A DNA stretch of 63,980 nucleotides, counting the filler, from Folioceros fuciformis (taxonomy: Eukaryota), in NCBI GenBank assembly GCA_049999805.1. It is 7 parts of 7 records of this genome, joined end to end, with 100 filler letters (N's around TTAATTAATTAA, not from the genome) between each part and the next. Parts side by side here need not be neighbours in the genome. Positions count along the whole stretch, not along the records: positions 1 to 7,453 come from JBNGIO010001582.1; 6 more parts are not named here. One strand, given 5' to 3'. How positions within the stretch are numbered: the stretch's first letter is position 1; each line of letters starts with the position of its first letter. Under the pieces are notes generated by a model. That model did not search any database and had not been told where the DNA came from. It worked only from the letters and a program-made list of their open reading frames with translations. Below are positions 1 through 63,980 of this stretch, piece after piece. The translations under genes were made by a program, and so were the position numbers.

Positions 1-682
1 CTTTATTAGAACATATGCCAATTAATGAAAGCACTTCAATATGTAGAATATTTAAGAGAATCAATTTAAATAAATGTTAATTTAAAATATTAAAATATGA
101 AATGAAAAACAAACTACAATGGTGTGGAATGGGTGATGTGAAATACCTTTGGAATTTTTATAACATAAAATATAGTTAAACGATCCGTCCTAGATGAAGC
201 GAAAGATGTCGCGGTGTGTTTCTTTCACGACGAAAGAGATCAAAAGACGTACTGGTTTTTTCTGTACCAAGATGTATGTACTGTATGTACCTCGTGTTTG
301 TCCTCGTCCACGGGAGGACCGTTAGCTTACGGCTTCTAGCAGGCCGGCAGTGGCGCTGAAAGATTGGAAAGCAGATAATAATTGTACACTTTTCCTGTAG
401 CAGTACCTAATATAGAAATTAGTGTGAGCGTGAAGATTGGTGGTATACAAAGCGAATATGTTAGTGGAGATCCGACACAATTCCATAGGCTTGTCGGTGC
501 CACCCCTGTAATGTCGGCATCGTTCCTGTTCTATTCCGGGTTCGCATTTTGCTCGAACGCGGAAACGTAGCTGTAGTTATGGTGCCCGCAGATGGTAACC
601 GATCTGGTTAGAAGGACGTGTTGGAAACCTGGCATTTTGAAATGTGAAGGAAATACGAATTGGTGCGCGCCAGAAGCAAGCC

Positions 683-3600
683 ATGGTGCTGTCGTGCTTT
701 GTGTTGGATGTGCAGTCGATGCTGCCTTCACTGCTGGGAGATCTGAAGCAGGTATGGATTTCCTGATGCATTTGAGGATCGGAGCTGGCGCTGGCCAGGG
801 ATCTGGAAGTCCGCTGTGTGGGCATTGTTTCAGTGCTTGCTCCATCTCGGGAACCTGTACGCTCTCCAGAGGGAACGCGACCCAGCGTTGCAGCGGAATG
901 GGATTTCCGTCTGCTGTGTTCACAGAGTTGCTGCTTCAGGCCGTTGTGAGGTTACGCTTGTGGTGGATGCGGATGGCAATCCTGAGTTCAATTTCAAGAC
1001 TGTGAAAGAAGTTTGGTAGTGTGCGGGGGGGAATTTGAGGTGTTTTGTTCGCGCGCAGTTGCGTATCGTCCATGCTGCCAAGAGACCTTTTGTGCTCAGA
1101 GACTTCCACCATGCATTGTCCAGCCTGTCCTGTGGCACAGCTGAGCGGCCGGTGGCTGCATCACTGCCTTCCGCGAATCAAGGCAAGGGAATTGGAGCCA
1201 GCCTCAACCGTTTGCGCCTTTGATGATTCTGGCAGTTCCTGGCTGTTCTGCAGCATGTGCGCTTTGTGGATCGTAGTTTCCGGCTGCCATGAGTAGCGCA
1301 ATGCTCGGTTTGCTGACAGTTCTATCTGTGGTTGAGGCAAGCAGTTTCAATCCTCTCTCAGCTGCTAAAAACCGAGGATGGTATGAGCTCTTGGAGCTGT
1401 CCGGACTCTTCGAAAAAGATTGTGATGATCAGCTGCTGTTTCACGGAGAGTTCATCATCCTTTCAACATACACTGCAGGTAGAGGCATGTGGAAAGTTTG
1501 GAGTCCAGGACATGAGGACTCCGAGGGATCTTTCTCCGTGGGAACATCATGACTCTTTTGGCCTCTGTAGGAAGGAGCGGATCGGTGTGTTTCATTCGAA
1601 TTTATTCACATTCAAGCTCCCGCCACCGAACAGCATCCGAAGGATATCCCCCAGTACAAAGTGGCTGATTTTGCACTGGCTGTTTCGGGCTTTGATAACT
1701 GTACCTGGCTATCTGTTGGATGTGGTCAGTTTCACACACTGCCTTCTGTGGCAATGCACATCTACACACCTGTCCAAGCTGACCAATTTGTCGCTTCCCT
1801 ATAGATCCTAGGACTCTATCGGGCCTTGTGAAACGCTGGTTCAACGACATCACTGTTGATAGTCGAGGACCCCTAGAAGTTGTTATGACATTCCCAAAGA
1901 TGAATGGGAGCACACTTGGACCAATCTTCTGCGCTGCTTATCCAGCAATCATTCCCCTTCACGATACCATTGATCCATGTCAGGTAAGAGAGAATGCAGC
2001 TCTAAATGCCACACTAGTTAGTACTCAGGTTTATCTCTGATGGATCATCATTTAGCCGGCCTTCGCGACCTGGATTTGTTTTGCTACCAGACTTGCAGGT
2101 GCCATGAGGCAGTTATTGGGACGACGGCAAGTGCAAGCTGCATCAAGAAACCCGTGTGTCCTATTACCGGCAGAAAGCTGGGACTTCACGATGTTGCGGA
2201 CAACTGCCTTACAATTGGCTCTCGTACAGTTTTGCACATGCCGTCCTTCAAGACTCCTCCGCCGCTGTCAACAGTGCTCCCCAGCAGTTTGAGCTTCAAC
2301 GTCATCCAGTATGTGAGACTGGACACATTGAGTGCAGGTACAATTTCTAACCACAATCCGAGTCCCACTGCTGTGCCGTTCGTCTGTGTGTCACACGAGA
2401 GGGTCCGGTCCGGTCACGTATTTTACTTTAGGGCCTCCAGATGCTGATTATGACTTGCCTGACGCATAATCCTCATGAAGGACTCCTTTTTGGGCTACCC
2501 CACATCTTAGTATCGTCTTCCGAATTTGATGTTGATTTTTATTCTGAAGAGGACGTTCTGGAGGTTAATGAGCAGAGTAAGTGCTGTTGAGACAAAAGTG
2601 CTTCTATCTGGTGTTGTAACGGGTCACTTGGTTTTCCACATTCCAATGGGAAGGAGATCTTTGGGCGTCGCAGCTCTTCTTGCTCTCTCCCAAGAACTCC
2701 ATTCTGCGGACCTCGGCCTCATTTGTACGTCGTATATTGACGTTAGCTCAAGAACAGTTACAGCATTTCCTTGCTTTTACGCACTGCTACCTTCAGAAAA
2801 CGGATCTTTACTGGCACAGGTACTCTGTCATGCCTTGAGTTGAGTTTGATTCTGGTGTAGGTGCACCGTGCTGTTGTGAGAGATGTACCGTGTTCTACTG
2901 GAACCTGTCTTTGTCCATCTGCATTGTTTCTGTAGCGAATAGCGGCTTCAGAAGAGTTACTTCCAGGACCTCAACCAGGATTCCGTGACTCAACTGTCCC
3001 CGGCCATATAACGAACTCAGTCGCGTCCTACTTCGCTAAGGTGAACCATCACGATGTTAACTGTTTGTCACTTGTCCACCGCGTCTACCTACAGATTGAA
3101 AACTGTTTAACTAAAGTAGTTAAACAGTAGTTCAACATGGTCAACCTCTTACTAAAGTAGTTACTAATAATTCTCCAGGAGACGAGCGTGCAGACGTCCT
3201 GCATGCAGTTCTGAAAAGCCGTTTCTCCATTTCTTCTGAACTCCCGGTCCGTCGCTTCCTTCCTTGGCTAACTCTGACACCGGATTTGCAGGTGAAATCG
3301 GACACCTATGAGCCATTAAGCCAAGAGCGAGGCTGCCACTCTACATTAGCAGGGCTGTTGAAAGAGAGCTTGCAAGTCCGGTACGCAAATTCAGTTATTT
3401 AGTAACCAATCTGGTTTTTGGAACAAGCACTGAAAAATGAGAAAAGCATAGCTCAAGTTTCGATCGAGTTCTAACGACAGCAGAGTGTGCTTTAGGGCGA
3501 GGGACTTCGTCATGGAGGCATCTTGCGCTCTAAATGATCAACTCGGCCCGCCAAATAAGAGAAGTTTCTTCCCTTTCTCAAGGCCTGTTACAAAGAGGGT

Positions 3601-4042
3601 GAGTCCGGCTGGGACACCCAGCCCAACCACCCCGAGGCTGGCCCCCAATCCTTTTAAAGCTCCCACCCAAATTCACAAACCTGAACTGTCACAAGGGAAG
3701 GACGACTCAGACTCAGACTCAGATTCGGAAGACCTCCTTCCCGATGACGTCTCGTTCCTTTCCAGGACCGCGTATGCCCTAAGAAGGTTAACCTGCGAGG
3801 CTTCTCAGGCTAAAGCAGGTGGCGTGGCCAATCCTGGTAGTCCGCAGGTCTGGGGACGGTCATCCTCCAGGAAACGACCTCCTCCGTCAACCAAGGGAAG
3901 ATTACTATGTACAACAGGGTCCGAAACAGGTCAATCCTCCGCAGAGCCTCGAGACTGGGATAATGAAGCGGCTGATCATGTGGTGCAAACACCTGGGAAG
4001 ACAAGACTGCGCAAAACCAAAAGAAGCAAAGTTGATAGTTGA
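683..4042 (+). CDS. Meiosis 1 arrest protein (M1AP)-like protein (plant Os01g0103900-type family), about 11 exons
   Basis: Manually spliced exons: 683-751 MVLSCFVLDVQSMLPSLLGDLKQ; 834-950 CLLHLGNLYAL; from 1059 LRDFHHALSSL; to about 1478 KKIVMISCCF; 1571-1724 EGADRCVSFEF; 1805-1983 GLVKRWF; 2091-2337 TCRCH..CPITG..FNVIQ; from 2481 GLLFGLPHIL; 2675-2819 FYALLPSENGSLLAQ; 2936-3040 RIAASEELLP; 3292-3380 YEPL..ESLQ; last exon to TAG at 4042. Motif order matches recalled plant family members and human M1AP. Confidence 0.8.
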
Positions 4043-4428
4043 GCAAATTTCTGTTGCAAACATTTAGATTCTGACTCTTGAAACGCTCAATCTCAGAGGC
4101 TAACCGGCGCTGGCGCTCCATTGGTTTGAAGGCATTATATGTTAGGCTGAGATCAGGATGCTCGAACTCGAGCGCTCTACGCTGACTGTGTCAGGCTCCC
4201 GACTAATCATATTGGGTGAAGGTGGAGGGATGGAAGGATGGTATATCGTTCTATGCTAGCTTACAGGTTGGCATTTCTGCAGTTGTATGGTACAATTGTA
4301 AACTGAGCAAAGCTCGTTGATGAATATGGAACCAGAAACATTGAAGAGCCTAGCACATGAGTTCAAATTATTTGAGACGACCTTGGAAGCAATCAGCCAG
4401 GAGGTGCTACTGGCTGGCCCCCATGAAG

Positions 4429-5172
4429 TCACACCCGCACCTCCACTTCCAGTGCGCTCTCCGCAATGGTGTCGAGCCCATACTGAAAATTCCGGCGGAG
4501 CTTCTTATTGGGTGAAATAAGAATGATGCGATCCCGAGGGCACTGATCCCAGCCGCCGGAAAGCCTTGCAGCAGGCTTGGAGGCTGCAGATCCCGAGAGC
4601 TTCCCGTTCTTCCCAATCGGCCTGTACCTTTCCAGCCTCCGCTGCACCACTTCATCCAGGTAAGGCCCGATGTGGTAGCCCGTCATGCTCATCTCAGCGG
4701 CGGGGGCGTGTAGGCCAGTGATGAGCAGTTTCATGGCCGCTCGCAGCAACGAGAGGCCCATCTTGGCCTTACTCCGGCAATGCACCCCCGCCCAGCAGGA
4801 CACTGACGAGATCCATCTCCCCGCATTCTCCAGGGATCGCTGCAGCCTGACCTTACGGGATCCCCCCAGCCTCACAGTCTTCATTCTGGGCCTTCTCCGC
4901 TTGGTCATCCTCAAGGGCTGCGTCTCTTCTTCAGGTGGGCTGGTAGGGAGAGGCCCTTCCTCGTTGGAGCTGCTTGCCTCCATTTTGCTCGACGGCCTGC
5001 GCGCAATTGGACACCTGAGCTTGGCTCTGATGCGCTTCACTCCCCGCCAAGACCGGCTGGGCCTCAATCCGATAGGCCGCGCCTTCGCCTTGGTGTGGAG
5101 CTGCAGGTGGAGCTGAAACTCGGACTCCTGGCCCTCCTGCTTAAGCTGGTCATATCCATATGAACTCGTCAT
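4429..5172 (-). CDS. Basic hypothetical protein (247 aa ORF); 5' structure uncertain
   Basis: Long ATG-initiated ORF with GYDQL...RRRPRMKTVRLGG, resembling small plant-specific basic proteins. A GTGAGT donor near 5198 hints at an upstream exon. Confidence 0.4.
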   Translation of the reverse strand: MTSSYGYDQLKQEGQESEFQLHLQLHTKAKARPIGLRPSRSWRGVKRIRAKLRCPIARRPSSKMEASSSNEEGPLPTSPPEEETQPLRMTKRRRPRMKTVRLGGSRKVRLQRSLENAGRWISSVSCWAGVHCRSKAKMGLSLLRAAMKLLITGLHAPAAEMSMTGYHIGPYLDEVVQRRLERYRPIGKNGKLSGSAASKPAARLSGGWDQCPRDRIILISPNKKLRRNFQYGLDTIAESALEVEVRV

Positions 5173-7001
5173 TGAGGTATTTCAGATCTCGCACTCACCC
5201 CTACTGTAGCTGTACAGTGGTGTTCTGTATCCTTCTGTGGCAGTTTATGGGGCCGGAACAGCCCTATGGGATGCTCCAGGGGTGGACAGTGTTGCAAACC
5301 CCGGCAGCCGGCGTACAAGCTGAATCCCACTCCAGGACTGTACGAGAGGGGGAGGCGGGATGTGTTAATATTGCGTACGAGGCCTGGAAATATCTTTCTC
5401 TCCTGACTTCGGAGTCCGGGGACAGGTGCAACAGATCACAGAAATACATGCAGCGCAGCCTCACTGGCGGCACAGCCTTTGGCGAATTCCCTCGAGCAAA
5501 GGGGAGGCCTTACGCCTTTGGAGTCCAGAGCGTGTCCTCTTGCTCTCGATTCTAGCATACCCAACCAACGAGAATATCCAGAGTCAGAGCCTACAGGTAT
5601 GGGCGTGAACCGAGGTGTGAACCGTTCCCCTGCCTACCAATGTCACACTGCTGCATCGGGCGACCCAAAATCCCCACATCCCTCAAACATCTCCAGCATC
5701 TCCCGTCGGATGACTCCTCCCGCCTTGTAGAACCTCATGAGAGTCATCAAATTTGGTATCCCGATTCCCCACGGATGCCCTGATTCACAGCATCCAGCCC
5801 TCACGTGGAGAAGCATATGATAGGCATGGGGTCCAGCTGATGCCTGAGACAGGTCACAACCTGGCCACAAGTTTTAACGGCGTGGTGTAAAGTGAGCCAG
5901 CTGCAGCTGCTTGCTTGCCATGCTCCGGATCCTCCAGGAGGCCAGAAGTCCAGGTTGGGTCGAGACAAGGCCAATGGACGCTGGCGCAATTGGCCTCTGA
6001 GCCAAATGTTGCCCGCTACTGACAGCCGCAACCCCTCTTTTGGCTGCGGAGGCCTGAAGCCGCAGAGTGGGGAAGAAAGTTCCTGAATGTTACATGGTAC
6101 ATGCACTGTTTGACACTGTCCACGGCTGCCACAGCCTGCCAGTGCTGAGCAAGACCCTCTTCCTTCCAGGATCTCTGTCCTTGAACACATGCGGGTGACA
6201 TAGTGCTGATGGCAGCAGCAGCAGCCAGCAGGACTGGGGGTAGGACATTGGGCACCAGTCTGGGCAAGCAGGTTCTGGCCATGGGCCAACTGGTACTGTA
6301 AAGATGCAACAGGAGAAGCCAGGCACATCATGGTACGCAACTAAAGAGTCCTGACTCATGCAGCGTCTGATGAACAGGTGTCTGTAGCCTGGCGTTGCAT
6401 CGTGGGCACTGGGGTCCGGGCGCCTGGCGACGATGGACTGTGGCAGCGGGACAAACGGACAGGCCCCGGCCACCAACCTAGGACAGTGCTAAAGCGAGTG
6501 TGGCCAGGTGAGGGCCCAGCTGAATGCTTTCTGCGCACCTTTTGGAGCCTTGTCCTGACCCTTGACCCTGATCGAGTTGGGTGGGTGGCCAAGTTCCTGC
6601 TTCCACCTTTGATAATGCTGCCTTGCTTTCGCTTTTACCAGCTTTGGGGAACTTGAACTCGCCATGTGTGGGGATTGACAGTCCCTTGGAACTCGATTTC
6701 TGCTCTGGTCGGTGCACCGCAACCGGGTCCGTGAGCTAGATTGGCTGATGCAGAACGTTCGAGATGCCACCGGGCTCGACCTCCAACCATGAGTTTGGAG
6801 AGATGCTTTCAAAGGTTCTCCTGGACGTGCGACGACCCCGATGTGGGATTTGGAAGCCGTGTGCGATCACGGCGCCGGGTGTCGTTTCCGTTCAATGTGG
6901 CCATCAAGACAATGCACCAGATTCCTAGCTGGGATTCCTGAGACACTGGCAGGGAATTCACGGCTACGGAATTCGAAAGAGCTTGAAGCCGAAAAACTAA
7001 T

Positions 7002-7048
7002 AACCCATATTGCTTGGGTAAACCCCGAGGCCCTTTGCGTGGTATAAG
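7002..7048 (+). promoter_or_regulatory. snRNA promoter: USE-like element plus TATA box with Pol II-type spacing
   Basis: AACCCATATTG (7002-7012; angiosperm USE consensus RTCCCACATCG) at about -72 and TATAAG (7043-7048) at about -31 from the U4 start. Confidence 0.7.
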
Positions 7049-7073
7049 ACCAGGACGACTGATTTAAGTAATT

Positions 7074-7217
7074 ATCTTTGCGCTTGGGGCAATGACGCAG
7101 TTAGTGAGGTCTAACCGAGACGCGTCAATTGCTGGTTGAAAACTTTTTCCAAACCCCCTCTTGGGCCTTCCGGGGCCCCTGAGAATTTTTGGAAGGTCGG
7201 CCCTCCAGGGTAGGCCT
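7074..7217 (+). ncRNA. U4: U4 spliceosomal snRNA
   Basis: ATCTTTGCGCTTGGGGCAATGACGCAG...TGAGG...CCGAG.CGCGTC.ATTGCTGGTTGAAAAC matches the plant U4 5' domain. Sm site AATTTTTGG lies between two 3' hairpins. USE and TATA upstream. Confidence 0.95.
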
Positions 7218-7453
7218 CACGACGAAATGTATAACGGATTTTGACCAATGCTGGCTGGCGGAGATCTCTAGTACTACCTGATTCAGTCTACATACATCGC
7301 CTGGAACTTGTAACGCGTCAAGGATCATGGGCCTGAGACGCCGTGAAACATATCTGATCCAACGTCTTGGGAGTACAGACGTGGGTGAAATGGGGTTTTC
7401 CCAATTAAGAAACTAACATCCTGGTCCGAAGCTCTTGCGCTTCAGTCTCCAGG

Positions 7454-7553
7454 NNNNNNNNNNNNNNNNNNNNNNNNNNNNNNNNNNNNNNNNNNNNTTA
7501 ATTAATTAANNNNNNNNNNNNNNNNNNNNNNNNNNNNNNNNNNNNNNNNNNNN
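7454..7553. other. Assembly gap linker N44-TTAATTAATTAA-N44 (also at 20279-20378, 41981-42080, 53120-53219, 56645-56744, 61938-62037)
   Basis: Six identical 100-bp spacers with stops in all six frames. Confidence 0.98.
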
Positions 7554-7704
7554 GGTCGGGTCGGGTCGGCTAGGCTCGGTTCGGCTCGGCTCGGCTCGGC
7601 TCGGTTTTGGGGGTGGTTTTCCCCTCTCTCTCTCTCTCTCTTTCTCCCTCTTCTCTCCTCTTGGTGTTGGTGTTGGTGTTAGTGTTAGTGTTGGTATTGG
7701 TGTT
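7554..7704. repeat. Compound microsatellite (GGTCG/GGCTC)n, (CT)n, (GTTGGT/GTTAGT)n
   Basis: Directly visible at the contig edge. Confidence 0.9.
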
Positions 7705-9813
7705 AAGCCGCTGCAGCACAAACTGACAGGCCAGGCCAGGCCGCCCCCATGGGAAATGGGGCCATGGGCCATGGGGGCCGACATCGGAATGCTCAATCAT
7801 GCATGCTCCCTTGCCTTCCCTTTTCCTTCACGCTCGTCAACGACCCGCCTTCCCACCACCACCTCGCCATATCAAGTTTCACCACTTACAAAAAGAAAAA
7901 AAAAGCATATGCCGTTATTACGTTACACATTCTGCTCCTGGCATGCCCATACTTGGAGTGCTTGGCTTCCATGTATAATAAGTCAAAAACAGCCCAATAT
8001 TCCAAGGTCAACATGTTTGTCTTGTGAGTGAGGTGAAACACTATCCAGGTTCCATTAAATATTTTTTAAACTTTTTACTCTTATTTTAGCTATATATTAT
8101 TTATTTTCATATTCTTTTTTTTCTTGTTTTCTTTTCTTTCAAGAAGAGTACAGATATAATATTCTGGAAAATAAATTAATATTTATCACCACAAACATAA
8201 CTTCACATCACTTTACTTCACTTGGCTTGGCTAAGGTACAATGTAAGTAAGTAAATAGGTATTTTAAAATTGGGATCCCATCATTCGAAAACCGACAAAC
8301 TACTTCAAGAAGTGGTTGTACACAGACACATACATTAATGTTAAAAAAAAAAAGAAATGAAGAAAACCAATGCATGAATTGCCCACGATAATCATGTGTT
8401 GGTGGTGCTTGCGAGTTTCAAAGAAAGAGACAATGATATGGGGATTTGCTGGCTGCTTGCTCTCACTCTTAGAACATGGGATGGTTGTTAGTCTCTTTGC
8501 TGAAGGTTGGTTGTGGTGTGTGTGAAGATGTTAGATTTATGAGAGAGATCCCTTGGAATATGTACTTGGGTGAGTGCATATACTGATTGTTTACACATTA
8601 TATATAATCTGGAAAAAAAAGGGTCATATGATTGAAAGTGAAAGGGAAAATCCATAATGGTAAAAAGAAAAAAATAGAGTAGAAGAAACTGGGGTAAGTA
8701 CTATGAGTACCTTAGCTAAGGTAAGGTAAGAATGGGTGCCAAACGTGTTACAGTGTTTTGAAAAAGATGTAGATGGCATTTGCATATGGGGGCAGGTACG
8801 TGAATGAGTAAAGTACGGCGGGTAGAATTTTACAGTTGACGGCGATGATTCGTGTGCTGTGCAGTGCAGTGCAGTGCAGTGCAGACAGAGGATACCCAGT
8901 GTGAATTTGTTGGGCTCTCTCAGAGGTCCGAGTCAGACAAGTTTGGGTGGCTTGGCGCACAGAGGTCCGACCGAGGTCGCAGGTGCGAGATCCGAGCAAG
9001 AGCGGGCTGGGGCTTGCAAGGGTCAGAGGCTCAGAGGCTCACATCTCTCAGAGGCTCATCAGAGAGAGGAGGGACAGGTGCAGAAGGAAGCAGGAGTCGA
9101 GAGAGGCCTGGGCGGCCAGGCACCTGCATTCATGGGAGAGGTGCAAGTGTCAACTGGAGTAGCTCCCGAGACAGGACCCACAGCATTTAAGGAGCCACCT
9201 CAAATCCTTAACAAGAAATGGCATCTTCAGATTCTTGATTAAAGAAAATCAGACAGGAATGAATGCACGCTATGGCATGCTGGGCTTATCACATGTGTAG
9301 CCGCTATTGAGCAGGCATGGGATCTGGCGCGACCCATATTGCATTTATAAATCCCCTTCCTCCGCTCGCCCTTCTGTACACCCGTCATTTAAGGTTAGGT
9401 GGGATGCGCGGCATGCCGGCCCAGGAGCCATTAACGCCCACATCGCACACGCCGGGGTTCGGTCGCCTCGCCTCCGCCTTCACTTCTCTGCTTTCCTTTA
9501 CTTTCCGCTCGGGCCCCGGCCCCAACGGAGCGCGGCGCGGGCCCTTCAACCGCCACACAGACCTGGGAGGGGGAGGGAACGAACGCAGGCCCCTCCCTTC
9601 CTGCTACTACTCACTTCCACACCACACCACACCTCGCTCCAGCTCCAGCTCCAGCTCCAGCTCCAAGCAACACGTCCTTCTTTCACCACATCGCTTCCTA
9701 TCCAACACATGCATACGTACGTACATACATACACCTCCTCTGCTGGATCCAATCAAGTTTATTAAAACCGTTACAAGGCTACATCTCGCCGCTTGTCGCG
9801 CTACTGCCTCTAT

Positions 9814-11812
9814 CTACATCATGAATGTTGCCTCCCCGCTGTGCCCCTCCTGCCATCCGGAGATTAGCTTGAACTTGCAAACGGGGCACGTAGCCTGCTG
9901 CTTCAGCCACTGATCAATGCAGCTGGCGTGGAACTGCAACACAACACACACACACACACACAAACACACACGGAACGCCTTGTCAGCCAACCTCGCCCGT
10001 GCCTCCATCACAATACATACATATGTTTCAGGCCCTAGCTCCTCACCTGATGCAAGCACGGTAAGCTGCGAACCATTTCGCCGTCCACAACTTGCTCTAA
10101 ACACACACTACAAGTCAGCTCCTCGTCCGGAGCTGTTTTTTGGATTTCCGAGGTTCCCACCTCCCTCTTCTGATACATGGAAACAAGGACGACTTTTTAA
10201 CGCCACGCACAAGAATCTTCTTCCTTCCCACCCAACAAAAAAAAAACAAAACAAAACAACACTCCACTGGAATTGGATACGGCAAACAACAAAAAACGCA
10301 CCGAGGACATGTCCGAAGAGGAGACCATACCCACAGCTGGCATCGCAGATGCTGGGTCACTGCACAACATGCGACATCAGGTCAGCGACCAAAGGCATCA
10401 TTCCGTCACCTGGAGGGATAGACCGCACCATCGGATGTCTTGCCTGAGTTCACCGCTAGCAGTAGCGTCATAGCTGGATGAAGACTTGTACTTGTGCATC
10501 GGAAGGCAATTGATTTCTGCCTCGTTTAAGGCATCCACACCGGGTAAGTTGTCCCCATCCAGTGCCCGCAGTGTATCATAATCTACACAAAAAACATCAA
10601 ACGCTTGGATGGCTTGTCCACATAAACGTCCAAAATCCCAACCAACCCATGAAACTCATGCAGTACGTGGCAAACACACCCAGATCATCAAACTCGCGAT
10701 CCAACAGAGCAAGCTGAAGCCGGAGCCCTTGCAGCCGACCACGCGTTGCAAATGCGATGGAAGGCGGCATGCGCACACGCAACTCAGTGTGGCCCACCAA
10801 TCCACCAGATCCGCCTGTGGCTGCGGCTGCTGCATGAGCGTGGACATGAGCATGGGCTTGCGCTTGGAGCTGCTGACACATTGCATACATTCTAATACTT
10901 GTGGCCATCAAAAACACCCCAATACCGAGCCATAACTGCAACACAACCACAGTGGACAACAAACCCACAACGTCAGCATGAGCAGCCGCCCCTGCACATG
11001 GCCTGATCTCATCTTGCCACAACCAAGGGATTACAGCCTTCATCACATGCAACAACACATTCACGTTCTTTATGACAGACAAAAATTAATGTCAAAATAA
11101 GAGCACAGCAACCTTGTCTGCATGCCCTGCTGAGAAATTGCATTCACAATACATCTCAAACTGCATCTACAGCCCAAGTCCTGATAAAATCACCAGAAAG
11201 TTGGATGACCACTGCTGTGAGTTCAGAAGCATGAAGAGCAGCAATACTGCATTGACACAACATCGGAGAATGAGCATGTACACTTGTGCTCTCATGCAAA
11301 GAGCTGCCAATCCTCTCAGCACTGAAAAACAAATTCTGTGCCCCCTCTGGAGTACTAGTAGCAGGAAAGGAAAAACATGTCACACTTGTGCCAAGGGCAT
11401 TGAACAAGACAAACATGTGAAAAAGACGGCCATGGGATTAGCATTGATGGTTCGTCCTGCTCCATGAAATCTCTGCAAAGGCCATTAACTGGGTCAGGAA
11501 TCTAATCCTTGGCACGTGAGGCTTCAAACGCACAGAATCCTTTCCTACGTGTCCCACAAAACTCCGATAGAGACCAACAATACGCAACCTGCTATTGAAA
11601 AGATTCGGACATTGCCAAACAAAGATAGAGCTCAGCATGGCTCCTTCTCCCATCTTGTAACCACACGCACCTTACACAGCACTCTAGTTCCTACAATTTT
11701 GCTGAAGGGTAGGGTTAGAGCACACTACACTTCTTCGCTCAGGCAGGAAGTTCGAAATGGGCTGAAAACCACTCTCCAGGTCACCTCTTGATCCCCGAAA
11801 CACAAAACTCAT
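9814..11812 (-). CDS. SDIR1: SDIR1-like RING-H2 E3 ubiquitin ligase, multi-exon
   Basis: N-terminus MSFVFRGSRGDLESGF; LWLGIGVFLMATSIRMYAMCQQLQAQA; RGRLQGLRLQLALLDREFDDL; RING ELTCSVCLEQV..LPCLHQ/FHASCIDQWLKQQATCPVCK. Confidence 0.95.
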
Positions 11813-13401
11813 CCTGATTCTGCCTGTCACGACGGGACAGCTTGACCCCAAAACGCTCTGGGAGCTCCTGGCTACTTGAATGCCCCAAGGCCGGGACACC
11901 AAAAAAAAGAAAAACAAAAACAAAAGGCTACAACACTCTCCGCCTTCGGTTGCAAGGAAAACTCTCACGACATGTCCTTTTTAGGTCTCCATCCAAGTGC
12001 CTCTGGCAAGCTGTTGACAATCCAAGTGCATTGCTGCGCTCTTTCACCCTCCTTTCATGACCTAGACAAAGTGTCTGCACGCATAGCTTCTCGATTACCT
12101 GTCCACCAGAATCATACCAGAATAAGAATTACCGAGCATTTTCCACAGAGCCTCGACAACAGCAAGCTGTAGAGTCACCAGAACGTTTGCGGCCATTCAT
12201 TCATGTCGCACGGAAAACCTCATCCCAGAACGCAGTTCCAACGACATACATCAGACAGGCCCAGAAAAGGACGAATTCCCCAACCCAGACCCATCCGTCC
12301 ATCACAAGGCCCCAAACTCCACATAGCGAAAGCTGGAGAGAGCGCATCTGAGGACACAAAGCGGGGATTCGGGAACTCCATAAGAGGCGGAGGATGGCAT
12401 TTCAAATTCAGGTCGGAGAACCAGGCATTACAGGCCACGGCCTTTCACGGAACACCCAAGTACGCTGTCAGGAATGAGATACGGGAAACATGATCCATAA
12501 AAGCTGGCATTCTTCATGCGTTCAGACCTAGAAGCCAGGCACCAGCGAGAATATTCCCTTCCCGGGAGCCGTTAGACATCCAACTGCTGCAGAAGCATCG
12601 ATCGTAGCAAGTGTACCGTCAGAACCCTATGCGATTGACAGAGTGCTAATGGCCTCCTGGTCCCAGTTCAAGGACGCAGCCTTCGGAGCTCCAACTAGAA
12701 ACGCAAAGCAGCGCCTGTATTGTGTCCGTCTTGTTGATAGTATAGCAATGGCAGCCTGCATGTTTCTGGGAACATCAGGCGACGCACGAGACGCACATCC
12801 AGTTCGACTCTGGGTGGGAGGTCGTTCCAGCTTGTGACGTGAACATTTCAAGACAACTTTTTGGCTTCCCCAAAACAACCAAGGAAAGTCATTTTATCCC
12901 GACTTCTTTTCGAGTTTGAAATCGTCCCTAGGAGCTTGGAGATTTATTTATCGTTCAAAACGAAAAGACGGGAAGCATCCAAGAGGGCACGGGCTCGGGC
13001 TCTTCGTGCCCTCAAGTTCATCACTCCTAAGTGATAACTTTCTACAAGAAAGATTTCTTACGACCACAGTACGAAACCTTCGAAGATCCTTCATAGGAAC
13101 CACGAGAACGAACGTAACGTGAAATCGAAGCCGACCTGTGCTGGGCTGGGCTATCTGGTCTGCGCTGTGCTGCGCAACATGCTTTCACGATTGTTGTTGC
13201 CACAGGCTTGCTCCAATTATCGGCTAACCTCGTTCACAAACGCCGAGGTTACAGAAAGTGCACTTCCCCTAACAGAACCTTCTGAACAGGGTTGTGATAG
13301 CAACTGGGAATCTCATGTGCCGAGCTTTCACTGTGCAGTGCAGCCCATGGCGTTTCGTGCTTTTTCATCCATCAAAGGTATCTGCACCTGCACCCTTCAC
13401 T

Positions 13402-16400
13402 TCACACGAGTTCAGATGGGGCTCGACCTCTCCCCTCCGTGCTGTCTCTCTTGATTTGAGGATGCTTCTCATCTCCGACCAGAAAACTGTGCACTTGACC
13501 GTCCATATCGGTCCACCAGCTTCGACCCGGCTGCTTCCATGCCCCGATGCTTCTTCTCCTCTCTTGCATCTCTTGTGCCCGCTCCCACATTTGGGCACCG
13601 GCGCATATGTGCCACATCGACACGTAGGCTGCGGCGTCTTTTCTGTCTAGCTGCACTGCTTGGTCAAAAGCATGGCGACCCACCTCAAAGTTATTCCACT
13701 TCCGGCAAGCACCCAGGAGAGTGTGCCAAACGGGAGCATTAGGCAACACAGGCATTGTCTTTACCAGAGCTAGTGCCTCGTCCAGTCGGCCTGCACGGCC
13801 TAGAAGATCCACCATGCATGTGTAGTGCTCCACGGTGGGAGTGATCCCGTGATGTCGGCTCATGGCCTCGAATTGTTCTTCCCCCTTGTTCACGAGACCT
13901 GCGTGACTGCATGCTCTTAGTAAGCACAGGAACGTCATACCCTCTGCCTGCACGCCATCGTCTCTCATTTTTTGAACCAAGTCAAGGACCGTTTGGCTGT
14001 CACCTTGACATGAGTAACCTGCCAGGAGTGCACTCCAAGTGACCTTGTCCCTTTCGGGCCCTTGCAAGGCATCGAACACCTGCTGAGCATCAGCCATGCT
14101 CCCACACTTTCCGTACATGTTTATTAAACTGCCCGCCACAAACACATCGGCTTGAAGCCCTTGTTCTTCTATCTGTGCGTGCAGCTGCCTTCCCAGATGC
14201 AACGCTGCCACATTTGCGCATGCCTGCAGGAGGCACACGAAAGTCACGGTATCAGGTACAGTTTCACCTTTCTTCTGCATAGCACTGTAGAGACAGAGAG
14301 CTTCCTGGCCCATTCCCTGCTGGGAATACCCTGCGATGATGGCATTCCATGTTACCACATCCTTTTCACCAACCCCATCGAATACCCTGCGAGCGACATC
14401 TAGGCTGCCACACTTTGCATACATATTTACCAAACTGTTACCTACAAGCATATCAGCATCATCACCTCGTTCTCTAATGTGCACATGAACCTGCTTCCCT
14501 TTCTCCAACGCCTTGCTGCCCAGGCTTGCACATGCCTGCAGAGTGCACACAAAAGTCACAGAATCGGGTACAACGATTCCCTCTTCTCGCATACTATCGT
14601 ACACGTCAAGGCCTTCCAGACCCATCCCCTGCTTTGAATACCCTCCTATCATTGCATTCCACGTCACCACGTCTTTTTGAGCAAGTCCATCGAACAATCT
14701 TCGAGCCTCTACTATGCTGCCACAATTTGCATACATGTTCACCAAACTGTTGGCTACAGCCACATCAGCTTCATGTCCTCCTGCGATAATTTGCACATGA
14801 AGCTGTTTCCCGGTCTCCAGAGCTGAGATGCCCACACTCGCACACGCCTGCAGGAGGCAAAGAAAGGTCACCGAATTGGGTACAGCAACGCACACGTCCA
14901 GCATTTCCGTGTACAGGCCAAGGGCTTCCTGGCCCATGCCCTGCTTGGAGTACCCTGCAATTAGAGCAGTCCATGTCACCACATCTTTCTCACCCAGTCC
15001 GTCAAATACTTTTTGCGCATCATCCAAGCTGCCACACTTTGCATACATGTTCACCAGACTGCTGGCCAAGTATACATCAGCTTGGAGTCCCTGTTCTCTT
15101 ATCTGCTCATGTAGCTGCTTCCCCATCTCCAAAGCTCGGGTGCCACCACTTGCACATGCCTGAAGTAGCCACACAAATGTCAACGAATTGGGAACCACAT
15201 TGGCTTCTTCTTTCATGGAACTGTAGAGACGCAGGGCTTCCTGGCCCATACCCCGTTGGCAGTAACCTGCAAGAAGAGCAGTCCATGTCACCACATCCTT
15301 TTGACTGAGTCCTTCAAACAGTCTACGAGCATCATCTACGCTCCCACACTTGACATACATGTGTACCAGACAGTTGTCTAGAAACACATTAGCATCATGT
15401 CCTTGTTGTCTGATTTGCGCATGAAGCTGCTTCCCCGTCTCCAAAGCTGGGGTGCCCACACTTGCACATGCCTGTAGCAAACACAGGAACGTCATGGAAT
15501 CAGGTGTCGCACCGCCCTCTTGCTGCATAGCAGTGTAGAGATGAAGCGCTTCCTGCCCCATGCCCTGCTGGACATATCCTGCTAGCATGGCGTTCCATGT
15601 CACCACATCCTTTAGACCAAGTGCTTGGAACACTCTCTGGGCATCGTCCAAGTTGCCACACTTGGCATACATGCTAACCAGACTGTTGGCTATTATCCCA
15701 TCAGCTTCATACCCTCGTTCCCTAAGCAGTGCATGCAGCCGCCTTCCCTTCTCCAACGCCGGGCTGCCCACACTTGCACATGCCTGCAGGAGGCACACAA
15801 ACGTCACGGAGTCGGGCACACCAGCGCCAGCTTCTAGCATAGCACTGTACAGACGGAGAGCTTCCTGCCCCATGCCCTTCTGAGAATACCCTGCTATCAT
15901 GGCAGTCCAAGTCACCACATCTTTGTGACCGATTCCATCAAACACACTCTGAGCATCATCTAAGCTGCCACACTTTGCATACATATCCACCAGGCAACTA
16001 GAAACGAACGGATCAGGCTCAACGCCCCTGGCCAAGACATCAGCATGCACCTGCTGCCCAGTTTCCAAGTCTCCTCCCCTTGCACAAGCCTGCAGGGCTG
16101 CCACAAACACATGACCATCGGGCTTCACACTCGACCTGCGCATCTGATGATACAGTTGCAGGGCCTCCCTGTCTCGTCCCTGTTTGACATGTGCAGAAAT
16201 GATGGCAGACCAGGTGAAGGCATCCGGGTCGCCAACCGATGAAAACACATCCATCGTATCTTGCAACCTGCCAAGAGCAGCATACATCCTCAGGATATGG
16301 TTGCACAGGAACGTGTCCGACTGATACCCCTGCGCCACGGTGAAAGCATGGACGCGGCGACCAAGTACAAGATCCCTCTTGACGACACAATTCTTCAGGA

Positions 16401-16824
16401 CAATATAAAGCAGAGACTTGGACACGCAACAATTCGTCTGCACCAGAACTCCCAAAGCCTCCACAGCCTCCGTGACACGGCCCTGGTCACACAGCATGCT
16501 CACGGATTCAACCGTTACGTGACTTTCATATCCTTCATGCCTGCCATTGTCAGAACCATCCAGCAATTGGCCATTCTTGTCCACATCGAGCGCAGCATAT
16601 CCAGCCACACATCCTCTCGGACTGGCTAGGTCTCTTCCAAAGGTTGTGGACCTGCCAGCTCCATTGTTTGCCAACAGTTGGATTCTTGAATTCAGGCCAG
16701 CTGGACGACATCCAGCTCCCCTGACTTCGCTTTGTCGGACAAACGGCGACCCACCCGTTTGTTCGGTCCATGAAAACTGTCCACGTAAAGGGCAGAGTCT
16801 GTAGGACATTGGTGGCTGACTCAA
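13402..16824 (-). CDS. PLS-class pentatricopeptide repeat protein with E/E+ end and truncated DYW (putative organellar RNA-editing factor)
   Basis: Intronless 1140-aa ORF. Repeated P-L-S triplets (DVVTW.A.I.GY..; PD.VTF.CLLQACAS; N.LV.MYAKCG.LDDA..VF), then HYTCMVDLLGRAG, the PG box WKQPGRSW and HSFLVGDEKHPQ. Confidence 0.95.
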   Translation of the reverse strand: MSQPPMSYRLCPLRGQFSWTEQTGGSPFVRQSEVRGAGCRPAGLNSRIQLLANNGAGRSTTFGRDLASPRGCVAGYAALDVDKNGQLLDGSDNGRHEGYESHVTVESVSMLCDQGRVTEAVEALGVLVQTNCCVSKSLLYIVLKNCVVKRDLVLGRRVHAFTVAQGYQSDTFLCNHILRMYAALGRLQDTMDVFSSVGDPDAFTWSAIISAHVKQGRDREALQLYHQMRRSSVKPDGHVFVAALQACARGGDLETGQQVHADVLARGVEPDPFVSSCLVDMYAKCGSLDDAQSVFDGIGHKDVVTWTAMIAGYSQKGMGQEALRLYSAMLEAGAGVPDSVTFVCLLQACASVGSPALEKGRRLHALLRERGYEADGIIANSLVSMYAKCGNLDDAQRVFQALGLKDVVTWNAMLAGYVQQGMGQEALHLYTAMQQEGGATPDSMTFLCLLQACASVGTPALETGKQLHAQIRQQGHDANVFLDNCLVHMYVKCGSVDDARRLFEGLSQKDVVTWTALLAGYCQRGMGQEALRLYSSMKEEANVVPNSLTFVWLLQACASGGTRALEMGKQLHEQIREQGLQADVYLASSLVNMYAKCGSLDDAQKVFDGLGEKDVVTWTALIAGYSKQGMGQEALGLYTEMLDVCVAVPNSVTFLCLLQACASVGISALETGKQLHVQIIAGGHEADVAVANSLVNMYANCGSIVEARRLFDGLAQKDVVTWNAMIGGYSKQGMGLEGLDVYDSMREEGIVVPDSVTFVCTLQACASLGSKALEKGKQVHVHIRERGDDADMLVGNSLVNMYAKCGSLDVARRVFDGVGEKDVVTWNAIIAGYSQQGMGQEALCLYSAMQKKGETVPDTVTFVCLLQACANVAALHLGRQLHAQIEEQGLQADVFVAGSLINMYGKCGSMADAQQVFDALQGPERDKVTWSALLAGYSCQGDSQTVLDLVQKMRDDGVQAEGMTFLCLLRACSHAGLVNKGEEQFEAMSRHHGITPTVEHYTCMVDLLGRAGRLDEALALVKTMPVLPNAPVWHTLLGACRKWNNFEVGRHAFDQAVQLDRKDAAAYVSMWHICAGAQMWERAQEMQERRRSIGAWKQPGRSWWTDMDGQVHSFLVGDEKHPQIKRDSTEGRGRAPSELV

Positions 16825-17189
16825 TTGCCATACTCCAGACTTTCACCAGAAGGAGCTGAGTCCATCCACAGCTCCATGCTTTGTCATGCAGGACAAGGGG
16901 ATGTCCCGTTGTCCAATTCTACACAGATACATGTGGATCTGTCAGGAGCACTCCTTTAATGGAGATGACCACGCCCATACGCAGTTTGATGAGGTCATGA
17001 CATACATACAATGGTGACATGCGATGGTCATGAATGAACTACAGAAGCTCGGTGCCGACGCCTACGTCACATGCAGCTTTTCTGGGATACTTTCTTTCTC
17101 AAGAGCCTGCAGGATGCGCGAAAAGGCGTTACATGTGACTCAGTAAGCAAGCTGTATCATGAGGACCAGCGGTCTAGCTCCATACGGCC

Positions 17190-18860
17190 GTTAAGGCTTT
17201 CAGGGTTTTGTGCAGATACATATGTATGTAGGTTGTTGTATTCCCAAATCTGTTTGGTACAGTGTCAGGTAGATTGTTGCATTCGCAAATCTGTTCGGTA
17301 CGCTGTCCTGAAGAATCGTGTAGCGGAGAATCTTGTTTTGGGGGGCCACGTCCTTGGTTTGATGTTGACAAAGGGGATCAGTCGGGACACGTTCTCTGAG
17401 TTCTCATGTCCTGCGGATGTTATGCTTTCCCGCCTGGCGGGTTGCAAGACGAGATGCAAGAGTTGCACTGGTTGCAAACCCAGATGCTTTCGTATGGTGT
17501 GCATCATGGCAGCGCATGCGAAACACGAAGAAGACAAGCTCGTTCTCGGAGGGTATCATGGAAAGCGCGAGTCAAATGTGTGAAGGCAGATGGCCGTGTG
17601 CTAGCGGCAGGTCTTCAGGCTTGTGGAAGGGGCTTGGAAACCGGGCAGCAGGCGCATGCTGATGCTGATGTGGTGGCCAACGGCTGAGTCCGATTTGTAG
17701 GAGGACTGTAGTTGTATGGTGGACATGTCGTGTAAAGCGTGCCAGCTTGCGAGTCTTGATGTTGCGACGGTGTGCTTAGGGTGCGTTTGTTTAATGGCGT
17801 CGGATAGAACAGCTTCAGGAAATTTTCAGCGGCGAGCAGCAGGGAGCCCTTGGGCTTGGGGCCTACACAGCTATGCAGGATGTGTTGCATCGATTTCCGT
17901 AACATTTGTGTGCCTTGCTCATGGATGCGTAAGTGCGGTGGGAACGTCTTGTGAAAATTAGAGAGCGATACATCAAGCTCATGTGTCTGTTGAAAGCAGT
18001 GTGGCGAACATGTATGAAAAGTGCGGCAGCTCCGAGCCTCGGAAGCCTTTTTCGACGTACCAGCCAAAAAGGATGTTTTGACAGGGGAATGTCATGGTAG
18101 CAGCATATTCCCCCCCGGACCCTTCCGTCTCCACACTGTTGTGCATCAAGTCAACATGACTCTATAGTAGACCCCTAGTCTGTTAAAGTTGTCGAGCATC
18201 CGCAAGTATGAGCACCCCAGCCTTGGGTCGGCACGCGCCAGTAGCTTCTTTGATGCACAAATGAGAGAAAGAGGACATGCTGGCCAGATTTCGGCCAACA
18301 GTCTGGTAGACATGTATGCAAAGGTGTAGACAGCTTGGAAGCAGCCCAGAGCGTGCGTGGGTCAAAAGGATGTGTGTGGTGACGTGGGATCACGGTAATG
18401 GTAGGGTATTCCCACCAGTCCATGGGTTAGGAACCCCTTGAGCTCGAGCCCCACTCTTGAATGAGACGACGGTGGAACCCAAACTCCGTCCGGCAGGTTT
18501 GTTCGCCTACTGCAGGCTATCGTTGGAGAAATGTGGCTCCAAGCTTGGAGGAGCAGCAGCATGTGGAAATCAGACCGGTTCACATCAAGATCATGTCCCT
18601 GCACTGCAAGACGTTGTGTGACTTCACATGTCTTCAAGGCATGACATGACAGTCTCTCGAAGATGCCCAGTGGTGAAAAACATGAGGTGACGTGAGCCTG
18701 CTTTTCTTTCTGGGTTTTGTTTTTTCACTCCATACACAAATCAGAGAACGAGAACACCACGCCAGCACCAGGCAGGATATCTCTTTTGTCTCCAACAGTC
18801 CGGTTAAATTTTTGTTGTGGCCAAGTCTAGAAGATGCCCTGAAAGTGTTTGACGGACGGA
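17190..18860 (+). pseudogene. Degenerate PLS-PPR copy, inverted relative to the intact PPR gene
   Basis: Frameshifted fragments: YAVLKNRVAENLVLGGHV; VKADGRVLAAGLQACGRGLETGQQAHAD; VANMYEKCGS (18001); ANSLVDMYAK (about 18295); SLEDALKVFDG (about 18824). These are collinear with the N-terminal repeats of 13402-16824. Confidence 0.8.
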
Positions 18861-20586
18861 ACTATCCCACTGACGACCTGTGTCAGAAGATCTGATCTGG
18901 GGCCAGCTCAGGAGCGCGCAAAGTGTCGGCCGGAAAAGGCATCGAAGCCGGTTGCCAAAATCTTCTCCCATTCCAGTCGAAGTCGCTGCTGCGATGGGCA
19001 AATGGCACCACGCCACCAACCCAACGTCCTCGTGAAAGTTGTCGAGGCGGAGCAATTTACGTAGGAGTCTCTTGAGTCTCCACCACGAACTCGCACTGGC
19101 ATGACAGGACGGAACAGAAGACAACAGAAGAGTAGAGAACAGAACAACATGCTGCAGACTCCTTTCTCCTTCTCACATCATGTTTAGGAGGATAATCCAT
19201 GCATGGGCAGAGTATGCAAACTCGTCCACATCCAGAGGGAAGGAGGCCACCAGCATGAGCCCATCCGCATCCGCGAAAAACAAAAGGACATGGATAAGGC
19301 AGCCCCCCACAAATGTTTTAGTATGTACATACTATGGCACTGCTCCAGCTTGTGGATGGGTTGGTGGCGTGCTGTGTGCGAGTGGCCACTAAAGTATGTA
19401 ATTGAGGGGAGGCCGGAATCCCCTGATTTGGTAAAGCCCCGTAAAGCGAAACAATGGCAAGTGCAAACGTGAGACATGCGCCATACCTGTCGTGCCTGAC
19501 CGTGGTGGAACAAGAAAGAAGGGCGAGCGTGGCCAGGTAGGCATCTGTCCAGTCCCATGGGACCGGTCGCAGGCCAGGCGGGGGACCGGAGATTCACGTG
19601 GCAGGAGCGGCAGGCTCGGCTCTGGCTCCCACGTTGTCCCAAGAAAGAATGCTACCAGGAAGGCTACCTTAGTTAGTCAGGGCCAGCCAGGACCAGAGCC
19701 AGCCAGGGCCATGGTCAGAGCCAGAGCGAGAGCCAGAGCGCCAGAGCCAGAGCGAGAGCCAAGCCGCGACCTCCCTCCTTCTCCGGCCTAGCCCCCCAAC
19801 TCTCCCCCCCTTCCTGCTTCCAAATGCGCCTCGCATCCGCGGGGCAGCCAGTTGTAGCTCACCACCGCTCTCTCCGACTCGTCGCCATCAGGAACGGCCG
19901 CGGCGGCAGCAGCAGTAGCCTCGGACCGCACGGCTCCCAGTAACGTCTGGACGTGTCCCTGCTGGACATGCCGCGCCCAGCCTCGGCTCTTGCGACCGTG
20001 GCCAGCGTGTGAGCGCAATTGGGCGCAAGAAGTGTGGCGCCGGGCTTGCAGGTCTTGTTTTCTGGCGATGCGGCGTTGTGGGCGGTTCTTGGCGGGATGA
20101 AGCCGGGAGTAGAGTAGTGGACGTGACTTCGTTGTGGGTCGTCGGAACCGAAATGCGACTTCTCTTCTTCGTGCTGAGCAGGTGCCGGCACTGCCCTGCC
20201 CTGCCCTCCCCTGCCCTTCTCGGCTCTGCTGTGAGTATTTAAGATGGGGTGGAGAGTGCAGGTTGCGGGGTGCGTGGGNNNNNNNNNNNNNNNNNNNNNN
20301 NNNNNNNNNNNNNNNNNNNNNNTTAATTAATTAANNNNNNNNNNNNNNNNNNNNNNNNNNNNNNNNNNNNNNNNNNNNTTGAGGAACCGCTACCGGCATG
20401 CTGTGGATACGAATATTGCTAAGTACTCCGAAATGGTGGACGGAAGACTCTTTTCTGCGCAGGGCTCATTCCTAATTCCGTGCAGGGTTCTTGCTTAAGA
20501 ATGAAGAGCGACCTCGTGCTCCACACCAAAATTATCGAAAAGAATGAGTCAGGACAAAATTGTTAAAAAAAGAAAGTTATCTCCTC

Positions 20587-23736
<3,150 letters not shown>

Positions 23737-24312
23737 CGTGCCTATGAACTGGAACGCCGAGGACTGCCTCGACACTGGTTAGGCGCAGAGCACTACACAC
23801 AATATAGGGCTGTGTCTGGTCGCGGCACACCAGAACCTTAAGGGACGCCGGCCGGTATGTTCAATTGCAGTCACGGTTAGTCATTCTACAAGGGTTTAAC
23901 GCGGGGTGAACAAAAGTTCAATCCAACCATCACCTTCTATCTCATCCCGTTCTGAATGCACATGTTCTATATACAGTATAGCTAGAGCTAATCCTGGTAG
24001 AATAGGCGTTTGTTGGGGACATTTGTGCGTGGATCAGCAATTGGAGGGTTTTTGGCAAAGCTGGGCTTGGAGGTGGGGAGCTCCGGGATCGCTGTTAAAA
24101 TAGGTACGTAGCCATGCAGATGGTTGATACGTGAATTAACCGTAGATCACTCGATTCGCCTGAGATTCGTTTTGTCATGCGACTCGGGATAGCCCCCCCC
24201 ACCTTCTGCCATCCTTCCCTCCACAAACCTCCAAATCTTGCATGCGTTATTAGGGCTGTGTTCATGCTGATGCCCCCATTGCAGCTGGGGGAGCTGGATG
24301 TCGTCGCGTGCC

Positions 24313-27300
24313 ATGGATGGGATTAGCAATGCTGGGGGGGTGCCTCCCCCAACAAATCCCATGGTTACAGTCTTGCTCACAGACATGTATCAACTCACCA
24401 TGGCTTACGCGTACTGGAAGGCTGGCAAGCACAACGAGAGTGCTGTGTAATTTCTTTTCCTTGCCCTGGTCCCTGGGTTTTCTTTGCTGCAACTGCAGCT
24501 TCTACTGTCTGGGAAGTCTTGTCGTGAAACTAGGATTCACATCCAACGCACAATTTTGCTTGCAGGTTCGATCTCATGTTCCGCAAAAATCCTTTTGGAG
24601 GGGAGTACACGGTGTTTGCAGGTCTTGAGGAATGTATTCGGTTTGCTGGGAATTTCAGATTCACAGATGATGAGATAGCGTATGTCCGCACCATCCTGCC
24701 TCCTTATTGTGAGGTGAGGTATGCTCTTTTTGCGCTCGCCAAAGCTGAGAGAGTGTTCCCTAGTTATCAGAGACAGGTCTCGACATAACATGGCTGGCTG
24801 TAACGGCAAGCTAGGTGGTGTGCTTCCAGGATGAGTTCTTTGTGTTCCTGAAGGGGCTTGACTGTTCTGAGGTAGAGATTTACGCTATCCCTGAAGGCTC
24901 GGTCGTGTTCCCTCGAGTACCTCTCATCAGGGTTGAAGGTCCACTTCTGGTGAGCATCCTATCTCTGCACATGAGTCACAATTTGTTCGTGCAGCTGGTG
25001 TCCGCGGACGTTACCTTGGTTTGTGCATACTGTTGCAGATAGCGCAACTTCTAGAGACTACATTTTTGACGCTTGTAAACTATGCGTCCCTCGTAGCAAC
25101 AAATGCCGCAAGACACAGGCGAGTTGCTGGGAAGTCAAAAATATTACTGGAGTTCGGCCTGCGGCGAGCTCAGGCAAAAGCACCGTTCCGATGGGTCTTT
25201 TTTCCTTGTTTGCTTGTCAACTGTTGGGGAAGGGCTCACGGGATGTCAGTCACCTGTCTTGACTATAGGGTCCCGATGGAGGAATTAGTGCATCGAAGTA
25301 CTGCTACATTGGTGGCTTCGATGCCACTAGGTGATCCTTCGATGTCGCCTGATCCCATGTGTGCCAAGTTCCGTGTATCAATCAGAGTTGTAACCCTTCT
25401 TCATATGGTGGAACTCAGTAATGTAGATGCAGGACGCCGGTTTGGTATCCCAGTCCGAGGAACACACTCGCATGCATTTGTCAGCTCCTTCACGGTAACC
25501 TTAGTGAAAACAAACCCTGTTGAAACTTGAACTGAACGTTTTTCTCATGAGAATGTCACAAGACTGTCAGCGGCTAGTGCAGGCGTTTTATAACGTCATT
25601 GTGTTGTGTTTGCAGAGTTTTGATGAAATTACAGAGCGGTCTTTACCATATGCAGATGGTTCAGTGGTCTGTAAGGACTTTGTGCAATCGGCACAGCACT
25701 GGCTGAGCAAACTCCGTGTAAGTCGTGGTTCGCTGGTTCACCGTACTCGTGGACTCTCTGATTGCTGTATGCAGTGAGGGGCCGTACGCAGTGAGAGGCT
25801 GTATTCAGGGAGATGCATCGCTGCCCTGGCACATTCATATTTGCTTTGACATATTCATCGCCTGAATGCGTGCAGGGAGTTGAGCCTCTGAGGGGGATAT
25901 TTTCAGAGACAAATTCCAGCGAGCTAGCAGCTTTCACATCCTATGCCTTGGCTTTTCCCACATCATTCCAGGCTCTTGTGGACACCTATGATGCACGTCC
26001 CGGGCTATGATGCGCACCTTATGGTTTTGGATTCTTACACTTGTCATGACAGCAGTGTTTCTTGTCTAATCGATTGACACTCTTAAGGGCTGTGAATGCA
26101 GGTAATGAGAAGTGGAATTCCAAATTTCTGTGCTGTTGCACTAGCTCTGCAGGATTTGGGGTTTGTGGTCCATCAACTTTGTAAAATCAGTCAGATAGTA
26201 ACACCGGTTAAGTTTCTTGTTTCCAGCTTGTTGCAGTCCATGTATGCTTCGAATTGAAGTTTCGCCTACATTGACATGCAGGTACAGAGCGCTGGGCATT
26301 CGTTTAGATTCGGGTGACCTGTCATACTTATCTTTGGAGGCTCGCAGAGTGTTCAAATTAGTTGAGGATGAATTTAAGATTCCAGGCTTTGGGAAACTGC
26401 TTATAACAGCAAGCAATGACATCAATGAAGAGACTCTGGATGCGCTGAATAAGCAGGCATGAGTTACCGTTTACTGTCAAAGGAGCCGTGCAGTGTTGAA
26501 CTGAGATATCTGAGCTATGACACTCCTCTACAGGGCCATGAAGTAGATGCCTTTGGCATTGGTACACACCTTGTTACCTGCTTCCAACAGCCGGCTCTGG
26601 GTTGCGTATACAAGCTAGTGGAGATCAATGGCCAGCCTCGCATTAAGCTCTCGGAAGATTTGAGAAAGGTGGTACAGCTACGGCTATTGATTGTAACGGT
26701 CTAAGGCGAAGAGCTCACCGTCATCCGCTCTTATCTCCCCGTGTAGGTGACTATTCCCTGCAAGAAGCAGTGCTACAGGCTTTATGGCAAGGAGGGATTT
26801 GCACTTGTTGATCTGCTGACTGGAGCAGACGAGAAGCCCCCAGAAGTACGTACTACCTCAATCATTCATGTCTTCAGCAATGCACTGGTTCGGGTTTGTT
26901 GGCCCCACATGTTTTACATTGCTTTGTCACTGCTGTGGATTGTTGTTTGCAGGTTGGAGAGCGAATTCTATGCAGGCACCCTTTCAGCGAGTCAAAAAGG
27001 GCTTATGTTGTGCCACAAAGAGTAGAATCGCTTTACAAGTGTTTCTGGTCGACAAAACCAGGTAGTCTTTGCATTAGATCCATCTGTGTAGTTCTGCAGG
27101 ATCGCAAGAATTCTCGTCGCTCAACTTTGTTTCCTTGTCAACTCTGTCGACAACACGCAAGCCATTGTAGGGGTGAAGCGGGAAGGATTTTCATCCCTAG
27201 AGCAATTGAAAGAGCGTTGCCAGGAGCAGTTGGCTGCAATGAGGCCAGATCACATGCGCGGACTTAACCCCACTCCGTACAAGGTCCTTTTCTTTACGAT

Positions 27301-27461
27301 TTTCATCCAATGAGTAGACGTATCACCATCAAGGAAAAGAGATGCGCGTGTTTGTTCTTACTGGTATGTAATTGTGTTTGCAGGTGAGCGTCAGCGGAAA
27401 GCTATACGATTTCATCCATTTTCTTTGGCTAAGCGAGGCACCAATTGGGGAGTTGTTGTAA
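24313..27461 (+). CDS. NAPRT: Nicotinate phosphoribosyltransferase, multi-exon
   Basis: [91 protein letters not shown]-terminus [16 protein letters not shown]. Confidence 0.95.
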
Positions 27462-27984
27462 CGGGCATTCTCGTAGAATACGTCATCTTTTTAGCAGCCT
27501 AACTACTTAGGTCCTCTTGTACAAGATCCTTGCTTTTTTAAGTCTGTAGGAATCATTATCAGTTGTCACATGTTACAACATTCGTCGGCCACTTCCCCAT
27601 TCCAACAAGGGACAACGACCAACTCAAAACCTATTGGTGACCCGCAATGAGGTACTGTCACACTTGACACCTTCTCTGAAAGTCCGAATCAGCATACCAC
27701 TATCATCTAGGGAATCTCCTGGAAAATTTCAGAGAATTCTTCACTCAGCACGCCATGAGGTCATGTCACCCTTCCCTCCCATATTTCTGCTATAGACATA
27801 GGGGCTGCACTAACCTGTAAAAATGACCTCAGCGCGGAATTCACCAGCATAAACGAGCTGGGCATCCACGGTACTAAGCTCTTACAGCTTGGCGAGCAGG
27901 CCCCCTTCTCCAAAAGCTTGACAATCAGGCTGCCCAGATTGACTGGAAAGAATTGAAACGTCTCCCTAGCTCATGTCAGTACTA

Positions 27985-30900
27985 TCACATATAGTAGAGA
28001 GGTGGCCCACCACCTTGAGATGGTTGCATCACAGATCCAGAAGGGGGCATGTGCATAAGTTGGTGGCTATAAGCGGCAGGCATTGAATGACCTGGGGGAG
28101 GGCCAAGATGAGGGCTGTTAGGCAGAATGCCAGCATTCATGTGACCACCAAGCGGTGGCCCTCCCATGGAAGACGGTGGCCCAGCACCAGGGGGAGGATA
28201 GTGAGGCCCATGCACTCCTCCCATCTGGTTCATCAGGTGACCAGGGGGACCACCTTGAGGAGCAGGCCCTCCACTGTGCGGGGGCCCCATGTACATTGGA
28301 TTCGGCATGGGTCCCACCAGCTGTGGACCAGGAACGATGTTAGACGTAGCTTGACCTTTCGAGGCATGCTCATACTCCCACGATGGCATCTGCTGATGAG
28401 CCACCCCACCATCACTCTGGGAGGATCGCACAGTCTCTCCAATGTACTGGCTCCCATTGCATGATGCAACTGTTGTTGAGTTCACTTGGACACTATCACC
28501 TGAGATCGGACTGGCTGATGCAGTTGGTGCTTGGCCCAGCACTGCAGGCTGGTTCACAGGAAGCCCTGGGTTCGTATAATCCCGACTCCGTTCGTTATTC
28601 ACCTGAAGGTAAGCAACACAAACCGGATACCCACTACGAAGTCAGAATTCTGGGCATGCCAAATAGTCAGGATATAGGTTCATAGGTTCGAGATAACCTA
28701 TCTGGCCGGTCAACCTGCCTATCCTACCATTCTAATTTACCAAAGAACAATACCTTTACATTGAGGTCAGTGTGTCGGGAGTACGAAAGATGAAGCTTGC
28801 AGAAGCCCCCGTCGTATATGCAGTGACCCTCGAGAGCGTCTTTTGCTGCTACTGCAGTAGGTACATCTGGAAAGAGTACCCCAAGTCCATGAAGCACAAA
28901 AGACTAGAAGCCAGCTCCACAAACTGGCTTATTGCAGCACTGCTGCTGTTGCATTCCTCGCGACAACCAGGTTGTCTCTAACCCCTGGATATGTCAACAG
29001 CACATTCTCAAACTAAACACAATATATGCAACATACCTGGATACTGGACCAAGGCTTGAAAACCTGCACTCTTTTCAAAAATCGCAATCTTTTGAACAGT
29101 TCCAAATGCAGAAAACACCTGTCATCCACGCAACGAAATGAGGAACTACATAAACAGAACCAATAACTGTCAAGTGACCACAATACACAGCATGTACCGT
29201 GTGCAAGACGTCAATGGTAACAGCATATTGCATATTCTCTATAGACACGAGAAGGACGTTGCTTTCTGGTTCCCTACGCTTGCCGTCTGGGCCAATGCCG
29301 AATTGCTGGACAACCAGGGATAGTGTCAGGAAATGTTTTTCAAATGACGTTTGCCAAGAGAAGAGAATTCGGAGCAGGAGCAAGGAATTCGGAGCAGGAG
29401 CAAGAACAAACAGACCTGACCACTACCATCAATAGCTGAAGGTGCCACGGGAAGATACGGGTTTGTGTAATCCCTGGAGGACAAAAACAACACGCAGGCT
29501 GAGGTCTCAGTTGATAAGTTACCGCAGCAGCAAACCAAAATGCTGGGAGGCTACTGCTACAAGCAAAGACAAGCCGTGATTCACCATGTACCTGCTTCGA
29601 TGACTCTGAAACTTCACATTCAGATCATTGTGTGCCGAAAATGAAATGCGAAGATGACAAGGTCCCACATGGTCTGGAAGAAGATACCTGCCGTACATGC
29701 ATAAGTTCACCCATAAGTCCTTGAAAGACAGCACGCTAGTGATACAAGGGCAAATGACTGGTCTCCACCATGTGCTATTGATGCCTCAACATTGCTGTTA
29801 CCTTGGAATGCTCCTTCCCTCAAGGGCTGATTTTGCAGATGATGCTGTGTTGGCATCGCTAAATTGCACAAGGGCCTGAGGTACAGTCACAACTTTTACC
29901 TATAAAACAGACTTATGATATACATGTCCCTGAGCTTCGAAAAAAGTGGAATAATTGAAAAGATAGCACAAAAATTTAAAACGAAGGAAGCCTCAGAATC
30001 AGTCAATTGACAACACAAAAAAACTTGGAGCTCACCTGAAAACCAGCACTTTTCTCAAAAGTTGCGATCTTATGCACAAAACCAAATGCTGAAAACACCT
30101 GCACACCACCACGATAGGCAAGTTCTTACTCTGCCTCAAACGCCATGTAATAAAATAATTTTGTTGGTGACTATCCAAGCCAGTGCACACAAGCACGAAG
30201 CACTTATGGACGCAGCACCTACAAACGCCACATTCGCATGCAATGCCCTCGATCCTTTAGAATGCATGCACACAGCAAACTTTCTATCCAGAACCCTAGG
30301 ATTGATCTGCTTCCTAGATACCAAAGAAGAAAGCTACACAGCAATGAACAATACTTCAAACAAAAACAAGCCAGAACCTAACCTTCCACAAACAAATAGC
30401 TGAAAACAAGATTGAAGTTCCGACAGACATCCACTATTATAAGACCTAAATCTATGTAAATGGCTGCTCTCTTATGAAACTCTGAACGCAAACGCCACTG
30501 AGGCAGAAAACAAGCATCACAGCTAGAGGCATCCTGTTGAAAGGATCAGTAAACTGAGGCCTCTGTTGGAACCACAGTGTTCAAGCCTCAAAACCTATAA
30601 GAAGTTGCACAACGTCAGCCTTTTAACAGAGCGGCATGAAAGCTACAAGGGTTCTTGGGTAAAAGATGAAAGATGAAAGATCACTGAGATGAGTCCACAT
30701 CAATCTCAAGTCATCAGGTGGTAGGGTTAGGAGGAGGAGGGTCAGAGGCAAGGTTAGGCAAGGGGAGGAAAACAAACACACATTCGCTTTCTCCCATGCA
30801 GCAGGCTGCCATCGAAGATGTGGCCGTCACATGGACCTGCTGATCCATGTAGCTTTAAGTCAAACACAAACCATGCGTCAAGCAAAACCCCTTGAAGTAA

Positions 30901-31685
30901 CTGAAATTCAGAAAAGAAACCACGTAAAGAGAGCCTTAATGACTGATCCATCTTCATTGTACTACAGCTAACGACAATGAGGAACATGCATAGAGTGGTG
31001 ATCCAGTGTCACACCTGGAAACCGAATTAATCCTGAACCCACTTTTCGACTGCCATCACCGGAATTTTTCTGACTAACTGAAATAGGAGGCTTTGACTTA
31101 CCAGATGCAAGACATCAATGCTAACATCGCCAGCCTCAACACCCTCAATGGTCACCAGGAGAACATTGCTGGCAACATCTCCGGAATTTTTGCTAGTGAC
31201 GATCTCCTGCCTGTTTGAATACTGCAAATATACAGTTTTCCCTCGAACTTGGGCTGGTTCTGAAGAAGACGCGTAGTAAGATACCATGGCAATTGCTTGG
31301 TTGAGATCAGCCTGCAAAAAAAAAAAAAAAGGCACAAAAAAACTGAAAAGAGCGTTCCAGAACGGGGAAGAGCTGAGCTGCCTCACGCAGCGGTGGGGAG
31401 CGTCAGTTGGAGGAGACAAAAGAGGGCATGACACCTAAGCATCGTAAACCATCATCAATCGTGCCAAGAAACCGAGAAGGAGAAACAAACAAAACTTACG
31501 AACTCAACGAAAGCTTGGTTATGGTTGGCTCCAACATTGACTTTGGTGTTGACAACCTTGCCAAAAGGCTTACACAGCTCTATTAACTCCTCCTCGCTGC
31601 ACTCCCACGGTAAATTCCGCACATGAAGAACCTTGGACGGCGGCTGGGTGTAGCGAAACTGCGGCTGCCCCAATGCAGACGACAT
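27985..31685 (-). CDS. PTB: Polypyrimidine tract-binding protein (plant PTB1/2 type), multi-exon
   Basis: MSSALGQPQFRYTQPPSKVLHVRNLPWEC; VRGKTVYLQYSNRQEI; SNVLLVSIENMQYAVTIDVLH; SRDYTNP; Pro/Gly-rich tail ending PLYYM*. Confidence 0.95.
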
Positions 31686-32875
31686 GCTGCCAGTGGCAAG
31701 TCCACTGCTCTACGATGCTCGACGACCGGGTTTCCAGCCGGCGCGCGTCGGAATCGGCCGGTTGCTCCTTCCTCTTAAGTACTGCAAATTTGTGAAGTCA
31801 GAAAAGAGGCTGGACGTCGACAAGAGTGGGCCGACCGACCAAGGTCCAAGGCTGAAAGCTCCACCTCGGTGCTCTCCGGCCGCTACTCTGACCTCAGCTC
31901 TGCCACTTTCCAGATCCCTCACCTTCCTGATCCCTGCTCCGAGCAGCAGAGGGCTGTGTGGGTTGGTCGCTGAAAGGGTATTCTTTGAAGTCGCTTCTGC
32001 GTTACCTAAACTCTCGCAGGGAGAGAGGCACTTAACCAAACCATATCCTAAATTACATGCTACTTTAAATCCTTTTGGTGTTAGCTGCCGAGCAGGATAT
32101 CGATAACCTTTGTGCCTAACTAGTTAGTTTAGCTTCTTCTTTTTTAAATGAAAAGGAAATGTTCTCAGCCATAGAATTACCCAAGCCCACGATTGCTGGC
32201 CATCAATCAAAGAAAATGAACATGGCCATTTTGCAAACAAGCCAGGCCATGAAGATGCAATGTTGCAAAAAAGATGAAGGATGAAGATGACATTGCTCAA
32301 AGCAAGCAAGCAAGATGACATGTTATTTTGTAGTATTTTGATGGTGAGGCTCATGCTTCTAGTTTCTTTGCTAGTTGACCATGCGTTGTTAGCAGCTTTT
32401 GCTATCATTGTGAAGGTAGATTGAACATTTAACACCCTTCTTGTCCTCCTCCTAAGAAATAAGAGCGGGATCCTTCTCTCAAGAAATAAAAGTGAGAACA
32501 TTGTTACGAACTCAAATTTTAAAAATAAAGTTTTTGTAAATATCGTATCCAAAGGCTTGAAAAAAGTACATGAAAATAAATTGTGGATCCTCATGCATAT
32601 AATAATCAGTAGAACCATGAACAATAGCTTTGCAAATGTAAGGAACTATTGGTAATTGAGCGGATGAGACTGCGATGAGATTTAGGCTTCAAATCTTATA
32701 TTGATAGCGGATTCAGTCTTCAGATTTTACATTGACAGCGGATTCAGACTTCAATTCTTTGGGTTAGCTGATGAAGTAACTTGTACTTGTTTGGGTATGT
32801 GTTTTGTTTTGGATTGTGAGCATTATTAAGTTTCCTATTTTGGCTTTCATAGGCTTGCTAAACTTTTCTGCACAA

Positions 32876-33095
32876 CTAAGGTACCACTGTGCTCTAAACA
32901 ATAGTCTTTAGTTTGCTAAGGTGTCAACATGCTCTTCACAATAAGCTTTAGTTTGCTAAGATAGCAGTATGTTCTAAAAACAATAGGTTTTAGTTTGCTA
33001 AGGTATCAACATGCTCTTCACAATAGGCTTTAGTTTGCTGATGTACTAGTATGCTCTAAACAACAGGCTTTAACTTGCTAAGGTACCAATATGCC
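32876..33095. repeat. About 40-bp tandem repeat (about 5.5 copies) spanning the ABCG26 stop codon
   Basis: Units CTAAGGTA(c/t)CA..ATGCTCT..ACAATAGGCTTTAGTTTG, with alternating variants. Confidence 0.9.
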
Positions 33096-36000
33096 ATTAC
33101 CCTATATACCACCACCATCAGCAGAAGAACCCAAGCTTGGAAGAACCCACCGGCAAGGCCAATGTGATGAAAAGAAGGTGCTTGTTGGAGGCTACACTTT
33201 GCTGTAGGTGAACAATGGTAGGTTTGTTGAGCTGAGTATTGAACTTTGACCAATAATCGAAAACTGTAGAAGATGAAAGAGATGTACTTAAACCATGCAA
33301 TGAATTTTGGGATGTGCTGGACATATACAGCGAACAATTTATTAGTGCAGTATTCCTACATAAACCCCTCGCAATATCCAAGGATCATGAAATCTTTTCA
33401 GAAGGGAAAGACGACCAATGATTTGAAGTTGTACCTGAACGTAGAACCCTCCCGTGAGCATCATGACAAGTAAGGTAAGGGAGGCCACTATTGATGACTT
33501 CTTCATGTCCATGACACACGCGCCTATGAACTCTCCAATGCCCTGACAAGAACCACATCTATCAGCAAGCGGGGAGAATAACAATAGTAATGGAATCCCG
33601 TGTGTGCGGTACGGGGTGTTTCAAATGGGCTGTTCTAACCTGGCCAGTAGCATTGATAAGGTAGATGGTGAGAATGGTCAGAAAGAAGGGACCCGGTGTG
33701 CCGTGAAGGCCCACCATGAAATATACGACGCAAATAAAAATGGTTGGGTACACCAACTGAGAAAAGAAGTCACATAGTGTGCTGCTCACGTAATAAGCAC
33801 TGAGCCTGTACATGTCAGCTGCCCTCTCCTTCACGAGGTACGCTCGCTCTAGTGGAAACGTAGAAACTGTGATGAATATTGCAAAGGATGACCAGTAAAT
33901 GACCATATAGAACATGAGCCCCACCTGCATGGGTCCGTGGGATCGTGAGTTAGCACGTTCAGAGGGCAAGCATCAGATAAGCGTTCAGCACTATGTTAAG
34001 CGTACCTCATCCTGGATGTGCTCTGGCGTGTCCAATTTAGATTTCCACCACAGGAGACCTAAGAGGATTGCCGTTCCCACAGTCTGAGCCAGGCGGAGAA
34101 CCGTAAAGTAGTCTGTATACCTCTCCTTGAAGGTGCGGTTTCCAAGGATGAGAAACTGCTCCCACCATGAAGACGTCCACTGTCTCTTCTCGCAAATTCC
34201 AGCCGTTTCATCTTCAGAAATTTGTGGCAGACTCTGCAACTTGGTCCTTTCCCTCGGCTCAAGCTCTGTTATGTACATGGTCCTTAGGTACTGGGCATAG
34301 CATCGCATAGCATTGTTCAGCAAAAACTGTGTGTCAATCTCATCTGAAGTCGGTAACGGAAGGCTTTGTAGGTAGTAGCTGATGATACCTTCAGAATCTT
34401 GGGCTGCATATCTTCGTCCTCTTGCTTATGTATGGATTGAAATTTTCCTTCCGGTTTCCCATTGAAAATTTCAATGCCTGGGTGCAGTGCAGGCTGTTCA
34501 CCATCCTTCACCACTGTGGTCTTGGTGCTTAATTCTTCCGGGACTGAGATGTCGTGCCTTATGCCGGTTGCCAGATCCAACAAAAAATCCGCTGGATTCA
34601 TGGCAAGCTCTGGTACAAATCCCACAGAAGCAAAATACTTCGTGGCCTCCTTTGCTTCTCCGGAATAGAGATTGTGCCCTTCTGACAGAAGAATGAGCTT
34701 ATCGAACAAGTGGAACATCCTGCTGGATGGCTGATGGATGGTGGTCACTATGCTTCTCCCGGCCTGCAGGTGGAGACTGTAATGCCTGCACTGTACAGAT
34801 TGATGGTGCTTCTCTTAAAGACCATACTGAGTCTAACGTACCTGTGCAGTTTTCTGGAGCACTTGGAGGATTCTGAGTGCAGTGGTAGAATCCAAGCCTG
34901 AAGTAGGCTCGTCCAAGAACAACAAGGACGGGTCCACCAATATCTCGAAACCGATGCTTGTGCGCTTCCTCTCACCTCCTGACACTCCACGTCTCCATGG
35001 GCCACCCACTATTGTGTTCTGACACCTGGTTTTAGCAAGAGTTCGGTAGTGCTCAGGCATCAAATGACAGCCCCTTATCCACCACCATCCTGTAGTTACT
35101 TACCTCTCAAGTCCGAGTTCTCTCAGAACAGTCTCAGCCCGTTGAATTTTTTGCTTTTTAGACATACTGGCCGGCAATCTCAGCAGTGCTGCGAACACGA
35201 GAGTTTCCTTGACTGTCAAATGTGGAAATAGAACATCATCCTGTGTCACAAATCCAATCCTGCAAGATGAACGTTCAAGTAAGCAAAGTCAGGAGCCAAG
35301 TCTTGGAATTCGGAGTACCAGCAATTTTCCTACGCGCGCAAAAGAAAAAACCAAAGCAGTGTTGTGTTGAACCTTCTCTTGAGAGCTGTCGAGTATGGCA
35401 CGTTATTGTATGTCACACTGCCAGTAACAGCATCGGTGGTCAAGCGGCCACCCAGGATGTTGAGCATGGTGGTCTTGCCACTGCCCGACGGGCCCATCAT
35501 AGCGAGAATCTCTCCAGGGGCTACGGAACCAGTGATGCCGTTCAGAAGATGTTTCCTGGCCAGGCTGCTCCCAACTTTGGACATCGCTTTCCTGGCATTC
35601 CATGATCTTGTACCAGGCGGACTCCTGGGTTGCACACTGTACTCTACGTTCTCGAACTGCAATGAATTCAGAAGCTGTCAGGAGAGCCGAGATCTACAGA
35701 ACTTACACGACCACCCTCACGATGCAGATAATCTTTTGTAACATCTGGAACCTTGAGGAAAATCGGAAGAGGTGGATTGCTGGGGGGATCCATCTCTTCC
35801 CCTGGCTGACTGTCCAAAGGCTCGATGGGGATGGCCACATCTTGTCCTCGCCCGCCATGAGCCATGTCTGACTCCAGCTTCTCTCGGACTGCAACAAATT
35901 TAAAGCCTCCGTGAAACTGCAAACATCTTCAGAAAGACGATGGTGATTAAGTCTTGTCACCTGATCTGCTATGGGAGAATGAAGTTGCCGACTCCGGCAC

Positions 36001-36213
36001 TTGAGCAGAGAATGACAGGGCAAAGGCAGAACGCATGCCTGTCTCCTCCTCGACTATGCCTTCCTCCGATTTACCAGCGCCGTCATCTACGAAGAGAGGA
36101 TTGGGAACATTCCTAACCAATATGTTGTCCTCCGAGCTCCGGAAACTAGTGTACTTCCTCCCAATAACTGCGTGTCCTCTGGTATCTTGTCGATGATCCT
36201 TGCTTGTTGCCAT
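33056..36213 (-). CDS. ABCG26: Half-size ABCG transporter, ABCG26-like; start codon uncertain
   Basis: [14 protein letters not shown]; Walker [10 protein letters not shown]; signature VSGGERKR; Walker [69 protein letters not shown]. Collinear with recalled Arabidopsis ABCG26. Confidence 0.9.
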
Positions 36214-37653
36214 GACAAATCTGTCAAGATAATACGGGTGGCTTGTTCGTTCGTCTGGTGACGGAGAGCGGTCGACGCATGGAAAGACTGATTCACTGGT
36301 GGGACATGATCATGTCCAGCTGAATCCAACCCGATTTACGCCAGGCTTGGAGCCTGTTCACGAGCTACAACCTGCATCAATTGACTTGAAGAAGGCTGCA
36401 CGCAGATTCTTGGCCGGTGCCTGTGTGTGCGTGTTCGCCATACATCCCTGCGTGAATTGTACAGCATGTTACAATTGCAGGATTGGAACATGCAGACCAA
36501 GATCAAAGCAATACGGTGCATCACATTTGTAACGTAAACACAGGCGAACGCGCAAGTGATACCTTAAGATATGATACAACGACCTGCGTCGCAAGAAACC
36601 TTCCGGGATGAGAGCTACGCAAATTTCAAGCAATGTATGATACTAAAATGGTACAGGAGTCCCACACCGCAGAACCTTGTTAAGGACTAGTTTGTAGACC
36701 ATTGATCCCGACGAGTGTTTACTTGAATCCACCATTGTCACGACCGAGAGGAGGGAATCTTGGAGGTACGCAAACTCGACGGTCTTCACTCCGTACTAGG
36801 CCCGAGATGGACATGGTGTCATCGATGTCGTGGAGAAGCGCAATTACGAGGATGCATCATATTCATGTCCAGTGGACCATTGCAAAGCGAGGACGAGGGA
36901 CGAGCTGATCGAGAGCTGCAGTTAAAGGGAGCATGAAGAATGGCCAACTCCAGCGCACGTCTCCGAGCTGTACCGGCCACATTTCATGCAGCTGTTGTAG
37001 GTAGCGGGCCTCAAGAAGGTGGTGCAGAGCACAAGGGGCATGATCATTGTCGCCGTATTGAACGTGCTGGACAGAGTGTCGTTGTTGTAACTCGTGATGG
37101 GAGGGGGGAGGCAGGTGGATGTCACCGTAGTCAAGGAATTGGTGTGTTGTGAGCTCTGACTGTCATCCCACACCTACACATGCGCACTCAGCACCTCATT
37201 GCAAGTTTGTGCTGGAGGACGTCTGATCCGTGCTCAGTGTTGCTATCCTTGACCACCGCGGCAGCGTCAATCTCAGCACCTGATTCTGTACGTAAGTGTG
37301 GAGAGATTGTGGAATTCGCCCTACGAATGCGCACCAGGAATGTGATGGTGCTTCTTGATTCTGATCGCTCTGTAGCCACCAGACGCGTGGTTTACCGACC
37401 GGTCTCGTTTTCGCGGGATTTGACGGGCATGGATGGCGTCTTGCTCCACTATCTATCTATGCGCCTTGTTGTTTATTATACACGTCTACTGATTAAGGGC
37501 TGAAATATCGCTTGTCAGGGAAAGAAGCATCGCAAGCGCTGCTTCAGTCCACGGAGCCTGGTTTGGCTGCTGGATACTTCCAACTCCGACCTTGAAGCAA
37601 GTCATTCATTATGCAGTTCTAATAACTTGAGAATTCCACGGGAAATCAGCTCG

Positions 37654-37866
37654 AGGGTTTAGGGTTTAGGGCTATATCAATTGCGATGTGTTCTATGGAT
37701 TCCGTTTATGGACGGGTTTTACTACTTCGTGAATGGAAGATGAGGTTATTAACCATCGTCGAGTTCCAAACTATGTACAACATAGGTAGCGTTCCTTGGT
37801 ATGGCATCCTCGGAGTTTCCAGAAAAGGGCGGGGAGCCCTAACCCTAATGCCGCGTCTCGTATAAA
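37654..37866 (+). promoter_or_regulatory. Telo-box elements plus TATA box, putative promoter of the snoRNA cluster
   Basis: AGGGTTTAGGGTTTAGGG (about 37654), CCCTAACCCTAA (37837-37848) and TATAAA (37861). Telo-box plus TATA is typical of plant snoRNA and ribosome-biogenesis promoters. Confidence 0.55.
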
Positions 37867-37922
37867 GGTAGGTGTTCCTGACGTAGGAAGCAAGACTGGG
37901 AGCGTTGTCGTGAGGTGCGCGT

Positions 37923-38173
37923 TTACAGGTCATCGTGGCCCATGTTGGGAGGTAGGGTGGCTATGCCGGAAGGGCTTCCCGCTGGTGTTCCGTGATCCTG
38001 CTTGGTTGGTAACCACGTTTGACGGTGATGGATGGGACTGTGGCGCTCCACTTTTCTCTCTGGGCGCCTCAGTTCGATGTCACTGCTGTGAGCTTCACAG
38101 CGGATGAGGCATCGCAGTTGCCCGTGTGCTAAGGCATGTCGCTTGTTGGCAGATGGATGACGGTGGCCTGTAA
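37923..38173 (+). ncRNA. Candidate ~250-nt structured RNA of unknown family
   Basis: 14-bp closing helix TTACAGGTCATCGT/ACGGTGGCCTGTAA enclosing at least four hairpins (hand-folded). Confidence 0.4.
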
Positions 38174-38505
38174 CCCTAACCCTAGTCCGGGAGATGCGTG
38201 GTGAGGCCTTGCCCGCCTGCTGTGACAGTAGGCGACGGACCTGGAATTGGGCGGTAGCAAGAAGAGTCGTGCTGGTATGTGTGATGTGAGGCCGTTCTCT
38301 TTTTACAGTTGAATCTTGCCTGTGGTATCTAGTGACCACGAGCTGATTGCTGTGACTGGCCACCTCGTAAACAGGCGCAGAGCATGTGGCGGCTGCGACG
38401 CAGACTGGGTCGTTTGCCCTTTTTGTTACTTTCTGTGCTGCTAACACGTCCTCTGATGGGGTCAGTCAGCGTGATTTCGTGTCGAGTGGTTTTGTTTCCT
38501 GGTGT

Positions 38506-38623
38506 GGCCAATGATGATACCTAACCGAGCGTTAGTTGTGGTGGTGTACGAGACTTTGCGTTTGCAAAGAGAACCTTCTCGGTTTGCTACCACATTTCTG
38601 TGACGCATTCCTCTGTTGAGGCC
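38506..38623 (+). ncRNA. Candidate box C/D snoRNA with a long internal hairpin
   Basis: Terminal stem GGCC/GGCC, box C ATGATGA (38511), D'-like CCGA (38525), hairpin TGTGGTGGTG/TGCTACCACA, variant box D TTGA (38616). Confidence 0.45.
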
Positions 38624-38694
38624 TTCAGGAGACAGTAGTATTATTGAGGTAGGTATGTGTGTGCTCCTTTATAGTTGAGTTGAGTGTCGTGCCG

Positions 38695-38780
38695 AGAAAG
38701 GGATGACACACTGTCGCCCCAGTCCTAAAGCTGTCTAGACAGCTGGTGTGGACTCGACGATATTCGTACTGTCTGATTCT
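38695..38780 (+). ncRNA. Box C/D snoRNA, snR67/U31-like double guide for 25S rRNA
   Basis: Stem AGAA/TTCT, box C GGGATGA, box D CTGA (38773). Guide TGTCGCCCCAGTC is antisense to the LSU P-loop GGCTGGGGCGGCA. Guide TATTCGTACTG is antisense to LSU CAGTACGAATA. Confidence 0.85.
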
Positions 38781-38916
38781 AAACGCCAGTGCGCGGTAGG
38801 TATTTGGGATTAAGGTTTAATTGGTTGTGTGATAGAGCCAGTGAGTAGTAGTGGTATCCATCCATTGTTGTGAGATAGCGTTTTGGGTAGTGGTAGCAAG
38901 GTGGTGTCCGTCTTGT

Positions 38917-39036
38917 GGTCGGTGATGATAAACCTAAGGCTTGTTTCTCATAACATTCGCAGTTGCCGACCGAGAGTTTTCGCCCCGCCAGGCTTGAGAA
39001 CTGATGCGGTCAAAACTTCCTTGGATATCTGAGACC
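38917..39036 (+). ncRNA. U14: U14 box C/D snoRNA, copy a
   Basis: Stem GGTC/GACC, box C GTGATGA, domain A CATTCGCAGT, domain B TTCCTTGGAT, box D CTGA. Confidence 0.95.
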
Positions 39037-39146
39037 AATATCAAACACGAAAGTCAGTTGTAGGTGTGCCTTGTAGCAAAGACACACGGGGAACGGGTGG
39101 TAGCATTGCCCATTAGGATAGGACACGGGTATTGGGATGTGGTCTA

Positions 39147-39270
39147 GTCTTCGATGATGACAAACCTAAGGCTTGTTTCTCATAACATTCGCAGTTGCCG
39201 ACCGAGAGTTTTCGCCCTGCCAGGCTTGAGAACTGATGCGGCCACAACTTCCTTGGATATCTGAGAAGAC
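39147..39270 (+). ncRNA. U14: U14 box C/D snoRNA, copy b
   Basis: Stem GTCTTC/GAAGAC, box C ATGATGA, same domains A and B and box D. Near-identical to copy a but with a different terminal stem. Confidence 0.95.
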
Positions 39271-40177
39271 GTGAAAGTAGTAGATGTAGGTAAGTAGGTT
39301 GTCTGTCTTTTGTAGGACATGTATTGTAGTGGCAGTAGTGTCTGTGGGTGGAAGAAGCCGTGGTGCGGGCAGCGTGGAGACGGGAAGGGGAAGTGATGCT
39401 AGCAGCTTTCCGAAACGCATGGTAACATGCTTGAGGAAAGAACGATTATTACGATTTGCACGTCAGTCTGATCCCCATCCTGCTTCCACCCACGTTGCTA
39501 CCACCGGTGGTGCTCCTGTGTGGAGTACACTTTGCACTCCATCCCCAGGTAATGGAACGTGATCCAGCAGTGGGAGTGGGTCTGTGTGGTGAGTGGCGCG
39601 GAGGTAGATGGTGACAATTGTTGTTTGACGTCAAAGCACACAAACCAAACCAATCCCCCACGGAACGACCTCCTCTGCTGCCCACATGCATCTCCATGAT
39701 TAAGAGTTTCTGTGCATCCATAAAAGGAAAGACGAAGATACTATAGAGTAGGCAACGACCGACGACGTCGGGTACAGAGAGTGCTAGTGTGACGGGCGCG
39801 GCGCCATTGAAGGGCGGGCGTGGTGCTATGAATGTGGGAAGAATCGACGATGATGGTACAAGTGAAGCACGAGTGTGGGTTGTTAATTGAAGATGCGAAG
39901 TAATCAAGTTAGGCAGAAGTGAGTGAAAGCAAAAGCGTGTGTGAGGCTTGAAGATGTCCGTTGAGCGAGACCGTTGTTGGTGAGGGGCCCCCAGCGAGGC
40001 GCACGCGCAAGGCGCTGAGTTGGACAATATCTGGGCGCGGCGGATCCGAGGGCAGGCAGGCAGGCAGGCAGGCGTCTTTTTCCATGGACATGGACAGTGA
40101 CGGAGCAGGGGCGGGGGTAGGCGACGGGGTCCACCACTGTTGTACTGGTTGCTGGCTGTGGCTGTGTGGGTGTGGCC

Positions 40178-40223
<46 letters not shown>

Positions 40224-40242
40224 CTCCGGCTCCGGCTCCGGC
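40178..40242. repeat. (CGGGCT/CCGGCT)n hexamer microsatellite
   Basis: Directly visible. It generates the spurious SP/RA/EP-repeat ORFs. Confidence 0.9.
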
Positions 40243-42175
40243 TTGCGCGCACATTGAGTCGCGCATTGAGGCCCGGCAGGGTAGAGTTCACTGGATGCCC
40301 AGCCTAGCCTACAGTCGCATTGCATCAGCCTGCATACATACAGTATGTGCAGAGTGGTTGCAGTGTGCAGCAGCGCTGCAGAGCATTGCAGAGAAGGGCA
40401 GGCGAGCATAATGCGCTCTGTGACTTTTGCATAATGCCGAGCCAGGGGCATGAGAGTCTGGCAGCAGAGCAGAGTCATCCCGTCCCGCTCACGACCCCAC
40501 TTCGTACCCCAGCCGCGCCAAGCCCAGTCCAGGCCAGGTCAGGCGCAGTCCCAGCTTGCAGAGGCGAGCGAGGAAGTAAGGCGGGAAAGAGGCGCGAAAA
40601 AGAGAAGGAAAAGGGCCAAAGGTCTAGATGGTCGAGTTGGCGGGGCCACTTGTACTGGCCACCCGCGCGACATGTGGCTGTGAGTTCGCTGACTAGCTGG
40701 CAGAGGTGGGCCCCACCTGAACTGGTCGCAACGTTTCTTTGGCGTTACGTTTGCAGGCGGGGCAGATCATGGCATAATAACATAGCATAGGAAGGCAGGC
40801 AGGCCCTGGTTCCGAGGCCGCATCGCGGGAATAGCATCCGGTTTGGTTTGCGGTGGCCTAGACAAGAATAGTGTAGAGAAGTGTTGTGTAGTGTAGGGTA
40901 GCGTAGTGCAGTGTACTGCAAGGTATCCAAATGCATATCGGGGCCCGGATTGGGCCGCGGCCCCGACATGGACTGGCCGGGTTTGCGGGGGGAGGCGGAA
41001 GAGGTGTGGGCTATGGTGGGAAGGGAGGAGCAATGAGTGCACGGCAGCAGGGCAGAAATTGGCAGACTCGCGTCGCTCGCTGCTGGCATGCTTGGCTGGG
41101 CTTGGCTTGGCTGGGCTTCGCCTCGCCTTTGCCCTGGCCTGCTTTGCTTGCAGAGTGCATTGCACTGCACTGCACGTTCTAGAGCATCTAGACTTGGAGA
41201 TCTGGCCAGTAATCTAGTGCGGATAATGTGGGTGGAATAATAAAGGGCCCAGCTGGGGGCGGGGGTGGCAAGGCAGGTCAGGTCAGGTCAGGCCAAGCCA
41301 GGCATCTCGGGGCCGGGCTTGGGGGTGGCCTGGCCAGACTTGCTTTTGCTTGCTTGCGGTAACGTGCCTTTTCCGGATCCCGAGTGTAGGTAGATAGATG
41401 TGAAGGCATACGTATGGGCAAGGTACATTGATGGCGCTCAGCAGCTGGTGCCGGTGCTGGTGCTATGGCCTGGCCGGGCCCCGGAGAAAAAGCGAAGGTG
41501 CGCATGCGGGTAGGGTAGTCCATCCAACCTGGGCGGGGCCTCCGCCTTGCCCTCCCCGTCTCCTCCTCCCTCGGCCCATGCTCGGCCACAGGATTCCGTT
41601 TCCGTCGTCGGCCACGGCGCCACAAACAAGGTGCCAAGAGGCCAAAGGGCGGGCCGCGTGAAATGGGGGAAAGAATGGAAAGAATCGAGATCTTCGAATC
41701 TGGCTGCAGCTGGAGCTGGGCCTGCTGCGCCTGCGCCTGCGCCTGCGCCTCTCTCTGCGATGCGGCCAGGGCCAGGAGGAGGGCGTAGGCGACACGTCGG
41801 GGCTTGGGGAGGGCGCGCGCATGCACACACCACACCTCACCACTCCACACCACAGGCCAACAGTGCCGCACACGAAAGTGGGCAAGACAGGGGCGAGCGG
41901 GTCGCGGGAGTGCCAAAGTGGATCCCGCAAAGCAACAGGCTACAGCGCAGAGGACTCTTTCCGGCCTCGCCGCTCTGCTGNNNNNNNNNNNNNNNNNNNN
42001 NNNNNNNNNNNNNNNNNNNNNNNNTTAATTAATTAANNNNNNNNNNNNNNNNNNNNNNNNNNNNNNNNNNNNNNNNNNNNGCATTGCAGAGTGTCAATTT
42101 GTGTTCAATATCGTTTCCACCAACCACTTCATGCCCTTACAGAAAACTTTGATAATCTGATGTGTGGAAATACAG

Positions 42176-44480
42176 GTGGAGATACATCGTAAAGTCGAAG
42201 AACTGGAACATGAAAGGCACCGAGCAGTAGAGTTGGAGCTCGAAAGGCAGTGCAGCAGCAAACGAATTGCAGCACTTGAGCATGAAAGGGGGTGCATCGA
42301 GGAATCTGTTAGCCAGAGGCTCGCTGCAGAACATGAAAGTGCTGTGCAAGATCTGTATTCTCAGCTACAGTACGCTGAACATACTCTTGCTGTAGTGCGC
42401 AATGAAGCAGAGGCTAGGTGATCATCCTTTACATTCTCGTGTCCAACCGCATTGCTGGCAACTCATGGTCTGTTAAATCCTGAAAAGAAGCTACTCCTGG
42501 ACTGAAGGGCCATGGAGCAGAGTGCCAACCATTTGAGGGAGTTAGAGAAGCTGCACCAGGATGCCGAAAAGGAAGCTGGTCATAACAAAAATGAAGTGCA
42601 GAGGTTGCATGAAGACGCCCTGAACCATGCCACTAACTATGCCAAAGAGCTTGAGAAGTTGAAGCAGGATGCCCAGAACCAAGCAACAATGTATGTAAGA
42701 AGCTCTTTCCTCATGGAGAGTTTTCTCTATCTGTTCCAAGTGTGTCTTGTCCTACTTCAGCTGACGGTGATGATGTTGCAAGCGAAACTTGAACGAACTT
42801 TTCATGTTCTGTAAAGGTTTGCAAGAGAAATTGCGGTTCTGAAAGAGAGGTCGAACTCAGCTGTTTGTGCATGCCAGTCCCGTTCTCAGAGCCACAAAGG
42901 AGAGCTGGTATTTTGATTGTACTCATTCTCTGTCGGATGGTGCTCAAAATGTAACGGGTTTTATGTTTGAACTATTCACCCTGGCAGTCAATGTCACAAG
43001 CTAACTGAGAACGTGCCAAAACATGCTGTTCTGCTGACAGGGTCCACAAGGTCTAGCAGAAGGTAGTTTGGTAGAAACTGGACAGCGATCAAGCAAAAAT
43101 GTACTGAGACATCACGTACAACATCCACCGACAGGTAGAACGGGTGAGATTGCGCGTGGTGCGGACATTTACGAGCTTAGCAGGGCAGGTAGTGGTAGTG
43201 ATGAGCTATCAGGTCCGGAAGACGACGAATGTTATGGGCAACACGAGATCGGAGACCTGGACATATCACCTGCAGAAGCAAGTGAACGATTCGCACATGA
43301 CACCAATCATTACAGAGTGCGGATGGTTTTGGAAGCTGAGAACCGATTCCTGAGGGAGAAGCTGAAAGAGCTCCAACATCAAAATGAAACCGTAGGGAAA
43401 ATCATCTTTGATCTGAGGCATGAACTAGAAGCTGCAGGGCTTCTTAAACCTACGCAGAATGTGGACTCCAAGTATGCGGGAATAGGTGGTCAACCAGTGA
43501 GTCCTTCAGCACCAACTGCGACACCAAGCAACCTCTCTCCTAGGAAGACCAGGTCTTTTACGATTTTTTCAATGTCTCTGTCAGTCGTCTTCTCATAACT
43601 GAACAAATCACGAGGTCGGGAATGGTGAACAATTCTTTTCTTGTACACTTGAATGTATTTTGCAGGCCCTTCTTGAATCAAGCTTCAGGGTCTGTGAGTC
43701 CAGCTGCGTCGCCCAGAAAGGAGTCTTTCAAAGATGAGCCACCTTTGTCGCTGGCAGATAGAGAAGAGCTCCAACTTCTTCGATCTTACTACGCCGAGCT
43801 GAGTGCCGAAAGTGATCAGGTGCATGCTTTGCTCGACTTACGTAACCACTTACCCGTCCCAGGGAAAACAGATCATTGTTGTTGTGAAATCCCTTTCTAC
43901 GTAATGTTGAATTTCTGACCAAGAAGTTTATGGTACACAGCTTGAGTACGTGCACGGGAAACCTCCAGCATCTGCTGCTAGTTCAATAGCTTCTAAGACG
44001 AAACGGGCAAGTTTTACCCCAGAAACCTTTAGGCTGAACCGGATTTCTCCTCTTGTTGACCACCAACCATTTCCCAAGTCAAGGGATCTCTCAGACCTCA
44101 CAAGCCGGCAGCAGCACAGGCAAGGCCTTTCCCCTGGAGCTGGGCACCAGCGACAAAGTACGTCAAGGGATAGTCTGCAGGAGAGAAGCAGGCTGATTGA
44201 ACGGAGGTTCCAGGATACGCGGAAGAAGGCTGAGAAGAACCTCAACGACCGAGCTGGGAGAACAGGCACACCCCTTGTACGTCATAACGCATTGAAGATC
44301 ATGAATTCTGGATCCTTCCGTAGGCCATCCAGTTCTTCAGAGAGCGAAGGTGATAGTTGCTGTGGGAACCTCGAGGACGACAGTGACTCTAGTGCAGACG
44401 ATGCTCCTTTGAGTCCACCCAAAGCCTTTCGAAGGACACCCATTACAGAAGCTGATGGGAGGGGTCACATAAAGAGTTAA
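42176..44480 (+). CDS. Coiled-coil protein of unknown function; 5'-partial (cut by gap), multi-exon
   Basis: GT-AG-bounded exons encoding heptad-rich VEELEHERHRAVELELE, LRELEKLHQDAEKE and LEAENRFLREKLKELQ, plus a Ser-rich final exon ending TAA at 44480. Confidence 0.7.
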
Positions 44481-45333
44481 GTTGTGAGTTATTAGTCCTG
44501 CCTTTCTCCTGTACATTGCCTGTTTTCCACTTGTGTACGAAGCAGAATATCGTAGTACACTGGATTGACAGTTCCTGAGCTTGACAGGTTCTTAAATAAA
44601 GCGAGCGTTACGTAGTTGGTGATCGACTGGCTTCCACGGTGCCTACTCCGATTGTGACAACGCTGAAGAGGATATTGAGGCCCGGGAATAGAAGCTCAGA
44701 ATGTTACTTTGAATGTTGTACTGTACACAGATTCCGCAGTGTCTCCATTCGCAGAAAGGAGCATAGAGCTTTTTGATGTTGACAGACAGAGTATTTTGTT
44801 GATTCAGACTGCAGTTTGTGACAGGTAACCCTCCGAGCCCTACTAAGGCTTGCCCTTGCAAGCTCCCTGGTCGTATCCTATTCTACACTCTGGCAGAGTT
44901 GTACGTGACTGTTGCCAGACTTACGTAATGTAGCGCGTCGGGCAACACTACTGACGTATCCATGTTAGTAACTTGGGTCCATCATGGCTCATAATTTACA
45001 TCCCCCATCTAGCAAGGCTGATGATGCTTTCTTGATCGTACACGATGGAGTGTGAGAGACAAGCATCCTACAGCACTCTCCACATCCTAGAAGTAGACCA
45101 ATGCCCAACTAAATCGAGACCAGCCTTCCTCTTCCTTGAGTTGCCGCACTTTGAAAAACAGACAAGCAGGTATCCAATATTATCCAACAATGTGCAGGAG
45201 GCCGTCAGGACCAACGTATCCTGACATGGGAACGACGAAAGTGGAACGACAGATCCCAACACACCTGTACAGGCAGGGCATGTATGGCAATCAATATTCC
45301 CGGACGACTCGATCAGTAGTATTCGTATTTCCT

Positions 45334-48300
45334 TCAAAAGTTGTAGCTCCTGGGCTTGTCGACAGTACCCTACAACACAGAGGCAGACGAGAGAAATTAT
45401 TAGCTTGAAGTTCAGACTTATAAGTATTCATGAATAACAAGCTGTGCCGTTGAAAGAACAAAGGGGATATCCAACTTGTACATTGCCCTGGACGTAATAA
45501 GCCAGTTGGGACTTGAGCGTCGCGATTTCCTCCCTGTATGATTGCAACTTCAGCTCAACAAGATTTTTTGCCTGCACGCAGAGTGTTGTCCAGGTTCAAG
45601 TGAGCAGACAGGAAGCTGACAAGAAAGAGAGCTGATACAAACTATATATTAAAGGCAAAAGGGTACGAGGGAATTATTGGCCTGTGCAAATGTTGTGATA
45701 GTTGCCGTGAGCAGCAGGAAACTATCAAGAAACAGAGGCTAGGAGTACACACACGGAAATGGGGACAAGGGAGACAGTTGTCAGAGGCAGGACCTACCTT
45801 CTCACATATTGCAACCTGCCATAGGTGCACACGGAAAATTTAATAAGATAACGTTCAAACTGATACTTCATTTGGTGCACGAAATTAGCTAAAGGAAGCA
45901 TTTATTCACCACTTCCAGATCGTTTGATGGAAGGCCGTTAAGTTCCAGAAGGTTTGTTTCCAAAGCCCCACCAATCTTTTCTAGAGTATTCAGTGCCATT
46001 CTGAGTCGTCTGAATTTCACACATCCACGATTATCAGCACAAAAACGAGGGGAGAAAGAACACGGGTGTTGGATCATGCGGACAGTGGAAAACTAACCTT
46101 TGCAGTACAAATACCACTTGATCTAATGTGCCATCTGTTGCACAACTAGAGGCGTTTGAGAGGCCCGAGTCCAGAGGTAGATGAACCGAGAGCATCCCTG
46201 AAGCTTGAGGATCTCCGGCTCTGCTCACACACACATGCATCTCAATCCCCTTAGATCCTCTCTACCTTGTGAGCAGTAATGCCAACAAATCATGTAGTCA
46301 AGTAAGAATGAGAGGAAACAGGAAACTTATGTGTGCTGTATGTAGATCGTGATACTGACGAGGCGTGCTCACCTCCCATAGTAACCACCTCCATTTGTAT
46401 GCTGATCATCCAGCTCCCCCCTGTTGACAGCTGATAAGGCGGAGTACTGAGCAGTCTGTTGGTTGTCAACTTCATGCCTGTCGTTGAATAGAGTTTGTAC
46501 TCGACTCTCATACATAGAGTTGTTGACTGTCAGAGGCTGCATTGTCACATCTTGGTAAGGAGCCACGGCTTGAGATGTTGCCTGTTTTGAGCCCAATGCT
46601 TGTCGAAAGTGCTGGGCTGACGTGGTCACAGCAGATGAACATGTTGGGCCAGTAGTCGGTAGTCGTCCAGGGAGCGACGAATTTACTGATGAATATGAAG
46701 ACATGTGAGTTGGTGATGGTGTTGGTGGCATAAGTGCACTAGTACCAGCATGTACTCCTTGAGGTGTTGCTGTCTGTCTCTCACCATTGTCGTATCTTTG
46801 AGCTGACACTGACATATTATTTGATGCGAGCTGCTTGAAAACATCCCCATGCGACTGATCAGATGCTTGAGGTGCTGTGGACAAGCGGGATCCAAAAACC
46901 GAAGACGCGTGTGCCTGTTGACTTGAACCCTGACAGGTAGAAACTCAGCGACATCAGCGGTCCTCGCTTCCTGATCTCTCTGAGACCCCTAGAGGATCAA
47001 ATGGGCTAGAAAATGGAGTATAAAACAGCGTAATCAGACCTTGTTGCTTTGTTGTGCTGCACTTGAGCGGGCCATCAAAGAGGCCTCCGCAGAGGAGCCG
47101 CTATCAATCAATTGCAACTCCTGCACATGTAAACACGTGATTGCAGCATCTATCATTAACGCTCAATGACTAGCTCGCAACTCCCACGGTGCCCGCCACT
47201 GATACCAACCTGTACTCCTTGCATTGAGGCAGGAAGCAGATATTGCTGTTGCTGGATAACATTTGAGTGATGTCTGTGTGGACCTTGGTGTTCTATGCCT
47301 TGATTAGGCACATTTAACTGCTGGGTACCCAATGTCTTCTGCTGTCTTGGAGTGCTTTTTCCAAACAAGTCTGATGCATGCAAGTTTGCAGTTTGAAGCT
47401 CACTCATGCCATCAAGCCCCTCTGGCATTCCATACTGTGTCACCAAAGCCAGAGTCAGGTGATCATCTCTATTCTGACCTTCCATCCCATTTCGATCCTG
47501 GCATTGTCCCTGCACAAAAAAGAACCTTAGTTAAGACTGATTTCACACAGATGCTGCATGCTTAGTGCTTGTGCCCGCATCATGTCATTGAGCAGAGCTG
47601 ACGATTCTCCATAAAACGGAGCTCACCTTTGCAGACAACTGAGTTTCGAAATCTTGTCGAAGCTTCTCTTGTCTTCCAAAGTCTTGCTCTTGGTTTAAGT
47701 ACTCTTGCCGTGCAATCTCCTTTCTCTGTGCGTCATACTCCTGCCTTTGTCTCTCTTGTCTTGCCATTTCCCTCTGCTGTCGAGCTTCGTACGCCTGTCG
47801 CGCACTTTCCTGCTGAGCCACTAATTCCTGCTGCTTCTCATACTCTTCCCTCCGTGATCTTTCTTGACTTTCAAGCAGTTCTCGCTGTTGAGTTTCATAA
47901 GCTCTCTCCAGTCTAGCATTCTCTTCGCGACGAGCTTCCATGTCCTTTCGTTCTCTTTCCTGTCTTGCTGCCTCTTCTTGGCGAGCTTCATACTCCTGTC
48001 TTTCCCTTTCCTGTCTTGCATGCTCTTCCTGCTGTGCCATCAATCTCTGCTGCCTTGCGTTCTCTTCTTGTTGCCGTTTATCTCTGGCAATTTCTTCCTG
48101 CTGGGCTTCATATTCTTGCCTGGCCGTTTCCTGACGAAGAACCTCTTCCTGCTCTTCTCTCTGTTTCTTTTCCCTGGCAAGCTCCTCCTGCCTGGCCCTG
48201 TCTTCTTTGGCCTGTTGAAGAAGTTGCTGAAGCTCAACTTGCTTTTCAAGCATTTCTAGCTCCTTTGCTTTCATGGCTTTGCACTCCTGCTCATGATACC

Positions 48301-51300
48301 AGAGTAGCTTGGTGAAAATACAAACTTCACACTCTGTATCAAGGAGAGTGGCATTCTGCATCACTGGAAACCTTACCTCATTTAGTTTCTTCAACTCCTC
48401 TTCCTGTCTCTTCCGCGCCTGAAATGATGAGATTCAACACCTTGGTGAAGAAGAAAATATTGATACAACCAACAGGTTCACAATGCATTAGCAGAACACA
48501 ATTACTTCTTGAACTCCATCCCTACGAAGAGACGAAACACAATTACTTGTTCCTGCGCAGCCTTTTCCCTAGATAGCTTTGCTTCCAACTCTCGTTGCAG
48601 GGCTTCTTTTTGTTTTTGGAATGCAAGTTGCTCTTCTCTCGCGGATGCATCCTACGTCATATTCAAGGGTGTTGAATCAAGCATACATGTCCGTCAAGAA
48701 TTTCAGGTGTCCAAAAGAAAATGGGACCGACGGAACAATTCAAGCTCTACGTATGCAACATTTGCAGACAATTTTTGCAACCACATAACACTGCTGTCCC
48801 GTGATAGCAGTACAAACATAAGAGTAGGCACTCTTAGAGTCATACTGCTCCCCAAGCTTCAAGCTAAACAGTACCTAAAATATCTGCATAGCATGTGTGC
48901 GATCGGTCTACAGGTTCTAAGGAATACCAAGCGCTGCCGCTTTTTCTGTGCTTCTCTTTCTTTCCTCTCACGATCATACTCACGCTTTCTTTCCTTCCTT
49001 CTTTCAACAATCTGCAAGAATCTGGTTCGTGTGTCAGAGCCTTCTACCTACGAATTAGATGTTTGGCAACGAGCAGATATGGAAAGATCAGAAGGTGACC
49101 TCGTGGGGGATGGACGCATCCCATTCTTGCTCTGGCTCTTCGTGCCTCCGATATTTCGGATCCGGGTGATAGTCACAGTACCTATCCGACAAGCCACAGC
49201 ACCCGAGTTCCATCACATCGGCAATCGGCGCTTTCAGTAGAAGAATCAAACTTGAAGCTCCTGACGATCACAAAACATGAGATCGTGTAGACTATTATAG
49301 CTCACCAGATGTCAGGCAAAGAGGTGGGATCCGCGCAATTGGGTAGGACACGCCACTTGAGACAGGTCGGGTTGTCGCACTGGACCTGGTGGGAGAGTTT
49401 CATTTAGGCGAACTCCAAGCACACTTTACCTCCAACAAACAGACTGAGAACAGGTGTCCACATACCCATACAACATCAGGGACATCCTCCGAAGAAGGGC
49501 CCTGACCAGGACGCTTTGGTCGTGGCTCAGATTGCAGCACTGCTGTAGCATTGCGCTCCTTTTTCTCCCACCTACAAAGGATTGTGTAAAAGCATTTCAT
49601 ATGCCTTCAACTGTGCAGCGCTCAAGAACCGCACCTACCAGTACTCAGCCAACACATCCGAAAGTTTCTTCAAGAGTCGTCGATAAGCAATTGTATCGTC
49701 GAAATCCTGCGTAGTGCGCAGATGTGTCAAACCAAAGCGTCTTCGAAACTATAGACAGGACCAACAATTCGAGCAAGACGTGCCTGCTTGTTATGAGTCG
49801 GTTGTAGAAAATCTGCCTCAACGATTCCAATGACCCCCATACCCCTCTCGTTCTCCTCCAATTGAATGCCCACCTGAACCGCAGAATTTAAGGGAGTGAA
49901 GCATCAGAGCTATAAAGCTCGACATAGCCAACCTTAACCAAAAATCCCGAGAACAGCACACACCCTCATGTAGGCCTTGATTAGTCGGTTCCGATGGTAA
50001 AGCATCATACCGTAGAGATTCTTGTTCTCCGTATTGAACCTACAAGACAAGAACCATATCAGACCAAACACCCTGCCGACGACATTTAGGAGTAATTCAA
50101 TCAAGCTTGTGATCTGCAGTGCAGTCCAAAGACCGTAAACTTCGAAAGGTAAAGCAGTCTGAGATATGAGCATGCTGTGGAGTCCCACCCTAGCTCAATC
50201 TTTAGAGTCTCCGACACTCCAACTGGCTTGTAGGTCTCCGTCTCTTTCATGCTGAGCAACCCAGATATCCTCTTCGTCTTCACTTTTTTGTCACTACACA
50301 AATAACCCTCCGTTGGAGAAAGGCTATACTCTGAGAATGCACAAGATTGAATTCCACCAGGCATTTCAGGGCCTGTACCGTATGAAGATCTGCATTCGTG
50401 GCACTTTGTACAATATAGCGACATATGCACGCAACGAGTAATCCGTTGTGACGTCTACAGAGTTGGGCTGCAGAGCAATCAGATGACAATCAGTACAGGG
50501 CTCTACCGAATCCGCGACAGGTGATGAAGCTTTTCATGAACCAGAACAGAGCAGAAAAGTCCCAGATTTTCCCGGGTATGTCGCTGAACCTGCCAGCTAC
50601 ACTTGTGCCTTGGAATTTAAGAACATGTTTACCTTGGAAGTCTTGGCTGTTGCAAACCCAACAGCTAAGACTTCATAATGCCAGTGGTACCTGATTTGGG
50701 CGCAGCTGCTGAAAGTGGGATGAGCTGATTTCAGAAGTTATACGGATGTCATGTGGGTCACTCTTAAAGTCCAGTTCTAGATGACCCTCATGTCGGCGCA
50801 AGTGCGATATTATAAGGATCTGCGACAATCAGCGGGTAGACGTGAATCAACAGCTGGATCGTAAAATTCTACTTTGGAAATTGAAATCAAACATCCCACT
50901 CCGAAAGCTACCAAGGACACAAGGCATTCAAAGGCTCCCAATTCATCTGACAGAAAGTACTGGTGAGAGTGGACTGACCCCCCTCACAAACAGTGTTCTA
51001 CTTTGTGTACACTTACAGCTCCAGTCTGCGGAATGGCTTCTAGCTGAGCGAGAAGACTTTCTTCATCAGGGAATATGGAGTATTCACAGATAGCCGCCAA
51101 GCTTTCTTCAGCATCTAGGTCCATTTCAGAAAGTCTATCTGTTTTGTGGTTGAGGATTTCAGTCGAACATGACATCACAACAAGGGCGTCGAGGTGGGCA
51201 ATGTTAACAAGTATCAGCCAATGTCCAGCTGCAGTTATGGGCAAAAGACATCTCCTGGAGGATACTTCCATTCAAGTCCCAGGAGACCTGTGGTATGAGA

Positions 51301-52291
51301 ATATCCTCTGCTCCTGTTGTAAGCTGCACCAAGATAGACGTTCACCGTACACTTGTCCAGAAAACTGAAGAAATCTCATGAGAGGAGGTATCTTGTGAAG
51401 AATTTAACAACAAACTCACCAGAAATGTTTGTGACAGGAAGCCGGCCGTCATACTTGTTGCACATTTGGTCAGGACCAGCACATCTTGCCCCAAGCGCAT
51501 CGTTCCGGACTGCCATTAAGCAGTTGACGTAAAGGAGAAAAAGCAGTTAGAGCTTAATAAAGAGCCATCATGCGCATAGTGCTCATGACCAAATCGGGTG
51601 GACAAATAGAGCGAAAAACAATGGTGCTCGGCTTGCGATCAAACGACAAGATACCCTAGTAGCCCACCACCTCGCCAAACTCCTCCCAGCTGATGCCAGA
51701 AGGAAACTCATGGCAGCAACATGAGCTTTGGTGAAGAGGATGCTAACCTTGAACCCATTCCCATGCTTGCCAATAGACCTGTCTCCGGCAGTCATTTGCT
51801 GCAAACGTGCAGAGTCAATCCATGAGCCATGCAACTTGCGCACTCGAACGTTCAAAGATGCTGCTACGGAAACGCTGCAATACGAACAAAGGAGTGAGGA
51901 AAACAAGGTAGGAAAGTGAGAGCAGCCTTACCTTCTTGGAGTGCCCAAAACTGAGCATCTTGTGGAGGCGTTCAGGAGTCAAGCCACAGCCATTGTCCAT
52001 GAACACCAAACAGGGCTCACCGTTGAACTCCTTCATATCAATGCAGAATTGAGATGCACAGACATCCGGGTCGATGGCATTGTCGATCAGCCTGCGTTGG
52101 ACAGCGTACCGTACACGCAATCAAACCAAGACCACACAAGGCACCTTGAACTAGGCATCTCAGAGGCAGGAAGTAATAGCCGAGTCTTACTCTGCAATAG
52201 CTCCAAAAACCCATCGATGACTGGTACTGTTGCTGTGCAGAAATTTGGGATGAGTAGTGCAGTGCTTGACATGGATAAAAGGCTCTGCCAT
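45334..52291 (-). CDS. MORC: MORC-family GHKL ATPase with CW zinc finger and long coiled-coil; 3' end approximate
   Basis: [95 protein letters not shown] domain [25 protein letters not shown]-rich coiled-coil exons at about 47.6-49.0 kb. Confidence 0.9.
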
Positions 52292-54553
52292 TTGCGTCCG
52301 GTTCCGTCGGAAGAAGCGGTAGCCACTACCAAGCGTTAAGCCAAGATGTTCACATCAATTGGAGCGCTCCATCCTGCGTGTGTCGGTCCTCAAGCCGGCA
52401 ACAATTGCCTGAAAACATAGCCGACCGAGACAGAGTGGACACCCGACCTAAGGCCACGAAGGAGCGTTCTTGCTCCTCCCCATTCCAGAGCTCCGCTGCC
52501 CATCAGGCGTCCCTATCCAAACAATTCCATTGTCACTGGCCAACTGTGTCCAATTGGTGGACGGCCGTGATGGGCACCACGAGAGCGAGCTGGGAGGCGA
52601 GGACCGTACATAAGCAACACGGCAAGACGGCAATAGGCCCCCTCCGTTCACCTGGCCGTAACTCTGATCCTCCCAAATGAGAATGCAAATGCCCGTCGCC
52701 CAGAGCTGACTCGGCGTGATTGACCGGCGCCCGATGTACGCCCCCTGAGCCACGACACCGCTCAGTCAAAGGGAAGCAGCAGCAGCAGCAGTCATTCACA
52801 GACAATAAGTGGGGTGGCACAAAATTCGATCTGCCCACATTCCCAGCCCGATTGTGGGCAAATTACGATTCCAGCTCACATGAGGAATGCACCTGGCACC
52901 CAGTCACACGCGTTCAAATTCCCAAGTCCCACAGCAGCATCCGACAGCAGGTAGGACAAAAGGCAGATGCTTTGGGGCTCCGCAACCCGAGGAGGCGGCT
53001 TGCGCACTGCGGCGCAACGCAAGAAGCGCGGGCAAGCTAGGCGAAGGTGGCGGAGGAGGCAGCGCAGTGCAGTGAAGCAGTCAGAGGCGCATTTGGTGCA
53101 GGAGGAGGAGGAAGAGGAANNNNNNNNNNNNNNNNNNNNNNNNNNNNNNNNNNNNNNNNNNNNTTAATTAATTAANNNNNNNNNNNNNNNNNNNNNNNNN
53201 NNNNNNNNNNNNNNNNNNNTGAATTTTCACCTTATCCATGGCGGAGCAGGGGCCTCCGCGACCTGTAGCCAATGCCGAGCCTCCAGTAGCCACGCCCACA
53301 AGCCTCAGATCCTGCACCTAAGCCCTACCGCTCTAAGCCCTAACACGGGTCCGGCGCCCGGAGACCATGTGCCCCACCCTGGTGCCGCAAGCCCGGGGCG
53401 ATAAAATTCGATTTCCCGCGGCGACGCAATTCGATTTCCAACGGCCTCCGCACCCGATGGGCCGGCGCTGAGAAGAGGAGCGCAGCGCAGAGTGTCGCGA
53501 GGCCCCCGGCCCCAGGAACAAGTCCCGCGGCAGGTGGGCACAAGGAGCGGCGCTCGGAGTCCCCCGCCAGCCCGCTGTACGGGCGCCCGCTCTCGCCCCC
53601 GCACCTGCTGCACAACCCACCTGCAATGCCCGCCGCGTCACACAGCAGAAGGAGAGCAGGGCAGGGAGCCGTAGCGCGGGCGGAGAGCGGATCCAGCGGC
53701 TCGGGGAGGGCAAAGCATTCGGGCTGTGTTGGAGGTCACTGGTGGTGGTCGCCACCCATGACGACGTCCCAGGCAGGCCGAGAAAGGGAGGACGGGAGTG
53801 GGAGGAGCAAGCGCAGCGGAAGAGGGTATGCGAAAGAGCCGAGTAGCGGCGAAGAGGAGAGCAGGAGTGAAGAGAGGAGAAGAGAAAGAGCCTAGTCCGT
53901 CTGAGGGGCTCGGTTTGAAATTGGTACATACAGCCACACCAGTGGCAGACTAGGGCTGTGCTGGGCAGCGAGCTTGAATAAGTAGGCCGTGGCCGTGGCC
54001 CTGGCCCAGACACTGGGCCCCTGCTCGTGCCATCGTTCTCATCACAGCCATTCGCTTTCAAATTTCAACTCGCCTCTTTAAATTAAGGGTGCCAACGTCC
54101 CGACTCCCAATTTCAGTATCTCTGTGCAATTAATCTCCACAAAATGAACTTCTTAAGCCAGCCACGAACGTGCATTACGTACATTCTGTATTCCAAAGCA
54201 ACACCTTGAAAGAAAAGATAATGGCTGAAGTAGAAGAGTCATGAATGGAATCTCACTCGTTTTCTTCTCCCAAGGAAAGACCAAACATCTTTTTAGGAGT
54301 TGTTCACCCTTGGAACACGAAGCGTACTACAACATGCTATTAAAACTAAGTCCTACGAGATTGCAATACACGATATAGTTATGTCATGCATGCAATACAA
54401 ACAATTCAATATCGGGTGCCATAAATGATCGTGTACTATGAACAAGAATATGTACCTAGATATGTTCAGTGTTGGATAATGACAATTCTGCAGGGAAAAA
54501 CAATGCAATGAATTGACATTGCAAGAGCCGAGCCGTGAGACATTAGAGAGCCT

Positions 54554-56644
54554 ACGGCACGGCACGACAAGACAATAGTACGGCACGGCACGACAAGACA
54601 ATAGCACGGCACGGCACGACAAGACAATAGCATCACGACAAGACAATAGCATAAAGAATGAAACGACAAGGTAGAGGAGGACACTAGATAGTGCACGACA
54701 CAAAAAGACAATAACCTAGAGTTATGGAAGGACAAAAACCTAGAGGTTGTAATTGTCGACAGGGTAGAGAAGGACACTAGATAGTGCACGACACAAAAAA
54801 GACAATAACCTAGAGTCATGGAAGGACAAAAACCTAGAGGTTGTAATTGTCGACATGGTAGAGAAGGACACTAGATAGTGCACGACAAGAAAGGACAATG
54901 GCTTGAAGAATGAGGCAACACGGAAGAGGAGGACACTAGATAATTTACAGCAACCAAGGACAACATCCTAGAGGATGAAGCGACAAGGTGAAGGAGTACA
55001 CTAGATATTGTCCTTCCAAACGATACATAGAACTGTCGAGGGCCATGGAATAAGCGCAAAGGAGGATATCAGAGTGTGCACGGCATGGAAGCACAATAGC
55101 CTAGAGGCCTCTAGAGGGACAAGGTTAGGGTAGATAAGGATAGTGAGGGAAAGCCTTGAGTTGTTGAACAAGTGAGGGTGAAGTCTCACTCCCAAGGATC
55201 CTCTAGAACATAAGATAGAGCAGAGCATGGAAGCACCATAGCCTAGAGGCCCACGAAGGCACAAGGTTAGGGTAGAGGAGACCACCTCACTCGCATGGAT
55301 TCTCTAGGACATTAGGTAGAACACAGCATGGAAGTACCATAGTCTAGAGGCTCCTCAAGGGACAAGGTTAGGGTAGAGAAGGACATTGGGGGAAAGAATC
55401 AAGCTTGGAGCCAATCAGGCCCAAGTCTAGTACAAAGAGAGACGAAGATCTATACTGTATGTATGTTTGTACAACAAAGAACTATATCACAATAGCAAGT
55501 GTAAAGAGAGGCTCAAAGTGTAAATAGAGGCTCAAGTTTGGTATAAAGGGAGAAGAAGATCCGTACCATATGTCCGTTAGTACAACAAAGTACTATATCA
55601 CAATGGCAAGTGTAAAGAGAGAATCAAGTCCGTACAAAGGGTGAGGAAGATCCATACTGTATGTCCATTAGTACAACAAAGTCCTATATCACAAGACAAG
55701 TGTAAGGAGAGCAAAAACTTTACCCAACTTTTGCAAAAAATGTCTAGGTCTTAGTCCTCTAGTTTGCATAAAAGAGAGTTGGTCACAAGAAGTTTCAACA
55801 ACCCTTTTCTTGACCCTTGTATATTTGTATATGAAGCATTTCATATTGGCAAGTGAGGAGAGAATATTCCCTCCTTTTGAAAATATATATTTTAGAAATA
55901 TAAAAATAATTTTAATTAACCTTTAAAGTACAATATTACTTTGATGTAAAAAATTTTGTTTTGATAAGTCAAATATTATATATATATAATGAAGTCAAAT
56001 AGTATATATCTATATATCTATATATATCTAATGAAGAACCCTAATTTAATGTTAGATATGTAGAGAAGGACATCAGAATTCATATCACTGTAATTTAAAA
56101 GGAGGAATGAACAATAGATAATTGAAAACTATTCATTATATGTACTTATTGATAACTTAATTGGTACATATAGTTTATATAACTAATTGAAAGTAGTCCA
56201 AGCTCCAGAAAGGGTTTAGGGTAGGTCTTGTGTGGGGCCTTCTCCCTTCTTTCCATCTTTCTACTTGCCTTGGGTGCCCTTACCCTCTATATTTTTTACT
56301 ATGGAATGTTTATTGCAAGTTCACTAATGAGACAACCATCTTAGCCAGTTCACTAATGAGACAACCATCTTAGCCAATTCAATCCAAAGACAACGATCTT
56401 GGTGGCCAACTTGGGTGCATTGTTGTCTCTATAGGTGAAGTATGTTGGCAGTGATTATGATGCTTATGATTATGTGTGGTTGGCTCATGGAGAGCCAAAG
56501 ACACTAGCTAGGCAAGGTTGGCTCATGGAAAACCAAAGACACTAGTAAGCAAGATTGGCTCGTGATTGGCTCGTGGAGAGCCAAAACACTAGTGGGTAAG
56601 GCTAGCTCATGAAGAGCCAATGACACTAACAGGCAAGGTTGGCT
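54554..56644. repeat. Mosaic of tandem repeats (26 bp x3.5; about 93 bp x2.3; about 90-110 bp x3; 29 bp x2; about 38 bp x4+), probable non-autonomous TE interior
   Basis: ACGGCACGGCACGACAAGACAATAG(T/C) at 54554-54651; GACACTAGATAGTGCACGAC at 54680, 54773 and 54867; GCATGGAAG.AC.ATAG.CTAGAGGC x3; AAGATC..TAC..TATGT..GTACAACAAAG x3; AGTTCACTAATGAGACAACCATCTTAGCC x2; GGCTCATGGAGAGCCAAAGACACTAG up to the gap. Confidence 0.8.
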
Positions 56645-56744
56645 NNNNNNNNNNNNNNNNNNNNNNNNNNNNNNNNNNNNNNNNNNNNTTAATTAATTAA
56701 NNNNNNNNNNNNNNNNNNNNNNNNNNNNNNNNNNNNNNNNNNNN

Positions 56745-59700
56745 TTGCCGCCTATTTACATTCAGCGATTGGAATCCACTCTCCACAAACTCAGGGTCTT
56801 AGAGAAAGATGTCCATAAACATCTCTGCAAATCCAAATCAGAGAACATCTCATTTAGGCAGCAATTAGGTCGGTTAGAAAAGCGAGTCCAACAATTGACA
56901 ATTACATTGCAGGAATCCTCTCAAGAAACATATGCATATTCCCTTTCGACCCCACCTGTCTCAAGCGTAGATCCAGTGGTGTCCCTTGTTCATGATCTGC
57001 AACCTGAGTCATCAAAAACGCAAAGGCCCTATACGCCACTGCCAGAACCAGCCATGCTTGGATCCTACACCCCAATTCCAGAACCCATAGAGTTCATACT
57101 TGAAGGTATTGCCTCCCACTTGCGCAATACCACTGCCGTCCAGTGAGACGGTGCATCTGCAACCTGGTTCCTGCACCCAATCACCACATTGCGTTAGGAT
57201 CTAAACAACGCAATAAGAATGTCAATCAAAATCGAGTTCAAGGACAGGGACAGGTTCAATGGATCAGACTTTGCAGTCTGGCAAATGCGGATGATAGCAA
57301 TTTTTGAAGAGCACGAGCTTATGAACATCGTAGATGGCTCACTTGGACTTCCTTCGTCCAACCCAATACCACCTGCAGGACAACCTGTAGTTGATGTTAT
57401 TTCAGCCTGGCATAAAAAGGACAAGAAGGCCAGAAATATCTTACTTTCAGCACTCGACAGAAATATGATTCAGCACACGCAAGGACAAACGACTGCGCAT
57501 GATGTCTGGAAAGTTTTTCTCGATGTGTTTGCGGCCAAGGACTCTGTGTCTCTTATAAACTGTACACGTATGTTTTACTCACTTCGAATGAAAGAAACTG
57601 AAACAGTGGAACATCATCTCCACCGTTTTCGTACCTTGCGGGCTCGTTTGGCTGCAGCAGGAGAAATCTTGACCGAGTTGAAGGCAGCTACTGTTTTGTT
57701 GACGTCCTTACCACCAAGTTTCAGGACGTTTGTTAGTTCACAATCAACCTTGTTAAGACAACTGGGTTCATATGTAACTCTGTCGGAGGTCATCGGAGCC
57801 CTACTGGAAGAGGAATCCAGTAGGATTGGGACTGGAAGACCGTCTACATCAAATCAACAGCATGTGTTATATACCTCTCGCAACCGAGGCAGAGGTAGAG
57901 GACGAGGACAGAATTTTGCTCCTTGACGTCCATATCTAGGACACCAAAACACTTATACTCCTCGCAGAGTTAAAGGCCCATGTAACTGGTGCCGTATCCC
58001 AGGGCATTTTGAGAATGAATGCCATAAGAAACTTGCAGGCGAGCCTCGTCGACATGCAGTACAAGTCGAAACACATGTAGCTGTTAGACCATCACCGACA
58101 AACAATAGCAACAAGCATCCGACGATACTAGCAATATGTTTATCTCTTACCAGAGCTGCCGCGAATATGTGGTTCCTCGACTCCGGAGCCACTAATCATG
58201 TCTGCCAATCACGGGACATGTTCTCTACTTATACCTCCTCCCAAACAAGTCAGTTCGTGTTATTGGGAGATGACAGTGGTCTGTCCATCCAGGGGACAGG
58301 TGAGATTCCACTACACCTAAATCATGGCCACAGCATATTGCTCACAGGGGTACTACATGTCCCCAATATGACGAAGAATCTGCTTTCTGTTCACAAATTG
58401 ACTTATGATCATAGCCTGCATATCATTTTTACCCCTTTCTCCTGTACAGTCTCACCAGTTTCACAACCTTCTCTAACGTTGGCAAACGGTTTCCCATATC
58501 ATGACCTTTACCACCTGCACGTAACCACGAATGATAGTAAGTCCCAGAAACATGCACAACAAACCTTTGTTGCAGACGCTAGACCTGAAGTGAGTCCCAC
58601 TTTCCTTTGGCATTGCAGGCTGGGTCACCCTAGCCTAGCATACCTTGATCGTGTCGTGCAGCATAAGGACTTGTACAAGGATGGACTTACCCTTAAACCT
58701 GATGCCACTTTGTTTTGTGAAAGCTGTCAAATAGGGAAACTCACACAAAAGCCATATAATGACCCTTTACCAACTAGAGCGACCTCTTTGTTAGAAGTGG
58801 TCCACTCGGATGTGTGCGGTCCTATGTCCACTCAGTCTTTTGGTGGCGCAGTTTATTTCCTATCTTTCCTGGACGAGTGGAGTCACTTCTGCAAGTTATA
58901 TTTCCTGCACAGCCGACAACAAGTATTCAGCAAGTTTTGCGAATACACAGCTATGGCAGAAACACAGACGGGGTGTAAGATCAAGCGTCTTCGGACAGAT
59001 AATGCTAAGGAATACCTCAGTTCCGAGTTTTTGGACTTTTGTAAATCAAAAGGCATTGTGCACCAGTTGACAGTGCCATATCATCCTCCGCAGAATCCTT
59101 TTGCCGAGCGCTATAACAGGACACTACAAGAAAGGACAAGGGCTACACTTACAGTGGCTGGCCTAACCCGGGGGTATTGGGCTGAAGCGGTAGATTCTGT
59201 TAACTATGTAGCAAATCGCCTTCCACTGAAGCCCTTATTCAATATTATGCCTTTTGAGCGATGGACTGGACACAAGCCCCGCATAAGCCACCTCCGGATT
59301 TTTGGCGCTGTGGCATACGCCTATGTACCTGCAGACAAACGTTATAAGATGGATAACAGAGCTACAAAACATGTCTTCGTTGGCTACTCCGACCACATCA
59401 AGGGTTACAAGTTATACAATCCCGTCACTAGGGACTTATCAATTGCTCGCAGTGTGAGTTTCAATGAAACTTTTGTTCTTCAGTCACACTCACGCACAAG
59501 CTCAAGTCATGAACCCTTACCTGTATCCTCTGTCTACGGCCATACTCCAGCAGATTATTTCTCTGATCAGCCTATCCAGTTAGACCTGGAGGACACCTCT
59601 TTTGTTCTTTCTGACTATGACTCTGAAGAAGCACAAGTCACAGTACCTTCTACCCTGGATAATCCACAGCCAGCCTCGACGAACAGATTGAACGATGGCC

Positions 59701-61937
59701 TCCCACCTGCCGAGATAAACATGCCTTTGCCTGAGAGGGATGATCTAGGTCTTACAGAAGCCACTGATCCGGGAGCTCCAGAGCAAATGAATATACCTTT
59801 TCGTTGTTCTTCACGTCCTCATCGTCCTCGTTCAGCCTGGCTAGACCCCCCTTACGAGCCTGGTGATTCCTTAGTCTCCCGGTCTGCTGTTGACGTTAGT
59901 GTTTTCGATAGCTCACGTGTCAGCCTAGCCCAAGTGTCTCAGCACACAGCCATGACCATTATGGAACATCCTGACACGCCACTCACATACAAGGAAGCTC
60001 TCAGTTCCCCACATAAACATGACTGGCAGAAAGCAATAGATAGCGAGTACAAATCCTTGATGGATAACCACACTTGGCGACTGGTTAAATTACCAGCTGG
60101 GAGGAGAGCCATTACCAGCAAATGGGTCTTCAAGTTGAAGCTACATCCAGATGGGTCTGTTGCAAGGTACAAGGCCCGCCTTGTTGCTCGTGGCTACACC
60201 CAAGTGCAAGGTCTTGATTACAACGAAACGTTTAGCCCTGTCGTAAAGCCCACATCAATGCGTATACTACTATGTTTTGCCATACAACAGGGACTTCTTG
60301 TCCATCAGATGGACGTCAAAACAGCCTTTTTAAATGGCCCTTTAGATGAAACTATCTATATGGAGCAGCCAGAGGGTTATGTGTTTGATCCTGACCTTGT
60401 CTGTGAACTCCTCAAATCCATTTACGGTTTGAAGCAGTCAGCTCGTGTCTGGAACGGCCGGGTTGATGCGAAACTTCGTGCACTTGGTTTCCAGCCAATC
60501 ACTGCCGACTCTAGTGTTTATATTCTGCACAGGGAAAACCAGTTGTGCATTATAGCATTATATGTGGATGATAACTTCATATTCGCCAGTGATGATGGGA
60601 TACTTACGTATATCAAATAGCAGCTTTCTGAAGAATGGGATATGACGGATGTCGGCCCTTTACGTTTTGCTCTAGGGATTCAGTTCTTCTTCGACCCCAC
60701 AGCACACTCGGTTACCTTGTCCCAGGAACACTTCATCCGCCAGATCTTGACCAAGTTCACATTGCAGAATATCAATCCTGTGTCAACTCCTTCTGCATCC
60801 GGCGAAAAATTATCTCTGGCAGACTGCCCTACTACAGCATCGGAAAAGGCTGAGATGTCAATGATACCTTATCGGGAAGTTGTCGGCCGCTTACTGTACT
60901 TGGCCAGTTGGACTCGGCCCGACATCTCACATGCTACTGGACTTGTCTCACGTTTCCTGTCTAACCCAGGGAAACGACATTGGGTGGCAGTCAAACGAAT
61001 CCTCCGTTACCTGAAGGGAACTAGTAATCGTTGTTTGAAGTATACCAAGGCAGATAATTTTTACCTTACCAGTTACTCTGACGCAGATTGGGCCGGAGAC
61101 ATTGACAGTAGGAGGTCGATTGCTGCATACTGTACCCTTTTGTGCGGCTCCGCCATCAGTTGGCAGAGCAAGAAGCTCTCCACTATTAGCCTCTCATCTA
61201 CTGAGGCCGAGTACAGTGCACTCTCCCTGGCAGCTCGCGAAATAACCTGGATAAGACAGTTTCTTTTAGACATCAATATGGAGCAGCAACGGCCAACTAT
61301 ATTACAGTGCGACAACCAGTCCGCAATTGCACTCTCTGCAAATCCGATCCTCCACGCACGCTCCAAGCATATCGAAATCCAGTTTGATTATATTCGGCAA
61401 GCTGTAGAGCAGAAAGTAATCCAGCTCAGTTACGTACCTACAGCTTACAATGTGGCAGATTTGTTTACGAAAGGCTTAGCCAAGCCACTACATGAGCAGC
61501 ACACGCGGTCACTTGGTTTGGAGGAGATGGAGATTTTCTCCCCTACAGAATCGGAATCTGCATCAACACAATTTACTGCTAGATCAGACTAGCATCTCAT
61601 CTGCATCGGGCTTCTCCTGGATCAAGCCGGTACGATACAACCAGTCAGGAGGAGCTGTATGCTATGGCACAGAAACTAACCGTCTGCCGGTAGTGGTGGG
61701 GCGCAAGCGTTATCAGCAGGTCACTGTCAGCTCCACGTCTGTCACGGACGAGCCGTCACGGGCTTCATGGTGCTATGGTGATGTTTTGGTGGCGCGCATC
61801 ACTTCTACTCCTCTCAACTGTGCGCAGTCTCTCCTTTCTCTGTTTTCCTCTGCCAGGTATGTGATGTGCTTCGCCCTGGAGAATTCCGAGCTAGGGAGCT
61901 ATCACAGTAACCGGGGCGCACTCCCAGGATCGTCGGA
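56745..61937 (+). mobile_element. Ty1/Copia LTR retrotransposon, truncated by gaps, with in-frame stops
   Basis: Gag FNGSDFAVW; zinc knuckle CNWCRIPGHFENEC; protease WFLDSGAT; integrase LWHCRLGH, HSDVCGP, LRTDNAKEY, AERYNRTL; RT YKARLVARG, QMDVKTAFL, LYVDD; RNase H YSDADWAG, TEAEY, ADLFTK. Domain order PR-IN-RT-RH. Putative PPT AGGAGGAG (61647-61654) followed by TGT, a possible 3' LTR start. Confidence 0.95.
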
Positions 61938-62490
61938 NNNNNNNNNNNNNNNNNNNNNNNNNNNNNNNNNNNNNNNNNNNNTTAATTAATTAANNNNNNN
62001 NNNNNNNNNNNNNNNNNNNNNNNNNNNNNNNNNNNNNAACCCCCCACATAATATCTCCACTCCACACCAGACTCCTGGAGCGGCAGACCACACCCCGAGC
62101 ACTGGCTCCTGTACCAGTCCTTGCTCCCTGCCCCCGCCGTGGAGCATCTCCCACTACAGACGTACCGCGTAACTTCCGTTGGCGGGAAAGGTAATAAATA
62201 CAACCGTCAGGGCATGTTAACCGGAGTCACGCCGTCCTGCTGCAGCTCTGCAAGCACTGCGACACCAGGCCCAGGTCCAGAGCGCAGACGGGGAGTCAGG
62301 GAGGAGAAGTTAACGCTCACGCAGGGCGTACCCGAGGAGGATTTTGGACCCACCACGTGTCCCTGGTGCTGGTGCCGGTGCCGGGCTCACGCGCCACACA
62401 GCCACTCAACTCAAGGCTGCCCGCTGCCCGCTGCCCGCCCTGCCCCCTGCCCCGCTGCCCGCTCCTCCCAGGCCGCTGAGAGTAATGCGC

Positions 62491-62564
62491 CTATGCGTGT
62501 GGTGGAAGGTAAAGGCCTTGGCCTTGGGACCGGCCCGGTCGCGGGTTCGAATCCCGGAGCGTGA
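62491..62564 (+). pseudogene. Degenerate tRNA-like sequence (tRNA pseudogene or SINE head)
   Basis: A-box-like TGGTGGAAGG and perfect B-box/T-arm CGGGTTCGAATCCCG. Acceptor and anticodon stems are imperfect. Confidence 0.5.
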
Positions 62565-63980
62565 CGGGAAAGCAAAATATCTCGCATGGTACCCTCCCCA
62601 GGTCGGCTCCCCGCCGGGGCTACACACTCGGAGTGGGAGTCAGAGCCTGGCGGACTGGCGGAGGCTTTCGTGGCGGGAGTGCGGCTGACGTGCCGCCGCT
62701 AACGGCTCCGCTGAGGCCCACTTAGCGGACGTGGCAAGTTAAGAACTCGCTCGCTCTGGTTACAATATGGGTTAATGCTCCACGTGTGTGTGACAGCTTC
62801 CAGGCCTCCACGCGCCCTTCCACGCCATTTTTCTAGTCCCTTCCGCCCTTCCTTCCTTCCTTCCTGTCTGCCTGCCTCCCTTCATTCCTTCCTTCCCTCC
62901 TTCCCTCCTCCCGCAGTACTGTACTTGTTTGCTTCCCCCTTATTTCGCATTAGGAAGCTGACAATCAGCAGATTAGCCGGCGCCTTCTCCTTCTACTTCT
63001 CCTCTCCCTCGGTTGTTGCTCCGCCCGGCCACTGGGTTTATCCGCCCTGCCCTCCACCAGCAAGCCAGTAATCTCACTCACTCACTCACTCACCAGATTT
63101 GATTCATCTCGTCGATACGATTCGTCGAAGACTTTGAAGTGATTCACTTCATCACCACCCAGCACTTTTTATTTCCCCCTTTCCTCATCAGGTGAGGAGC
63201 ACCAGGGCGGTGCATCAAATTGCTGGATCTCACTCGTATCAACATACTTTATAATACTAAGCTTCCTTCCTTCTTGCATCATTTTTCAAGCACTGTCAGT
63301 GCACTTTCATTTAGCCTCCATTTGTGCTGTCATGGGCACTACCAAACAATTATCTCACTAACCGCCCAACTATCTTATTGTAAGGAATATGTTGGCAATC
63401 AATCAAACCCCACGGCTCTCTCCAATACCTCCCAATACCTCCATCATTTCTCACCAATCTTCCCAACACTTGCTTCAACATCATAATCACCCAAAACTCA
63501 TTGTTGCAGAAACCATCATACTTCCTCCCCATTCTTATGCAAACATGCATACTGGACACTCGATGCTAATCAATCGCGGTGGCAGCTTATTCTTCCAATT
63601 TGGTCTCTTCCTGTTTCTTCATGAGGAGCCTCCAGGATATCCATCCTGGATCTTTACAATTTGAATATTGATCTGTGTAGAAGTAAACGAGACCATGAGA
63701 GCTTTGTCCGGTGATGGAGAACGGAATGAGGCGCCATTGTCATGTACAATACGAAAGTGGTTACAAGGAACGAGACGAAACGAAACGGAACGGGAAGGGA
63801 CGGGACGAGCCGGGCCGGACGCGGCCTGGCCTGGCCTGGCCTGGCCCGGCCCGGACCGGCCCACTTCGCTCCGCTCGTGAAGGTCAGGGCGTTCGGACGA
63901 GGGGGGGCAGTGGGGCCCGCCTGGGCCAATCGTACGCAGGTCGCGCCGTTCGGACGGGAGAAAGATGCTCGGTGTACGGC

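Follow-up and report, generated by a model that had tools for sequence, protein, structure and literature searches.

Folioceros fuciformis carries an intact, transcribed member of a land-plant protein family with a predicted Ku-like fold that may be the plant counterpart of M1AP

A single gene on the + strand of Folioceros fuciformis DNA was found to be real and transcribed, with 12 exons, 11 introns and an intact spliced frame for a product of 668 amino acids. It lies at positions 683–4042 of the window (the whole stretch of DNA that was analysed, 63,980 nucleotides with filler, joined from parts of seven records of assembly GCA_049999805.1). Judged by its sequence, the product (the window protein) belongs to a protein family found throughout the land plants. 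Within the Ku-like proteins, this family most likely represents the plant orthologue of M1AP. Our best overall explanation, to which we assign a probability of roughly 0.55, is that the protein would be a plant M1AP orthologue acting as a Ku-like dimeric scaffold that aids the ZZS complex in class I crossovers.

Gene Structure and Transcript Evidence

An initial gene model was built by hand with canonical splice sites and then compared with the contigs of a public run over positions 1–5500 of the window. The RNA nature of this run was a guess from its listing, and the spliced contigs show processed transcripts. Ten splice joints were present in these RNA-derived contigs, corresponding to 10 of the 11 introns. 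Eight of the 11 predicted introns were exact (752–833, 1479–1570, 1725–1804, 1984–2090, 2338–2480, 2820–2935, 3041–3291 and 3381–3495), and the donor was shifted by the contigs in two others (introns 2 and 3). Exon ends at 1010 (donor 1011) for exon 2 and at 1209 for exon 3 were accordingly rejected, with intron 2 running from 951 to 1058 and not from 1011 to 1058, and intron 3 from 1183 to 1344, with a GC-AG donor, and not from 1210 to 1344. The contig joint at this last intron (1180->1343) reads GC..AG when moved 2 bases rightward, and the resulting junction restores a QVS motif common to the homologues. The corrected splice model scored 360.9 bits against a fern protein (E 1.9e-110) compared to 326 bits for the uncorrected model. 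The features of the gene are as follows.

597..682, + strand: 5' UTR, minimum extent; an RNA-derived contig begins at 597
683..751, + strand: exon 1, with the start codon and the predicted first vWA-like beta-strand; joint 748->831 skips 82 bases (GT..AG), and the N-terminus aligns with plant homologues
834..950, + strand: exon 2; joint 948->1057 skips 108 bases (GT..AG)
1059..1182, + strand: exon 3, followed by the GC-AG intron 1183–1344; joint 1180->1343, spanning 162 bases and ambiguous by 2 letters
1345..1478, + strand: exon 4; joints at either side
1571..1724, + strand: exon 5; joints at either side
1805..1983, + strand: exon 6, with the predicted end of the vWA-like domain, the predicted start of the barrel and the first Cys of the Cys/His motif (C258, 1978–1980); flanking joints and residue mapping
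2091..2337, + strand: exon 7 (82 aa), with CRCH (2094–2105) and CP (2157–2162); flanking joints, homologue matches and motif conservation
2481..2576, + strand: exon 8; acceptor from joint 2335->2479, donor at 2577 placed by homologue alignment only
2577..2673, + strand: intron 8, unspliced in the contigs; contig unbroken over 2479–2819
2674..2819, + strand: exon 9; donor from joint 2817->2934, acceptor placed by alignment
2936..3040, + strand: exon 10, with the conserved RIAASEE (2936–2959); joints at either side, motif in the predicted dimer interface
3292..3380, + strand: exon 11, with the conserved Y-x-P-L..ERG (3307–3333); joints at either side, motif in the predicted dimer interface
3496..4042, + strand: exon 12, with a Ser/Pro/Arg-rich tail, a basic C-terminal end (3983–4039) and the stop codon; joint 3379->3495 and composition

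Both ends of the coding region, a start codon at 683 and a stop that finishes at 4042, agree with the original prediction, and the peptides it quoted from the window were all present, across the junctions it gave. Its intact plant gene, spliced from about 11 exons into one frame, was borne out as to the single frame, which is open for 668 codons with 10 introns spliced in the contigs; the exon count was revised to 12 by the contigs and the alignment.

Contig depths over the transcript ranged from 9 to 33, with the source tissue of the run unspecified, and were zero in bins 1–552. Intron 8 was the one intron with no joint in the contigs: a single contig of 341 bases spans 2479–2819 unbroken at a depth of 30.4. 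Retention of this intron leads to a stop after 377 codons and a truncated protein. A decaying or non-functional locus, with an unproductive main transcript, would account for an intron 8 that is seen only retained, and also for the LSEG motif, in which the window protein has an Ala at a position occupied by Glu in 64 of 64 aligned plant sequences. We consider such decay very improbable, however, as ten introns are spliced precisely, the frame stays open over all 12 exons and the product aligns with homologues over its full length (E 1e-110). Contigs also omit rarer isoforms, so the lack of a form with intron 8 spliced proves nothing, and the missing joint over 2577–2673 is no proof that this intron is never removed.

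A Family Present Across Land Plants

Used alone as a query, exon 7 retrieved 24 proteins at E ≤ 0.001 among 1.84 billion (best 2.1e-14), and the spliced product aligned end to end with full-length land-plant proteins from a fern (E 1.9e-110) and a lycophyte (1.2e-108); these two results together put the gene far beyond chance. A word-indexed search of longer proteins with exon 7 gave 54 candidates, none at E ≤ 0.01. When a cotton relative was used as the query, 393 proteins were returned at E ≤ 1e-5, and among the 120 listed every entry with an organism name was a plant. Further named relatives came from a liverwort, lycophytes, a fern, gymnosperms and angiosperms. A profile search returned eight proteins, all from plants; animal M1AP was not among them, nor was it among the returns of the exon 7 search or of the cotton search (at least 120 matches listed).

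The window protein displayed 29–37% identity to its aligned relatives. The Arabidopsis member, a protein of 641 aa with 55% identity to the cotton query and 29.4% identity to the window protein, is AT5G07380 going by a source's label, and a Hibiscus relative carries the name 'like AT5G07380', consistent with AT5G07380 and its angiosperm orthologues belonging to the same family.

The original prediction had pointed to a CRCH...CP motif in the plant version that might bind metal, and this motif proved to be real and conserved in 64 plant sequences. C263, C265 and C285 were invariant, and C260 and H266 were at least 90% conserved, giving a cluster of the form C-x2-C-x-C-H, followed about 18 residues later by a further C, at the start of the predicted barrel. 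This plant-conserved cluster probably binds zinc.

Predicted Fold and Dimer

Fold tests were performed on the AF2/AlphaFold model of the closest relative (P0007) and not on the window protein. The mean pLDDT of this model was 59.2, with most 10-residue blocks up to about residue 470 between 65 and 89, and a tail predicted to be disordered (pLDDT about 30). All 30 rows listed by Foldseek were Ku70/80 (best E 4.6e-13, probability 1.00, about 500 columns). VIA aligned the same model to a vWA domain (Z 16.6, rmsd 2.8 over 180), to Ku80 (Z 14.1, 298–307 residues aligned) and to INTS13-14 (Z 14.0, 285 residues, rmsd 17.1). Sequence identity in the structural alignments to Ku was 9–14%. As modeled, the ordered part (about residues 1–486) has the build of Ku70/80, with a vWA-like alpha/beta domain at the N-terminus plus a beta-barrel and a helical arm. 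The metal site of vWA domains known as MIDAS has the motif D-x-S-x-S after the first strand; in the plant family the consensus retains this Asp, and both Ser positions are unconserved.

No match to any of the Pfam Ku families (Ku, Ku_N, Ku_C) was found in 21 plant relatives (14 searched at E ≤ 0.1 and seven at E ≤ 10), and none to Mat89Bb, IntS14_b-barrel, IntS14_C or VWA_2 in the same 21 relatives and the exon translations, the scans of the relatives giving sub-threshold noise only. None of 11 window exon translations matched any Pfam family at E ≤ 10, and sequence searches of the PDB, run with a 12-sequence and a 64-sequence plant profile, returned only noise (E ≥ 0.11).

The homodimer prediction reached an ipSAE of 0.70 compared to 0.00 for the best of three controls. 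Of 30 proteins solved as same-chain pairs, 21 attained the ipSAE mark applied, against none of 23 solved as single chains; for eukaryotes the figure was 17 of 29, with only one of the seven that lack an older solved relative, and the pass obtained here could stem from the model having memorised Ku70/80 or INTS13/14. Contact agreement between dimer runs was at least 45%, with a partner pLDDT of at least 63. Both the RIAASEE and the Y-x-P-L..ERG motifs fall within the predicted interface. Over residues 300–490, conservation was 0.719 at the interface compared to 0.655 elsewhere (P = 0.06), and 22 of the 43 positions that are at least 90% conserved sit in the interface, which covers 47% of this stretch. 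A strong enrichment of conserved residues in the interface was thereby rejected, the enrichment being weak. The prediction suggests that the plant protein is probably a homodimer joined via the barrel and the arm.

Relationship to M1AP

Human M1AP was reported in 2024 as a Ku paralogue (PMC11377751), and the Ku-like architecture published there is present in the model of the plant relative (Foldseek E 4.6e-13). A structure search of the ESM Atlas with another relative as the one query (P0004) gave the chordate M1AP cluster as the best non-plant match, with a score of 1682, TM values of 0.49/0.56 and 416 residues aligned. Ku clusters scored at most 963, with TM values (0.49–0.53 / 0.46–0.63) similar to those of M1AP; as TM is alike for the two (about 0.5), it is the Atlas score by itself that separates them. 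In the Atlas annotation, the Pfam 38.1 family M1AP_N (PF28287) was assigned to 21% of the members of two plant clusters (cosine 0.96–0.97), those nearest to P0004 and to the A. thaliana relative (P0138). 'Meiosis 1 arrest protein' is the UniRef/NCBI name of three listed plant relatives, and 'Ku domain-containing protein' is the UniRef name of two. The original prediction of a plant M1AP homologue agrees with these records in that the family is the one tied to M1AP by public resources, through the names, M1AP_N on 21% of members and the Atlas scores. Common signatures may, however, underlie the database names, the Pfam hits and the Atlas features, so they do not count as three independent lines of evidence. 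The idea of a plant M1AP is also partly known already, since some plant members are labelled M1AP in public databases; no paper on a plant M1AP was found in the literature searched.

The similar TM values for M1AP and Ku, the tie between INTS13-14 and Ku80 in VIA, the presence of M1AP_N on just 21% of plant cluster members and the two relatives with a Ku name would also suit an independent Ku-like paralogue, either a divergent INTS13/INTS14-like protein or a plant-specific relative of Ku, to which M1AP labels became attached through likeness of fold. We find this improbable given the score of the chordate M1AP cluster against that of any Ku cluster, the absence of INTS from the ten structural rows, the lack of any match to Pfam Ku, Ku_N, IntS14 or Mat89Bb in all 21 relatives and the existence of separate plant Ku clusters in the Atlas. 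Orthology to M1AP is the reading we retain for the family.

Proposed Role

According to a 2025 study (PMC12162868), mouse and human M1AP bind the proteins of ZZS and promote crossovers of class I; the study describes M1AP as conserved no further than fish and as younger in evolution than ZZS. The plant protein would form a Ku-like dimeric scaffold through its barrel and arm, leaving the vWA domains and the disordered, basic-ended tail free for partners, and the Cys/His cluster where the barrel begins would probably hold zinc. By analogy with mouse and human M1AP, the likely partner would be the ZZS complex, in plants SHOC1-ZIP4-PTD, and the protein may help to hold this complex at recombination intermediates, so that class I crossovers are favoured. 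The ZZS partnership and the meiotic role in plants are drawn from the animal protein. Human M1AP that lacks its final 97 residues no longer binds TEX11, the animal counterpart of plant ZIP4, as SPO16 is of PTD.

A protein that shares an ancestor with M1AP could nevertheless work outside ZZS in plants, acting as a Ku-like scaffold for DNA repair in somatic cells, for chromatin or for RNA processing, and Ku-like relatives do act in end joining and in Integrator. The transcript, assembled at depths of 9–33 from an unspecified tissue, gives no obvious sign of being restricted to rare meiotic cells. The gene is not named in the plant meiosis literature searched; a single paper that mentions AT5G07380 was found, an unrelated one on terminators. 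Two papers on Arabidopsis meiosis, PMC3018465 (six files, two of them unreadable scanned PDFs) and PMC13674485 (one file), also gave no match to AT5G07380 in their searchable supplements, both sets consisting of few, short files. Set against this are the ZZS binding and crossover promotion of mouse and human M1AP, the conservation of ZZS in plants and the retention of the family over the land plants, all of them meiotic, and we consider a role outside ZZS rather unlikely. A scaffold aiding ZZS is the role we continue to favour.

A wider proposal, possible although doubtful, is that M1AP is an ancient fourth Ku paralogue that predates the plant/animal split and forms a homodimer via conserved barrel and arm motifs. 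In plants it would carry an extra zinc knuckle and serve as an unrecognised accessory to SHOC1-ZIP4-PTD in class I crossovers, with productive splicing of intron 8 maybe limited to reproductive cells. If the land-plant counterpart is a true one, the origin of M1AP moves back before the plant/animal split and AT5G07380 becomes a candidate crossover factor for plant meiosis research; crossover factors serve as targets in breeding. From the predicted Ku-like homodimer and the Cys/His cluster come concrete hypotheses on how M1AP-type proteins are built, including that of a human infertility gene, and the window adds one further member to the family.

Comparison With Known Systems

The Ku-like architecture published for M1AP is likewise found in the model of the plant family, and the aligned plant relatives are mostly about 600–710 aa in length compared to 566 aa for the representative of the chordate M1AP cluster. 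The conserved CxCH..C cluster was observed in a comparison that covered plant proteins. Ku70/Ku80 has the same three-part fold of vWA domain, beta-barrel and arm as the plant family model, and the predicted plant dimer also forms via barrel and arm, whereas the plant family has no match to Pfam Ku or Ku_N and no sequence match to any PDB chain. INTS13-INTS14 is a further Ku-like pair with a vWA domain and a barrel; its Atlas feature scores to the plant family are 0.91–0.92, and it places below both M1AP and Ku in the Atlas.

Structure and transcription of the M1AP-like gene

No long ORF was present in the region of the M1AP-like gene, the longest open frames being 164 and 196 aa. The original prediction held that short exons at 683-4042 (+) splice into one frame, and this observation was confirmed. 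The hand-built model, placed on canonical splice sites with 12 exons from an ATG at 683 to a stop ending at 4042, took two donor corrections, and its intron 8 was not confirmed. Transcript evidence came from contigs of a public sequencing run (X1), which contained 66% of sampled words from 683-4042, approximately the exonic share of that interval. Contigs placed on window positions 1-5500 gave 10 joints, with 8 of the 11 modelled introns exact and the donor revised in two. Contig cover was absent upstream of 553-597, a pattern in keeping with RNA and not with DNA. After the corrections the model comprises 12 exons with 668 codons.

Features of the M1AP-like gene and its neighbour
951-1058, +, intron 2, donor corrected by an X1 contig joint
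1183-1344, +, intron 3, donor corrected by an X1 spliced contig; GC..AG given a 2-base joint ambiguity
1978-1980, 2094-2105, 2157-2159, +, codons of the Cys/His cluster (C258, C261, C263, H264, C282)
2577-2673, +, intron 8, no joint among X1 contigs; present unspliced
4429-5181, -, convergent neighbour, 250-aa open frame, no Pfam match

The intron 3 donor lies in the context AAG/GCAAGG, and the non-canonical GC-AG pair was seen in the spliced contig. Intron 8 was kept in an unbroken 341-base contig spanning 2479-2819, at a depth (30.4) equal to or above that of most adjoining spliced contigs (12.7-33.3), and intron 7 was also kept in a contig of lower depth (8.7; 2309-2508). Retaining intron 8 limits the frame to 377 codons, which would cut the protein ahead of most of the predicted dimer interface. 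A 2.6-kb contig beginning at 3495 and extending beyond 5500 joins the last exon to the convergent neighbour (cover 3495-5500), and the 3' end of the M1AP-like gene therefore merges with the neighbour's transcript, with the 3' ends of the pair either overlapping or lying directly against each other.

Other features of the window

A PPR protein is encoded in a single 1146-aa open frame at 13402-16842 (-), with PPR_2 at E 1.5e-125 and an E motif at its end. A Ty1/copia-type retrotransposon at 57198-61592 (+) carries gag-pre-integrase, integrase core and RVT_2 domains over three successive open frames in the same frame, with stops at 57926/57927 and 60620/60621. The PPR protein with its E motif and the copia-type element fit a land plant. 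A 282-aa open frame at 47585-48433 (-) had no Pfam matches; Glu, Gln and Arg abound in it, and its repeated ARQE(Y)E-like units look like coiled coil. Two 44-base N runs 12 bases apart occur at each of six places (7454-7553, 20279-20378, 41981-42080, 53120-53219, 56645-56744 and 61938-62037), totalling 528 N, and several adjoin low-complexity, dipeptide-repeat-like sequence.

A plant-wide family with a conserved Cys/His cluster

Exon 7 alone (82 aa), searched exhaustively against 1.84 billion representatives, matched 24 proteins at E<=0.001 and, among them, two at E<=1e-10; most are about 600-670 aa long and align at the equivalent position. The corrected spliced product matched its closest relative, P0007, at E 1.9e-110 (360.9 bits), and two further plant relatives, P0004 and P0008, at E 1.2e-108 and 8.3e-106. 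Relatives scored higher with the corrected product than with the uncorrected model, giving independent support for the RNA-based donor corrections. By source name the relatives include a fern (Adiantum), lycophytes (Diphasiastrum, Selaginella), a liverwort (Calypogeia), gymnosperms (Taxus, Ginkgo, Cryptomeria) and many angiosperms. With a cotton relative as query, 393 proteins were found at E<=1e-5; among the 120 matches listed, every organism-named row was a plant. One match of this query was labelled 'like AT5G07380', and the search also gave the Arabidopsis thaliana member, P0138. Identity of the window protein was 34-37% to aligned non-angiosperm relatives and 29-30% to angiosperms. The M1AP-like gene belongs to a plant-wide, Ku-fold family.

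The predicted CRCH...CP motif proved real, forming a conserved Cys/His cluster across 64 aligned plant sequences, in which C263, C265 and C285 (P0007 numbering) were invariant and C260 and H266 at least 90% conserved. The C-x-C-H word occurred in 155 of 167 stored proteins of at least 400 aa, a set not free of unrelated cluster-mates and fused gene models. In the window protein the equivalents are C258, C261, C263, H264 and C282; judging from the residue pattern, the cluster may bind zinc.

Predicted fold

Structure was predicted for P0007 from a 19-sequence alignment (mean pLDDT 59.2, pTM 0.42). Most 10-residue blocks to about residue 470 had a pLDDT of 65-89, and the tail (470-638) about 30. 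Foldseek against the PDB listed 30 matches, with Ku70/Ku80 entries only, the best being 5y58_A (E 4.6e-13, probability 1.00, about 500 columns). VIA-align was run against 48,161 representative chains.

VIA-align matches of the P0007 model
vWA domains: Z 16.6, rmsd 2.8, 180 aligned, model residues 1-222
Ku80 (6erf_B, 8ag4_B): Z 14.1, rmsd 5.0-5.2, 298-307 aligned, model residues 1-429/474
INTS13-INTS14 (6sn1_B): Z 14.0, rmsd 17.1, 285 aligned, model residues 3-474

At the sequence level neither Ku nor Integrator was tied to the plant family: Pfam scans of 21 plant relatives and 11 exon translations from the window gave no matches, and a PDB sequence search with two family profiles gave none.

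A homodimer was predicted from two copies of P0007 residues 1-490 (three runs, three controls), with an ipSAE of 0.70 (0.72, 0.69 and 0.70) compared to 0.00 for the best control. At least 45% of contacts agreed between runs, and partner pLDDT was at least 63. Among solved proteins, 21 of 30 one-chain pairs and 0 of 23 single chains reached the mark for a dimer; in eukaryotes the tally was 17 of 29, but only 1 of the 7 lacking an older solved relative. The tool itself cautions that a pass of this kind may reflect Ku-like dimers whose structures the predictor already knew. The predicted interface is symmetric, covers residues 302-487 (barrel and arm) and takes in the LS(E/A)GLLFG stretch, RIAASEE and Y-x-P-L..ERG motifs of the original prediction. 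Conservation did not clearly back it: within residues 300-490 mean column conservation was 0.719 at interface positions and 0.655 elsewhere (p=0.06), and the interface, covering 47% of these residues, held 22 of the 43 highly conserved positions. The C-terminal tail is Ser/Pro/Arg-rich with a basic stretch at its end, and seed plants retain additional tail motifs.

Relation to M1AP and known crossover factors

In the ESM Atlas, P0004 as query fell beside two adjoining plant clusters (0.96), each with Pfam 38.1 PF28287 (M1AP_N) on 21% of members. The best non-plant row of the structure search was the chordate meiosis 1 arrest protein cluster, with M1AP_N on 100% of members (416 aligned residues, TM 0.49/0.56, score 1682), compared to scores of at most 963 for Ku clusters; on TM-score alone, M1AP and Ku are not told apart. 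The Arabidopsis protein gave an identical feature ranking, by feature comparison only, with no Atlas model. Three relatives (P0025, P0132, P0159) are named 'Meiosis 1 arrest protein' by their sources and two others 'Ku domain-containing protein'. Some plant members thus already carry the M1AP label in public databases, and source names, Pfam matches and Atlas evidence may share one source. The proposed plant M1AP homologue is in part supported, by the conserved spliced gene, the Ku-like fold of P0007 and the Atlas, Pfam and name ties. We put the probability that the family is orthologous to M1AP at roughly three in four, and the plant-wide Ku-fold family is most probably M1AP's counterpart in plants.

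Among the papers searched, none dealt with a plant M1AP and AT5G07380 came up in one unrelated paper only; this locus was not in the searchable supplements (few files) of two meiosis papers. A plant counterpart would run against the published view of M1AP's age, in which M1AP reaches no further than fish and is younger than the ZZS complex (PMC12162868).

Mammalian M1AP, one of 17 class I crossover proteins (PMC12407729), is reported to bind SHOC1, TEX11 and SPO16 and to support class I crossovers, and removal of the last 97 residues of human M1AP to abolish TEX11 binding (PMC12162868). The plant protein could be a Ku-like dimeric scaffold recruiting partners by its vWA domains and tail and, by analogy, these partners would be ZIP4, SHOC1 and PTD. 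A 2024 survey describes human M1AP, and likewise INTS14, as having the overall architecture of KU70 (KU86) proteins, and suggests four KU paralogues in humans (PMC11377751). As human M1AP has this architecture, a Ku-like fold is what would be expected of an M1AP relative.
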